Assembly (NCBI GenBank): GCA_002269645.1
Contig: NIVC01001366.1
Coordinates: 21,156-85,155 of the forward strand
Source: Macrostomum lignano
Taxonomy: Eukaryota
DNA: 64,000 bases
Direction of reading: 5' to 3'
In this document: positions 1-64,000 of the stretch, piece by piece
Numbering within the stretch: position 1 is the first letter of the stretch
How the letters are laid out: each line of letters starts with the position of its first letter
Position numbers and translations under genes: made by a program
Notes under the pieces: model-generated
The model's database searches: none
What the model saw: only the letters and a program-made list of their open reading frames with translations
What the model was told of the DNA's origin: nothing

Positions 1-11802: not shown

Positions 11803-12159
11803 TCATGCAGCGCGGGCGACTCTGCGCCTCCTGCGCAACCTTCGAGCACGTACCATATCAATGCGGTCCAGAATTTCGCCGCGCATTGCCCGCATTTCAT
11901 TTAAGATGGCGGCGAGGTCGGCGCGATTCGCTCGCATTTCGCCGCGCATCGCCCGCATTTCGCCGCGCATCGCCCGCATCTCATCTAAGATGGCGGCGAG
12001 GTCGGTGCGATTTTCGGCCAAGGCGGCGCGATTCTCGGCTCGATCGGCGCTATTTTCGGCCCGGTCTGCGCGAATTTCCGCCAAGGCCCATGCAGCGGAA
12101 ACCGCGGACGCAGCGGATGCCACAGCAGCAGCCGCCACAAGCAGACTTTGATTGCTGCC
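11803..12159 (-). CDS. Orphan hydrophobic-segment / coiled-coil / Arg-tail protein, copy 2 (short-repeat version)
   Basis: Acceptor tatttgtttcag| at 12160-61 in phase 0, then GSNQSLLVAAAAVASAASAVSAAWALAEIRADRAEN...ILDRIDMVRARRLRRRRRVARAA*. Synonymous and conservative differences from copy 1. Confidence 0.5.
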   Translation of the reverse strand, partial: GSNQSLLVAAAAVASAASAVSAAWALAEIRADRAENSADRAENRAALAENRTDLAAILDEMRAMRGEMRAMRGEMRANRADLAAILNEMRAMRGEILDRIDMVRARRLRRRRRVARAA

Positions 12160-13065
12160 CTGAAACAAATAACAGATGCGTTTCCGTGTGCTCACAGCAT
12201 GTCTAACTGGTGCAGTCTCCGAATGCAACATCTGCTTGTCTATGCTGAACTCCCTGCGCGCAGGCAAAAAGCAAAAAGCCAAAGCCAGCACCACTAATTC
12301 TAATGCCGAGACGAACAATCAGGCAGCCAGAGTACAAATCAATGTATATTTTAAATTTAGAAAACAGCTATCGAAAATGTCTACTATCGGTAGTCAGTCG
12401 GCTCTGTGCAACAAGCTGCGAGTGGAAGGGCCGGTGGATCTTGCTGATTCTCTAGAAATAATAATAATAAGACTAAAAAATCTAACGGAAAGCGAGACAA
12501 AGAGGGCGGCGAACTCGTGCAACAAAATCTACGCTACTACAAAACGCGAGGCGGACTCAAAGTGAAAGAGAACAACAAAAACGGAGTAGCAGAGTATTGG
12601 TTTAATATCTCGGCCTTCTCATAGGAGGCTTTAATAATATTGGTCAGACATTCTCCATTACTAACAGTAGAGTGAGAAGAAAACGTAGCTATTGAATTCA
12701 TCTGGAAATCTTCAAATTCTAAACGGAGACAGCGCGGACTGCGGAGGTTCCAGAAAGCGGCCTGGCTGGCAAGAGGACACGCGTTGAGCACGGGGAAAAT
12801 AAAAACTCGGGCATCTGCTGCGGCCGCTCGCTGGAACTGAAAGAGACGCTTGGGCGCTCGCTAAATAAGGGTGAGCGCGGGGCTAACACAGGGCTACACA
12901 AGAGAGATTTCTTAATGTCTGAGTTTGCACTAATACACAAATTCTATGGCGGGCTACACAACGGACAGTCTACTACAGATTATGGAGTCATTGTTCTCCA
13001 GCCAAATCTAAGAAAATGTTCAAAATGAGCCAAGCTCCAAGTTAATCAAAGACCAGCTCGCTTCA

Positions 13066-16000
13066 TCAGGCCAGCGGCTCCAGCTCTACGATCACGTCCT
13101 CCTCGTTCACCGTCTCCCCGGCTTTGAAGTGGACGGCTTTCACCTGCGGGCGAGAGGAGAGACCAATTGTGAGACTAGCTGTGAGCCTGGCTGAGACCGA
13201 CTGGGACTGGCCATGAGACTGATTGTTGACTGGCCATGAGACTGATTGTTAGACTGGCCATGAGACTGATTGTTGACTGGCCATGAGACTGATTGTTGAC
13301 TGGCCATGAGACTGATTGTTGACTGGCCATGAGACTGATTGTTAGACTGGCCATGAGACTGATTGTTGACTGGCCATGAGACTGATTGTTAGACTGGCCA
13401 TGAGACTGATTGTTGACTGGCCATGAGACTGATTGTTAGACTGGCCATGAGACTGATTGTTGACTGGCCATGAGACTGATTGTTAGACTGGCCATGAGAC
13501 TGATTGTTAGACTGGCCATGAGACTGATTGTTGACTGGCCATGAGACTGATTGTTAGACTGGCCATGAGACTGATTGTTAGACTGGCCATGAGACTGATT
13601 GTTGACTGGCCATGAGACTGATTGTTAGACTGGCCATGAGGCTGTGAGACTCGATGTGAGACTGGATGTGAGACTGGATGTGAGACCGGATTTGAGACCG
13701 GCTGAAAGGAAAGAAAATCCCAAGTGACAAAACTCACCTTCCCAGCGATGGCGCAGCTCAGGCTGTTCTGCATCTTCATGGCCTCCAGCACGCAAATCTC
13801 CTGGCCCTCGGCCACCGTCTGGCCCACCGTGACGCCGACGGACTTCACCAGGCCGGGCATGGGCGCCTTGATGGTGGTGCTGGTGTCCTTGTCCGAGCGC
13901 ACCGGCATGAACTTCGACAGATCGTAGGCGCGGGCCGTGCGGACTATCGTGGTGCACTGCGGGAGGTGCGAGTTTTGCATAGCGACTCACCTTGGTGCCC
14001 ATGCACAGCAGACTGACTCACCTTGGTGCCCATGTAATGCAGACTGACTCACACAGCTCACTCACCTTGTTGCCCATGCACTCCAGACTGACTCACACAG
14101 CTCACTCACCTTGTTGCCCATGCACTCCAGACTGACTCACACAGCTCACTCATCTTGGTGCCCATGTACTGCAGACTGACTCACACAGCTCACTCACCTT
14201 GGTGCCCATGCACTGCAGACTGACTCACACAGCTCACTCACCTTGGTGCCCATGCACTCCAGACTGACTCACACAGCTCACTCACCTTGTTGCCCATGCA
14301 CTCCAGACTGACTCACACAGCTCACTCACCTTGGTGCCCATGCACTCCAGACTGACTCACACAGCTCACTCACCTTGGTGCCCAGGTACTGCAGACTGAC
14401 TCACACAGCTCACTCACCTTGGTGCCCATGCACTCCAGACTGACTCACACAGCTCACTCACCTTGGTGCCCATGCACTCCAGACTGACTCACACAGCTCA
14501 CTCACCTTGTTGCCCATGCACTCCAGACTGACTCACACAGCTCACTCACCTTGGTGCCCATGCACTCCAGACTGACTCACACAGCTCACTCACCTTGGTG
14601 CCCAGGTACTGCAGACTGACTCACACAGCTCACTCACCTTGGTGCCCATGCACTCCAGACTGACTCACACAGCTCACTCATCTTGGTGCCCATGTACTGC
14701 AGACTGACTCACACAGCTCACTCATCTTGGTGCCCATGCACTGCAGACTGACTCACACAGCTCACTCACCTTGGTGCCTAGGTACTGCAGACTGACTCAC
14801 ACAGCTCACTCACCTTGGTGCCCATGTACTGCAGACTGACTCACACAGCTCACTCACCTTGGTGCCCAGGTACTGCAGACTGACTCACACAGCTCACTCA
14901 CCTTGGTGCCCAGGTACTGCAGGGTCACGCGCTCATCGAAGCTGCGGGCCATCATCTGCATGCAGACGGACTCGCCGTTGATGACGGCCGGGATGACCTT
15001 GTCGGAGAGGCTGAAGTTGTCCTTGATCTGCAGAGTCTCGCTGCCCTCGAAGGCCACGGTGAAGCCGCCTTCCTTGTAGCTGACGCGGCACAGCAGGTCC
15101 TTGCCGTCCAGGGAGGCGACGATGTCCCAGTCGAAAGACTTCTTGGCCTCGCCGGCCACAATGTTGGACCGGTCCTTCTTCAGGTATGTCTTGTTGCGCA
15201 GGTCGTTCTTGGCGAAGACTACGGCGGACACGGCGGCGATGTTGAGCCGGTCGCGGTCGCTGAACTGCTTGCCGCGGAAGCCGTCCGGGTACACCTCCGG
15301 CAGGTAGTTGGTGGTGATGTCGCCGGACACGAAGCGATTCTCGGTGACGATGTCGCGCAGCAGGGGGATGTTGTGGGTGACGCCGCGGATCACGTAGTTG
15401 TCCAGAGCGTTGACCATGGTGTTGAGGGCGGACTGGCGGTCCTTGCCGTAGGTGACCAGCTTACAGATCATGGGGTCGTAGTAGATGGAGATTTCACTGC
15501 CCTCCTGGATGCCGCTGTCGCAGCGGACGTTCTCCAAGGCGGTGGGCTCCGAGTAGGTGGTCAGGCGGCCGATGGACGGCAGGCCGAACGCCTTGTAGGG
15601 GTCCTCGGCGTACACGCGGCACTCCACGGCCCAGCCTTTCACGCCGATGTCCTTCTGGGTGAGCAACAGCGGGTGGCCCTTGCCCACGCGGATCATCTGG
15701 TGCACAATGTCCACTCCGGTGATGCACTCGGTGATGGGGTGCTCCACCTGCAGGCGGGTGTTCATCTCCAGGAAATAGAAGTTCTTCTTCGAGTCCACCA
15801 GGAACTCAACGGTGCCGGCGGAATCGTAGCCCACGGCCTTGGCCAGCGCGGTGGCCTGGGCGCCCATGGCCTTGCGGGTGTCGGGGTCGATGTACACGCT
15901 GGGCGCCTCCTCGATTACCTTCTGGTTGCGCCGCTGGATGCTGCACTCGCGCTCGTTCAAGTACAGCGCATTGCCGTGGCGGTCGCAGAGCACCTGCACC

Positions 16001-17759
16001 TCGATGTGGCGCGGCTTGTCGATGAACTTCTCGATCAGCATGCGGTCGTCGCCAAAGCTGGACTTGGCCTCCTCCTGCGACAGCCGGTAGCCCTCGCGGG
16101 CCTGTTTGTCGTTCCAGGCGATGCGCATGCCCTTGCCGCCTCCTGCGGGGCGCGGCGAGGATCATTTCCTGGGATCTGACTGAGGGAGTTCCTGCGGATT
16201 CTGGTGGGCTATTTGTGGGGATTCTGGTGGGCTGTTTGTGGGGATTCTGGTGGGCTGCTTGTGGGGATTCTGGTGGGCTGTTTGTGGGGATTCTGGTGGG
16301 CTGTTTGTGGAGATTCTGGTGGGCTGTTTGTGGAGATTCTGGTGGGCTGTTTGTGGAGATTCTGGTGGGCTGTTTGTGGGCATTCTGGTGGGCTGTTTGT
16401 GGAGATTCTGGTGGGCTGTTTGTGGAGATTCTGGTGGGCTGTTTGTGGAGATTCTGGTGGGCTGTTTGTGGGGATTCTGGTGGGCTGTTTGTGGAGATTC
16501 TGGTGGGCTGTTTGTGGGGATTCTGGTGGGCTGTTTGTGGGGATTCTGGTGGGCTGTTTGTGGGCATTCTGGTGGGCTGTTTGTGGGGATTCTGATGGGC
16601 TGTTTGTGGGAATTCTGGTGGGCTGTTTGTGGGGATTCTAATGGGCTGTTTGTGGGGATTCTGGTGGGCTGTTTGTGGGCATTCTGGTGGGCTGCTTGTG
16701 GGGATTCTGGTGGGCTGTTTGTGGGGATTCTGGTGGGCTGCTTGTGGGGATTCTGGTGAGCTGTTTGTGGGGATTCTGGTGGGCTGTTTGTGGGGATTGT
16801 GATGGGCTGTTTGTGGGGATTCTGGTGAGCTGTTTGTGGGGATTTCGGTAAGGACTTTGTAGGGATCTTACTATAGATTCGTCTGTGCCCTTCGGTTGGT
16901 ATCTAACAAAGGCTGGAAATGATTAATTGAGCAGAGAAAAAGCAGCTCCAAAAATCCGGGAGAGTTTCTACGAAACAGCAAGAAATGCAAACTCAAGCAT
17001 TAAAAATTGAATGCCAACGCGTTTCGTCCAACAGACGTTTTCAGGACAGACAATCTTCACTTAATCAGCCATGTTCAATGCGTGCATTCAATATTTAGTG
17101 TTTGTGTTGACATTCCTCTCCAGCTCTAAGAAGCCGGGGCACTCACCGCCGGCGGAGGCCTTGATCATGACGGGGTAGCCGATGTCGTTGGCGATCTTGA
17201 CGGCCTCATCAGCGTCCTTGACCTCGCCGTCGAAGCCGGGGATGCAGTTGACCTTGGCCTTGTTCGCGATGCGCTTGCTCTCGATCTTGTCGCCCATGGC
17301 ACGGATGGCCTTGGAGTTGGGGCCCAGGAACACCACGTCCAAGTCCTCCAGGCGCTTGGCGAACACCGTGTTCTCCGACAGGAAGCCGTAGCCCGGGTGC
17401 ACCGCCTGGGCGCCCGTCTGCTTCACGGCTTGCAGGATGGCCTCCATGTTGAGGTAGCTCTTGCTGGTCGGCGCCGGCCCGATGCAAACGGCCTCGTCAG
17501 CCAGCTGGACGAACTTGCTGGAGGCGTCGATCTCGCTGTGGACGGCCACCGACTTGATGCCCAGCCGCTTGCACGAGTTGATGACGCGGCAGGCGATCTC
17601 ACCGCGGTTGGCGATAAGGATTTTCTCGAAGCGCGACTCGTTGCTGTCGTGCTTGTCGTTCCAGTAGATGGCCTCGGCTTGCCTGGCGGCAGAGTGCGAG
17701 CACAGGGTGCGCATGGCGACTGCGGCCGGGCCGCGGTGGGCGCTCAGAAGGCTCAGCAT
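13066..17759 (-). CDS. PCCA: Propionyl-CoA carboxylase alpha chain (biotin carboxylase + biotinyl domain), 4 exons, ~716 aa
   Basis: Exons 17759-17147, 16142-14902, 13956-13738 and 13143-13066 (613+1241+219+78 nt, in frame). Motifs [25 protein letters not shown]|[29 protein letters not shown] and the biotin site EAMKM. Confidence 0.96.
13205..13640. repeat. 22/23-bp minisatellite in PCCA intron 3
   Basis: Unit gactggccatgagactgattgtt(a), about 19 copies. Confidence 0.9.
13985..14922. repeat. 44-bp minisatellite in PCCA intron 2, made of the exon end plus 5' splice site
   Basis: Minus-strand unit CTGCAGTACCTGGGCACCAAG|GTGAGTGAGCTGTGTGAGTCAGT; about 20 full and 2 short copies. Confidence 0.95.
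16195..16845. repeat. 23-bp minisatellite in PCCA intron 1
   Basis: Unit tggggattctggtgggctgtttg, about 28 copies. Confidence 0.9.
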
Positions 17760-17811
17760 GGCAGCGGGGCAAGGGGTTGCAGAGGGGATTGGCGCGCGAG
17801 TTTAGCGTTCT

Positions 17812-18797
17812 ACATCTACCTGAAGTGGCTGTCGTCTCAAACCCCATCTACCTGAAGTGGCTGCTGTCTCATCTACCTGAGATGGCTGTCGTCTCAAACT
17901 CCATCTACCTGAAGTGGCTGTCGTCTCAAACCCCATCTACCGGAGATGGCTGTCGTCTCAAACCCCATCTACCTGAAGTGGCTGCTGTCTCATCTACCTG
18001 AGATGGCTGCAGTCTCAAATCCCATCTACCTGAAGTGGCTGTCGTCTCAAATCCTATCTAGCTGAAGTGGCTGCAGTCTCAAATCCCATCTACCTGAAGT
18101 AGCTGTTGTCTCAAATCCTATCTACCTGAAGTGGCTGTCGTCTCAAACCCCATCTAGCTGAAGTGGCTGCAGTCTCAAATCCCATCTACCTGAAGTGGCT
18201 GTCGTCTCAAACCCCATCTACCTGAAGTGGCTGTCGTCTCAAACCCCATCTACCTGAAGTGGCTATCGTCTCAAATCCCATCTACCTGAAGTGGCTGCTG
18301 TCTCATCTACCTGAGATGGCTGTCGTCTCAAACCCCATCTACCTGAAGTGGCTGCAGTCTCAAATCCCATCTACCTGAAGTGGCTGCTGTCTCATCTACC
18401 TGAAGTGGCTGCTGTCTCATCTACCTGAGATGGCTGTCGTCTCAAACCCCATCTACCTGAAGTGGCTGTCGTCTCAAACCCCATCTAGCTGAAGTGGCTG
18501 CAGTCTCAAATCCCATCTACCTGAAGTGGCTGTCGTCTCAAACCCCATCTACCTGAAGTGGCTGTCGTCTCAAACCCCATCTACCTGAAGTGGCTATCGT
18601 CTCAAATCCCATCTACCTGAAGTGGCTGCTGTCTCATCTACCTGAGATGGCTGTCGTCTCAAACCCCATCTACCTGAAGTGGCTGCAGTCTCAAATCCCA
18701 TCTACCTGAAGTGGCTGTCGTCTCAAATCCCATCTACCTGAAGTGGCTGCAGTCTCAAATCCCATCTACCTGAGGTGGCTGCAGTCTCAAATCCCCT
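17812..18797. repeat. ~32-bp minisatellite (with shorter variants) between ZFYVE19 and PCCA
   Basis: Unit ctacctgaagtggctgtcgtctcaaaccccat, about 30 copies. Confidence 0.9.
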
Positions 18798-19076
18798 CTC
18801 ATTAGCGGCAGCTCAACATCGCTATCCAGTGAACGAGTGCAGCTAAAAGCTAATTAATCTATAGTCGCAAAGATTGAACGAAAATAATCAAGTTGAAGCG
18901 CAGGAGAAGGCGGTACGGTTGGCACGCCATTTCATCGATGCAATTATGTTTAGAAACAGCAAAATAAAATAGAAATCAGCTACTCACAAGTAGCAACAGG
19001 ATAAATGAAATAAACTCTATGAACAGAGAACTCAATAGACTCAAAGAGCAATCGGGAATTTTCTGCAAAAGAATGT

Positions 19077-20207
19077 CTAGACCGGCCGCGCTGCGTGCCC
19101 GTCGCCCTTGCTGTGGCCCTTGCGGAAGCAGCGCCGGCAGTACAGGTCCCCCATGCACTGCGGGCAGCGGACCTCGGCATCCGCGTTGCAGATGCAGCAC
19201 CAGCGCTCGCTGTCCGAGCCGGTGGAAACGTCCTCGTCGTCTGTGAAGTCTTCGTCTGGCGCGGCCAGGGCATCCCGGATGGCCGCTTCTACCTGGCTGT
19301 CGCTGACCTGTTCCGGCTGTGCCGGCTTTGCCTGTGCCGGAGGGTCGGCTGCCGCTGCGTCTGCCTTGCCTTTTTTCTGCTTCTGCTGCCGGCGCTGCAG
19401 GTGCGCCGCCAGTTCCGGGTCCGCCTGCAGTGCTCGGACCTCAGCCTCCGCGCTGCGCATCAGCTCGGCTGTCTCGCGGCTCAGCGCGTCCGCGTCTTCG
19501 GCATCTGCATCAGCTGATCCTGCCGCGGCTCCCTCGGCCGAAGCGGTCGCCGCTGCCGACTTGGCATCGGAGGCCTCAGCGGCAGCGGCGGTGTCCGCAT
19601 CGACTCCCCGCAGGGCGGCCAGCCGCTCTCCCAGTCGCCGATCGCGAGAGGCGGCCTCGCGCTCCCGCTGCTGGTCGATGCGGGCCCGGGCTTGCGCCGA
19701 CTCCATGAGCGCTGCCACCTGCTCCGCCTCTGACAGCTGCGGGCGCGGAGCCTCGACGGCCGGTGCAGCCAATCCAGGTTCCGTCTCGGCCGTCCGGCCC
19801 TGCAAGGCTTCTAGGCGAGATCGGAGGTCCTGGTCAGAGGGCGGCGGTGCCTGGCCAGGCCGCTGCTTCAGCCGCTCCAGGCGTTCCCGCGCGTCCCGGT
19901 CCGGGTCGGCCGCCCTGGAGCCACCGCTGCCTCCGCCGCCGCCCCTCTTTGCCGGCCCCGTCTGCCGTGCCTCCAGGGCCTCCACCCGCTTGACGAAGTT
20001 GGCGGGCGGCTCGATTGGCTGCTTGGCGGCAGGCGGCTGGGCCTGCTGGCGGAGGCACTTGGCGCACATTTTGCCCAGCTTGCCGTTCAGCTTGGGCACC
20101 GGCTTCTTGGTCTGCAGGCAGCGCGAGCAGTAGGAGAAGCCGCAGTTGTCGCAGCCGTACTTCCGCCGCAGCAGGGAATACTCGCTGCCGCAGCCGTAGC
20201 AGAACAT
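19077..20207 (-). CDS. ZFYVE19: Abscission/NoCut checkpoint regulator (FYVE-type Zn finger + C-terminal B-box-like Zn finger), single exon
   Basis: N-terminal MFCYGCGSEYSLLRRKYGCDNCGFSYCSRC...CAKC; C-terminal WCCICNADAEVRCPQCMGDLYCRRCFRKGH. Start placed at MFCYGC (20207), with a cccgcag acceptor 11 nt upstream. In-frame ATGs at 20231 and 20261 are alternatives. Confidence 0.88.
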   Translation of the reverse strand: MFCYGCGSEYSLLRRKYGCDNCGFSYCSRCLQTKKPVPKLNGKLGKMCAKCLRQQAQPPAAKQPIEPPANFVKRVEALEARQTGPAKRGGGGGSGGSRAADPDRDARERLERLKQRPGQAPPPSDQDLRSRLEALQGRTAETEPGLAAPAVEAPRPQLSEAEQVAALMESAQARARIDQQREREAASRDRRLGERLAALRGVDADTAAAAEASDAKSAAATASAEGAAAGSADADAEDADALSRETAELMRSAEAEVRALQADPELAAHLQRRQQKQKKGKADAAAADPPAQAKPAQPEQVSDSQVEAAIRDALAAPDEDFTDDEDVSTGSDSERWCCICNADAEVRCPQCMGDLYCRRCFRKGHSKGDGHAARPV

Positions 20208-20297
20208 GCGGGCGCCGGCTGCGGGTGGCATCGCTATTCGCTTAGTTACTCTGGTTACCATGGTTACTGTGTTTAACCGAAGCTATCGTTGTAATTA

Positions 20298-20670
20298 CCC
20301 TCTACCATGACTGTCCCATCTTCTACTATTACTACCCCATCCTCTGCCATCACTGCCACATCCTCTGCCATCACTACCCCATCCTCTGCCAGCACTACCA
20401 TCCTCTGCCAGCACTACCCCATCCTCTGTCAGCACTACCCCATCCTCTGTCAGCACTACCCCATCCTCTGCCAGCACTACCCCATCCTCTGCCAGCACTA
20501 CCCCATCCTCTGTCAGCACTACCCCATCCTCTGTCAGCACTACCCCATCCTCTGCCATCACTACCCCATCCTCTGCCATCACTGCCACATCCTCTTCCAT
20601 CACTGCTTCATCCTCTACCAGCATTGCTTCATCCTCTACCATCATTTCTTCATCTACCATCACTGCTTCA
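20298..20670. repeat. 21-bp minisatellite between BRK1 and ZFYVE19
   Basis: Unit cactaccccatcctctgccag, about 17 copies degrading at both ends. Confidence 0.85.
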
Positions 20671-21050
20671 TGCTTTTGTACCGCTAATTTTATTATTTCG
20701 AAATCCAATTAACTGGGCCGAAGAATGAAAAATGAACCGCAAAGAAAGACAGTGAGTCAAATCCTTTTAACATAGAGCAGCAGATTATATTAAAATTTAG
20801 TGAATCAAAACGTTCAATAAACGAACATGCAGGTAGCGTCCAAATCGAGGGAATTAAACAAACTGTACAGAATAAAAAGGCGGCATGCCGAGATACGCAG
20901 GGCAGTCTGGAGTACAAGCCAGGCGCAGCTGGCCACCGCTCCGGTTAAATAAAAACTGATAAATGTGGTATTCAGCCTACTGAAAGTAGCCGCTAGCGCA
21001 TTCTTATTGAACAATCAGCTAAAGAGAAGGGCAATTGGAAGCAGGCGGTC

Positions 21051-21320
21051 TCAGTTAGCCGGGTCGCCGGGCGCGGCCTGCTTGCCCGCGGCCACCAGCT
21101 CGTCCCGTTTGATGCGCGCCTCGATGAAGTCCACCTTGCGCTCCAGCAGCGTCAGCTTCTCGTTCAGCTGGGCGATCTTGCTGCGGCAGGACACGTCGAA
21201 CTGGTTCAGGAAGTCCGTCATGCGCTTCAGGGTGAACCCGATCAGGTCGATGTACTCCCGCTGGTTCCAGTCCAGCTGCACATCCTGCTGCACCTGGTCC
21301 ATGTAGTTCGTGTGCGACAT
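21051..21320 (-). CDS. BRK1: BRICK1/HSPC300, WAVE complex subunit, 89 aa, single exon
   Basis: VQQDVQLDWNQREYIDLI...DFLNQFDVSCRSKIAQLNEKLTLLERKVDFIEARI matches the BRK1 signature. Confidence 0.95.
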   Translation of the reverse strand: MSHTNYMDQVQQDVQLDWNQREYIDLIGFTLKRMTDFLNQFDVSCRSKIAQLNEKLTLLERKVDFIEARIKRDELVAAGKQAAPGDPAN

Positions 21321-21349
21321 GGCGGCATCGGACGGAGGGTTGGTGTTTT

Positions 21350-21945
21350 TACTGCTCCTGACACTGCTGCTCCTGACACTGCTGTTCCTGACTCTGCTGT
21401 TCCTGACTCTGCTGTTCCTGACCCTGCTGCTCCTGACTCTGCTGTTCCTGACTCTGCTGTTCCTGACCCTGCTGCTCCTGACACTGCTGCTCCTGACCCT
21501 GCTGCTCCTGACACTGCTGCTCCTGACTCTGCTGTTCCTGACTCTGCTGTTCCTGACTCTGCTGTTCCTGACCCTGCTGCTCCTGACTCTGCTGTTCCTG
21601 ACTCTGCTGTTCCTGACACTGCTGCTCCTGACTCTGCTGTTCCTGACACTGCTGCTCCTGACTCTGCTGCTCCTGACTCTGCTGTTCCTGACTCTGCTGT
21701 TCCTGACACTGCTGTTCCTGACTCTGCTGTTCCTGACCCTGCTGCTCCTGACCCTGCTGCTCCTGACTCTGCTGTTCCTGACTCTGCTGTTCCTGACCCT
21801 GCTGCTCCTGACTCTGCTGTTCCTGACTCTGCTGTTCCTGACCCTGCTGCTCCTGACACTGCTGCTCCTGACCCTGCTGCTTCTGACACTGCTGTTCCTG
21901 ACCCTGCTGCTCCCCTGACACTACTGCTCCTGACCCTACTGCTCA
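21350..21945. repeat. 15-bp minisatellite upstream of BRK1
   Basis: Unit cctgac(t/a/c)ctgctg(t/c)t, about 39 copies. Confidence 0.9.
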
Positions 21946-22480
21946 TTGCACTTGAGCAAGTTGCAACACCTGAACCTAAGCAGACTACCTTTCTAGTCCC
22001 AGATCTAAAGCTTTATGTAGCCTCGCAAAAGAAAACTACAAAAAACTGCAGGGTCTCCGCGCTTCTCCGGTCAAAGCATCTGAATTTTTACTTCCAGGAG
22101 TTGAAAACAAAATCAAACAACTGGGGATCTATACAGCAGAAGCTCCATTAGAATCAATAAAACAGTCAAAAGCTTTTGCTTCAAGCGATAAATAACAATG
22201 ACAAGAAAAAACAAGGCAGCACAGGCAATACGCTTTAACCGATCAGGACCAACAAGGAAAAAGGAGTGAAGGAAACAAACAACTGGCCTTATAAACACTA
22301 ATAATAGTCTATACTGGTATAGTTGTGTCCGCTCAGGCAACTCAAGTTGAGGTTTGAAAGGAAACAAACAGGCCTTTTGGCACAGCTACAGGAGGCCGGG
22401 GACCGGGACATTGCGGGTGCCAATTCTCTGTGAGCAGGGAGTGCTCGGCAGGTAAACAAAGAGCCAATAAGCAAACCGGG

Positions 22481-22633
22481 CAGCATGATGAATATTGAGT
22501 GCCTCATCAGCCCTTGCGAATTCACACAGCCTCAGAGGGACAGCATGATGAATATTGAATGCCTCATCAGCCCTTGCGAATTCACACAGCCTCAGAGGGA
22601 CAGCATGATGAATATTGAATGCCTCATCAGCCC
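22481..22633. repeat. 60-bp tandem repeat x~2.5 containing the MAN2A double stop
   Basis: Units start at 22481, 22541 and 22601; each contains GGGCTGATGAGGCA on the minus strand. Confidence 0.9.
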
Positions 22634-25600
22634 AGCTCCACCTCGGCCGTCTCAATCTCCATGGGCGGCACCGCCAGCGCCTCGGCGACGGGCCCGTAGT
22701 CGTACATCAGGCTGAGCGACTTTCGCCTGGCGGACAGCAGCGACAGGTCGGCGAAGAGGCCGGACAGCGGCACGGAGGCGGAGGCGGACACGCGGCACTC
22801 GTCGGTGGTGAGCGGGAAGGCGCAGGAGACGCCCGGCGGTGCAGGCTGAGCTGAGCGGTGCGCTCATTGTGCAGGGTGCGCAGGTTCAGCAGGTGCAGGT
22901 CGCAGGCGAGGCCGGCGGGGGGCGCCAGCGACAGGCGGGCGGGGACGCCGGCCAGGTCGGAGTCGGCAGCGAGCCTTGCGGAGGGCATCGCCACAGGCGG
23001 GTGCAGCAGGGAGTCCAGGCTGAGGGTGGCCAGGCCGCTGGGGAAGCCGAGGTCGCCGTCGGCGTCGGCGGGGCCGGAGGCGGCCTCCAGCAGCAGGCGG
23101 AAGGTGCTGGGAGTTGGCCGATTGTCGAGGACGCCCTGCGCCAGGCCGAGGCCATCGTCCTGGGCCAGGGTGCGGTCCAGGAACAGCTCCAGGCTGCCGC
23201 TGGCCGGGCTGTGCACCCCCATGGGCTGGGCCGCCACCACGGACAGGCGCACGCCGTTAGACTGCAGGGACGAAGGAAATTGTGCAAATGTACTTTTGCT
23301 GATCAGTCTTGGAGCTTGGATAGAACTAAAGGATTATGGCAACGCCTGGCCTGCTACTTTAAAAAACCCCCACTTGGGCTGATTTCACAGAGTGACGGTG
23401 ACTAATTGATAAGTGACAGTGACTATTTGACAAGTGACAGTGGCCATATGACAAGTGACAGTGATTATTTGACAAGTGACAGTGGCCATTTGACAAGTGA
23501 CAGTGACTATTTGACAAGTGACAGTGACAATTTTACAAGTGACAGTGACTATTTGACAAGTGACAGTGGCCATTTGACAAGTGACAGTGACTATTTGACA
23601 AGTGACAGTGACAATTTTACAAGTGACAGTGACTATTTGACAAGTGACAGTGGCCATTTGACAAGTGACAGTGACTATTTGACAAGTGACAGTGACTATT
23701 CGACAAGTGACAGTGACTACTTGACAAGTGACAGTGGCCTTTGACAAGTGACAGTGGCCATTTGACAAGTGACAGTGACTATTTGACAAGTGACAGTGAT
23801 TATTTGACAAGTGACAGTGACTATTTGACAAGTGACAGTGATTTTTTGACAAGTGACAGTGGCCTTTGACAAGTGACAGTGACTATTTGACAAGTGACAG
23901 TGGCCATTTGACAAGTGACAGTGACTATCTGACAAGTGACAGTGATTATTTGACAAGTGACAGTGACTATTTGACAAGTGACAGTGATTTTTTGACAAGT
24001 GACAGTGGCCTTTGACAAGTGACAGTGACTATTTGACAAGTGACAGTGATTACTTCTTGACAAGTGACTGTGACTATTTGACAAGTGACAGGGATTACTT
24101 CTTGACAAGTGACTGTGACTAGTGACAATTGTGACCGTTTGAAGAAATTTTAATTGAGCTACCGATGTATAAACAGTTATCAAATGCTGGAGACCAGACG
24201 GCAGCGGTTAGCTCTACCTGCATGAAGGCCTGGCAGGGCATGGGATACACGTTGGCCTGCAGAGGCAGCTTCTCCCAGTAGGTCCGCTTGGCCAGCTGCA
24301 GGCAGTTGATGTCCGAGTAGAAATTCCTCTGTCCGAGCCCGGTGTCCAGCCGCACGGCCACCTCCAGGTTGGAGTTGCCGCGCACGTTGGCGAGGCTCTC
24401 GATCTCCAGGCCGGCACCCTGCGCGGAGTCCAGGCTGGCGTACAGCCGCGTCACGGTGCGGGCGAACTGGCCGCCCCGGTGCACCTCGGACACGAGCGGG
24501 CCGGACACCCGGGTGACGGGTCCGGGCTGGTCGGAGGCTGGCCGGCCGGGCCCGTCCGGCAGGAACAAGTAGGCGCCGCTGCGCTCCCCGCCAGGCCGCG
24601 CTCCGTAGGTGTAAAACTTCACGTTCAGCGGCATGCGGCGGCCGCCCAGCTTTTTGTTGGTGAGGCCGGTGGGCAGGCCGCTGGTGGGGTCGAACTCCAC
24701 GCTGAGGTGCTCCGACTCCAGCGCCAGCTTGGCCGGCCGGCTGGCCGCAGCGAATGGGGCGGGCGCGGGCAGGGGGGCTCCGGCGCCGGTGTGGGCGAGA
24801 GCGGAGACGGAGAGGCTGGCGCTGGGGCCGCGGCTGACGGCCAGGCGGGTGAGGGACAGCGGCTCCAGACGCAGCAGCACGGCCACGCCGAAGCAGTCGG
24901 TGCGGATGTCCTTCCAGTCCGCGGTGAACTGCGGCAGCAGCTGAGCCGGCAGCTCCTTTCCTTCGTGGTCCTTGACAATCACCTGGGCGTCGTTGACAAC
25001 CAGCCGTATGACCTCCTTGCGAGCTCTGGCCAGCGGGTTGAAGATGACAACGTAGCGGGCGGCGGCGCCGGAACGGATGTCGATGACGCTTGGCGTCGGC
25101 AGCGAGTCGTGCCGGTCGCGGGACTCAAAGTCAGCCAGCAGCTCGCCAGCATCGGAGCTGTAGGTGGCGGGCAGCAGCAGGAACTGGGCGGAGCGGCGCA
25201 TCACCAGGCGGGCGCTGAACAGCGCGGCCAGCAGCTTCTGCCCGTAGTCTATGACCACGTGGTCCTTGGCTGTGCCCGTGATGCCGTCATGGTGCTGGAA
25301 GAGGCCCAGGCTGCGTCTGGGGTGCGGGGTGGCGGCGGGTCGTTTTGGTGCGCACATTTTATGGCAAGCTGGGGATTCTGCGGTGGTGAGGAGGGGATTC
25401 TGTGGTGGTGAGGAGGGGATTCTGCGGTGGTGAGGAGGGGATTCTACGGTGGTGAGGAGGGGATTCTGCGGTGGTGAGGAGGGGGTTCTGCGGTGGTGAG
25501 GAGGGGATTCTGCGGTGGTGAGGAGGGGATTCTACGGTGGTGAGGAGGGGATTCTGCGGTGGTGAGGAGGGGGTTCTGCGGTGGTGAGGAGGGGATTCTG

Positions 25601-28491
25601 CGGTGGTGAGGAGGGGATTCTGCGGTGGTGAGGAGGGGGTTCTGCGGTGGTGAGGAGGGGGTTCTGCGGTGGTCTGGGGATTTTCCTTGGTAAGGATGGA
25701 CTTCTTATTCAGGTGGTCAGGGATTCATGAATCGGCTATGGTAGTCTCAGGCTTACCTGGCGGTGGTGAGCGACTCAAACAGGTGCGCGGGTTTCAGCGC
25801 AGACCGTCGGTGAGTTTGCTGGGCGCGGCCAACAGCGTAGGAGAAGAGCAGCTCAGCGGAGCGCAGCGAGTGCTCCAGGGTCCGCTCCAGGCGCTTGTGG
25901 AAGGGCCGGCTGGTGTAGTAGCCGCTCCAGTAGTGGTCGTCCCGGTCCGAGTAGGTGAAGAAGTCGCCTGAAGGGTTGGCGGGCGTAAAGTTAGGTAGAA
26001 AATTCCCGCTGGTCTAGAACTCCATGACCAGACTAGACCAGTGGGTTTCCACTCCAGGTTCGGAGTCTAGAACTCCATGACCAGACTCGACCAGTGGGTT
26101 TCCACTCCAGTTTCAGAGTCTAGAACTCCATGGCCAGACTAGACCAGTGGGTTTCCCTCCAGGTTCGGAGTCTAGAACTCCATGGCCAGACTAGACCAGT
26201 GGGTTTCCACTCCAATTTCAGAGTCTAGAACTCCATGGTTAACAGTTAGAGCAATGGCTCACCTGTGAGCGAAGGAAAGCTGGCATTCTGCTTAGCCAGC
26301 AGGTCAAAGTACTCGGACAGGGTGCCGAACTTCACATTGGCATTCCAGTCGGCCCTGCTGTTGATGTAGGCCATGAGCTTGTCGTAGTTCTCGTACTGCC
26401 TGGTCCACTCGTTGCCCTGGTAACGGAAGTCGTCGCCCAGCGGCACCAGCAGGACGTTGGTGCCGAACAGGCTGGCCTTCTTCTTGTACTGGTCCAGCAG
26501 CAGCTCCGCCCTGGCCGCCACGTTGGCATCGCTGATTGGCTGCGGCGGCACGCGCCACGGACAGGTGACGGCGCTGCCGGGCAGGCGGTGGAAGTCGAAC
26601 TGGCAGCAGATTTTGGGGTCGGGGCCGCAGGTGTGCGGAATGTCGTAGCTGTAGAAGGGCATCATGTGGCACAGCATGTCGCTGCCCGGCTCCGCAACCT
26701 GCGGGTCCCACAGCTGCTTCCAGCGGAATTCCAGCTGGCGCTGCCGGGCCAGCCGCTTCTTCACCGAGTAGTGCACCCGCTGGACCAGCTGGCGCCGGAA
26801 GCCGGCCTTCCGGTAGATGTAGGACAGGCTGCTGGAGTGGCCGAACGGGTCGATCTGCCAGGACGAGTTGGGCCGCACGCCGATGTGCTTCTCCAGCCAC
26901 TGGTGGCCCTCCACCAGCTGGTCCACCAGGGCGAAGTAGTGGCTGTTGGCCTCGTCCGGCATCACCCAGCCGCCGCTGACGATCTCCAGCCGGCCGGAGC
27001 CGATCAGCTGCTTGGCGGTGTCCCGCTGCTGGTTGGACAGCTCCGACCACCACATGGACAGGAAGGACACCTCGGCGTAGATGAAGGTCATGCGGGGTAA
27101 GGTGGGCAGGCTGCTCAGCATGCCATTGAGCAGGTTAACGGTCTCCGTGCGGTAATACTCATCCAGGGTCTTGCGCCAGCCGGGGTCATTGTGGCTGTGC
27201 GGCACCACAATGACTTGCAGCTTGTTGGCGGGGGTGAACCGCTGAGGATCGAAGGTCACCTGCCAGCCCTGCGGAGTTCATGGCGAGCAGCGAGTGGTTC
27301 ATGTTTAGCGACTGGTGGCTTGAGTTTCTGCTCATCGATGTCTGTAACCCACCGACTGACAATGCTCATCGATACCTGTAACCCACCGACTGACAATGCT
27401 CATCAATACCTGTAACCCACCGACTGACAATGCTCATCGATACCTGTAACCCACCGACTGACAATGCTCATCGATACCTGAAACCCACCGACTGACAATG
27501 CTCATCGATACCTGTAATCTACAGACTGACAATTCTCATCAATACCTGTAACCCACCGACTGACAATTCTCATCAATACGTGTAACCTACAGACTGACAA
27601 TTCTCATCAATACGTGTAACCCACCGACTGACAATTCTCATCAATACGTGTAACCCACCGACTGACAATTCTCATCAATACGTGTAACCCACCGACTGAC
27701 AATTCTCATCAATACCTGTAACCCACCGACTGACAATTCTCATCAATACGTGTAACCCACCGACTGACAATTCTCATCAATACGTGTAACCTACAGACTG
27801 ACAATTCTCATCGATACCTGTAACCCACCGACTGACAATTCTCATCAATACGTGTAACCTACAGACTGACAATACCTGTAGAGCGCTCCGCCACTAAGTA
27901 TTCTCAAAGCTGTGGAGTCGTGGACTCTCAAACCGCAGCTGGACAGAAAATGCTCACCTGCTTCCACGGACCGCCGTCGGGATTGTCGAAGCTGATCTCG
28001 CTGTACAGTCGGGACATCGGCAGGTCCGCCCGGTGCTGTCGGTTCAGCAGCGCCGACCAGGGCGCCGGGCAGGTGCGCAACGCGTTGACCGCCAGCTGCG
28101 GCACGGGAATTTGCTGCTGCTGCTGGCCGGCTGCTGCAACGCCAGGCGGCGGCTGCAGGGCGCCCTTGAGCGCGCCGTGCAGATCAGCGAGGGCGGCGTT
28201 GCCCGCCCCCAGCTGGCCGTTGGCGTTGAGGTGCGCCAGCAGGCTGTCGATCTTGGCGTTGCCGGACCGGCCGGCCGTGATCTCCTGCACTGCCTCCCGG
28301 ATGAGGCGCAGCGCCTCGCGAGTCAGCTTGAGCTGCGACTCAAACTTGCGCACCTGCTCCTCCATGGCGGCCAGGTCCGACTGCGAGATCTGACCGGGTT
28401 CGGGCGAGGCCGTCCGGTCCAGCATGTTGTAGAACAGGAAGAGCAACAGGAAGAAGACGGCCAAGTAGTACTTGAGGTAGCGCCAGCGCAT
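22627..28491 (-). CDS. MAN2A1: Golgi alpha-mannosidase II (GH38), 5 exons, ~1161 aa; apparent 1-nt deletion at ~22833 in the last exon
   Basis: Exons 28491-27958, 27268-26263, 25967-25757, 25316-24218 and 23261-22627. N-terminal TM anchor and motifs [58 protein letters not shown] and DRTLAQDD. The last exon is 635 nt; adding one G restores HRRGVSCAF...SLSLMY...PPMEIET...G**. Confidence 0.93.
23405..24125. repeat. 21-bp minisatellite in MAN2A intron 4
   Basis: Unit tgacaagtgacagtgactatt, about 34 copies. Confidence 0.9.
25372..25672. repeat. 22-bp minisatellite in MAN2A intron 3
   Basis: Unit gaggaggggattctgcggtggt, about 13 copies. Confidence 0.9.
26010..26238. repeat. 53-bp tandem repeat in MAN2A intron 2
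   Basis: Unit gtctagaactccatgaccagactagaccagtgggtttccactccaggttcgga, about 4.3 copies. Confidence 0.85.
27330..27880. repeat. 34-bp minisatellite in MAN2A intron 1
   Basis: Unit acccaccgactgacaattctcatcaatacgtgta, about 16 copies. Confidence 0.9.
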
Positions 28492-28554
28492 GGTGGCTGC
28501 CGGCGCTGCAATGGGTGCGGATTTGGCTGGACTCAACTGGCAAGGGCGGCTGGG

Positions 28555-28960
28555 GTGGCTGCTCAGCCTGAGGATCTGGGAGGCTGGCTGCTCAGTCTGA
28601 GGATCTGGTAGGGCCGCTGCTCAGCCTGAGGATCTGGTAGGGCCGCTGCTCAGCCTGAGGATCTGGGAGGGCCGCTGCTCAGCCTGAGGATCTGGGAGGC
28701 TGGCTGCTCAGCCTGAGGATCTGGGAGGCTGGCTGCTCAGCCTGAGGATCTGGGAGGGCCGCTGCTCAGCCTGAGGATCTGGGAGGCTGGCTGCTCAGCC
28801 TGAGGATCTGTAGGGCCGCTGCTCAGCCTGAGGATCTGGGAGGGCCGCTGCTCAGCCTGAGGATCTGGTAGGGCCGCTGCTCAGCCTGAGGATCTGGTAG
28901 GGCTGCTGCTCAGCCTGAGGATCTGGGAGGGCCGCTGCTCAGCCTGAGGATCTGGAAGGG
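28555..28960. repeat. 29-bp minisatellite between THOC3 and MAN2A
   Basis: Unit ctgctcagcctgaggatctgggagggccg, about 14 copies. Confidence 0.9.
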
Positions 28961-29602
28961 TAGCCTGAGGACTCATAGAGCTAACAGACGTGACAGCTTC
29001 CAGCTTCGGCAGGCACAGAGCAAATGGGTCAGTGACGAGAGCAGCGACTGGGATTTGTGTAAAAGCCAGCAGTAACAGGGGATGGAGGGGACCAGAGCTC
29101 GGGGAACTGAACAGCTAGATAAAAGGCCGGACAAATCTAGACTGTGGGGAGAGTTAAGGCACAACGGCTGCCCTCTGATTGCTAGGAAAACAGGCCTGTC
29201 TTTTATTAGAGAATTCGGTGGCGTGAGCCCAGATACATTCTATGAATATACTGTCAGAAAAATAATGAACAAGAACTCAACGTTATGGCTGCGTCAGAGA
29301 TGCCTCTGAGCACATGAGCGCCGGGAACTCAGCATTAGGCATTTATATAAGCACTATCATGTACACAGAAAGTCCAGAGTAATAAACAGATCATGCTAAG
29401 CAACCACAAAGGACCGATTTGCGCCAGATTTGTATGAGCGTTGCACAGAAGCACAAAAGCTGCATGCAGTCAACAGCAGTAGCTTCGAGGCAACAAGCAA
29501 TGCACTTTAATAGAAATGCACATTTTTTCTGTTCATAGCATACTGATAATTTGTCTACCAATCAGACCGTCGCAGAATCCACAGTCGGTTGTCCGAGCTT
29601 CA

Positions 29603-31037
29603 TCAGCTCTCCACGGCAACGCTAAACGTCTTGACGCAGGCGGCGTCCCTGGCGTCGTGGTATTTGTCCCGGTCGGCGCCGTAGGCCAGCAGGTAGCAGC
29701 GGGGGTGCCAGGCCAGAGTGAAGGAGGAGTTGTTAGTGGCGTGCTGCAGCACCTGCTCGCCTGTGGCCGAGTGCGAGATGTCGATGAAGTGGTCCTCGGA
29801 GCCGGCGGCCAGCAGCTGGCCATCGTGGCTGAAGCTGATGGTGCGCACCGGCCACTCCAGCCGGCCGGAGGCGGCCAGCGGCGCCAGTTCGGTGGCGGAC
29901 CAGATCGTCACCAGGGCGTCCGCGGCTCCAGTGGCGAAGTAGCGGCCGGTGCGGTCGAAGTCCAGACAGATGCAGTTGGTGGGGTGTGCCTGGAGGGCGG
30001 GGCGGCGATGGGGCCAATAATGAGCGATTCGAACAGCCATTGAAGCCATTGAGATCAGACTGGCAGCTCGGCAGGGGCGTAGCCAGGAGTTTTCATTGGG
30101 TGTCTTTGGGGACCAAAGGCGCCAGCACCAAAGGCACCAGCACCAAAGGCGCCAGCACCAAAGGCGCCAGCACCAAAGGCGCCAGCACCAAAGGCGCCAG
30201 CACCAAAGGCGCCAGCACCAAAGGCGCCAGCACCAAAGGCACCACGCGCTCGATGTTGTATTTTAACTATCAGTGCGCAAGCTTTTTGCACACATTATAA
30301 AAGAGATTTGCTTCATATTCTTTCCATGCTACTCATCAGTAGGCAGTATCGTAATTTCAAGCCAAAATCTTCCAGAAATGGCAATGGCAGCCGGGAAAGA
30401 CAGAAGCAGTAAAACTGCCGATCAGCAGTTGCGAACCCACCTGCAGGGTGGTCTCCAGCTGCATGTCCGGATACGAGAACACCTGCACGCTGCCAAGCCC
30501 GGTTGTCATGAAGAAGGCGTCCCCGGTGCAGTTCCAGGACACCTCGTTCACCTCCAGCTTGAACTGCTCCTCGCGGGCCACCTTGCGCGTCTTCACGTCA
30601 ACAAAGGAGACGAGGTCCTCCTTGTTGCCCACGGCGATGCACTCGCCATTGGGCGACCAGGTCACGTTGATGTTCTCGCCGCGGAGCACCAGCGTGGCGA
30701 CCGAGTGCTGCGTGCGGGCGTCCCACAGGCGCAGCGACTTGTCCGAGCTGGCGGTGGCCAGCAGGCTGGGGTGGCGAGGGTTCCAGCACAGCTGGTCCAC
30801 GCTGCCCGTGTGGCCCTTGAAGGTGACGTCCTTGGACAGACGGCCGGAGTCCAGGGAGAACAGGTTGACGACGCGGTCAACGGAGCCGGTGGCCAGCCGG
30901 GAGCCGTCGCTGCTCCACTTGAGGGTGTGGATCTTGCCGGAGTAGGAGTTGTACTCCCGGCTGCGGCTGGGGCCGCGCAGCAGGGCGCGCAGGCCTGCCA
31001 GGGAGTCCACTGTGGGCGGTGGCGGCGGCGGCGACAT
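29603..31037 (-). CDS. THOC3: THO complex subunit 3 (WD40), 2 exons, ~327 aa
   Basis: Exons 31037-30441 and 29989-29603 (597+387 nt). WD40 motifs KIHTLKWSSDGSRLATGSVD, GHTGSVDQLCW, ENINVTWSP, LQ|AHPTNCICLDFDRTGRYFATGAADALVTIW, LEWPVRTISFSHDG and AWHP..YLLAY. Confidence 0.93.
30111..30243. repeat. 15-bp repeat in the THOC3 intron
   Basis: Unit caccaaaggcgccag, about 9 copies. Confidence 0.85.
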
Positions 31038-31775
31038 GGAGGGCTGGAGGCCGCTGGGCTGCGGGGTGGGAGAAATGCCAGGCTTAGTGTAGGATTGTTG
31101 AGCCAGCATACACTCTACACTTTACATAACAATGGTCTATGTCCTGGCCTAGGCCTTTTTAATAATTTTGATATACATATGTTGTCTATGTTCTCCAAGT
31201 TATATTGCACAAATTATTTTAAAACAGAATATTTAGGCCACAATGATTATGCTTATTGATATATTTTTTCCAAAATTCTTTATAAAAAACATGGAAAAAT
31301 ACCTAGTAGTCCATAAGCAATAACCTGCTAAGAGAACCCAAGACCATAAATTTCTATATACAAGTATGAGAAACTAAGAGTAGCAATTGAAGTACCCAAA
31401 TTAGCGTCTCATTTTATTATATTAATTGTCTCTGGTCCAAAAGTAGCTTAGAATTACTTTTCCGAATTCTAAGCCTAAATGTTTCTATTGTGAAATGCAT
31501 TCTAATGTCATGTTCAATATAATAAAAGACAAGAAGACCCACATCAGTGTGCCACCATTTGTCACCTGGCAATTGCTGGCAAGAGGTTTAAGAGGTGGTT
31601 GATGCTGTCCACAGAGCCAAGACTTTCTCTGACAGTCACATTCGAAAGCTCATTGGCATGGTAATAGAGGCTGGAAAGGATACCAGATCAGACACCAAGC
31701 CAGATGGGAGGGTAGTCCATCTAAATAGCCACTCTAAATGTATGAAAATTGGAGCTTTGTGGACATGCTTGGGCG

Positions 31776-31921
31776 CAACCTAGGGATTCACCCGGCCGTT
31801 TCTATTGGCAACACACATGTAAGTCGCTATTGGACGGAAAAGTAGTCATGTGACTGCTCTCAGCCAATAGCGACTTACGTGTATGTTGCCAATAGAAACA
31901 GCCGAGTGATTCCCAAGGTTG
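31776..31921. repeat. 146-bp near-perfect palindrome (foldback/MITE-like)
   Basis: Arms caacctagggattcacccggccgtttctattggcaacacacatgtaagtcgctattgg (31776-31833) and its reverse complement (31864-31921), with an inner agtagtca/tgactgct stem. Confidence 0.8.
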
Positions 31922-34900
31922 TGCATATATGTTTGTGGAGTGTGACAAGGTGTGTAAAGAAGCAGTTTGGATAATTGGGCTCTACTCAATTGCACGATCT
32001 CCCTCAGCCTGGCATATCAATGTATGCCCTTGTCAACTGTCATAGTGACCTGTTTTGCTGGCTTAGCTGGAGTGTGTCACTGTTTAGAAGGAGCAGCTGC
32101 GCCACTGCTTATTTGTAGCCCAGTGACAACTTGGAGCTAGCTTTGAAGCATGGCCTAAAGCTCCTAACAATCAAGGCATGGTGAAAAATCTTAGCATTTT
32201 TCAATCCACAATGCCTAGTAGCAATATAAGCAAATGCCTTTGAAGACTGCTAGACTAGCATGCAAATCTTATATTCAGTTATTCTGGTATATGTCATGGC
32301 CTTCTTGGGGCTTAATTTGAAGTTAATTACCAAACAGAAAAAGTTCTAAAAACAGTGAAGATATTTTTGTAGCTATGGAAACCAAATAAGGCAACCAATG
32401 CAACAGTAAAAAACTTAGTTTCCTTTATAATTTTTATCTGCAATAACCTGTGCTAAACACAAGCATATTGCTAAAGCTGATAGTAGTATAAGTAAGTGTG
32501 ACAAAATCATAGAGTCCAACCAAGCTTAGATGATTTTGGATGTCAAGAACTTTGTTGAGCATAGAGTTTTTTCAACTGATTCAAATAATACCAATATATT
32601 ATTTTTATACAATTTATTTCAAATTTTATACTTCATAACTGCATGTAGATTTGTTGTTTAGTATATTATTAAACTTATGTAGGATGGTTTTGTTTAGTTG
32701 ATTGCATGTGCGCAAGTTTACTAGCCCATATATACATTTGCTTGCTGTACAATCATAATATATAAGTGAGTACTTGGTGCCCTGGGCAGCCAAGAGTCAG
32801 TCTACACCTTAAGCCTATTCTTGTCTTGGCTTGTTCTTACACTTGAAAATTTTGAAAAAAAATGAAGACTGATCCTTATATCTAAAGATGCAATTTTAAC
32901 TTAATAGTGCACTTCATAGTTAACTTTTTTATAATTTATATCAATTGTATTACAATCATGACATAACAAAACAATAATGTCAATGGCATGAAATTTCATT
33001 AATATTAAATTAAGTTTGAGTGTTTAATAAAGCATATTATAAATATGCTTTAAAAATATGAATAAATAAGATGCATTCTTATTTACATATATAAATTGAA
33101 GACTTTAGCTAAAAGAAGTAATTAGCTAACAGCTAGTATTAATATATAATATTAGCTAGCTATACTGTTTCAGCCCACTATTACTTTATTATCCTAAAAT
33201 TGTTCCATAACTAACTATTATCAAAATTGCTCTTCAAAGTTCAAAACTTTTAATTAAGTATATAGATTCTTTTACTTTAAACTTGAGAGTTTTTAATTTT
33301 TTAAATACATGCTATATAAGTACTCAAACAACTATTCAATGAAAATCATTAGTCTAAAATCTCACTTAAATTGAGCATTAAAAACTCAATTCCTTGGCTT
33401 TATTAGGATGATAAAAAAGAAGCTATTGTCTACCTGCCATGTCACAATGTCCATATATTATGTTTATTAAAGTTTAGCTCCAGACTAGAGCTTTTATTTT
33501 ATAATGAACTTCAAAAATAGAAAGACCTAAATAGTGACTTCATAATCCATTAGAAGTTGTTCCAACATTGAGAATCTATTAAAAGTGAATTTATCATAGA
33601 AGAGGCCAGAATATCAAGGCTTAGTTAGACTATTAAATGAGACAGGACCTGTTTGCCAACTAAGCAACACTATAGGCCTTGGCAATTGTTATATTGCTGC
33701 AATATCTAGGTAAACAAGGTTTAAGTATGAGAGGATATAAATCAAATGAAAGATTTTTTGACAAATCTTAAATTAAAAGCTTTGAATAAAAAAGGCTTAA
33801 AATAATTAATGCAAAGACTTTATCATCATAAATCTTTGAATCATGATATTCAAAATAAGCTATTATAATTATGAGCTATTTATAATATTTTATTTATAAT
33901 ATAAAAGATACCAAGTATGTTTTGATCCTTGCAAATAAAACAATAGACTACAAAGATATCTAGCAGCTATATAGGCCCATTGCCCTATATTAGATAAATT
34001 CCAAATTTAATATTATTGACTCTAAAGTAAAGACTTTGCAGGCTTTTATGAATATCAAATATCTTTGCCAATAGAATTTACTATCTTTGTTAGACATATG
34101 GAAGGCCTAGCCTTTTTATTCTTTATTTGTATGCAAAAACAAACTTTCTTTGCCATTTTGAAATCTGCATGTTTTTAAGAAAACAATTTGTTTTAATAGT
34201 TGTATCTCTCAAAATATTTTTATGATTTATTTTTTGTTATAAATGAACGAAATTTTGGTATAAATAGATGCAAATTTTGGGCGAGAAGAAGCATACTCTC
34301 TTGTTCAAGCTTTGAATCAGCCTTTAACTCTTTAACTTTAGTTGAGAAATCTCTTAGTGAGTTCCAAAGAAATATTTTAAGAAGTGTATTTCCATGTTAA
34401 TTCATTTTCTAAATGAAGTGAGAGAAGGAAATGTATACAGTATATATACTACTAAGAAGTAGAACATTGGAAGAAAAAATATGACATATATCTTGAAATA
34501 TATAAGGGCTATGACCCTCTGATCCTAGTAATGCTTAGGACTAGAGAGAACATACATATAGTATATATACCAATATACCACATACTACTTAGGCCAGGAT
34601 AACAAAAGAACATTACCAAAATAACAGTAGAATGCTACCTGTAAGAGTTTAATTAATACTTAGATCAATACTCAGAATAATTCTTAGACAAATACTTAGA
34701 CCTATGTTTAGTTTTTAGATAAATATATTCAAATAAATACTCAAATATATATATATATACATATACTGATTTTAAGAAATTTTCTTTAACTTAGCCTAGG
34801 CCTATTCTAGGATAATAAATTTATAATAGAATGGAATAGTCTTGGTGGTAGCTACCAGCATTAGGAAATTAATAGAGAGAAGTTAAAGCCCTATATAGTA

Positions 34901-37021
34901 ATAATACTTTTGTCTAATACATAGCCATAAGCCCATAGGCCTACTAGGCCTAGCCTATTTAATAAATATTTGTTTAAAAGATTATAAATTATAATATCTA
35001 TTCCAATCATTTGTTAAAACATGTTTATTAGGTCTATAGCCTAAAAGCCTATATTGAGTCCTAGGCCTATCATAAATTACAAAAATACCAAGGTCCAAAT
35101 AAAAGCATTTTCTTACAAAAAATATTGTATAAATAAAAAAATTATATTAGGTTTAAAATGTTAGGGTCTAGTGCCCTAGTCGAGGTCTAGGCCTAATGAA
35201 TTCTTAAGCTCTTTATAGTCTTAGGCTCTTATTAGACATAAGGTATTTAACAAGTAGGCCTAGGCCTATGGCTAAAGCCTTTGAAACTAGGCTAGCCTAT
35301 AAATAGTATAATTTACCTTTATAATTATAGCTATAGGCCTAGGCTATAAAGAATGCCCCATCCTAAAATGCACAATTTCCCATGCCCTGGTTGTTGGCTT
35401 TAAGCTAAATATGAGGCTAGTCGATTTAAATTAGACCCCTAAAGCTAAACCAAGAATGTCATGACTCAATCAGGCTAAAATTTAAAATTAGGCTAGCATT
35501 ATCAAACAAAAGCCCCCAAACCCAAAGATATAAAATTATATTATCCTATCAAAAATGCCACTATTTTTATTAACCTAAAGTTCAAGAAGTTCATTGACAT
35601 CAAAGTATCATAGACACTACTTCACAAGGTATCTTGACAAGTAAAGCAAAAACTTATAAGATTGACCTTCATATGTTATCTAACCTTTAAATTAAACTAA
35701 TCAATACTAGACTCACAAGTCACAACAATCGTAAATATTTTCAACATAGGTAATAAATATACGTAATATGTTATTGTTTTAATATGCTTTTTGTTCTCAT
35801 TGCTGAATGCAGAAAGACAAACCCATATGGCAAAGCAACATTACATACATTACAGCTTTTGCTTGACGGAGGTATCTTTTTCCGGTTTATTTCAGAAAGT
35901 TCATTTTAAACAAATTTCACTGTCACTATTAAAATTTTTTACATTATTCTAAATATAAACGCTCATCGAACAAAAAATAAATATAAAAAATAATTTAATA
36001 ATTAAATACACTTTCTTGTAGATAAGCAATTATCGTGTTACCAAAAAACGTTAAAAACGCTGAAGCAGTCCTGCTTTGAGCGCTTGAGCTCGGGTATCGA
36101 ATCATTTCCCTACATGCCAATATAATATAAATTGCTAACCAGTGATATCAGGAATATTTTCTATCATCAAAAACGAAATTCTTTTAGCCTGTGCAATCAC
36201 AGAAAATGTTGCATATATGCACGCTATGCCAATAGCTGGGAGCTAGGATTGATTAGACAACAGACCATCAAGACCATTTTTGTGGAGACCCTCTTCGGGT
36301 CATAAATTAAGGGGTGCAGCAGTCGGCGGTTTGTTGGTGTAGTATGGGTTGGGAGGTCTGTTTTTCGCTTTCGCTAATTGCAGGGCAATTTTACAAGTTT
36401 TAGCCAAAATACTGACAGTAATTTCGGGCCCTATCAGAGTTCGACAGCTGCCTTTATTATACAATATCCAAAAGAGAAATACGCTCGTACTCAGTACCGG
36501 GCCTCAATAGCAAATTGCGCAGACTCCAGTATTTAGACGGGGACCCAGTTAATTTACAGTAAACAATCCAGAATGCAATTGTCCAGAGGCTTCATATTAT
36601 GGTACGGGAAAAAGTAATATAGAGCCCAATAATAATAAATAATAATAATAACAATGATAATCATATAATCATAATATGCTATGGCAATATCTTTCACGTC
36701 CTTACTTCCAAATCCGAGGCGCTGTCTCCCTATCAATCCAAGCAGTAACTTTTTGTCTGAATAGAATAATCAATCAAGTGTTTAAGTAGTGTACCAATGG
36801 AGCGTTAAATCGATTTCGTCAATTATTGTTCAATAGTTGTGATGCGTTAAAATCAGAAGAATTATTGTTTTTTTCGATAAGATAGCTCCTAAAAACTAGC
36901 GAAATATCATAAAAACACTAGCGATATATTAGATCGTCATTGAGCTCGGTTAAGCAGCTAAAATTGTTTTTGTCTTTAGTTAAATTTTCAACAGGCAGGT
37001 CTGCTGCGGGCTTCAATCTGG

Positions 37022-37964
37022 TCAGTAGCCTGAAAATATCGGGTGCCGCAGCAGTTCCCGCACCGGAGGACGCCTTCCTGGGTCCAAGGCTGTGCAGCTG
37101 CTGTAGAAATCTGACAGCTGCTCAGAACAATTGACAGGCAGTCCCGGAGCTCCGCTACCAGTGACAGTACCGGAAAATGGCACGGCACCGCTGATCATCT
37201 GGTAGACTGTGATGCCGAGGGCCCACACATCGGACTTTACGCTGAAGCGAGCACCAGTGAACACTTCGGGGGCCATAAACGGTAGAGTGCCGCAGGCGTT
37301 GGTGCAGGTCATGAGTATATCAGTAGCCTGCATTCCCCTTTTCATTTCCATGTTTAGTTTGATAGAGAGGCCGAAGTCAATGATCTTCACAATGCCTTCC
37401 CGAGTCACCATGATGTTCTCGCCCTTGAGATCGCGATGCAGCACCGGGGGGTTCCGGGTGTGCAAGTACAGGAGGCCCTTGCAGATCTGAATTTAGGAAT
37501 AATAAAGTTGCTTCATTAAAAATCAGCATAGCTTATATATACTTCCTAAATTTGTTAATAAAACAAGACTGGTATGGTTAGTTAATTTTCAGGTTACTGC
37601 ACAGGACTGAGACTATTGCTTCACCATTTCAAATACTCACTTGATGCAAGAAGCCGACAGTCCTTTGCTCGTCGAGTTTTCCTAGCCGTGACAGGTCGCT
37701 ACCCTCAATCAACTCGGTAAACACAACCAGCTTGTTGCCCTGATGCTTTGCGGTAACGAAGCAAACGATATTGGGATGGTCCAGCTGCCGAAGAGTTGAT
37801 ACTTCATTCTGGACCTCTCTCTGGCTGTCTGCACTCATCGCGCTGGTCTCAATGTACTTGGCAGCCAATATTGAGCCGGTGTCAGTGCACACTTTCCACA
37901 CCTCTCCGAAGCCACCACTTCCAAGAATGCTGATGTCTGTCCAGCTTTGAAAATTGTCAGACAT
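37022..37964 (-). CDS. Kinase-domain-only Ser/Thr protein kinase (STE/MAP3K-like), 2 exons, ~262 aa
   Basis: Exons 37964-37641 and 37486-37022. All catalytic motifs are intact: GSGGFGEV, AAK, E in helix C, HPNIV, HRDLKGEN, DFG, GTLPFMAPE, SDVWALG and R in subdomain XI. Confidence 0.88.
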
Positions 37965-38823
37965 ATTGTTAAGTTTTTCGTTGGGATTGAAACCTGACAA
38001 CAGTAAAGAAGAAAATGAAGAGCCTGAGTGCACGCGGAATTCCGGCAGTTTTTCATTGTTATCTCTTTTATACTGTGGGAAAGAATCTGTACTGAAAGCG
38101 AACTGAGCTTGTACAGCTACATGTCAATTGTACTGTCTCTGGCAGTGCATCAAGATTATTTAGTTGAAAGAAAGAGAACTATACCTGGGTTTCAAAACAT
38201 GTGTACATTCTCTCTACCCCAAGCAGTCCAGCAAAATGCCAGTGTCGCTATAGAAAATTTGTTCTCATAAAAGGGAACTTCCTCGGTTAGGTGTACTCAA
38301 TAATTTCCTGGAAACCGCTCAATTGAGCTGAATATGCATAGACATATTGCTGTACCTTGAAAACACCCAGAACAAAAGGGAACTTCCAACTAGTCGCTTT
38401 GAAACCGAAAGTAGGAGTACAAGTCTTCCATGCATAAAGCATTTTTGCTCGGAATCTAGCTGAGCAGCCACAGCGAATTTAGCTACAATAAATGACTCCC
38501 ATGACACACTCGATGCCAGAGACCGATTCCTAAACAAATCCCTAAATGTGGAAAATTACGTTTGCGAGGTAGGATCTGCCAAGATGATGCTGAGGTATTA
38601 CTAAGAGGACTGGGGAACATCTAAAATTGAAGTACATAGCGATCGGTACGAGTATATTCTAAGATTCCCCGAAGTTCTAAAAGAGAGTCCCTTAGAAAAA
38701 GTGCTCGTAAAAGCTACTCTTACTTATCAAATTTCCCTAGCAATAAAAGGAATCATAAAATGGGCGCAACTATATGTACTTAAATTCATACTTTACACCC
38801 ATTTGACACCCATTTACACCCAT

Positions 38824-39066
38824 CGGAGACCCCAGCTGGCAGGCCACATCATCCGCGCCGAGTCGTACTGCCCAGAGCCGGTGCAGGAGGTGCTGCTGCT
38901 GACGCTGCAGGCACCCTACCGGCGGGGGCAGGCGCGCACTCGGCGTTTCGTCGACTGCCTGCTGGCTGACGCCGGCGCCCCGGATTTGGCTGACGGCGTG
39001 GCGTTCGTTCGCGACCTGGCCTTGAAGCGCACCCTGTGACGCTAACTGCGTATTCTGTTGTTGTTG
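38824..39066 (+). mobile_element. 5'-truncated non-LTR retrotransposon 3' end (RTE-like)
   Basis: ORF2 C-terminus RRPQLAGHIIR...RRGQARTRRFVDCLLADAG followed by a (TTG)n tail. Flanked by a near-identical 11-bp TSD tttacac(c/t)cat (38813-23, 39067-77). Confidence 0.75.
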
Positions 39067-39832
39067 TTTACACTCATAGGATATTTTTAGCGAAAATTAG
39101 ACTCGTTTGAGCTGGAAGATCTGGAAAGGTCTATAGCTAAAGTGCTCAAAATCACCAGACGTTTTTGCGTATTTTAAATTAAAGAGCTGCTCTAACGCCA
39201 GCAAATTTGCAGAGCATAACTAATAGGTAGAACATAAACTAAGAACGGTCTCGAATAGAGACGAGAAAACTGCGGTATCTTGCGTCAGAACCCGTCTACC
39301 ATTATTGTCCACAAATGGAGAGCGGACATGCATGTATTGAAGCGTGCTGTGCTGGAGATGTTCTCAGTGACACTGATTCACTCTAGTGCCCCTGCTCGGC
39401 TGGGATGTATTTAGATTCCGGCACAGACACGTAAATCTATGTAAAGCAGGATGATGCCAGACAGACTCAGTGTAAAGCCGCCGCTGTCATCTCTGTCCAG
39501 AACTCTTTTACCGTCAGAACACTTACAGAAGCCGATCCTGTGCCAAGCTGGTGCGTATGGAGAGATGGGTTTGAGGAGAGGACTGCCTGTTCTGCGTGCT
39601 CCATTGTTGCCTGTCAGGTACTGAAACAAACTGGATTGACTGGAGAGCTCAGAGGGACTCAGTTGGGATCTCTTACCATGTCCGTTGTGTGCCGTACATT
39701 GTACGTGTACGTTGGTGATAGATTGCTGATCAACCTGCTATTCGAGCGAGTCTGTCAGAGTTTAACTCTCGGCTTCGTACAGCGAACACCACCTGATACA
39801 GTGCGGTCCCTCGGTGGCCAAGTGAGGCCTCG

Positions 39833-40813
39833 GAGTGCAGGTAGGGATTCGGACTGCAGGTAGGGATTCGGACTGCAGGTAGGGATTCGGACTGCAGGTA
39901 GGGATTCGGACTGCAGGTAGGGATTCGGACTGCAGGTAAGGCATCGGACTGCAGGTAAGGCATCGGACTGCAGGTAAGGCATCGGACTGCAGGTAAGGCA
40001 TCGGACTGCAGGTAGGGATTCGGACTGAAGGTAGGGATTCGGACTGAAGGTAGGGATTCGGACTGCAGGTAAGGCATCGGACTGCAGGTAAGGCATCGGA
40101 CTGCAGGTAAGGCATCGGACTGCAGGTAAGGCATCGGACTGCAGGTAAGGCATCGGACTGCAGGTAAGGCATCGGACTGCAGGTAAGGCATCGGGCTGCA
40201 GGTAGGGATTCGGACTGAAGGTAGGGATTCGGACTGCAGGTAGGGATTCGGACTGCAGGTAGGGATTTGGACTGCAGGTAAGGCATCGGACTGCAGGTAA
40301 GGCATCGGACTGCAGGTAAGGCATCGGACTGCAGGTAAGGCATCGGGCTGCAGGTAAGGCATCGGACTGCAGGTAAGGCATCGGACTGCAGGTAAGGCAT
40401 CGGGCTGCAGGTAAGGCATCGGACTGCAGGTAAGGCATCGGACTGCAGGTAAGGCATCGGACTGCAGGTAGGGATTCGGACTGAAGGTAGGGATTCGGAC
40501 TGAAGGTAGGGATTCGGACTGCAGGTAGGGATTCGGACTGCAGGTAAGGCATCGGACTGCAGGTAAGGCATCGGACTGCAGGTAAGGCATCGGACTGCAG
40601 GTAAGGCATCGGACTGCAGGTAAGGCATCGGACTGCAGGTAAGGCATCGGACTGCAGGTAGGGATTCGGACTGAAGGTAGGGATTCGGACTGCAGGTAGG
40701 GATTCGGACTGCAGGTAAGGCATCGGACTGCAGGTAAGGCATCGGACTGCAGGTAAGGCATCGGACTGCAGGTAAGGCATCGGACTGCAGGTAAGGCATC
40801 GGACTGCAGGTAG
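39833..40813 (+). repeat. 19-bp minisatellite whose units carry CAG|GTAAG or CAG|GTAGG splice-donor consensus
   Basis: Units cggactgcaggtaaggcat and cggactgcaggtagggatt, about 50 copies. The array begins at ...ggagtgcag|gtaggg (39839/39840). Confidence 0.9.
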
Positions 40814-40854
40814 GGCCTTGGACGGCAGAATGGAACCTCCGCGTCATTCACAGA

Positions 40855-43800
40855 ATGGAAGGCAGCCCAGACAAGCAGATCCTCGCGGACGACGGGAAAC
40901 AGACCGCCGAGGTAGACGAACCGCTGACATTGCGGAAGTTCCCTCAGCTTTTCGTTAGTGGCTTTTGGCTCAAAAATGCAGCGAAACCAAAAGACCAAAC
41001 TAAACCAAACAAACCAAGCCTGAAATATTTCAGAAGAAATGAAGAGAGTTCACTTTTCACCTACGTCAGCGTACCAGCATACCCAATGTGCACACACCAG
41101 ACATTTACCCCTGCATGCGTTGAAATTATACCAATTTCCGTACCAAAGTAGGTGTTGGGACTCAAGTTTTAAACCAAATTTAAGGACAAATTCGTTTATA
41201 ACAAAAGCGCATTTCAATTAGACAAAGAAATTATCACAATCTTAATATTACGCTCGTATTTAGAGTAAAGAAAGAAAATTATCTGAGCATGGTCAAGGAA
41301 TAAAAAGAATTAGTTTAAATGCGTCAAATTTCCGTGAGTACCGCAAAAACGCACCGTTTTAAAAACTGCTTTGGCTTCGAACAATGGAAAGCTTGCTTTA
41401 TCTTATTTTCAGTTCGGGAGTTTCTGAGTTGTGCATGCGCGAACAGAAAGAATTGAGACTTGAAAAAAGGTTGAGTTTTTTCGAAGTTTTAATACTAATA
41501 ATTTAATTATTGATTACACCTGACCCAATGGGTAGCTGTGCAACCGACAGCTCAGCCGCAGCTATTGCGTCTATTTATTTATTATTCCATTATTCATTTA
41601 TTTATTTGAAGTTTTGTACATCCATAGCTGTAGCTCGTACAGAATTTATTTCTTTTGCGGTAAAATTTTGACCGCTAATTTGATTGTTCTATTCGCTTTT
41701 AAACATTGAACTATGCGTTGTTCGACGAATATCGTATCATGAACGAGAGTTAGCTATATCCAACATGTAATCGACAGCTTGAATCTAGCAGAATATGCGA
41801 CGATACTTGATTGAAATTCATAGGGCTCAGGGCTGTAACTTTTGCATACTAAAAATTAATTAATATACTAGATGAGATATAATTAAAACTCGCCTATATT
41901 GTCTGTTGTGTTCATCTTCTATATTTCTGTTGCCGCAATCTTTATGTTCCTTTGACTAAGGCTTATCATTTTTATCAATAAGCAGTCAAATATGCTAATA
42001 GAATTCATATGCGATTTGTTATTGAAATGGCAAACATTTTCATAAATCTATTGAAACTGTTAAAGCATCCTTCATAGCCCTGGCAATTGCTTAACTTTGC
42101 AGGAGGCTGAAACGCCACCTGACGCGGAGGCTGAAGCACAGCCTGAAGCGGAGGCTGAAGCACCACCTGAAGCGGAGGCTGAAGCATCGCCTGAAGCGGA
42201 GGCTGAAGCACCGCCTGAAGCGGAGGCTGGAGCACCGCCTGAAGCGGAGGCTGGAGCACCGCCTGAAGCGGAGGCTGAAACACCACCTGAAGCGAAGGCT
42301 GAAGCATCGCCTGAAGCGGAGGCTGAAGCCCCGCCTGAAGCGGAGGCTGGAGCACCGCCTGAAGCGGAGGCTGAAACACCACCTGAAGTGGAGGCTGAAG
42401 CCCCGCCTGAAGCGGAGGCTGGAGCACCGCCTGAAGCGGAGGCTGAAACACCACCTGAAGCGGAGGCTGAAGCACCACCTGAAGCGGAGGCTGGAGCACC
42501 ACCTGAAGCGGAGGCTGAAGCACCGCCTGAAGCGGAGGCTGAAGCACCACCTGAAGCGGAGGCTGAAGCACCACCTGAAGCGGAGGCTGGAGCACCACCT
42601 GAAGCGGAGGCTGGAGCACCACCTGAAGCGGAGGCTGAAGCACCGCCTGAAGCGGAGGCTGAAGCACCACCTGAAGCGGAGGCCAGCCCAGCAAGGTCGG
42701 TGTTGACTGGAGTGCTGCTGGACGTGTCGGGGTCGATGAAAGAAATCGTCAGCTCGGAGAAGGCTGCCGAGGCAGTGGGATACGTAGTTCGCGACAAGTG
42801 GATTCGCTCCATCTTCAGAGTTGCTGATCAGCTGATCGAGAAAGACGCACCGGAGGGGAGCCGCGTGTTTGCGATCGGCGTTGGAGCCAAGGATGAAGCG
42901 GAAGGCATTCCGCAGTCCCCAGCGGTCTTTGACATTCTCGCTTCGCTCGATGAAAGGAGAGCTGAAATCGAAGCCATCCGGGTGAGAATGCAGCGGGTGC
43001 GCGAACTGTGGCGGAGTTACCCCGGAAAGGTTGAAGTATTTGATGAAGCATTCTCCATACTAGAAAACGAAGGTGCGAAAGAAATCCGATTCTGGGGCAG
43101 AATGGACATCATCCACAAAGCTGTGGATCTCCACGTTGCATATCAGATTCTTGACCATCTCAAGACGGACGAAGACTTTCGGCATAAAATGGCCAAGGAA
43201 TTTCTTCCAGACGAATGTAGAAAACCTTCTAATAACGCGAGGAAAACCATAGCAGAATTTAATAGGCCTCCGAGTGTCTCAGATGAAGTGAAAAAAGCTG
43301 CTACAACAAATGCTGCGAAAGGTGTGATTGAGAAATGCAAAGTGTATTTAAAGAAGAGCCTTATTGACGAAGCCATTAAGCTTTTGGAGCAAAACGGAGC
43401 TCCCGATCTGAGTTCAGAACTCATGGAAATTGACATTGGCGAGATGGTCGACTTTGACACTGCCGCTTCAATTCTGAATCGACTTCGAAAGATTACAGAA
43501 TTTTTGGAAAAGGCTACCAACAAACTGATTCCTGAAGAATGTAAGAGACGTAAAAAATTGCAAGAATTCTCTGAGCAGAAAATTCAAAGCAATGTCAGAG
43601 AAAGAGCTGCACCAGCTCCAACATGGGCCACACTAGTGCTAATGCCAGCAGCTGCACCAGCTCCAACATTGGGCACACTAATGCAAATGCCAATAGCTGC
43701 ACCAGCTCCAACATTGGGCACACTAATGCAAATGCCAATAGCTGCAGCAGCAGTAAGAGGAGGAGTCCGTTGGATAATGCGGAAGTTAAGAGATGGAGGA

Positions 43801-45984
43801 CCGGCAGTTGAGGACATTGATTTTCACGATCTCTGCGAGTTTCATGAACACTTACGATCTTGTTCTCAGATTCCTATTACAGAAGAAGTGAAGATTTCCC
43901 TTATAAAAGAAGTGAAGACCGCGGCAACGAGTATGGCTGTACATAGAACCATTAAAGAACTCAAAAGGCTTGCGCAAAATGAATTGGATCATGAGCACAG
44001 GCAGGGACTACTTGCAGACATTGTAAAGGAAGCTATATTAATACTCGAAAAAAATGGTCCGCTAAAGCTGAGCGACAAGCTTGAAGAAATCGACTTTCAA
44101 AATTTGGTAACTCTGGATGCCGCCAAACAGATTTACAAGGCGCTCAATACCAATAATGACTTCCTGAAGAGTGTCGTGAACGAGTTCATTCCCGAGGAAT
44201 GTAAGAATCGCGACTCAGAAATGGCCAAGAGGGGATGGACCAAAGCCGAAATTGGAGCAACGGTAGGTAAAGTTGCATGCCTAGCCGGCGGTATGTTAAC
44301 CGGTGGAGTAGCAGCTGTGCCAATCGCAGTTGGAGCCGCCGCTGTTGTTCAATGTGCAGAGAAATCTACGGACAATCGTGTGAGCGAAGCCACAGAGGAG
44401 TCCGTCAGGGAAGTCGTACAGAAGTGCAGAGACTATATTAAAAAGAAATGGGAAAATCAGTTTCCACCTAAACAACTTCTTCACATGTCGCAAAAGTCCG
44501 TATTCAGTGCAAAGGAAGCCAAAACTATTCTGCGCTCCTGCGCCGATGGCGAGACGGAGCTGACGGATCAGGACATCGACGAGCTGGTGGAAGCCTTGGA
44601 GCCCTACATTTACGGAGGAACCCCGCTGATGGAGGCAATGTACAACTCGATTGATCTTTTTAAACGCCATGTCTGTAAAACACGAAAGAACGATAAACTT
44701 TTATTCGTTTTATCCGACGGCAAACATGCCGATTTAAAAAGGTTCGACCAGAAAGCTCTGTTGAAGCAACTTCAGGACGCAGAGGTCACAATTGTATCCT
44801 GCTACATTACAAAGACAGACATGCGTGAACCGCGTCGCCTCTACAGCTCGGATTGCGAGGAGTGGGAAAAAGCAGCGAAATTTATGTTCCACATGGCTTC
44901 GACAGTCTCCACCCAGAAGGTCCCCAGAACCCTGTTTACCCGAAAGGGCTGGACAATCGACACCGACAACAATGAGACCCGACTGTTCTTCCAGATCAAT
45001 CACCCCGACCTCATCGATGAGGTCTGCGACATCGCCAAGAGCTGCGTGTGCTCGCAGGACGCGCTGTCGGACGTGCTGGCCGACGTGGACCTCGACCTGT
45101 ACATCAACAGGGCCAACGAGGGCTTCGAGCCGCAGCGACAGTCGGAGCTCACCTGCTTTGCAGTCGCGTCGGCGACCGTCATGCACCTGAGCATGCTCAG
45201 GGTTGTGGGTCGGGACGGCGGATATCCGAACTTCTTCCAGCTCAGAGACGAGATCGTCGCTCAGTTCGGACAGCGCAGAGCCCGCACAGTCGAGGTGCTG
45301 CGGACAGTGTGTCCGGAGTACCGGCTGCAGTGCAAGGAGGTCGATGAGAGAGCCGCGCTGGACGCCGTCATCGCCAAGCAGCCAGTCGTGGCGAGGTTCC
45401 ACCTCACTAAGAGCGAGTGGGGCAGCTTCAAGCAGTTCTTCAAGCAGAATCCCGAAGGCATTCCCACAAAGTCGGAAATCGACATCAGCCAAAGACCCGT
45501 TGCACAGAAGACTTTCGGACACGCGGTGGTGCTGATGAGCTTCGACAGACACAGCCTGAGGCTGATGAACTCGTGGGGCTCCGGCTGGGGCGACGGCGGC
45601 TTCTTCAGAGTGCAGAGCGCAGCCGTGCTCAGGATGAAGTTCATCGATGTGTTCTGGACCGAGGAGCAGCTGACTGAGGCCGAGAGAGCCGCCTTCAAAG
45701 AGCGCGGACCGGGCGTCGCTGAAAAGCTGTTCGCCTCACTGAAGGGTCTGCAGACATGCAAGTACAGGTGCCCGCTGTGCAAAAGGGAGTCCCTGGTGTC
45801 GGAGTTCTCGGGACACACGCTGGAGGCCAGGTGTCCCAGGTGTTTGGGCAGCTTCAATGCGAACCTGGCGGGCAGCGACCTGGCGCTGAACCTGTACCTC
45901 ACCTCGCTGCTGCCCAGGAAAACTCCAGAGCAACCTACTCACAACACGCCCACAGGTGAACAGGAAAACCGTGAGCTTAAGTGA
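40855..45984 (+). CDS. ~1310-aa protein: (PPEAEAEA)n acidic spacer, split VWA domain with a large helical-repeat insertion, papain-like (C1/CA clan) cysteine protease and CxxC...CxxC Zn ribbon
   Basis: Predicted exon 1 40855-40911 (MEGSPDKQILADDGKQTAE|GTAGAC) is spliced in phase 0 to exon 2 42103-45984 (acceptor taactttgcag). MIDAS DVSGS at 42721, GGTPL at 44614 and LSDG at 44710. Protease Q/C at 45139/45154, GHAVV at 45517 and MNSWG at 45565. Confidence 0.8.
42103..42684 (+). repeat. Coding 24-bp repeat (PPEAEA(E/G)A) x~24
   Basis: Unit ccacctgaagcggaggctgaagca, in frame with the downstream VWA motif. Confidence 0.85.
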
Positions 45985-47054
45985 TGAAAAGATAAACTTT
46001 CGTTTCATGACAACTACTCTGTGAGTGCGTCATGTACTTTTGTTACCCGTACACTTTTTATTGATTATTGAACTTAAATTTTCCTTTTTTTTCTTTTTGC
46101 ACTCGGATTTCATTTTATAATTGCTGCGAATGGGTTTAGTTGGAGCAGCGTTGCTAAAGCCTCTGGAATGCTCAAAGCTGCTGCATCTGTTTTATCACAG
46201 TGCTCAGTAGTGAGCTTTCAGTTTTTTGTACAGTTAATTCTTCACTTTTTTAAGCAACTCGTAACGTTACTACGAGCAAGGTTGACTGAAATCGCTGAAA
46301 ATTGGCTGCCAGTGCACACATTAACAATAACATTTATATGCTTAGCTTCTAACCCTTACTGCTGCTGAAGTCTGAGAGATATATGCTTCCATTATTATCA
46401 CACAGAATTTTAGTTTCTTGGCTGTGTCTGCACTAAGTTTTCGTTTTTTTCATCCCCTCCAGGAGCCGCTGCTAGCCATGCAGCCCGAAGTTCATTTTGG
46501 TGTTGATGTTTTTTCAAGACAGCCAATTGTGCAGCTGCCACATAGCTCATATTATTGTGTTTTGCTCTAAAAAAGAATAGACGCCCTGGCAATTAACTGA
46601 ACAATAGTGGCTCACTCTGTCTGTCAGTGGCGCCGCAGGGGCTGAGCTTGAATCATATGTCCGTAGACAGACCGAAATTTGCAGTATTCGGGCAGAAAAT
46701 GCGGTGAGACAGTGGCACCTGTTCAGAAGTGTCTCGCTAGGTGCCGACCATCTTTTCCAACATCACAGCTTTACTGAGCCGGAAAAATCGGCTTGGACAA
46801 CAGTAAGCGCATGGCTGAAAATATATTGTTTTGCTGAGCACTGAGGTGAAAATTATTGTCAGCTGCTCATTTCTACCCCCCCCCCTGCTCATTCCCTGCA
46901 CTCAACGTAATTGAATTGTTTTGATAACTCAAATAATATTTTGCGGTTGGCTGTGCTGTGTTTATAAGTATTTGGCTATTTGGATACTTTTTTATACGGT
47001 GGCCATGGCAAATTAATTTTATATTCCGTCTGCATCCATGTGCAGACTCAGACT

Positions 47055-47480
47055 TTCACCTGCCCAGTTTACCTACTCAGTTCACCTGCTCAGTTTACCT
47101 ACTCAGTTTACCTGCCCAGTTTACCTACTCAATCTACTCAGTTCATCTGCTCAGTTTACCTACTCAGTTCACATACTCAGTTCACCTACTCAGTTCACCT
47201 ACTCAGTTCACCTACTCAGTTCACCTACTAGTTCACCTACTCAGTTCATCTGCTCAGTTCACCTGCCCAGTTTACCTACTCAGTTCACCTGCTCAGTTTA
47301 CCTACTCAGTTTACCTACTCAGTTTACCTACTCAGTTCACCTACTCAGTTTACCTACTCAGTTTACCTACTCAGCTTACCTACTCAGTTTACCTACTCAG
47401 CTTACCTACTCAGTTTACCTACTCAGTTTACCTACTCAGCTTACCTACTCAGTTCACCTACTCAGTTTACTTACTCGGTT
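47055..47480. repeat. 14-bp minisatellite
   Basis: Unit ctcagtt(t/c)acctac, about 30 copies. Confidence 0.9.
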
Positions 47481-48071
47481 TACTAGTTTACTAATTTACT
47501 AGTATTTTACGAAATACAAAACAGGCTCACAGCAGCTGTACATTGAGTATTTTATAATCTCCTGAACTCAAAATCGGCCGCATGATCTTCGACCGAAGAC
47601 ACAAATTTGTTGGTGCTTGAGTAATATTTCACAGAAATTCAAAAAAGCAGGATTTCGGATCAGCCACACGAATGAATTATGAAATATGAGTCGGATAAAT
47701 TAAAAAAAATGTTTTATAAAAGCAAGTCAAGGACTACTAGACGAAGTGGTCCTTGAAGCAAGTACTCGTATTGAAGTTAGTCGTCCTTTTATTTTGTCAC
47801 CTCAAAAGAATGGCAAACCCCACAATTATAAGCCAAATACAATTTCCGACAATAAAGGGTTTCTTGCTTCCAATAATTCCAGTTTTCTTTAGCTGTCAAT
47901 CTGGTAAGTTATCAAAACTATCGGAATAATGAGTGATTCACTTATAACTTCAATGAGAGCTAGCCTACAGCTGAACAGACTGGACTGCTAATGCAGCGAC
48001 CTGGGTTCGAATCTTAGTAGTGTATATAAAGTGTATAAAAGTAGTGAAATTTTCTTTTTATGCGCTTAATA

Positions 48072-49272
48072 AACCAAGGATTTCTGCACTTGATAAACCA
48101 AGGATTACTGCACTTGATAAACCAAGGATTTCTGCACTTGATAAGCCAAGGATTACTGCACTTGATAAACCAAGGATTTCTGCACTTGATAAACCAAGGA
48201 TTTCTGCACTTGATAAACCAAGGATTTCTGCACTTGATAAACCAAGGATTTCTGCACTTGATAAACCAAGGATTACTGCACTTGATAAACCAAGGATTAC
48301 TGCACTTGATAAACCAAGGATTTCTGCACTTGATAAACCAAGGATTTCTGCACTTGATAAACCAAGGATTACTGCACTTGATAAACCAAGGATTTCTGCA
48401 CTTGATAAACCAAGGATTACTGCACTTGATAAACAAAGGATTACTGCACTTGATAAGCCAATGATTACTGCACTTGATAAACCAAGACTTACTGCACTTG
48501 ATAAACCAAGGATTTCTGCACTTGATAAACCAAGGATTACTGCACTTGATAAACCAAGGATTATTGCACTTGATAAACCAATGATTACTGCACTTGATAA
48601 ACCAAGGATTATTGCACTTGATAAACCAATGATTACTGCACTTGATAAACCAAGGATTATTGCACTTGATAAACCAAGGATTTCTGCACTTGATAAACCA
48701 AGGATTTCTGCACTTGATAAACCAAGGATTACTGTACTTGATAAACCAAGACTTTCTGCACTTGATATACCAAGGATTACTGCACGGATTACTGCACTTT
48801 ATAAGCCAAGGATTACTGCATTTTATATACCAAGGATTTCTGCACGGATTTCTGCACTTGATATACCAAGGATTACTGCACGGATTTCTGCACTTGATAA
48901 ACCAAGGATTTCTGCAATTGATAAACCAAGGATTTCTGCACTTGATAAACCAAGGATTTCTGCACTTGATAAACCAAGGATTTCTGCACTTGATAAACCA
49001 AGGATTTCTGCACTTGATAAACAAAGGATTACTGCACGGATTACTGCACTTGATAAACCAAGGATTTCTGCACTTGATAAACAAAGGATTACTGCACGGA
49101 TTACTGCACTTGATAAGCCAAGGATTTCTGCACTTGATAAACCAAGGATTTCTGCACTTGATAAACAAAGGCTTACTGCACGGATTACTGCACTTGATAA
49201 ACCAAGGATTACTCCACTTGATAAGCCAAGGATTACTGTACTTGATAAACCAAGGATTTCTGCACTTGATAA
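48072..49272. repeat. 24-bp minisatellite (with 12-bp sub-units)
   Basis: Unit tgcacttgataaaccaaggatttc, about 50 copies. Confidence 0.9.
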
Positions 49273-52109
49273 GCTTGGCTACATGTATGGGATTCTTTCT
49301 ATCCAGGGATGCTTGCTATTTAGGGATTCTTGCTATCTGCAGGATGCTTGCTATCTGGGTGGATGCTTCAACATAACTGGGGGATGCTTGCTATAGTTTC
49401 AAAGTTGCTTACTTTTGGAGGAGGGTGCTTGCTATCTGGAGGGATGCTTGCTGTCTTGGGAATATTTTCTATTTAGGGGGAATGTCTGTTATCTTTGTGA
49501 AAGCTATATTTTGTTGTCTGTTTGTTAATTTAAAAAAAAGATATTCATAGCAAATATCATTGTCCGTGTCAATTTTACATGAACAAGGTGATTTCTAAAA
49601 GTGAAGAAGGAATTGGTGTTTAAGAAAATGTGCTTTTTAATTTTTTCTATGAACTTTTTTTGCTCCTTGCTTATAGGGCGCCCCGAAAGGGGGTCCGCAC
49701 TAGATTGTTAGTGAGTGACTGAATTTATAATTTTGCTTCATCAAATCGATTGATGAATTACATGTAGGTGATTGATTAGGAACTGGAAGTTGCCACGCAT
49801 CATTGTGGTGGTTTCCGCTAAGGACCACTAGAAGTTACCGATGTATATGTATCATGAAGTTACCGAAGTTGAAGTTGGTAACTTCTTAAGTAGTCCTTGG
49901 CTTCCAATGTTGTTTTAACTCTTTTATCCAATCAAGAATTGCCATGAATAGGAGGTTGTGTCGTATAGCTATTTTAATAAAATGATTTATAACTATCAGT
50001 ATTTTGCTTTCCCTCCCCTCTACATGTATAACCCGAATCTTCCTAGCTTAGCCCTTACGTGCGAGCTAAAGGCGAGGTCAAAATTTCGACTACTTCTAGT
50101 CAAGGACATTGCTACACTAGTCTAGTCTAGTCTAGCACTATACTTCAAAGTCAACCTCAAAAGCTGCACATTCATCACCCCAAACTAAGCAATCGAAACT
50201 GCAATTCTTAAATGACCTGACCTGTGAAACGTACGGGACTCATGCAAATGTCTACAAAATTCCGTCAGCCACCTCTACGATTTTAAGTAATATCTCTTTA
50301 AATACACATTTTAGATCTAAATTCACCTTATGATAATATGATAAGACGCATCATATTAGTCTTAACGAAGCCGAGATTTTCAAAGGCTTAGTCAAAATGC
50401 GATCCATAGTTTGCCTTCAGATAGAAACGCAGCGTCCTCAGTCCTCGATAGAAATTAATAGCGAGGGATGAGGAGGAAAATCGTTCAAACTGCAGCAGCA
50501 GGAATCTCGCTTGCTGCCACAGAATTAAGCGAATATACGTGCTGCATTGGTGGGTGCAGCCCACTGTATTTTATTGTCACTAAATAATCTTCACTCGAAT
50601 AAGGTCGTAAAACCGTACGAAGCAAATCAAAAATTGCAACAATTGATGAAAGCTCAATGAGAAAGAATCGCAAACGGCCGAGTTTGCGTTTTTGAATCAC
50701 ATTCTGATCGTTTTACTCTGCGCGCAAATGATGTTTTGCCATAAGCAATCCTGTACTATTGAGCGTGCAGAGCTGTCAAGTAAAACGAAAATGCTGCTTT
50801 TGTGTGTTCTGGGTGCTATTTTGTCTTTTGTGCTTTTTAGCTCATGAATTGTCGAATTTCCTATTTTTCCAAGTTTTCATTTTTATAATCTTGAAGTTTT
50901 CCAGAGAAGGACTGCAGATTTTGCTATTAAGTGCAAATAACATTGATCGCAATGTCACTTCACGGTAATGACCTCTGATTAATGGACGGTCATTATGGGT
51001 AAGAAAATTCAATCAATTCTTAACCTTCCATTTGTACTTCGTTATAATCAACGCATCACTGATTTCATTTCAAGTCATCGTAGATCTCTCTCTCTCTGGA
51101 TTAGTTACGTACAAGAGTGACCTGCTTCACACCTTTGCTACGCTAAATGAATTAAAAACTTAACCACACGCTGCTACCTGACTGTTACCTGCCCATTCAG
51201 GTTAGTTGTGTGCGGTAAGGCTGCAGGAATATTTTTAGTAGCTACGAGCTGGCACAATCCACCGAGAAAGTTTATTCTCAGAGCCTCTGGGTGTGCTTCT
51301 ATTTAGTTTGCTAAGTACGAGCGACAAGCGTACAATGTGAAAGCGAAGTTCTCTTTTTAATTTACATTTAGAAACCCACATTCGTACAATAGAACCTCAG
51401 AATTCTGTCATTGCGCCTGTTTTGTGTACGAGCCGTAGTTTGCTTCCATTTTCACTTACCTACCCGATAGTTGCACTCAGCGGCTCTCCAGATCTGTCTT
51501 ATCAGAGACGCCGTCGTGTGATGCCAGGGTTGCATGCCAGATGTAGTGGCTTTCGTAAGTGAGTGTAAAGTTTTAGGCATTTTATACAGACAAGACTGAC
51601 ACACGTGACTAGAAATGAACTAAATTACAGCTGAGATCATAAACTTTGAAAAAAATAAAGCAGACAAATGAGCAAATCTGAGTTAGCTACAGAGCTACCG
51701 CAAAATTTAAAAGATTTGGCTGAAATATATGTAAGCTCATAGCTAGAAAAGCCAGGAGAATGAAAGCAAAAACGAACATTAGCTTTGATTACAACGGTTT
51801 TAATATTACTTTTAATATTTAGAATACATTAATATACTCGATTTTCTGGTTGTGAGTACCCCAAGTCTGACCCGAACAGACCTTAGTACTCGTACGAGTA
51901 TGCGTGGGCAAGCTGAATAAATGACCGGATAAGCTATAGATTAACTAAGTTACATTAAGGATTAACTAAGTCACACTACTATAAGTTAAGCTTTGTAGAA
52001 AAATGTATCAAAGTACAATAAGCATTGTTTTCTGCAACTAAGCTGGCCACACTGGCGACAGAAGTTCAGAATCTTTCACTTTATTAAGCCATTGTTGTAG
52101 CCGGCTCAA

Positions 52110-53366
52110 TCATTTGTCTTTGCCTTCCTCGTCGTTTTCGGAGTCGCAGTCGCAGTCGCAGACGCTCAGAATTTGAACCAAAAGTGCATCGAAGAATGCT
52201 TTCTTAGTCGCGTCATCGAGCGGAACCGGAGCACCATTGATCTCGTCAGTCACGACGTCTCCCATCGGGATGTGCTGCCCAACTTTCTTGCAGTTGCCGC
52301 AACGCGCCACGGCACGAAACTGTTGGCCGTCATACTCGATGGTGATCATTCTGCAGGGAGCAGCACGCGGGTTGCCCCGGGCTTTGTGGAATTCATGCAG
52401 CGCGTGCTGCTCCGCGCAGCTCGGCTCACCTCCAGCCGAACCGCGGACTTTAGGCGCTCCGTTCGGGAACTTTTCGTTCAGCATCCGCTGTGTGGTTGCT
52501 TCCTCCCCTTGGAAGGGATCCAGGCGCTGTGCCTTCCGAAGGCGGAAGGAATAGCCGGTGTATGCGGTACCTTCCACATCGATTACCATGGCGCACTTGG
52601 TTCCTTTGAGGCCTTCGGGGCCAGATTTTACAGCTTCCTTCATCTGTAGAGCGACATGCTGGATTTCTCGGACAATGACATCTACCGATTCTGCGCCCGC
52701 CAGTTCGAGTTTTCCCTGGCGAACTGCCTCGACGATTTCACTCTTCATCTGTGCGTACGCAGCTCTTTTCGCTGTGAAATTCTCTACGGCCTTTGCACCG
52801 CGGTAACCTGCCACACCATCAAAAACAAACGTCACCACCCAGTCGAAGCCTTCTCCAGCTGACATTTTATTGTTGCGGAGTTGGTCTACTGCATGAAAGT
52901 GTCCGTACAGCCGCTTTTCGTCATGAAGAGCCGAATCAACTGCAGATATGATCCCATCCATTGCTGCTCCCCCAGCAACTCCTCCGGCAGCGGCTCCCGC
53001 GGGACCACAGGCAGCACAGCCAGCAATCCCACCTCCGAGAACGCCCACTGAACGCGAGGCCGCCTTCATGGCTTTGTCACCGCCCTCTCTGTCACCGAAT
53101 GCGTAATGGCCGGCACCTTTCACGTGGCCGAGAACTGGAACTGCATCGGCAAAGTCGGAAACTCCATGAATAAAGTAGAGTTGGGACTCTTTAGCAAATT
53201 CAGAATTACCGCTAGCAAGAGCGACAGTTGCCACAACCTGCGATACAACAGGGCAACCCTTGACAAAGTTTTTTTGTGTTTGCTTGGCACCTTCGGTGTC
53301 GCCAGCAATCAGCTGGACCGCACTTTTTGTTTGGGAGATTACCGGCAGGCTGTCTGTATTTCCCAT
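52110..53366 (-). CDS. 418-aa polymorphic-toxin-like protein with a C-terminal zinc-dependent nucleic-acid deaminase-fold domain (YwqJ-like)
   Basis: Intronless ORF. MGNTDS myristoylation motif; three PV(I/V/L)(S/G)(Q/H)...G(D/N)xE repeats; glycine zipper at aa 107-138; C317-A-E319 and C356-G-N-C359 followed by MGDVVTD. A 5'-UTR GT-AG intron is predicted at 53517-53420. Confidence 0.75.
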   Translation of the reverse strand: MGNTDSLPVISQTKSAVQLIAGDTEGAKQTQKNFVKGCPVVSQVVATVALASGNSEFAKESQLYFIHGVSDFADAVPVLGHVKGAGHYAFGDREGGDKAMKAASRSVGVLGGGIAGCAACGPAGAAAGGVAGGAAMDGIISAVDSALHDEKRLYGHFHAVDQLRNNKMSAGEGFDWVVTFVFDGVAGYRGAKAVENFTAKRAAYAQMKSEIVEAVRQGKLELAGAESVDVIVREIQHVALQMKEAVKSGPEGLKGTKCAMVIDVEGTAYTGYSFRLRKAQRLDPFQGEEATTQRMLNEKFPNGAPKVRGSAGGEPSCAEQHALHEFHKARGNPRAAPCRMITIEYDGQQFRAVARCGNCKKVGQHIPMGDVVTDEINGAPVPLDDATKKAFFDALLVQILSVCDCDCDSENDEEGKDK

Positions 53367-54282
53367 TGTTACTCTTTATACGTTTGCCGGCTTCATCAGT
53401 GATAGCAATTTAAATCCGTCTGGAAAATGGGGAGGTTTTTAGTAGAAGGCGCAACTTTTTAGTACAGCTCAAATTATGTTTCAATTAAAAATTATCTTAA
53501 AATGGATAAAATCTTACCTTGCTCTAAGAAATTCTGATTCAGATTATGGAGGGTGAGGACGGCTGTCTACATCTTTGAGTTAGTCTATATAAGAGACGCT
53601 TTGCTGTAAAATCCTGCCACTATTATGCACGGACTGCTATTTTCTTTGTACCGTAAGCGGCAGCCACCTCGCCTTTGCTACTTGAAAAAAATTCGAGGCT
53701 CGTGCTGTGTATGTACGTATTAGCTCCATTGCGATTCTCAGCATCTTTTGAGCATGGATATTAGCCACTCTCATACTACTCATAGCACGGATGACGAAAG
53801 TGAAAAAGCGCAGTACAGAGGCCGTCTACTCGTGTACATGTAGATCCCAGCTTTTCAGCAAGACACCAAAAGTACCAAAGCTTAGACAGTAGCAGACTAG
53901 TTTGTTTTTTGTAGCTTATTTTGTACGATTACTTGCCTATGAACCACAAAGTCACAAACTTTATTCATTCATAGCTTGCTGATTGTCAGGCATCGGAGCA
54001 CATTCGGTACAATGACAACTAGGAACACTTCGTTATAAAGTCTAGTAGTCTAGACTCTAGACCCTTGATTCGGTGATGCAGATTTCTACATTTGCGACAG
54101 TGAGTAGGCAGCCCAGCCCTCTCGTGACTTAGCAATTTCAACCAATGCTCTCCTTCTGGTAATTTTTATACTATTGTTAGTAGCCTGGCCTTCACCATTC
54201 GCTTGGTCTACGACTAAGGACCGCTAAAATTTATCTGCGTGACAACCGACTGACAACAACTTGTGTCAGCCCCGGCTGTGCT

Positions 54283-54492
54283 GTCTCGGGGCTGTGCTGT
54301 CTCGGGGCTGTGCTGTCTCGGGGCTGTGCTGTCAGTCGGGACTGTGCTGTCAGTCGGGACTGTGCTGTCAGTCGGGACTGTGCTGTCAGTCGGGACTGTG
54401 CTGTCAGTCGGGACTGTGCTGTCAGTCGGGACTGTGCTGTCAGTCGGGACTGTGCTGTCATTCGGGACTGTGCTGTCAGTCGGGACTGTGCT
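54283..54492. repeat. 18-bp minisatellite
   Basis: Unit ctgtgctgtcagtcggga, about 10 copies plus shorter variants. Confidence 0.85.
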
Positions 54493-57196
54493 GGCTATAG
54501 CGATATCAATACATGTAGTTAGGAATTTCCACATTGGAATTGAGTACAGGCACCATTTTTACTTCAGAACCACCGGGAAACTGTAGCAACCAAGAATTCG
54601 CTGAGTTAATGCTAGTTGAGTAGTGGCTGCATCGCTCATACAGCAGACCGATGTCACTCGATGAAGCCATGGATCTCAGCCGCGGTCTCGCTGTCCCCGA
54701 GCAGCCAGGGTGATGGATTGATGGAACAGTGTTCTCGAGCTTGCGGAGGCTTGAGAGTCCCTAGCGGCGGTCAGGCCTGAGACAGAGAGAAAAGTATCAG
54801 TTTCAGTTGGTCATCGGTCATGCACTGCTTACCTGCCCAAGCACTGGTATTGGTGAACGGATCCAGCCGAAATCTCATGAATTTGAAGTGCCTTAAGATC
54901 CGTGCTGCAAGTAAATTACCCACCCAATTCAGCTCCTACCAGCTGCCACTATTCGACCGGCTCTACCAGAGTCAAATGCTTCAAAGCAATAATCACGGCA
55001 GTAGAACCCAAGCGTATTCAAGTTAATGGGGAAGATGCCTGCTGCTAAAGCGGCCTGATTTTTAGGGCTCAAGTCCCGGACAAGCGAGCAAACCCCCCCC
55101 CCCCCGAATGATCAGCCAAATACTTTGACTGTCTGCCCGCCGCGGCCGGCCGATCTCCAGCCAGATATTGAAAATAGATGGCCGGAGAATTTGATTTCCC
55201 AAGAGGCGGGGGAAGAGGTCAGATTGGGATCTCTGGCTGCAGCCGGGTTTCCCTTCGCGCGGATGCGGAGATGCCAGCTCAATCGGAGCTGCATTTTATT
55301 TTTATTCACCTGCCAATAAGGCGAACGGTTTCTCTTCCCAGATAGCTTGGCGAGACGCGGCTCTCCTGCTGCACTTCAAGCTGTCTCGGGCATTCGCGGG
55401 ATTCCTGACGGCGGATTCCAGCTGAGTGCCAGCAGCAGCGGTCATCTGTTTTGAGTTGAATCTGCTTTTAGAGGAAGAAAAGCTTTTAAGTCTTCTGTTG
55501 CTTGGCGGACTGCTGCTTGCGAAGGCATTTCAGTTCAGGCATTTTTTTCCGGCACAGGTAGCGGTGCTGGACTGTGCGCGCTTCCCCGCTACCTGAGGAA
55601 ATGCAAAAATCCGAAATCGCTGCTCTCTAGACTTGCCCGGGTAGTGGGGTTTGCAGCTGAGCACAAATTATTTGTTGTATTGATTAAATTCACAAATCCA
55701 ACCCAAGGCCAATCTGACTCCTTGGGGAATTTCAAGGATTTGGCTGGGAGCTGCACATCTCGAAATCTTCTTCAAAAACGTTGGTTGCAGAACGTTTTGC
55801 ACTTTTAACCTTCTGGACGCCTTCCAGATCGACCAGTTTCCGGGCCGGCTGGCTCGTTAGCTGGCATTCTGCGACTCTTGGAGCTTAAGAGGAGGTTAAA
55901 AATTAAAGCTTGGGAGACGGGTAGAGTGACAATGAGTGCGATGGAGTGACAATATTTGCAAGATTGAGTGAGGCGGATTGAGGCAGAGTGATGCAGGACG
56001 CTGAGAGACGGTGGCCGGGAGCCCAGCTGGTCGGACAGCTAATAACCAGCAAGTGGAGACTGCAGAAGCGCCCGCGCCGGGCCGCCGCTGCCCCGGTCAA
56101 ACAGGGCCGCCGCCAAGAGTGGAAGGCAAACACGAGAAGGCAAAACGAAATCAGAGGCAGCGGGGTTTGCTGCGTGCGCACTTTGCCCCTCAGCCAGTCT
56201 TAAACAGTCCATGCCCAGGCCACGCACAGCTTCAGGAGATCCTCTTGGCAACTCAGCTGAGCCGCTACTTTCAACTTTGCCGTGTCGCCTGCACTGCGGT
56301 CGATTTGCGCAATTCTGCACCGGCTTGAGGCCCTGGGCGGCTGCAGTTTTCTTAGAAAACACTCACTTTCTCCGGCCAGCTCTGCTTCTGCATCGCGAAA
56401 GTTGAAAGTTGCGCTTCCGGGTGGTCGCTAACTGCTTCCCAGTTCTCCGGTTTCGCCCATTTGCCTCCATCCTCCACACCGTAGGGAGAAGGCGGACTCA
56501 GCTGCCTGAGCCCTCGGACTTGCCGGAGACCTGCAAGCAGTCTCGCCAATAAAAAGATCGGAGCAGATCGGGCCGCCCCCCCCCCCAGCTCCCCACTCCA
56601 GCACGCCGCTGCTGCGCTCCTCCAGAAATTGACTAACAATTGTTTGCACTGGCGGCAATAGAGCGAGGCCCGCTGTGGGCTGCCAAGAGGCTCCGCAGAC
56701 AGCCGGTTCTCACAGCCCCTGTTGCTCTGCACTCTCAGTGACTTGCTGGGGTCAAACAGGAATTGATTCCCAGCCTGCCCCGGTCTGACTTCTTAACCGG
56801 CTACAGGGGTTGGGGGACTGCCTGGCAAGTGCCAACTGTCAGCAAGTCCAGAGCGCCAATGCAAGTGTTGCCAGCCGCTCGCCTGTTCAGTCACAGCCCG
56901 CCCCGCCCCATTGGAGTTGATGGCATTGAAATGCGCCATTGAGCTGGGCAAGTTTATGGCATCCCGCCAGACGAGCAGCTGACGCCAGCGCCGTCTCACC
57001 AGCTGGCCGCGAGAGGGCTGGGATCGGCAGCGCAACCGCCACCGCGGCTGATTGGCCAACGGTCTGCCAGCCAATCGGAGTCGTCTGTGGCCGGCCGAAA
57101 GAATTTCCTTAGCAAAGACGAGAACAACGAAGAAGCAAGCAAAGAAGACAAGTAGCAACAGAAAAGACGAAAAGACGGCGCCGGCGGCCACGAGAA

Positions 57197-59350
57197 ATGC
57201 CGGATCTGACAAAGCCAGGCCGTCGAGAGCTGCTGCTCAGCCGGCTGCGGCAGCTGCTTGGCAGCTCCACAGCTCACGGTGTGAACAAGCTGGTGCAGCA
57301 GGACACCAACTGGACGGTGCGCGTGATCTGGTTCACGATCTTTGTGAGCGCCGTCTGCGGGGTGACGCTGCACACGGCCACCGTCATTCGCCTGTACTTC
57401 AGCTACCCCGTCAGCTCCACGGTGCGCCAGGAGGTCAACGGATTCGAGTTCCCGGACGTCACCATCTGCGACACCATGCTGAAGAAGTTCTTCCTGTACA
57501 ATGTGTCCCACTATGACCGGCGCACCGAGGACCGCGCCTTCAGCCGCTTCTCCCAGGTGGTGCAGACGATGTTGGGCTACCAGTTCGGCTGGGAGTCCAA
57601 GAAGTTCCTGAAGGCCACCTACACGGCCTCCGGCCACATGTTCAACATGTCTGAGGTCAGCGCCAGGGCACAGGACTTTGTGCTGTACTGCGAGTTCGAC
57701 CAGAAGCCGTGCAGTCACAAAGACTTCGTCCTGTACTACGACAAAGAGTACGGCAACTGCTACACCTTCCAGCCGGCGTCCAGGCAGCTGGAGAAGGCGG
57801 GAGCAGAGATGGGTCTCATCATGGTACTGTACCCGCCCTCAGTCGATGCGAACTTCGAGGAGGACCGCATCATGAAGACGGCCACAGGCCTGGAGAGCAA
57901 AGGCTTCCAGGTGACGGTTCATCAGCGCAACACGCGGCCGGACCCGCACGAGTTCGGCATCACCGCCCCGGTCGGCATGCGCACCGACTTCGCGCTGTCG
58001 CAGGCGAAGATCCGCCTGGCCAACACGAACACGCGGCCCTGCGCCCCGGCCGGCGTGCGCCGCTTCTGGAACCCCTTCCTCCGCCTCCACCAGGAGTACG
58101 AGGACCGCCTCTACAGCTGCGTGGAGAATGAGGACGCGCTGAGCCTGCTCAGAACCTGCCGCTGCACCATCGAAGGCCTGATACCAGCGGAGGAAAAACG
58201 CCTGCTGCAGGCGGATTACTGCCACGACATCCTCGACATGCGGAACTTCAACAGCAGCCGCTTTGCCAGAGTCTCCAACCTGGTGCTCAACATGTGGCGC
58301 ATCTTCTCCGAGGAGCGCAAGAGGAAGTACGCAGCCCTCATCGTCAAGGTGATCGGCGCCAAGATCATCGAGAAGTTTCCCGATCTCGGCGAGCGGCTCA
58401 ACCGGGCTGAGTGCGCTTACAACTTCTCGCAGAAGCAGAGCCTCTCTCTGTGCCTGAACGAGTGCCAGTACAGCGAGTACTCGTCCGCCATTGCGCTGGC
58501 CGAATGGCCGGACCGAACTTTCGCCAGCCGAGGCAGCCTCATCCGCATCAAGAAGCTGGGCAGCATGCTCGCCGACTACATCTCTGTGGTGGCGAACCTG
58601 ACGCCGCCTGCAGCTCTGGTCACTTCGCTGGGCATCTCCAATCGAAACGTGTCTAGCTGCCGGGAGGACATCCACCCCAACTACGACCCCGCGGCGCTGG
58701 AGGACACTGACTGCACGGACCTGCAGCGGTTCGTCAGCAACACGCTGGTGCAGGTGAGGGTCTACCCCAAGACGCTCACCGTGCGCCTGCTGATTGAGGA
58801 GCGGAGCTACGAGCTCGAGAAGCTCTTCTCAGACATTGGCGGCATCCTCGGCCTGTGGGTCGGCATCAGCGTCATCACCATCTTCGAGCTGGCGGAGATC
58901 GCAGTGCTGTCTGCTGCCTTCCTCTACAACCTTATCAACAAGCCCGGCGGCGCCAGCGGCCAGCAGCAGCCGCCAAACTCGTCACCCACTCGCCGGGTCG
59001 ATGAGGCACTCGAGGCTTCAGAACCGCCTCAGCGGCTGCTGCAGCGGCGAAGGCAGCGGCTTGACCCGCGAGATCAGGCCGAGTCACCGCCGCTGCTGCC
59101 ACATCAAAATGGCAGCCTTCTTCGGCATCAGCAGCAGCAGCAGCAACAGCTTCAGCCACAGAAGCAACTACATCAAGAGCAAAGCCAGCAACAAGAACAA
59201 CTGCTGCCGCAGAGGCAACAAGCAGAGCAAGAACAGCAGAAGAAAAAGCAGCAGGACAGCCAAGAGCAATCGCAGCAGCAACGGCGTCACGTGATGTTGC
59301 AGCAGCGGAAGGACATCTGTTTAAACTACGATATTGAGACAACGCTGTGA
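57197..59350 (+). CDS. DEG/ENaC/ASIC-family ion channel subunit, intronless, 717 aa with a polyQ C-tail
   Basis: STAHGV (HG motif), TM1 VIWFTIFVSAVCGVTLH, FPDVTIC, YGNCYTF, Cys-rich thumb and TM2 LFSDIGGILGLWVGISVITIFEL with a G-x-S filter. Confidence 0.93.
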   Translation: MPDLTKPGRRELLLSRLRQLLGSSTAHGVNKLVQQDTNWTVRVIWFTIFVSAVCGVTLHTATVIRLYFSYPVSSTVRQEVNGFEFPDVTICDTMLKKFFLYNVSHYDRRTEDRAFSRFSQVVQTMLGYQFGWESKKFLKATYTASGHMFNMSEVSARAQDFVLYCEFDQKPCSHKDFVLYYDKEYGNCYTFQPASRQLEKAGAEMGLIMVLYPPSVDANFEEDRIMKTATGLESKGFQVTVHQRNTRPDPHEFGITAPVGMRTDFALSQAKIRLANTNTRPCAPAGVRRFWNPFLRLHQEYEDRLYSCVENEDALSLLRTCRCTIEGLIPAEEKRLLQADYCHDILDMRNFNSSRFARVSNLVLNMWRIFSEERKRKYAALIVKVIGAKIIEKFPDLGERLNRAECAYNFSQKQSLSLCLNECQYSEYSSAIALAEWPDRTFASRGSLIRIKKLGSMLADYISVVANLTPPAALVTSLGISNRNVSSCREDIHPNYDPAALEDTDCTDLQRFVSNTLVQVRVYPKTLTVRLLIEERSYELEKLFSDIGGILGLWVGISVITIFELAEIAVLSAAFLYNLINKPGGASGQQQPPNSSPTRRVDEALEASEPPQRLLQRRRQRLDPRDQAESPPLLPHQNGSLLRHQQQQQQQLQPQKQLHQEQSQQQEQLLPQRQQAEQEQQKKKQQDSQEQSQQQRRHVMLQQRKDICLNYDIETTL

Positions 59351-60254
59351 CAGCAAAGCCAAGCTGTAAATTTACCTGTCGCTTTAACTGTACGAGATGC
59401 TCGATCCCCAGTGCAATTGCTATTTCACAACCGACTGCCTTCACTACGGTAAGCTTTCGTAGGGCGACTTCAGGTTTGCACGCTGCACCTTGACTTTTCC
59501 TGGGAAAATTTTCCCCCAGCCCGATCGATATTATTTCTAAAAGGATGTGAATGCAAAAAGTAAATAGAATATAGAAGTACCGGAGGGAATCAGACTAACG
59601 GGTATTGAACAGGTAAATCAGCGGCTTCAATGCTGCCAGCCTCCATGCTGTGCAGCATGGGGAGCAGAAAACTTCAGAAAACTGCCACCCCGCACTGTCA
59701 CCAGCACCCCTGCCCGCTCGTTCCCGCAGCCTTTAATCTTAGCTCGTCATCGCTGGTTCAAGGAGCTCCGTTGCGCCCCGCTGGCCCGTCAGTCTCCCAG
59801 CGCTTTGTTGCCAGAGAAAACTTTGACGAGATCCCCGTTTATCTGGCTCATTGGTCTCTCGTTCAAACTGGAGGGGGGACCGGGCGCGCTTTGGGCAGCC
59901 ACCCAGACTGGCGATCGACAGAGCTGGACAAAATACTAATTGGTTTTGTCTGTGCGATACTCAAGAATTTCAGCGACTGTCAAGCTCAGTGGCGCTGCCG
60001 CTGCAAAGCACTGTAGGTCCGTGTTCTAAAAGCAATTCCAGTAAGTAATTTGAGCTCCTGTAGACACTGGCTGCACAGCTAAAACTAGTTCAGCACTTCC
60101 TCATCAAATACCAGATTCCTAAAGTACATAGTGTCTCATCTTCTAATAGCCAAGCCTGCTGCACCAGACTATGGTGCTCCCTGGTTGCAGCAGGAGTCCT
60201 ACTGAGTGAATTGCTTCATTCTTTGCATCCTTATTTTAGCTCGTACTCATGTGA

Positions 60255-60620
60255 TTCTTATGTGATCTTTATGTGATTCTTATGTGATTCTTATGTGATC
60301 CTTTTGTGATTCTTTTGTGATTCTTATGTGATTCTTATGTGATTCTTATGTGATCCTTTTGTGATCCTTTTGTGATTCTTATGTGATCCTTTTGTGATTC
60401 TTATGTGATCCTTATGTGATTCTTATGTGATTCTCATGTGATTCTTATGTGATTCTCATGTGATTCTTATGTGATATTTATGTGATATATATGTGATCCT
60501 TTTCTGACCCTATGTGATCCTTATGTGATTCTCATGTGATTCTTATGTGATTCTCATGTGATTCCTATGTGATCTTTATGTGATTCTTATGTGATCCTTA
60601 TTTGACCTTATGTGATCCTG
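60255..60620. repeat. 11-bp minisatellite
   Basis: Unit ttatgtgattc, about 30 copies. Confidence 0.85.
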
Positions 60621-61336
60621 ATGTAATCAGATTTCAGTAGAAGTTTTGTATCTCTACAGCGAACAAATCGAATTGCAAGTTCCAGCCTCCATGACGCATC
60701 TATTAAACACTCCGCATAGCAAATCTTGTGGAGCTCTCAAAGTGCATTTTGAGCTTTGATCACGGCTGCGAGAGCAGACGCTGAGGCTCAGAGTATTTTT
60801 GCAGTTTCCCTCCCGTGGCTGTCTGTTGTTTATTCGCCTGCTAATGCTTTGATAATGCTTTGATCACCTGACTCCCGCTATCCACTGGGACTGTTGAGTC
60901 GCCTGAGTTTCCGCGCATTCTTTCCACTATGGCTGATATTCACCTGTGCACTCCGAATTGGTAAATATACTGGGAGGCTGACCGATGCCCCTCGAACCGG
61001 TGAAGCCAGAGCTGTCTCGCCTTTCATTTTTTTGGTTGGTAATTGAGTGATCAATGCGGCATTGAGTAAGCAGGGGGGCTCAATTATAGAGTTCGGTAGG
61101 CGTCTTGATAATATACACATTCTTATTTAAAAACTGGAGACGGCATGCTGAAGACAGTATGAGTGCGGCCCTCTTGTATGGGTTCAGGAGTCACCGGAAT
61201 CGGCAGAATTGCCTCAGAGCTGGCTGTGGGATCCTATCCTGTCAGTGCTTACTTTTGTAATAAATGCAACCAGTCCAAAGAGATCGAGTCGTTAAAGGCC
61301 AACAGTACTCGTATTGCTACAAGCTACTGGCTACTG

Positions 61337-61451
61337 GCCGATGCTACAAGTTCTGCAGTTTAGTCTAGTCACAGATTAGCAAGGATTTGCGCTGGCCGAT
61401 GCTACAAGTTCTGCAGTTTAGTCTAGTCACAGATTAGCAAGGATTTGCGCT
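61337..61451. repeat. 58-bp direct duplication
   Basis: gccgatgctacaagttctgcagtttagtctagtcacagattagcaaggatttgcgct occurs twice. Confidence 0.85.
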
Positions 61452-62059
61452 AGCTTTGGCCTCCGTGGCACTAAGTTATTTTGGAGAGAAGACAGCGCCT
61501 TGCAAGGTTGTCTGTCAGGCAGCAGCTGGATGGGATCCTGCTCTGCTAAGCCGGAGTCAAATAGCAGTTTGCATTGCGGCTGAGCCCCACAGTTCCGCAG
61601 CAGTTCGCTAACAGGATTAACTGCATGCACAGGCCAGTTAGCTCGTGTGCCAGTAGCCTTAGAAAGCATATGAGAGCAGACAGACCCAACCGCCGAGTGC
61701 TGCGAACAGACAGACTGTTTGAGCTTCAAATCTTCGACATTCTCTTGGGCCGAATCGCAAGTGGCAGCTGAGTTCAGATCGCTTTCGAACGGCGGTCTTT
61801 AAAGCGGATTTCGCTGAGAATCACACGGAACTCAGGCTTAGGAATGTCCTCCCTTCCTGAGATGGTCGAGAAAAGAGCCGAGCCTGACCAGAGCCTGTGG
61901 AGAGGGCTGCAGCCTGTAAAAAGCATCCTTTATAAACAAGCGATGAAGCAACCTAAAAGGTCTGCATTTTTGTGGGGTTGATGCAAAATCTCGTCTCAAA
62001 GGTATTCTGAAAATTGGAAGCAGAGCAACGCGGATCAAATGTTACAGCCGGGCCTGAAC

Positions 62060-62312
62060 GCAAAGCGCCTGCTGCAAGAGCCCATTGCACACACGAAGCG
62101 CCTGCTGCAAGAGCCCATTGCACACACGAAGCGCCTGCTGCAAGAGCCCATTGTACACACGATGCTGCAAGAGCCCATTGTACACACGAAGCGCCTGCTG
62201 CAAGAGCCCATTGCACACACGAAGCGCCTGCTGCAAGAGCCCATTGTACACGCGAAGCGCCTGCTGCAAGAGCCCATTGTACACACGAAGCGCCTGCTGC
62301 AAGAGCCCATGC
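62060..62312. repeat. 33-bp minisatellite
   Basis: Unit gcgcctgctgcaagagcccattg(c/t)acacacgaa, about 7.5 copies. Confidence 0.85.
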
Positions 62313-62644
62313 ATTGTACTCGTTCGGGCCGAACAGCCGCCCCAATGCGAATCCACCGGTGGGCTGGGGCGGTCACGCACCGCTCTCTGCCAGCTCTACA
62401 GATCTGTCTGCGGTAGAGTGAGAGAGCTCTTAATTAAAAATCCCGGGAGCTGGAGTCATTTCTGCTGCAATAGGTCTTGGAGTCAGGAAAGCAAAGTAAT
62501 TTCTGTGTTTTGGAAGGAGAGACGGACCAGAGGGCCGGAATTTTCCTGAGCTGAAATTATTTGTGCTTTGGCGTGCAAGTATGCGGCTCGTGCTATCTAC
62601 ATGTATCACCCTGTCCTCAGATCTAAGCAACTCCTCCGAATATA

Positions 62645-63540
62645 GACAAGCCTCCGAATCTAGACACCCCTCCGAATCTAGACACCCCTCCGAATCTAGA
62701 CACCCCTCCGAATCTAGACACCCCTCCGAATCTAGACACCCCTCCGAATCTAGACACCCCTCCGAATCTAGACACCCCTCCGAATCTAGACACCCCTACG
62801 AATCTAGACACCCTCCGAATCTGGACACCCTCCGAATCTAGACACCCCTCCGAATCTAGACACCCCTCCGAATCTAGACACCCCTCCGAATCTAGACACC
62901 CTCCGAATCTAGACACCTCTCCGAATCTAGACACCTCTCCGAAGCTAGACAATCCCTCCAAATCTATAGACACCCCTCCGAAGCTAGACACCCCTCCAAA
63001 TCTAGACAGCCCTCGGAGTCTAAACACCCCTCCGAATCTAGACACCCCTCCGAATCTAGACACCCCTCCGAATCTAGACACCCCTCCGAATCTAGACACC
63101 CTCTGAATCTAGACACCCCTCCGAATATATGGACACCCCTCCAAGTCTAGACACCCTCCGAGTCTAAACACCTCTGTCGTGTCGTGGCTGGCTAGCCAAA
63201 CTTGAGCCGCAAATGGGCGAGAGGTTGTTATTTATTGTAGTTGGCATTGCACATAGATGTACATGCAGATACGAGTAAAGCATCAGCTAATAGATTAGAC
63301 GGTTAGGCATAAGCGTACATTGACAGACAGAGCAGGCGGGGAGAGAGCAAGCAGTCCTAAACTCAGCGCCAATAACAATTGGGTGCAGCCCCACACTGCG
63401 CACTTCAAGTCAAGTCACGATACAACAACCTCTCCAAATCTATAGACACCCCTCCGAGTCTAAAAACCTCTCCAAATCTATAGACACCCCTCCGAAGCTA
63501 GACACCCCTTTAAATCCAGAAACTACTCCGAATCCAGACA
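62645..63540. repeat. 18-bp minisatellite in two blocks (62645-63175, 63430-63540)
   Basis: Unit cccctccgaatctagaca. Confidence 0.85.
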
Positions 63541-64000
63541 AATTCAGATCTATTCCGTCTAGCCACCGATGCCTCGCATTGAATGGATGCGAAGCACCTC
63601 CCTCCACCAAGAAAGGCTGCGCAGAAGCTGTTGGCAAGCTTCACTTTGGATGCCAAATTTGCCAAACTCGTAAAACAGCTCTCACGGAATGACAGTGCTT
63701 GGTGTACGAGAATTGCGAACGGAAAGTTGTCTTGCAAGTCATAAAAAAAGCAACGGTACACGGCCAGAAAAAGCCGCGGTCTTAAATGGCTTTTGCCACA
63801 TCTGTGCAGTGGCTGTAATTTCTTTATTTCCCTAAATACGAGTAGAACGACTTGGTTGCTGGCCCAGCCGATTGCAGAAAGCGTGTCCGGTCCGCAGCCG
63901 CTTCAGCAGCAGCCGAAGGCTGGCTTTCTTTGATGGAGACAGCCCGCCAAAATGGCACCATTGTCAACTCAGCAGCAGCCGAACTGAATGCATACTCATT

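Follow-up and report, generated by a model that had tools for sequence, protein, structure and literature searches.

The reading frame at 42097..45984 of the 64,000-nt stretch of Macrostomum lignano DNA that we analyzed (the window) lies on the + strand, as do all features described below, and runs for 1295 uninterrupted codons to a stop at 45982-45984. The locus is a eukaryotic monocistronic gene. This 3.9-kb frame is a real, intact gene whose product is an intracellular protein combining a metal-binding VWA domain with a cysteine protease of papain type and a zinc ribbon. The motif positions given in an earlier note on this DNA all proved correct.

Within the ORF (42097-45984), no ATG precedes the MIDAS motif, and the first one lies inside DVSGSM. 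The earlier note proposed a first exon at 40855..40911 (ATG..GAG followed by gtagac; 57 nt, or 19 codons), which, as we read the sequence, would join in frame to 42103 by way of a putative donor (CCGAG/GTAGAC at 40911/40912) and a putative acceptor (ttgcag/GAGGCT at 42102/42103). This candidate exon is a possible gene start; a trans-spliced leader with a terminal ATG, joined at 42102/42103, would explain the start equally well. The gene structure in M. lignano is either intronless or has a single 5′ splice. A 24-nt minisatellite at 42102..42683 (TRF: period 24, 24.2 copies, 91% matches) would be translated as (PEAEAEAP)n in the frame of the ORF and is only possibly coding; multiple frames are open on both strands across the array. 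It occupies the position of the start codon in the M. lignano paralogue P0001 (MKLERHVRSVLTG there), whose Met lies nine residues upstream of a conserved RSVLTG. Minisatellites are abundant throughout the window. Those in this copy, together with its missing ATG, count against assuming that it is expressed.

The two VWA halves, the peptidase and the zinc ribbon

The N-terminal half of the VWA domain (42703..42957, aa 203-287), delimited by AlphaFold and the family HMM, comprises beta1, the start of the MIDAS (D209-x-S211-x-S213, within DVSGS at aa 209-213, nt 42721-42735), alpha1, beta2 and beta3. A return helix and the C-terminal half follow only at 44389..45051 (aa 765-985; Pfam PF00092, family HMM and AlphaFold), where T842 of GGTPL (nt 44620) and D874 of LSDG (nt 44716) complete the MIDAS set. 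The split domain described in the earlier note, with DxSxS and the later Thr and Asp far apart in one protein and helical modules between them, is thus what we find. Among the 183-241 relatives that could be compared, these five residues are conserved at 97% (D), 100% (S), 97% (S), 92% (T) and 94% (D).

In the full-length window protein Pfam finds no VWA match, but the C-terminal half scanned alone matches PF00092 (positions 61-153, 24.0 bits vs a cut-off of 23.8), a construct with the insertion deleted reaches 27.8 bits, and relatives match with E as good as 4.5e-08. The family HMM aligns the N-terminal half with residues 7-73 and the C-terminal half with residues 119-263 (E 6e-30) of unsplit bacterial VWA proteins, which it matches in two collinear pieces, with about 150 extra positions between them in the eukaryotic family. 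AlphaFold (pTM 0.65 for the whole model) gives pLDDT values of 77-97 for the N-terminal half plus the first helical module, bar one loop of low confidence; for the C-terminal half, protease and zinc ribbon they are mostly 81-96. In model residue numbers, the N-terminal half contains strands 2-8, 55-61 and 76-78 and helix 33-47 (pLDDT 77-93, loop 22-29 excepted); the C-terminal half has pLDDT 81-96. The top 50 Foldseek matches in the PDB contain no VWA domain. Based on pLDDT, fold matches and transitive homology, the two halves are predicted to assemble into one fold, and the Cys-His geometry of the protease is predicted on the same grounds.

The papain-like (C1-like) peptidase domain (45094..45666, aa 1000-1190; Pfam PF00112 and Foldseek) contains all the catalytic residues that the earlier note had read as intact: the oxyanion Gln Q1015 (45139), the catalytic Cys C1020 (codon 45154-45156), H1142 (45520) and N1158 (45568), conserved in 96%, 95%, 99.6% and 98.7% of relatives, respectively. 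PF00112 scores 19.3 bits on the whole window protein, under its cut-off of 20.7, and 20.9-21.6 bits on C-terminal fragments; these matches, at threshold level, cover no more than the C-terminal half of the C1 model (positions 120-204). The relative P0152 matches with E 2e-11. Foldseek places papain first among PDB structures (1pad, E 1.8e-4), followed by xylellain, ervatamins and cathepsins B and K, with probability 1.00 and TM scores up to 0.55 (ervatamin C, cathepsin K). The AlphaFold model places C1020 close to where helix 816-833 starts, and H1142 within strand 939-948 (model residues). The agreement of homologues, AlphaFold model and Foldseek strengthens both the VWA and the Peptidase_C1 assignments, and the domain is probably an active intracellular protease.

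With papain and the cathepsins (MEROPS C1, PF00112) this peptidase shares the fold, the canonical Gln, Cys, His, Asn order and the NSWG motif at the Asn. It differs in its Gln-to-Cys spacing (5 residues vs 6 in the papain family) and in being embedded, with neither signal peptide nor prodomain, in a cytosolic multidomain protein. Because the peptidase directly adjoins the VWA domain and family N-termini begin with VWA beta1, leaving no signal peptide or I29-type inhibitory prodomain (the C1A hallmarks), we describe it as C1-like rather than as a classical cathepsin zymogen. Among C1 enzymes, cytosolic bleomycin hydrolase (C1B) is the closest precedent for one that is not secreted.

A long connecting helix and a four-cysteine zinc ribbon (45667..45906; C1225, C1228, C1246 and C1249, in CPLC at 45769 and CPRC at 45832) complete the protein, as the earlier note had it. 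The four cysteines are conserved in at least 99% of relatives, AlphaFold predicts four short strands there (model residues 1021-1044, pLDDT 82-94), and Pfam Zn_ribbon_TFIIB matches weakly (E 0.075-0.12 in the window protein, 1e-3 in relatives). The zinc cysteines, together with a MIDAS Asp no more than 20 residues from the start in 161 of the 176 relatives that have an initial Met and can be aligned at that residue, bear out the claim that the protein is intracellular, without signal peptide or prodomain.

The module inserted in the VWA domain

Three copies of a helical module of about 65 aa, without any known fold, separate the VWA halves. R1 (43027..43224, aa 311-376; module HMM E 1.9e-24) is the canonical copy, retaining the family Trp (W333) and C374; R2 (43351..43548, aa 419-484; E 1.3e-09) is a diverged duplicate in which the conserved Trp has been lost; and R3 (44017..44208, aa 641-704; E 2.5e-07), which also lacks it, matches R2 and R1 by BLASTP. 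The module HMM was built from species other than M. lignano, and mutual BLASTP gives E values of 1e-7 to 4e-14, with 1e-14 for R2 vs R3, so the similarity of the three, recognized in the earlier note and located at 43042-43224, 43366-43548 and 44026-44208, exceeds chance at the sequence level. R1 is modeled with pLDDT 90-97 in the full protein and 89.5 when folded alone, and R2 with about 50-60.

Two further elements named in the earlier note are also present. An in-frame 45-nt tandem repeat (AAPAPTLGTLMQMPI; 43605..43751; TRF: 3.3 copies, 93% matches) contains AAPAPT three times (at 43606, 43651 and 43696), and a hydrophobic Gly/Ala/Val-rich stretch, GGMLTGGVAAVPIAVGAAAVV, lies at 44287..44349 (aa 731-751; Kyte-Doolittle 19-residue mean 2.03). 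The repeat is modeled as disordered and both have pLDDT below 50. The hydrophobic stretch sits in the post-module linker, a region common to all family members, and 17 of 191 scored sequences, the window copy included, have a comparable stretch (at least 1.6) at the equivalent position.

The earlier note took the insertion to be variable, but it is a conserved module of the family and is not peculiar to this gene. All family members have a VWA domain split by the module, which is simply tripled here. The number of modules, a comparison that note had suggested, is mostly one (one in 135 sequences, two in 16, three in 2 and four in 1 by the module HMM), and multi-module members are also found in other phyla. 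Mean pairwise identity is 37% for the inserted module vs 54% for the protease (45-54% for the non-insertion parts): at the level of sequence, the insertion exceeds the remainder of the protein in variability by no more than a moderate margin and is not hypervariable, its variation being limited to copy number and linkers. In the window copy, a unit of module, linker and return helix has been duplicated twice and two minisatellites, that at the 5′ end and another within the insertion, have expanded. The resulting MIDAS Asp-to-Thr spacing of 633 aa is the maximum among 169 members (median 252).

A eukaryotic family and its relatives

Exhaustive searching with HMMER brought up 1108 relatives, of which 214 have E<=1e-30 (best phmmer E 6.6e-276). 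The typical member has about 680 aa, the same order of parts and a single module within its VWA domain; the window protein fits the family motif order (DxSxS, a module ending in [LIV]PxxC[RK], GGTP, LSDG, QxxxxC, H, NSW, CxxC..CxxC), and we are close to certain of its membership and domain anatomy. The family occurs in corals, hydrozoans, annelids, nemerteans, bivalves, echinoderms, tardigrades and nematodes, but also in a fish, a chytrid, ciliates and Rhizaria (its unicellular holders include Paramecium, Leptophrys and Bolivina), so that profile searches do not bear out a patchy spread within animals only. Among the non-flatworm relatives listed, identity over the C-terminal 540 aa is 47-55%. 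P0001 is 64% identical to the window copy overall, with 92% in the protease half and 34-55% in the VWA and module parts; flatworm paralogues thus appear to combine a near-constant protease half with a variable sensor half. The members' database names say only "uncharacterized", and our literature search found no experimental study of any of them.

A few relatives carry adaptor domains. In P0024, Death domains lie at the N-terminus (Pfam, two stretches, E 8e-17), and the Acropora relative P0250 has a TRADD-like_N domain ahead of the common VWA-protease core. Such fusions are rare: just 3 of the 176 relatives, a count that does not include P0250, have more than 40 residues upstream of the MIDAS Asp. 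Pfam finds no Death, DED or TRADD-N domain in the window protein, where only (PEAEAEAP)n precedes the VWA domain. Cnidarian proteins in which TRADD-N is fused to a C-terminal vWA, with lineage-specific expansions of DED-TRADD-N-vWA proteins, were described by Kaur, Iyer, Burroughs and Aravind (eLife 2021; PMC8195603). P0250 shares TRADD-like_N and VWA with them, whereas the window protein lacks the adaptor, and they are probably the present family viewed from the adaptor end. The main text of that paper calls the region vWA only and uses "papain" solely for another protein; for the proteins in question it reports neither a split VWA nor an inserted module nor a zinc ribbon.

All the prokaryotic relatives that we found are VWA-TIR proteins (L001 from a Lysobacterales MAG and L002 from a Holophagales MAG), in which Pfam identifies VWA_2 (N part), VWA (C part) and a TIR domain that is ThsB-like. 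Their VWA is homologous across both halves, with the shared motifs LLVDVSGSM, GxTPMLEAF, KILFVLSDGxPTD and VVSCYVTD..RRLYS, and, as in the eukaryotic family, is N-terminal to a C-terminal effector. However, this VWA is unsplit and spans about 50 aa at the point where about 200 are found in the eukaryotic family, a TIR domain takes the place of the papain-like peptidase as effector, and the zinc ribbon is absent. Among the ORFs listed within about 2 kb of the two loci, the one neighbor scanned has no Pfam match. Prokaryotes also have vWA-effector conflict proteins, among them ternary systems in which vWA and an adjoining MoxR AAA+ ATPase are accompanied by a third component, VMAP/iSTAND (Kaur et al., eLife 2020; PMC7159879).

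What the protein may do

The Death and TRADD-like_N fusions, the coral tandem paralogues (eight distinct clusters on one 1.36-Mb contig, and adjacent copies in L003), the bacterial VWA-TIR relatives and the contrast between variable sensor and near-constant protease halves in flatworm paralogues all lend substance to the conflict or immunity flavor that the earlier note perceived, but this support is circumstantial, and a role of the family in immunity or cell death is a serious but tentative proposal. Since Death or TRADD-N domains would recruit the protein in some relatives, at least part of the family may act in cell-death or innate-immunity signaling. The unicellular members, in which Death-fold signaling is unexpected, make a more general cellular role possible. 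A housekeeping or regulatory intracellular protease, with VWA and zinc ribbon as adaptors for substrates or partners, might serve in the processing or removal of a modifier or of one particular class of substrates. The presence of the family in ciliates, Rhizaria, a chytrid, a nematode and many animals, the strong purifying conservation of all functional residues, the lack of an adaptor domain in most members and the failure of the eukaryotic proteins to match any PADLOC defense model would all suit such an enzyme. Its patchy distribution, the lineage-specific tandem expansions in corals and the adaptor fusions would not, and the best Foldseek matches are C1 papains and cathepsins rather than deubiquitinase-type folds; we consider this rather unlikely as an account of the family.

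It is less probable still that the window copy is a decaying or non-expressed paralogue of a functional family, with a minisatellite in place of its start codon and an insertion bloated by duplications and repeats. The absence of an ATG upstream of the MIDAS motif, where P0001 has its Met, the minisatellite-rich surroundings, the largest insertion in the family and the loss of the conserved Trp from R2 and R3 are all features that decay could produce. Against this, a stop-free frame of 1295 codons persists in a repeat-rich genome, the MIDAS, catalytic and zinc residues are all intact, the AG acceptor at 42102 keeps the frame of either an ATG-ending spliced leader or the candidate exon 1, and multiple modules also occur in other phyla.

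We give very little credence to a cathepsin-like enzyme that is secreted or lysosomal and whose VWA domain is adhesive, the usual context of C1A peptidases and of many animal VWA domains: the peptidase is C1-like in sequence and fold and one hydrophobic stretch is present, but the family lacks a signal peptide and I29-type prodomain because VWA strand beta1 begins at the N-terminus, the zinc ribbon cysteines are invariant, and the Death and TRADD-like_N domains of some members are cytosolic. Equally improbable is a VWA gene run together with a separate protease gene, to which only the unusual length and P0001 point (the closest model in UniProt, with 3511 aa and the name "ribonuclease H", it resembles a run-on fused to other sequence), since the frame is continuous at this locus and over 150 independent sequences, drawn from many phyla and in many cases single uninterrupted ORFs, share the collinear architecture.

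The explanation that we favor as a whole, albeit by no means firmly, is an expanded flatworm member of a family of VWA-sensed proteases, part of which has a role in immunity or cell death. In such a protein the chain would exit the MIDAS-type VWA fold after the third strand, pass through the module of about 65 aa and a partly hydrophobic linker, and re-enter the remaining VWA; the peptidase, with its complete Gln/Cys/His/Asn set, follows directly, without a prodomain, and then come the long helix and four-cysteine ribbon. Through its metal site the VWA may bind an acidic residue provided by a partner or ligand, with the inserted module helping in partner choice or self-association, and binding or clustering would position or free the attached protease to cleave cytosolic targets or itself. 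That the insertion itself gates proteolysis, as the earlier note supposed, is conjectural and seems doubtful to us. CLCA, which has a protease and a MIDAS VWA in one self-cleaving chain, and the paracaspases, of which MALT1 has a Death domain, interaction domains and a clustering-activated Cys/His protease, are functional analogies: their protease folds (zincin and caspase-like) and domain order differ from those of the window protein, and no sequence relationship is known. The proposed scheme would parallel that of the bacterial VWA-effector proteins. The window gene itself is an expanded member of an uncharacterized, eukaryote-wide family of intracellular multidomain cysteine peptidases.

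Reading frame and family plan

The frame at 42097-45984 (+) runs for 1295 codons without interruption, and the motif positions given in the earlier note were all borne out when the ORF was re-read. On the plus strand it contains DVSGS (residues 209-213, nt 42721), T842 in GGTPL (nt 44620) and D874 in LSDG (nt 44716) for the VWA; Q1015, C1020 (codon 45154-45156), H1142 and N1158, the last followed by SWG, for the papain-like peptidase; and CPLC (45769) and CPRC (45832) for the zinc ribbon. Pfam scores for fragments would by themselves be thin evidence for these domains: the full-length protein drew a single report, a sub-threshold Peptidase_C1, and as fragments the peptidase (20.9-21.6 bits, cut-off 20.7) and the C-terminal VWA half (24.0 bits, cut-off 23.8) passed marginally, with a mere hint of the zinc ribbon. 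PADLOC and NCBIfam gave no match for the protein, and a search of PDB sequences gave none of significance for the VWA with its insertion deleted. The whole protein matched papains weakly in the same database; its matches to eL29 and the circumsporozoite protein were rejected as low-complexity matches from the PEAEAEAP array.

The family itself is large. An exhaustive HMMER scan over 1.84 billion cluster representatives returned 1108 proteins at E ≤ 1e-3, of which 214 reached E ≤ 1e-30, and an indexed search with the C-terminal 540 residues returned 454 at E ≤ 1e-5. Typical members have 660-720 residues and present their parts in a constant order: DxSxS near residue 10, one helical module ending in [LIV]PxxC[RK] near 145, GGTP near 255, the catalytic Cys, His and NSW near 430, 555 and 570, and CxxC...CxxC near 640 and 660. 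A divided VWA is thus common to the family and not special to the window gene; the constant order and the single uninterrupted frame speak strongly against two separate genes. Named members come from cnidarians (Acropora, Montipora, Hydractinia), other animals (Macrostomum lignano, Owenia, Tubulanus, Mya arenaria, Holothuria, Coilia grayii, the tardigrade Paramacrobiotus and the nematode Panagrolaimus), the chytrid fungus Zopfochytrium, the ciliates Paramecium sonneborni and P. primaurelia, and the rhizarians Leptophrys and Bolivina. The sole vertebrate among the named matches, a protein of the teleost C. grayii, lies on a 39-Mb chromosome-scale contig and shares 53% identity with the flatworm protein across the C-terminal 540 residues. 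Viral contigs and a viral structure library yielded no family member, only generic phage Peptidase_C1 folds. All members are named "uncharacterized", "VWFA domain-containing" or "Peptidase C1A papain C-terminal domain-containing" in their sources, and a search of the published literature for this domain architecture found no description. The window gene is intact and belongs to a widespread, unstudied family, of which it is an unusually expanded member.

The ORF has no in-frame ATG upstream of the Met in DVSGSM. In the M. lignano paralogue P0001, a Met sits 9 residues ahead of the conserved RSVLTG, a place occupied in the window copy by a minisatellite (24 copies of a 24-nt unit, which reads in frame as the PEAEAEAP region). 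Because several frames are open there on both strands, the open frame across this repeat does not count as evidence that it is translated. Two starts are possible on sequence grounds: a candidate exon at 40855-40911 spliced onto 42103, for which the donor GAG/gtagac and acceptor ttgcag/GAG are in frame, or a trans-spliced Macrostomum spliced leader on the same acceptor, which would also be in frame. The 3′ end of that leader is probably ATG (PMC10468722).

Other minisatellite arrays lie at 4771-5763, 7133-7750, 16238-16759, 21242-22151, 23385-23852, 39825-40828, 47065-47483, 48061-49272 and 62085-63099, and the long ORFs that they open in several frames of both strands are spurious, making ORF length by itself unreliable in the window. 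A 418-aa ORF at 52110-53366 (-) opens with what looks like a myristoylation signal (MGNTDS) and carries a Gly/Ala-rich hydrophobic stretch (GVLGGGIAGCAACGPAGAAAGGVAGGAAMDG) recalling that of the VWA insertion; in its C-terminal region, CAEQHALHE ... CGNCKK resembles, by eye, a zinc-deaminase motif, and Pfam, PDB, PADLOC and NCBIfam searches gave it no significant match. At 57197-59350 (+) there is a single-exon gene for an ASC/DEG/ENaC (amiloride-sensitive) channel (717 aa, Pfam ASC E 1.9e-60) with a Gln-rich C-terminal tail. Pfam also finds an ANCHR-like protein and a kinase exon in the window, and by eye there are apparent propionyl-CoA carboxylase alpha and alpha-mannosidase II exons. This gene content, taken with the best match of the VWA-protease to M. 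lignano P0001, points to a Macrostomum genome.

The divided VWA and its inserted modules

Two bacterial proteins provide the link between the VWA halves. Among 185,579 prokaryotic species genomes scanned, two had a relative: a Lysobacterales MAG (L001, 4647-5963) and a Holophagales MAG (L002, 4650-5888). Each encodes a protein of 410-440 residues in which a TIR domain similar to Thoeris ThsB comes after an unsplit VWA. The family HMM matches these proteins in two collinear pieces, its positions 8-68 aligning with bacterial residues 7-73 and its positions 264-399 with residues 119-263 (E 6e-30 and 7e-28), and in Pfam the first piece corresponds to the beginning of VWA_2, the second to VWA positions 62-152. 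By transitivity, the halves in the window protein would belong to a single VWA into which about 150 additional residues have apparently been inserted after the third strand. The bacterial locus may itself be an undescribed small defence-type module; a 404-aa ORF ahead of the VWA-TIR gene in L001 had no Pfam match.

An AlphaFold model made from a 90-sequence alignment (pTM 0.65) has the order of secondary structure expected for a VWA. Predicted confidence is high over the N-terminal half and the first helical module (pLDDT 77-97, except for a low-confidence loop at residues 22-29) and over the C-terminal half, protease and zinc ribbon (mostly 81-96), and low over the second and third modules, the minisatellite and the hydrophobic stretch, in part because the relatives are gapped there. 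Together, the alignments and the model strongly suggest that the two halves assemble physically.

The three helical modules proved to be homologous to one another, as claimed (pairwise BLASTP E 1e-7 to 4e-14), and they match an HMM built solely from other species, with E 1.9e-24, 1.3e-09 and 2.5e-07. The ~65-aa module put forward in the earlier note holds as a repeat; the duplicated unit is larger, since the helix ahead of each module is repeated too. The helices preceding modules (DEVKKAATTNAAKGVIEKCKVYLKK and EEVKISLIKEVKTAATSMAVHRTIKELKRL) are similar to the helix with which the chain re-enters the VWA (EESVREVVQKCRDYIKKKW), and the duplicated unit is therefore module plus linker plus return helix. 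The triplication of AAPAPTLGTLMQMPI was likewise upheld, as a 45-nt tandem repeat in the DNA (3.3 copies, 93% matches).

Folded alone, the module is confidently predicted to be a bundle of 6 or 7 short helices (pLDDT 89.5), for which a Foldseek search of the PDB gave no match (best E 6). Its profile drew CroV588 FNIP repeats and a designed helical repeat from the PDB sequences, both rejected as repeat-composition artefacts, and one short match only from the protein database; the module was not found outside the family. Mean pairwise identity across the family is 37% for the module, 45-47% for the VWA halves and 54% for the protease, making the module the least conserved ordered part while leaving it far from hypervariable. 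It is a conserved family domain, and "variable insertion" is not an apt description of it. The linker that follows is usually about 31 residues long and is strongly hydrophobic and Gly/Ala/Pro-rich in 17 of the 191 sequences scored, the window protein among them. Most sequences (135) have one module, while 16 have two, 2 have three (the window protein and its relative P0037) and 1 has four (P0005, from Owenia). The MIDAS Asp and Thr are 221 to 633 residues apart (median 252, 169 sequences), farthest in the window protein, the interest of which lies mainly in this extreme of module expansion.

An intracellular papain-like protease

In the PDB, Foldseek matched the protease to papain (1pad, E 1.8e-4), xylellain, ervatamins and cathepsins B, K and V, at probability 1.00 and TM up to 0.55; a deubiquitinase-type fold was rejected on these matches. 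In the AlphaFold model, C1020 lies near a helix N-terminus and H1142 in a strand, a papain-like placement. The Cys/His/Asn residues described as intact are indeed present and are retained in nearly all relatives: among 183-257 aligned sequences, conservation is 95% for Cys 1020 (Ser in 3.5%), 99.6% for His 1142, 98.7% for Asn 1158 and 96% for Gln 1015, with at least 99% for the four zinc cysteines and 97, 100, 97, 92 and 94% for the MIDAS D, S, S, T and D. Such conservation is, in sequence terms, the mark of a working metal site, a working thiol protease and a structural zinc site, all maintained by selection.

The MIDAS Asp falls inside the first 20 residues in 161 of the 176 Met-starting relatives that align there, leaving no room for a signal peptide, and the peptidase comes straight after the VWA, in agreement with the earlier claim that there is no prodomain. 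A secreted cathepsin was rejected on these two features, and the window protein is predicted to be intracellular.

Possible roles in cell death and immunity

The window protein is matched best by P0001 (UniProt A0A1I8I0H8, 3511 aa), over the first ~810 residues of that entry and with 64% identity overall. Residues beyond that point do not match the family, and the entry, named "ribonuclease H", looks like a run-on gene model joined to unrelated sequence, its name being misleading for the family. From residue 923 of the window protein to the end (from AAKFMFHMAST; residues 923-1270, nt 44863-45906) the two are 92% identical, whereas upstream (N-terminal VWA half, modules and the first part of the C-terminal half) identity is 34-55%, and the boundary is sharp. 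This mosaic suggests either that a constant effector is joined to a fast-diverging sensor or that the 3′ half has undergone gene conversion.

Two relatives carry adaptor domains: P0024 has N-terminal Death domains (two Pfam stretches, E 8e-17) and P0250, from Acropora, has a TRADD-like_N domain. Cnidarian expansions of DED-TRADD-N-vWA proteins have been described, with no protease mentioned on them (Kaur et al. 2021, PMC8195603). Corals have many paralogues on single contigs, and adjacent intronless copies occur in L003. Taken together, the adaptor fusions, coral clusters, P0001 mosaic and bacterial VWA-TIR proteins favour a sensor-effector role in cell-death or immune signalling, for which the case is circumstantial; against it, few members are fused to Death or TRADD adaptors and unicellular eukaryotes have the family as well. 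The cytosolic sensor-protease with an immunity flavour proposed earlier is reasonable and has circumstantial support, while its core mechanism, in which the insertion would gate proteolysis, is speculative.

A more specific proposal, which we consider distinctly unlikely, is that the family comprises unrecognised, eukaryote-wide cytosolic proteases activated by clustering, a papain-fold counterpart to caspases, paracaspases and metacaspases. The helical module inserted in the VWA and the adjoining hydrophobic, Gly/Ala-rich linker would then act as a ligand- or membrane-sensing switch, Death and TRADD-N adaptors would connect the unit to animal cell-death pathways, and additional module copies, as in the flatworm gene, would retune sensing.

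The family is large, its functional residues are all conserved, its database names say nothing of function and it occurs in the tractable Macrostomum, Hydractinia and Paramecium, so one biochemical study would annotate hundreds of genes. If the protease is active and controlled by the VWA, it would be a papain-fold addition to the few regulated intracellular cell-death and immune proteases of eukaryotes, and the sensor domain that it has in common with bacterial VWA-TIR proteins would provide a further direct evolutionary link from prokaryotic conflict systems to eukaryotic immunity.

Follow-up and report, generated by a model that had tools for sequence, protein, structure and literature searches.

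Is a gene for a bacterial-toxin-style deaminase, present on a contig of the flatworm Macrostomum lignano, really a gene of the animal, and what kind of protein does it provide? The gene lies in a window of 64,000 nucleotides, the whole stretch of DNA analysed here, on contig NIVC01001366.1 of the Mlig_3_7 assembly. M. lignano is an animal in which transgenesis and RNAi are established, so that localisation, knock-down and infection work are feasible. Re-reading from ATG to stop left the reading frame of the initial annotation intact. The complete CDS occupies positions 52110..53366 on the minus strand as a single coding exon (418 aa plus the TGA stop), and its product is identical to the protein on the NCBI record of that contig. 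The neighbours are animal genes, encoding a DEG/ENaC channel, propionyl-CoA carboxylase, a ZFYVE19-like protein and alpha-mannosidase. The locus family of the gene, Mlig033190, comprises three copies on as many contigs (85 kb, 442 kb and 1.5 Mb), and none of their ORFs is broken. In the paralogs PAA78351.1 and PAA93763.1, carried by the 442-kb and 1.5-Mb contigs, the CDS is about 99% identical versus 3-4% divergence in the flanks. The three copies differ by 7-8 nonsynonymous versus 4 synonymous changes, which are too few for dN/dS to demonstrate recent constraint. The GenBank gene models of M. lignano were built from RNA-seq assemblies, and according to this RNA-seq-derived annotation the gene is a resident, transcribed gene of M. 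lignano. That it belongs to the host and is not contamination, as had been proposed, rests on the neighbours, the three copies and this annotation, and is independent of the 5′UTR intron considered below.

The transcript signals around the CDS, all on the minus strand, were read directly in the sequence and compared among the three paralog loci. A TATATAG box at 53585..53591, a putative core promoter, marks a boundary: upstream of it the identity among the loci collapses, and from the box to the splice donor it is 100% (positions 53518-53586 are identical in all three). The putative 5′UTR exon 1 spans 53518..53560, with an approximate start, and ends at a GT donor. It is followed by a putative 98-nt GT-AG intron at 53420..53517, AT-rich and recognised from its splice signals. 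GT at 53517-53516, a pyrimidine tract and AG at 53421-53420 were all found as originally described. Within 53367-53586, every substitution and indel among the three paralogs is confined to this putative intron, while its GT and AG are kept, and the 53 nucleotides of 5′UTR exon 2 (53367..53419) are 100% identical. It is thus plausible that the intron is real. However, 38.8% of M. lignano genes are affected by trans-splicing, so that a spliced leader might alternatively be joined at the AG at 53420. At the other end, an AATAAA polyadenylation signal lies 25 nt beyond the stop codon (52080..52085), and the paralogs show 100% identity over the initial 43 nt of the 3′UTR. Bacterial contamination, or a recent horizontal transfer that was dead on arrival, could be argued from the intronless coding exon and from the fact that the nearest homologous domain bearing a known name is bacterial. 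Such an origin is effectively refuted by the animal genes that flank the locus on its 85-kb contig, by three diverged copies with intact ORFs on separate contigs, and by the TATA, GT-AG and AATAAA signals together with the RNA-seq-derived annotation. In addition, the closest homologs are animal proteins with 40-59% identity, whereas bacterial ones reach about 20%, and the N-terminal module of the protein is known, among the named matches, from eukaryotes only.

The C-terminal part of the protein was proposed to be a zinc-dependent deaminase. A helical linker or pre-toxin region at aa 193-250 (52617..52790, minus strand), seen as helices in the AF2 model, the last of them at aa 228-248, is conserved among deaminase-bearing members only. 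It leads into the deaminase-fold domain at aa 251-385 (52212..52616, minus strand), which is supported by AF2 (pLDDT 80-90), Foldseek and hhalign. The order of its elements is strand 1 (256-262), strand 2 (268-272), an insert of about 45 aa, a helix (318-330), strand 3 (339-345), a hairpin insert, a helix (357-363) and strand 4 (about 369-374). The two motifs of the initial annotation were found at the residues given there when the codons were checked. C317-A-E319 (52410..52418, minus strand) is predicted from conservation and motif alignment to supply the first zinc ligand and the catalytic glutamate where helix 2 begins. On the same basis, C356-G-N-C359 (52290..52301, minus strand) is predicted to supply the second and third ligands at the N-terminus of helix 3. 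All of the 12 closest homologs, whose identity goes down to 31%, keep C317, E319, C356 and C359 as well as R355, G271 and R277. Among 100 profile matches, each of the four motif residues has a conservation of 90% or more, and R355 reaches the same level when animal and bacterial members are taken together. Past the domain, aa 386-418 (52113..52211, minus strand; pLDDT below 50) form an acidic C-terminal tail that contains the motif CDCDCD, and a CDC motif there is shared with rotifer-type homologs only.

When the full-length model was compared with the PDB by Foldseek, ranks 1-47 were all three-cysteine cytidine or blasticidin-S deaminases (CDA/BSD), with probabilities of 0.91-1.00 and TM-scores to the target of 0.42-0.60, mostly 0.45-0.60. 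The predicted structure thus has the deaminase core that had been expected of it; the E-values are modest (0.017 or higher) because the full-length model was the query. At the sequence level, neither the single protein nor an animal-only profile found a meaningful match among PDB sequences. A broad profile matched only YenC2, a Tc-toxin payload that is a deaminase by prediction, and two cytidine deaminases, weakly and with both motifs in register. In cytidine deaminase chains 1ux0_A and 3dmo_A, C317-A-E319 is paired with 'nCAE' and C356-G-N-C359 with C-G-A-C; in YenC2 the two counterparts are HAE and C-x-N-C. A Foldseek search of viral proteins gave nothing significant, only faint matches to dCMP deaminases. 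These models and alignments support a deaminase fold with a CxE/CxxC zinc site in the C-terminal domain. From the fold topology and the in-register alignment, the four residues would converge on one zinc site, and the domain would accordingly be expected, though by prediction, to bind zinc and to be catalytic.

To which deaminases is this domain related? Searched against 1.84 billion representatives, the animal-only profile gave 108 matches, including proteins of 2886, 1322 and 4077 aa that carry RHS/DUF6443 and have the deaminase domain at the extreme C-terminus. PF14431 (YwqJ-deaminase) was matched by 10 of 100 relatives with a best E-value of 2.3e-10, and two of them, both bacterial, lie above its gathering cutoff of 25.9 bits (P0153 with 41.2 bits and P0131 with 35.5 bits). 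In hhalign, the animal set and a bacterial YwqJ-type set aligned with a probability of 99.2% (E = 1e-19). Bacterial sisters are named 'YwqJ-related putative deaminase' by NCBI and IMG. The final broad-profile homolog search returned 10 proteins, all bacterial, and is informative for names but not for taxonomic breadth. The flatworm protein itself has no Pfam match, PF14431 included, at E up to 10, apart from noise at E = 0.2. NCBIfam gave only a spurious uS11 match (E = 0.03), and PADLOC gave nothing. Because the flatworm protein has no direct family match, its YwqJ link is transitive, via the bacterial relatives. With this transitive PF14431 link, a CDA/BSD-type fold and no Pfam match to AID/APOBEC or ADAR/ADAT, the description of the domain as toxin-like, YwqJ-type and neither ADAR nor APOBEC was borne out.

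[quoted passage not shown] Neither mark is present in the flatworm domain. The motif reads G-E-P-S-C-A-E, against an animal consensus of P/R-x-x-[ST]-C-A-E, and bacterial P0153 has G-S-H-S-E. In the strand-2/helix-2 insert (aa 273-316), which with about 45 aa is much longer than in YwqJ-type domains, R277, L296 and a proline near aa 301 are the residues that are conserved. Two other traits of the clade are present, namely the insert between strand 3 and CxxC (aa 346-355, YDGQQFRAVAR, with a short strand at 350-352) and the C-terminal truncation, as conservation stops at the M-G-x-V-x-T-D strand (aa 368-374). Bacterial members and P0034 end within a few residues of this strand, and the pLDDT of the flatworm model collapses past aa 385. 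YwqJ-like toxin domains (PF14431; PMC3239186), which terminate RHS, LXG and Tc toxins of bacteria, are collinear with the flatworm domain and have the motifs 'D.kTGk.Y.G', 'CAE..A' and 'RC.NC' in common with it. They are joined to RHS, LXG or PAAR delivery domains, whereas the flatworm deaminase is joined to a eukaryotic N-terminal module, and the clade as reported comprised only bacterial and basidiomycete members (Iyer et al., 2011, PMC3239186), whereas the host here is an animal. Thus, sequence comparison supports a divergent animal clade, nearest to the YwqJ-like domains at the tips of bacterial RHS toxins.

The same comparisons bear on a metabolic or detoxifying role, in which the protein would deaminate a small molecule such as cytidine or deoxycytidine, dCTP, ATP or a nucleoside antibiotic, and the membrane module would merely localise it. 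Every one of the nearest solved structures is a deaminase of free nucleosides or of blasticidin S and has the three-cysteine site too. The best structural matches, the homotetrameric enzymes 1jtk, 4f3w and 2z3h, have, like the flatworm domain, a Cys-Glu/Cys-x-x-Cys zinc site where helices 2 and 3 begin, and their hairpin of strands 1 and 2 is similar as well; the flatworm 'D..tG..y.G.N' there resembles the aligned 'dGkvy.GcN' of cytidine deaminase chains. In addition, the literature examined establishes no substrate for YwqJ-type domains, and YenC2 is a deaminase only by prediction. However, the sequence similarity to cytidine and blasticidin-S deaminases is insignificant (E about 1), and the closest sequence relatives are C-terminal tips of RHS toxins and not housekeeping cytidine deaminases. 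As the PDB holds no folded YwqJ-type structure, CDA/BSD folds are simply the nearest on offer. The flatworm domain also differs from these enzymes in its two large inserts, its truncated C-terminus and its place in a fusion protein with toxin relatives. A patchy distribution, and the exchange of the domain for other toxin-like tails behind one and the same N-terminal module, likewise speak against a small-molecule enzyme, which we consider unlikely.

The N-terminal module (aa 1 to about 192) was analysed in four parts, all on the minus strand. It begins with MGNTDSL (aa 1-7; 53346..53366), which fits the PROSITE-type N-myristoylation pattern G-{EDRKHPFYW}-x2-[STAGCN]-{P}, as the MGxxxS start noted earlier had suggested; a motif of this type is present in 42 of the 64 family members whose module begins at the N-terminus. 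Three helix-turn-helix repeats of about 34 aa follow (R1, aa 4-37; R2, aa 38-72; R3, aa 73-107; 53046..53357), corresponding to the AF2 helix pairs 8-20/24-37, 39-51/55-75 and 77-89/93 onwards. The repeats reported earlier are clear from R1 versus R2 (z = 14.4) and R1 versus R3 (z = 9.4), where 0 of 2000 shuffles reached either score; R2 compared directly with R3 is weak (z = 1.2). The glycine zipper was likewise found, as a Gly/Ala-rich segment at aa 105-146 (52929..53054) with an invariant central G-P, in which G+A make up 57% of the 42 aa and only 3 residues are charged. G113, G116, G121, G124, G129 and D137 are invariant in the 12-homolog alignment, and G116 and G121 also over 47 proteins with the module. 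The distal conserved part, aa 147-192 (52791..52928), with G155, D175, D183 and G187, is kept in proteins with unrelated tails, and the sequences diverge past about aa 195.

The AF2 model of the module is all-alpha (pLDDT 89, pTM 0.77) and forms a compact soluble bundle. No relative of the flatworm module was found in a Pfam scan or in the PDB by Foldseek. Kinship with colicin, Bcl-2 or APOL-type pore domains was rejected, as the best PDB match had E = 1.0 and all matches were generic TPR-like or designed helical repeats. C19orf12-like glycine-zipper proteins (PF20721) resemble the module in a Gly/Ala-rich, almost uncharged helical segment with a central G-P, but have neither repeats nor a toxin tail, and the flatworm protein itself has no PF20721 match. 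The zippers of relatives gave faint Pfam matches to C19orf12, SseC, Microcin V and DUF456. For PF20721, 6 of the 47 proteins with the module match faintly and below threshold (best E = 2.5e-4), which may reflect composition only, and homology to C19orf12 was rejected as a compositional analogy. Hydropathy showed no signal peptide-like stretch at the N-terminus. From its motif and composition, the module would attach the protein to a membrane or insert into one; the soluble bundle of the model, and a zipper hydropathy that stays under the classical transmembrane threshold, speak against this.

The initial annotation had suggested a search for this N-terminal module in fusion with other C-terminal domains, and such fusions were indeed found. 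Tails of 90 aa or more follow the module in 71 proteins; the deaminase accounts for 52 of these, and the remaining tails form at least 16 unrelated groups. One alternative tail is a Scabin-like ADP-ribosyltransferase (E = 6.9e-6), whose 26.4 bits are just under the cutoff of 27. The named matches come from sponges, rotifers, bivalves, nematodes, springtails, fish, an alga and a fungus. It is a previously undescribed, eukaryote-wide module, and its reuse with many C-terminal domains supports, at the level of domain architecture, a polymorphic-toxin pattern. No publication dealing with Mlig033190, with the module or with a YwqJ clade of metazoans was found in the literature searched.

The module itself might be the working, killing part, acting by membrane perturbation or as a glycine-zipper pore, with the deaminase accessory or catalytically retired, as in the toxin-derived domains of teneurins. 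Several members seem to consist of the module alone (188-219 aa), some of them on long contigs, for example in Ambispora and Adiantum, although they may be truncated gene models. The faint likeness to glycine-rich segments of translocon and bacteriocin proteins (SseC, Microcin V) points in the same direction, and so does conservation across phyla, where the identity of the module (45-64%) exceeds that of the deaminase domain. However, the zipper peaks at 1.38 in Kyte-Doolittle windows, below the classical transmembrane threshold of 1.6, and the persistence of the four motif residues, with R355, G271 and R277, in the 12 closest homologs, and of the four in about 100 diverged sequences, argues for a working enzyme. 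A killing module with an idle deaminase is therefore quite improbable in our estimate.

Similar architectures have been described in bacterial polymorphic toxins, which also have a constant N-terminus and alternative toxin-type domains at the C-terminus (Zhang et al., 2012, PMC3482391) and have been passed on sporadically to eukaryotes, and RHS toxins share the toxin domain itself with the flatworm protein. Unlike them, the flatworm protein has no polymorphic-toxin secretion or trafficking domain and no RHS or haemagglutinin/filamentous repeats, and its constant region is eukaryotic, probably acylated and of an intracellular type. The window, both paralog loci and the 10-kb regions flanking the oyster locus showed no recognisable immunity-like partner, paralog or cassette array. 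In animals, the AID/APOBEC-like and ADAR/ADAT families are zinc deaminases ultimately derived from bacterial toxin deaminases, with proposed immune roles (Krishnan et al., 2018, PMC5889660). AID/APOBEC has a helix-4 topology (Iyer et al., 2011, PMC3239186), whereas the fold matches of the flatworm domain are CDA/BSD of the C-terminal-hairpin type. The name 'YwqJ' is absent from the 2018 deaminase survey (Krishnan et al., 2018, PMC5889660).

Taken as a whole, we favour, with a probability of roughly 70%, a resident, transcribed flatworm gene for a two-part effector, in which the N-terminal module is joined to a YwqJ-related deaminase and which likely serves in conflict, defence or cell killing. 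In this mechanism, the N-myristoylation-type start, the three repeats and the near-uncharged Gly/Ala zipper helix would bring about membrane attachment or insertion. With zinc bound by C317, C356 and C359, E319 would shuttle protons as a base is deaminated hydrolytically, and the payload would thereby damage nucleic acids or nucleotides. An effector for conflict, defence or regulated cell killing seems the most likely role because the module is joined to many unrelated tails, following the logic of polymorphic toxins. Membrane association, substrate and biological role are all predicted here from sequence and models. A broader proposal extends this to an acylated glycine-zipper polymorphic effector system across eukaryotes (sponges, flatworms, rotifers, molluscs, nematodes, springtails, teleosts, algae and fungi) with more than 16 toxin-type payloads, serving as a cell-autonomous immune or cell-death effector or as an unconventionally delivered toxin, and in this way matching the polymorphic toxins of bacteria on the eukaryotic side; its deaminase payload would be a new clade of compact animal nucleic-acid deaminases outside ADAR/APOBEC. 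This proposal is tentative, and we put its chances at somewhat under even.

Toxin-derived deaminases gave rise to AID/APOBEC in animals and to DddA-type base editors in biotechnology, and an animal clade from the YwqJ lineage is a candidate on both counts, as an animal deaminase and as a base-editing tool. If the protein were instead a membrane-anchored nucleoside deaminase, the finding would shrink to an unusual fusion of a metabolic enzyme. The N-terminal module may matter more than the deaminase, since it has a confident fold with no Pfam or PDB relative and is reused with toxin-like tails in distant eukaryotes. If this reading is true, the logic of a constant delivery module with a swappable toxin, known from bacterial warfare, would also operate inside eukaryotic genomes.

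An unbroken ORF at 52110-53366 on the minus strand encodes a protein of 418 aa, in which all the sequence features named by the initial annotation were found in place. The residues C317-A-E319 and C356-G-N-C359, claimed there as a deaminase site, were checked codon by codon in the DNA. The N-terminus, MGNTDSL, matches a PROSITE-type N-myristoylation pattern, and the claimed glycine zipper corresponds to aa 105-146, 42 residues with 57% Gly+Ala and only three charged residues. Three repeats of ~34 aa were also borne out against 2000 shuffles (R1-R2, z = 14.4; R1-R3, z = 9.4); in this comparison, R2 and R3 are related only via R1. The acidic tail (aa 386-418; 52113-52211), whose model has pLDDT below 50, carries a C-D-C-D-C-D motif conserved only in a flatworm and rotifer-type subgroup; it could serve in lipidation, metal binding or regulation.

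Upstream of the ATG, a TATATAG box (53585-53591), the GT donor of a putative 5'UTR intron (53517) and, at its putative end, an AG (53420) preceded by a pyrimidine tract were read in the DNA, as was an AATAAA 25 nt past the stop. Across the three loci of this gene family, Mlig033190, sequence identity breaks down upstream of the TATA box. Putative UTR exon 1 (69 nt) and exon 2 (53 nt) are 100% identical, and the differences in the 5'UTR stretch are confined to the putative intron, in which both GT and AG are kept. This pattern of conservation agrees with the gene structure as proposed, short of proof. As trans-splicing affects 38.8% of M. lignano genes, the AG at 53420 could alternatively be a spliced-leader acceptor. 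An 18-nt minisatellite, CTGTGCTGTCAGTCGGGA (x12.4, 97% matches, 54276-54493), is found ~700 nt upstream of the TATA box, in a copy number that varies among the three loci; it creates repetitive ORFs on both strands at 54214-54586.

An identical protein is found on the NCBI record NIVC01001366.1 (85 kb) of GCA_002269645.1, the Mlig_3_7 assembly, and clusters with BOX15_Mlig033190g2 and g3 of M. lignano. The two paralogs lie on contigs of 442 kb and 1.5 Mb; their CDS are intact and 99.0-99.1% identical to the copy studied here, with flanks that are 3-4% divergent (96-97% identical). Three copies of ~99% identity fit the large duplicated fraction reported for this genome. A DEG/ENaC channel gene (57197-59350) lies 4 kb from the deaminase gene, and propionyl-CoA carboxylase, ZFYVE19-like and alpha-mannosidase exons are further animal genes in the window. 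The GenBank annotation was made from RNA-seq-based transcript assemblies, and hence there is a transcript cluster Mlig033190. Thus, bacterial contamination or a dead transfer as the origin of the gene is refuted by its animal neighbours, its intact paralogs on long contigs and its RNA-seq-based annotation; contamination is effectively excluded, and the gene is a resident flatworm gene, as had been proposed, and a transcribed one.

Other sequences of the window were also recorded. Convergent with the deaminase gene and ~6 kb from it is an unbroken ORF of 1295 aa (42097-45984, plus strand) with N-terminal PEAEAEAP repeats, a vWA/MIDAS-like motif (LLDVSGSM), an internal Gly/Ala-rich hydrophobic segment and, at the C-terminus, a papain-like signature (Q...C...GHAVVL...NSWGSGWGDGGF) followed by CxxC...CxxC. 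Its only Pfam match is a sub-threshold Peptidase_C1 (E = 9e-4; 19.8 bits, cutoff 20.7). At 48014-49396, both strands have low-complexity ORFs, whose Cornifin and HTH_37 matches look spurious. GC content varies strongly, being 29% at 32000-36000 and 56-64% at 24000-30000.

Direct scans of the flatworm protein against Pfam, NCBIfam, PADLOC and PDB sequences gave no match. Among 12 full-length relatives, with identity down to 31%, C317, E319, C356 and C359 are invariant, as are G271, R277, L296, A322, R355, G369 and D374. Cys338 varies in this set and is Ser in paralog g2, confirming that it is not a zinc ligand. An AlphaFold model built on the 12-relative alignment has pLDDT 80-90 over aa 250-385. 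Its predicted order, namely strands 256-262 and 268-272, an insert of ~45 aa, a helix from C317, strand 339-345, a short hairpin, a helix from C356 and a short strand, is that of the deaminase core. In a Foldseek search against PDB, ranks 1-47 were all cytidine or blasticidin-S deaminases (probability 0.91-1.00; TM to target mostly 0.45-0.60), with modest E-values because the query was the whole 418-aa model. These enzymes share the Cys-x-Glu/Cys-x-x-Cys site of the flatworm domain. What these nearest solved folds are is the one point in favour of a small-molecule or nucleotide deaminase, a reading we consider unlikely.

The relatives of the domain point to toxins. An animal-only profile (A2) retrieved 108 relatives from 1.84 billion representative proteins, including long proteins (2886, 1322 and 4077 aa) whose last ~100 residues are the deaminase domain. 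These long relatives, one from Sporocytophaga, carry DUF6443 and RHS repeats, and shorter fragments have the RHS core-end motif YDPxxGKFLSVDP...DLDGLE before the domain. Pfam YwqJ-deaminase is matched by 10 of 100 hits (best E 2.3e-10) and, in single scans of bacterial members, by 9/10, two above the gathering score; NCBI and IMG name sister proteins 'YwqJ-related putative deaminase'. The animal and bacterial sets are collinear through D.kTGk.Y.G, CAE..A and RC.NC, and hhalign gave 99.2% probability (E = 1e-19); the animal profile had itself retrieved the bacterial set, albeit with E-values significant across the library. Against PDB sequences, the combined profile found only two cytidine deaminases and the Tc-toxin subunit YenC2, both motifs being in register; the C-terminal cargo of YenC2 has been called a predicted nucleic-acid deaminase. 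By these profile comparisons, the domain is shown to be homologous to RHS-toxin tips. Of the YwqJ features (Iyer et al., 2011, PMC3239186), the domain has an insert that separates strand 3 from CxxC and is truncated beyond strand 4, whereas its strand-2/helix-2 insert lacks the conserved His, the Gx[CH]xE glycine is absent and the flatworm protein is not detected directly by the Pfam model. Therefore, we assign it to a divergent clade in animals that is related to the toxin deaminases of YwqJ type rather than calling it a plain member, and the initial structural and family reading was largely right. Two relatives (P0134 and P0149) have a hydrophobic, signal-peptide-like N-terminus replacing the N-terminal module, which suggests secreted versions of the payload in other organisms.

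This N-terminal module (aa 1-~192) is conserved at 35-64% identity in proteins with unrelated C-termini, bearing out an expectation that it would be fused to other domains. Among 71 module proteins with tails of at least 90 aa, 52 have the deaminase and the rest represent 16 or more unrelated groups, in a sample skewed toward deaminase tails, half of it having been retrieved with that domain's profile. A Scabin-like DNA ADP-ribosyltransferase domain forms one of the tails (E = 6.9e-6, slightly below cutoff), and certain members seem to comprise nothing but the module. Hosts include sponges (Halichondria, Oscarella), rotifers (Rotaria, Didymodactylos), bivalves (Saccostrea, Sinanodonta), nematodes (Halicephalobus, Pristionchus), springtails (Orchesella, Allacma), teleosts (Pholidichthys, Coilia), a raphidophyte alga, the fungus Ambispora and possibly a fern. 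It is thus a reusable eukaryotic module. No Pfam model covers it. Modelled alone from 47 sequences, it is a confident all-alpha domain (pLDDT 89, pTM 0.77) with no significant structural relative in PDB (best E 1.0, generic helical repeats). A myristoylation-type MGxxx[ST] start is present in 42 of 64 N-terminally complete proteins. Some members show faint similarities to C19orf12, SseC, Microcin V and DUF456, in every case on the Gly-rich segment, which were read as analogy. The hydrophobicity maximum of the zipper, 1.38, is below the classical transmembrane threshold, so that membrane association is inferred from the acylation motif, composition and these analogies. Single relatives place the module behind a RING finger (P0030) or in front of ZZ/C1-type zinc fingers (P0044), and a deaminase-bearing protein of Coilia grayii (P0060) is named 'Ig-like domain-containing protein' in its source; such arrangements give a hint of regulated or receptor-linked functions.

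The deaminase fold itself is classical, and the entry of polymorphic-toxin domains into eukaryotes is an established general idea (Zhang et al., 2012, PMC3482391). The YwqJ clade was reported in 2011 from bacteria and basidiomycetes only (Iyer et al., 2011, PMC3239186), and the term 'YwqJ' is absent from a 2018 survey of metazoan AID/APOBEC-like deaminases (Krishnan et al., 2018, PMC5889660). In the literature and domain libraries consulted, we found no description of an animal clade of YwqJ-type deaminases, of the N-terminal module or of the polymorphic way in which eukaryotes use it. A search of the window, the two paralog loci and an oyster locus turned up no immunity-like neighbour, paralog array or cassette. 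That the catalytic residues are strictly conserved speaks against a membrane toxin centred on the module, with the deaminase an accessory. The functional claims of the initial annotation are hypotheses. The enzyme would use zinc to deaminate DNA, RNA or a nucleotide hydrolytically, with E319 shuttling the proton, the myristoyl group and zipper may anchor it in, or insert it into, a membrane, and the flatworm protein would act as an effector in conflict, defence or cell death.
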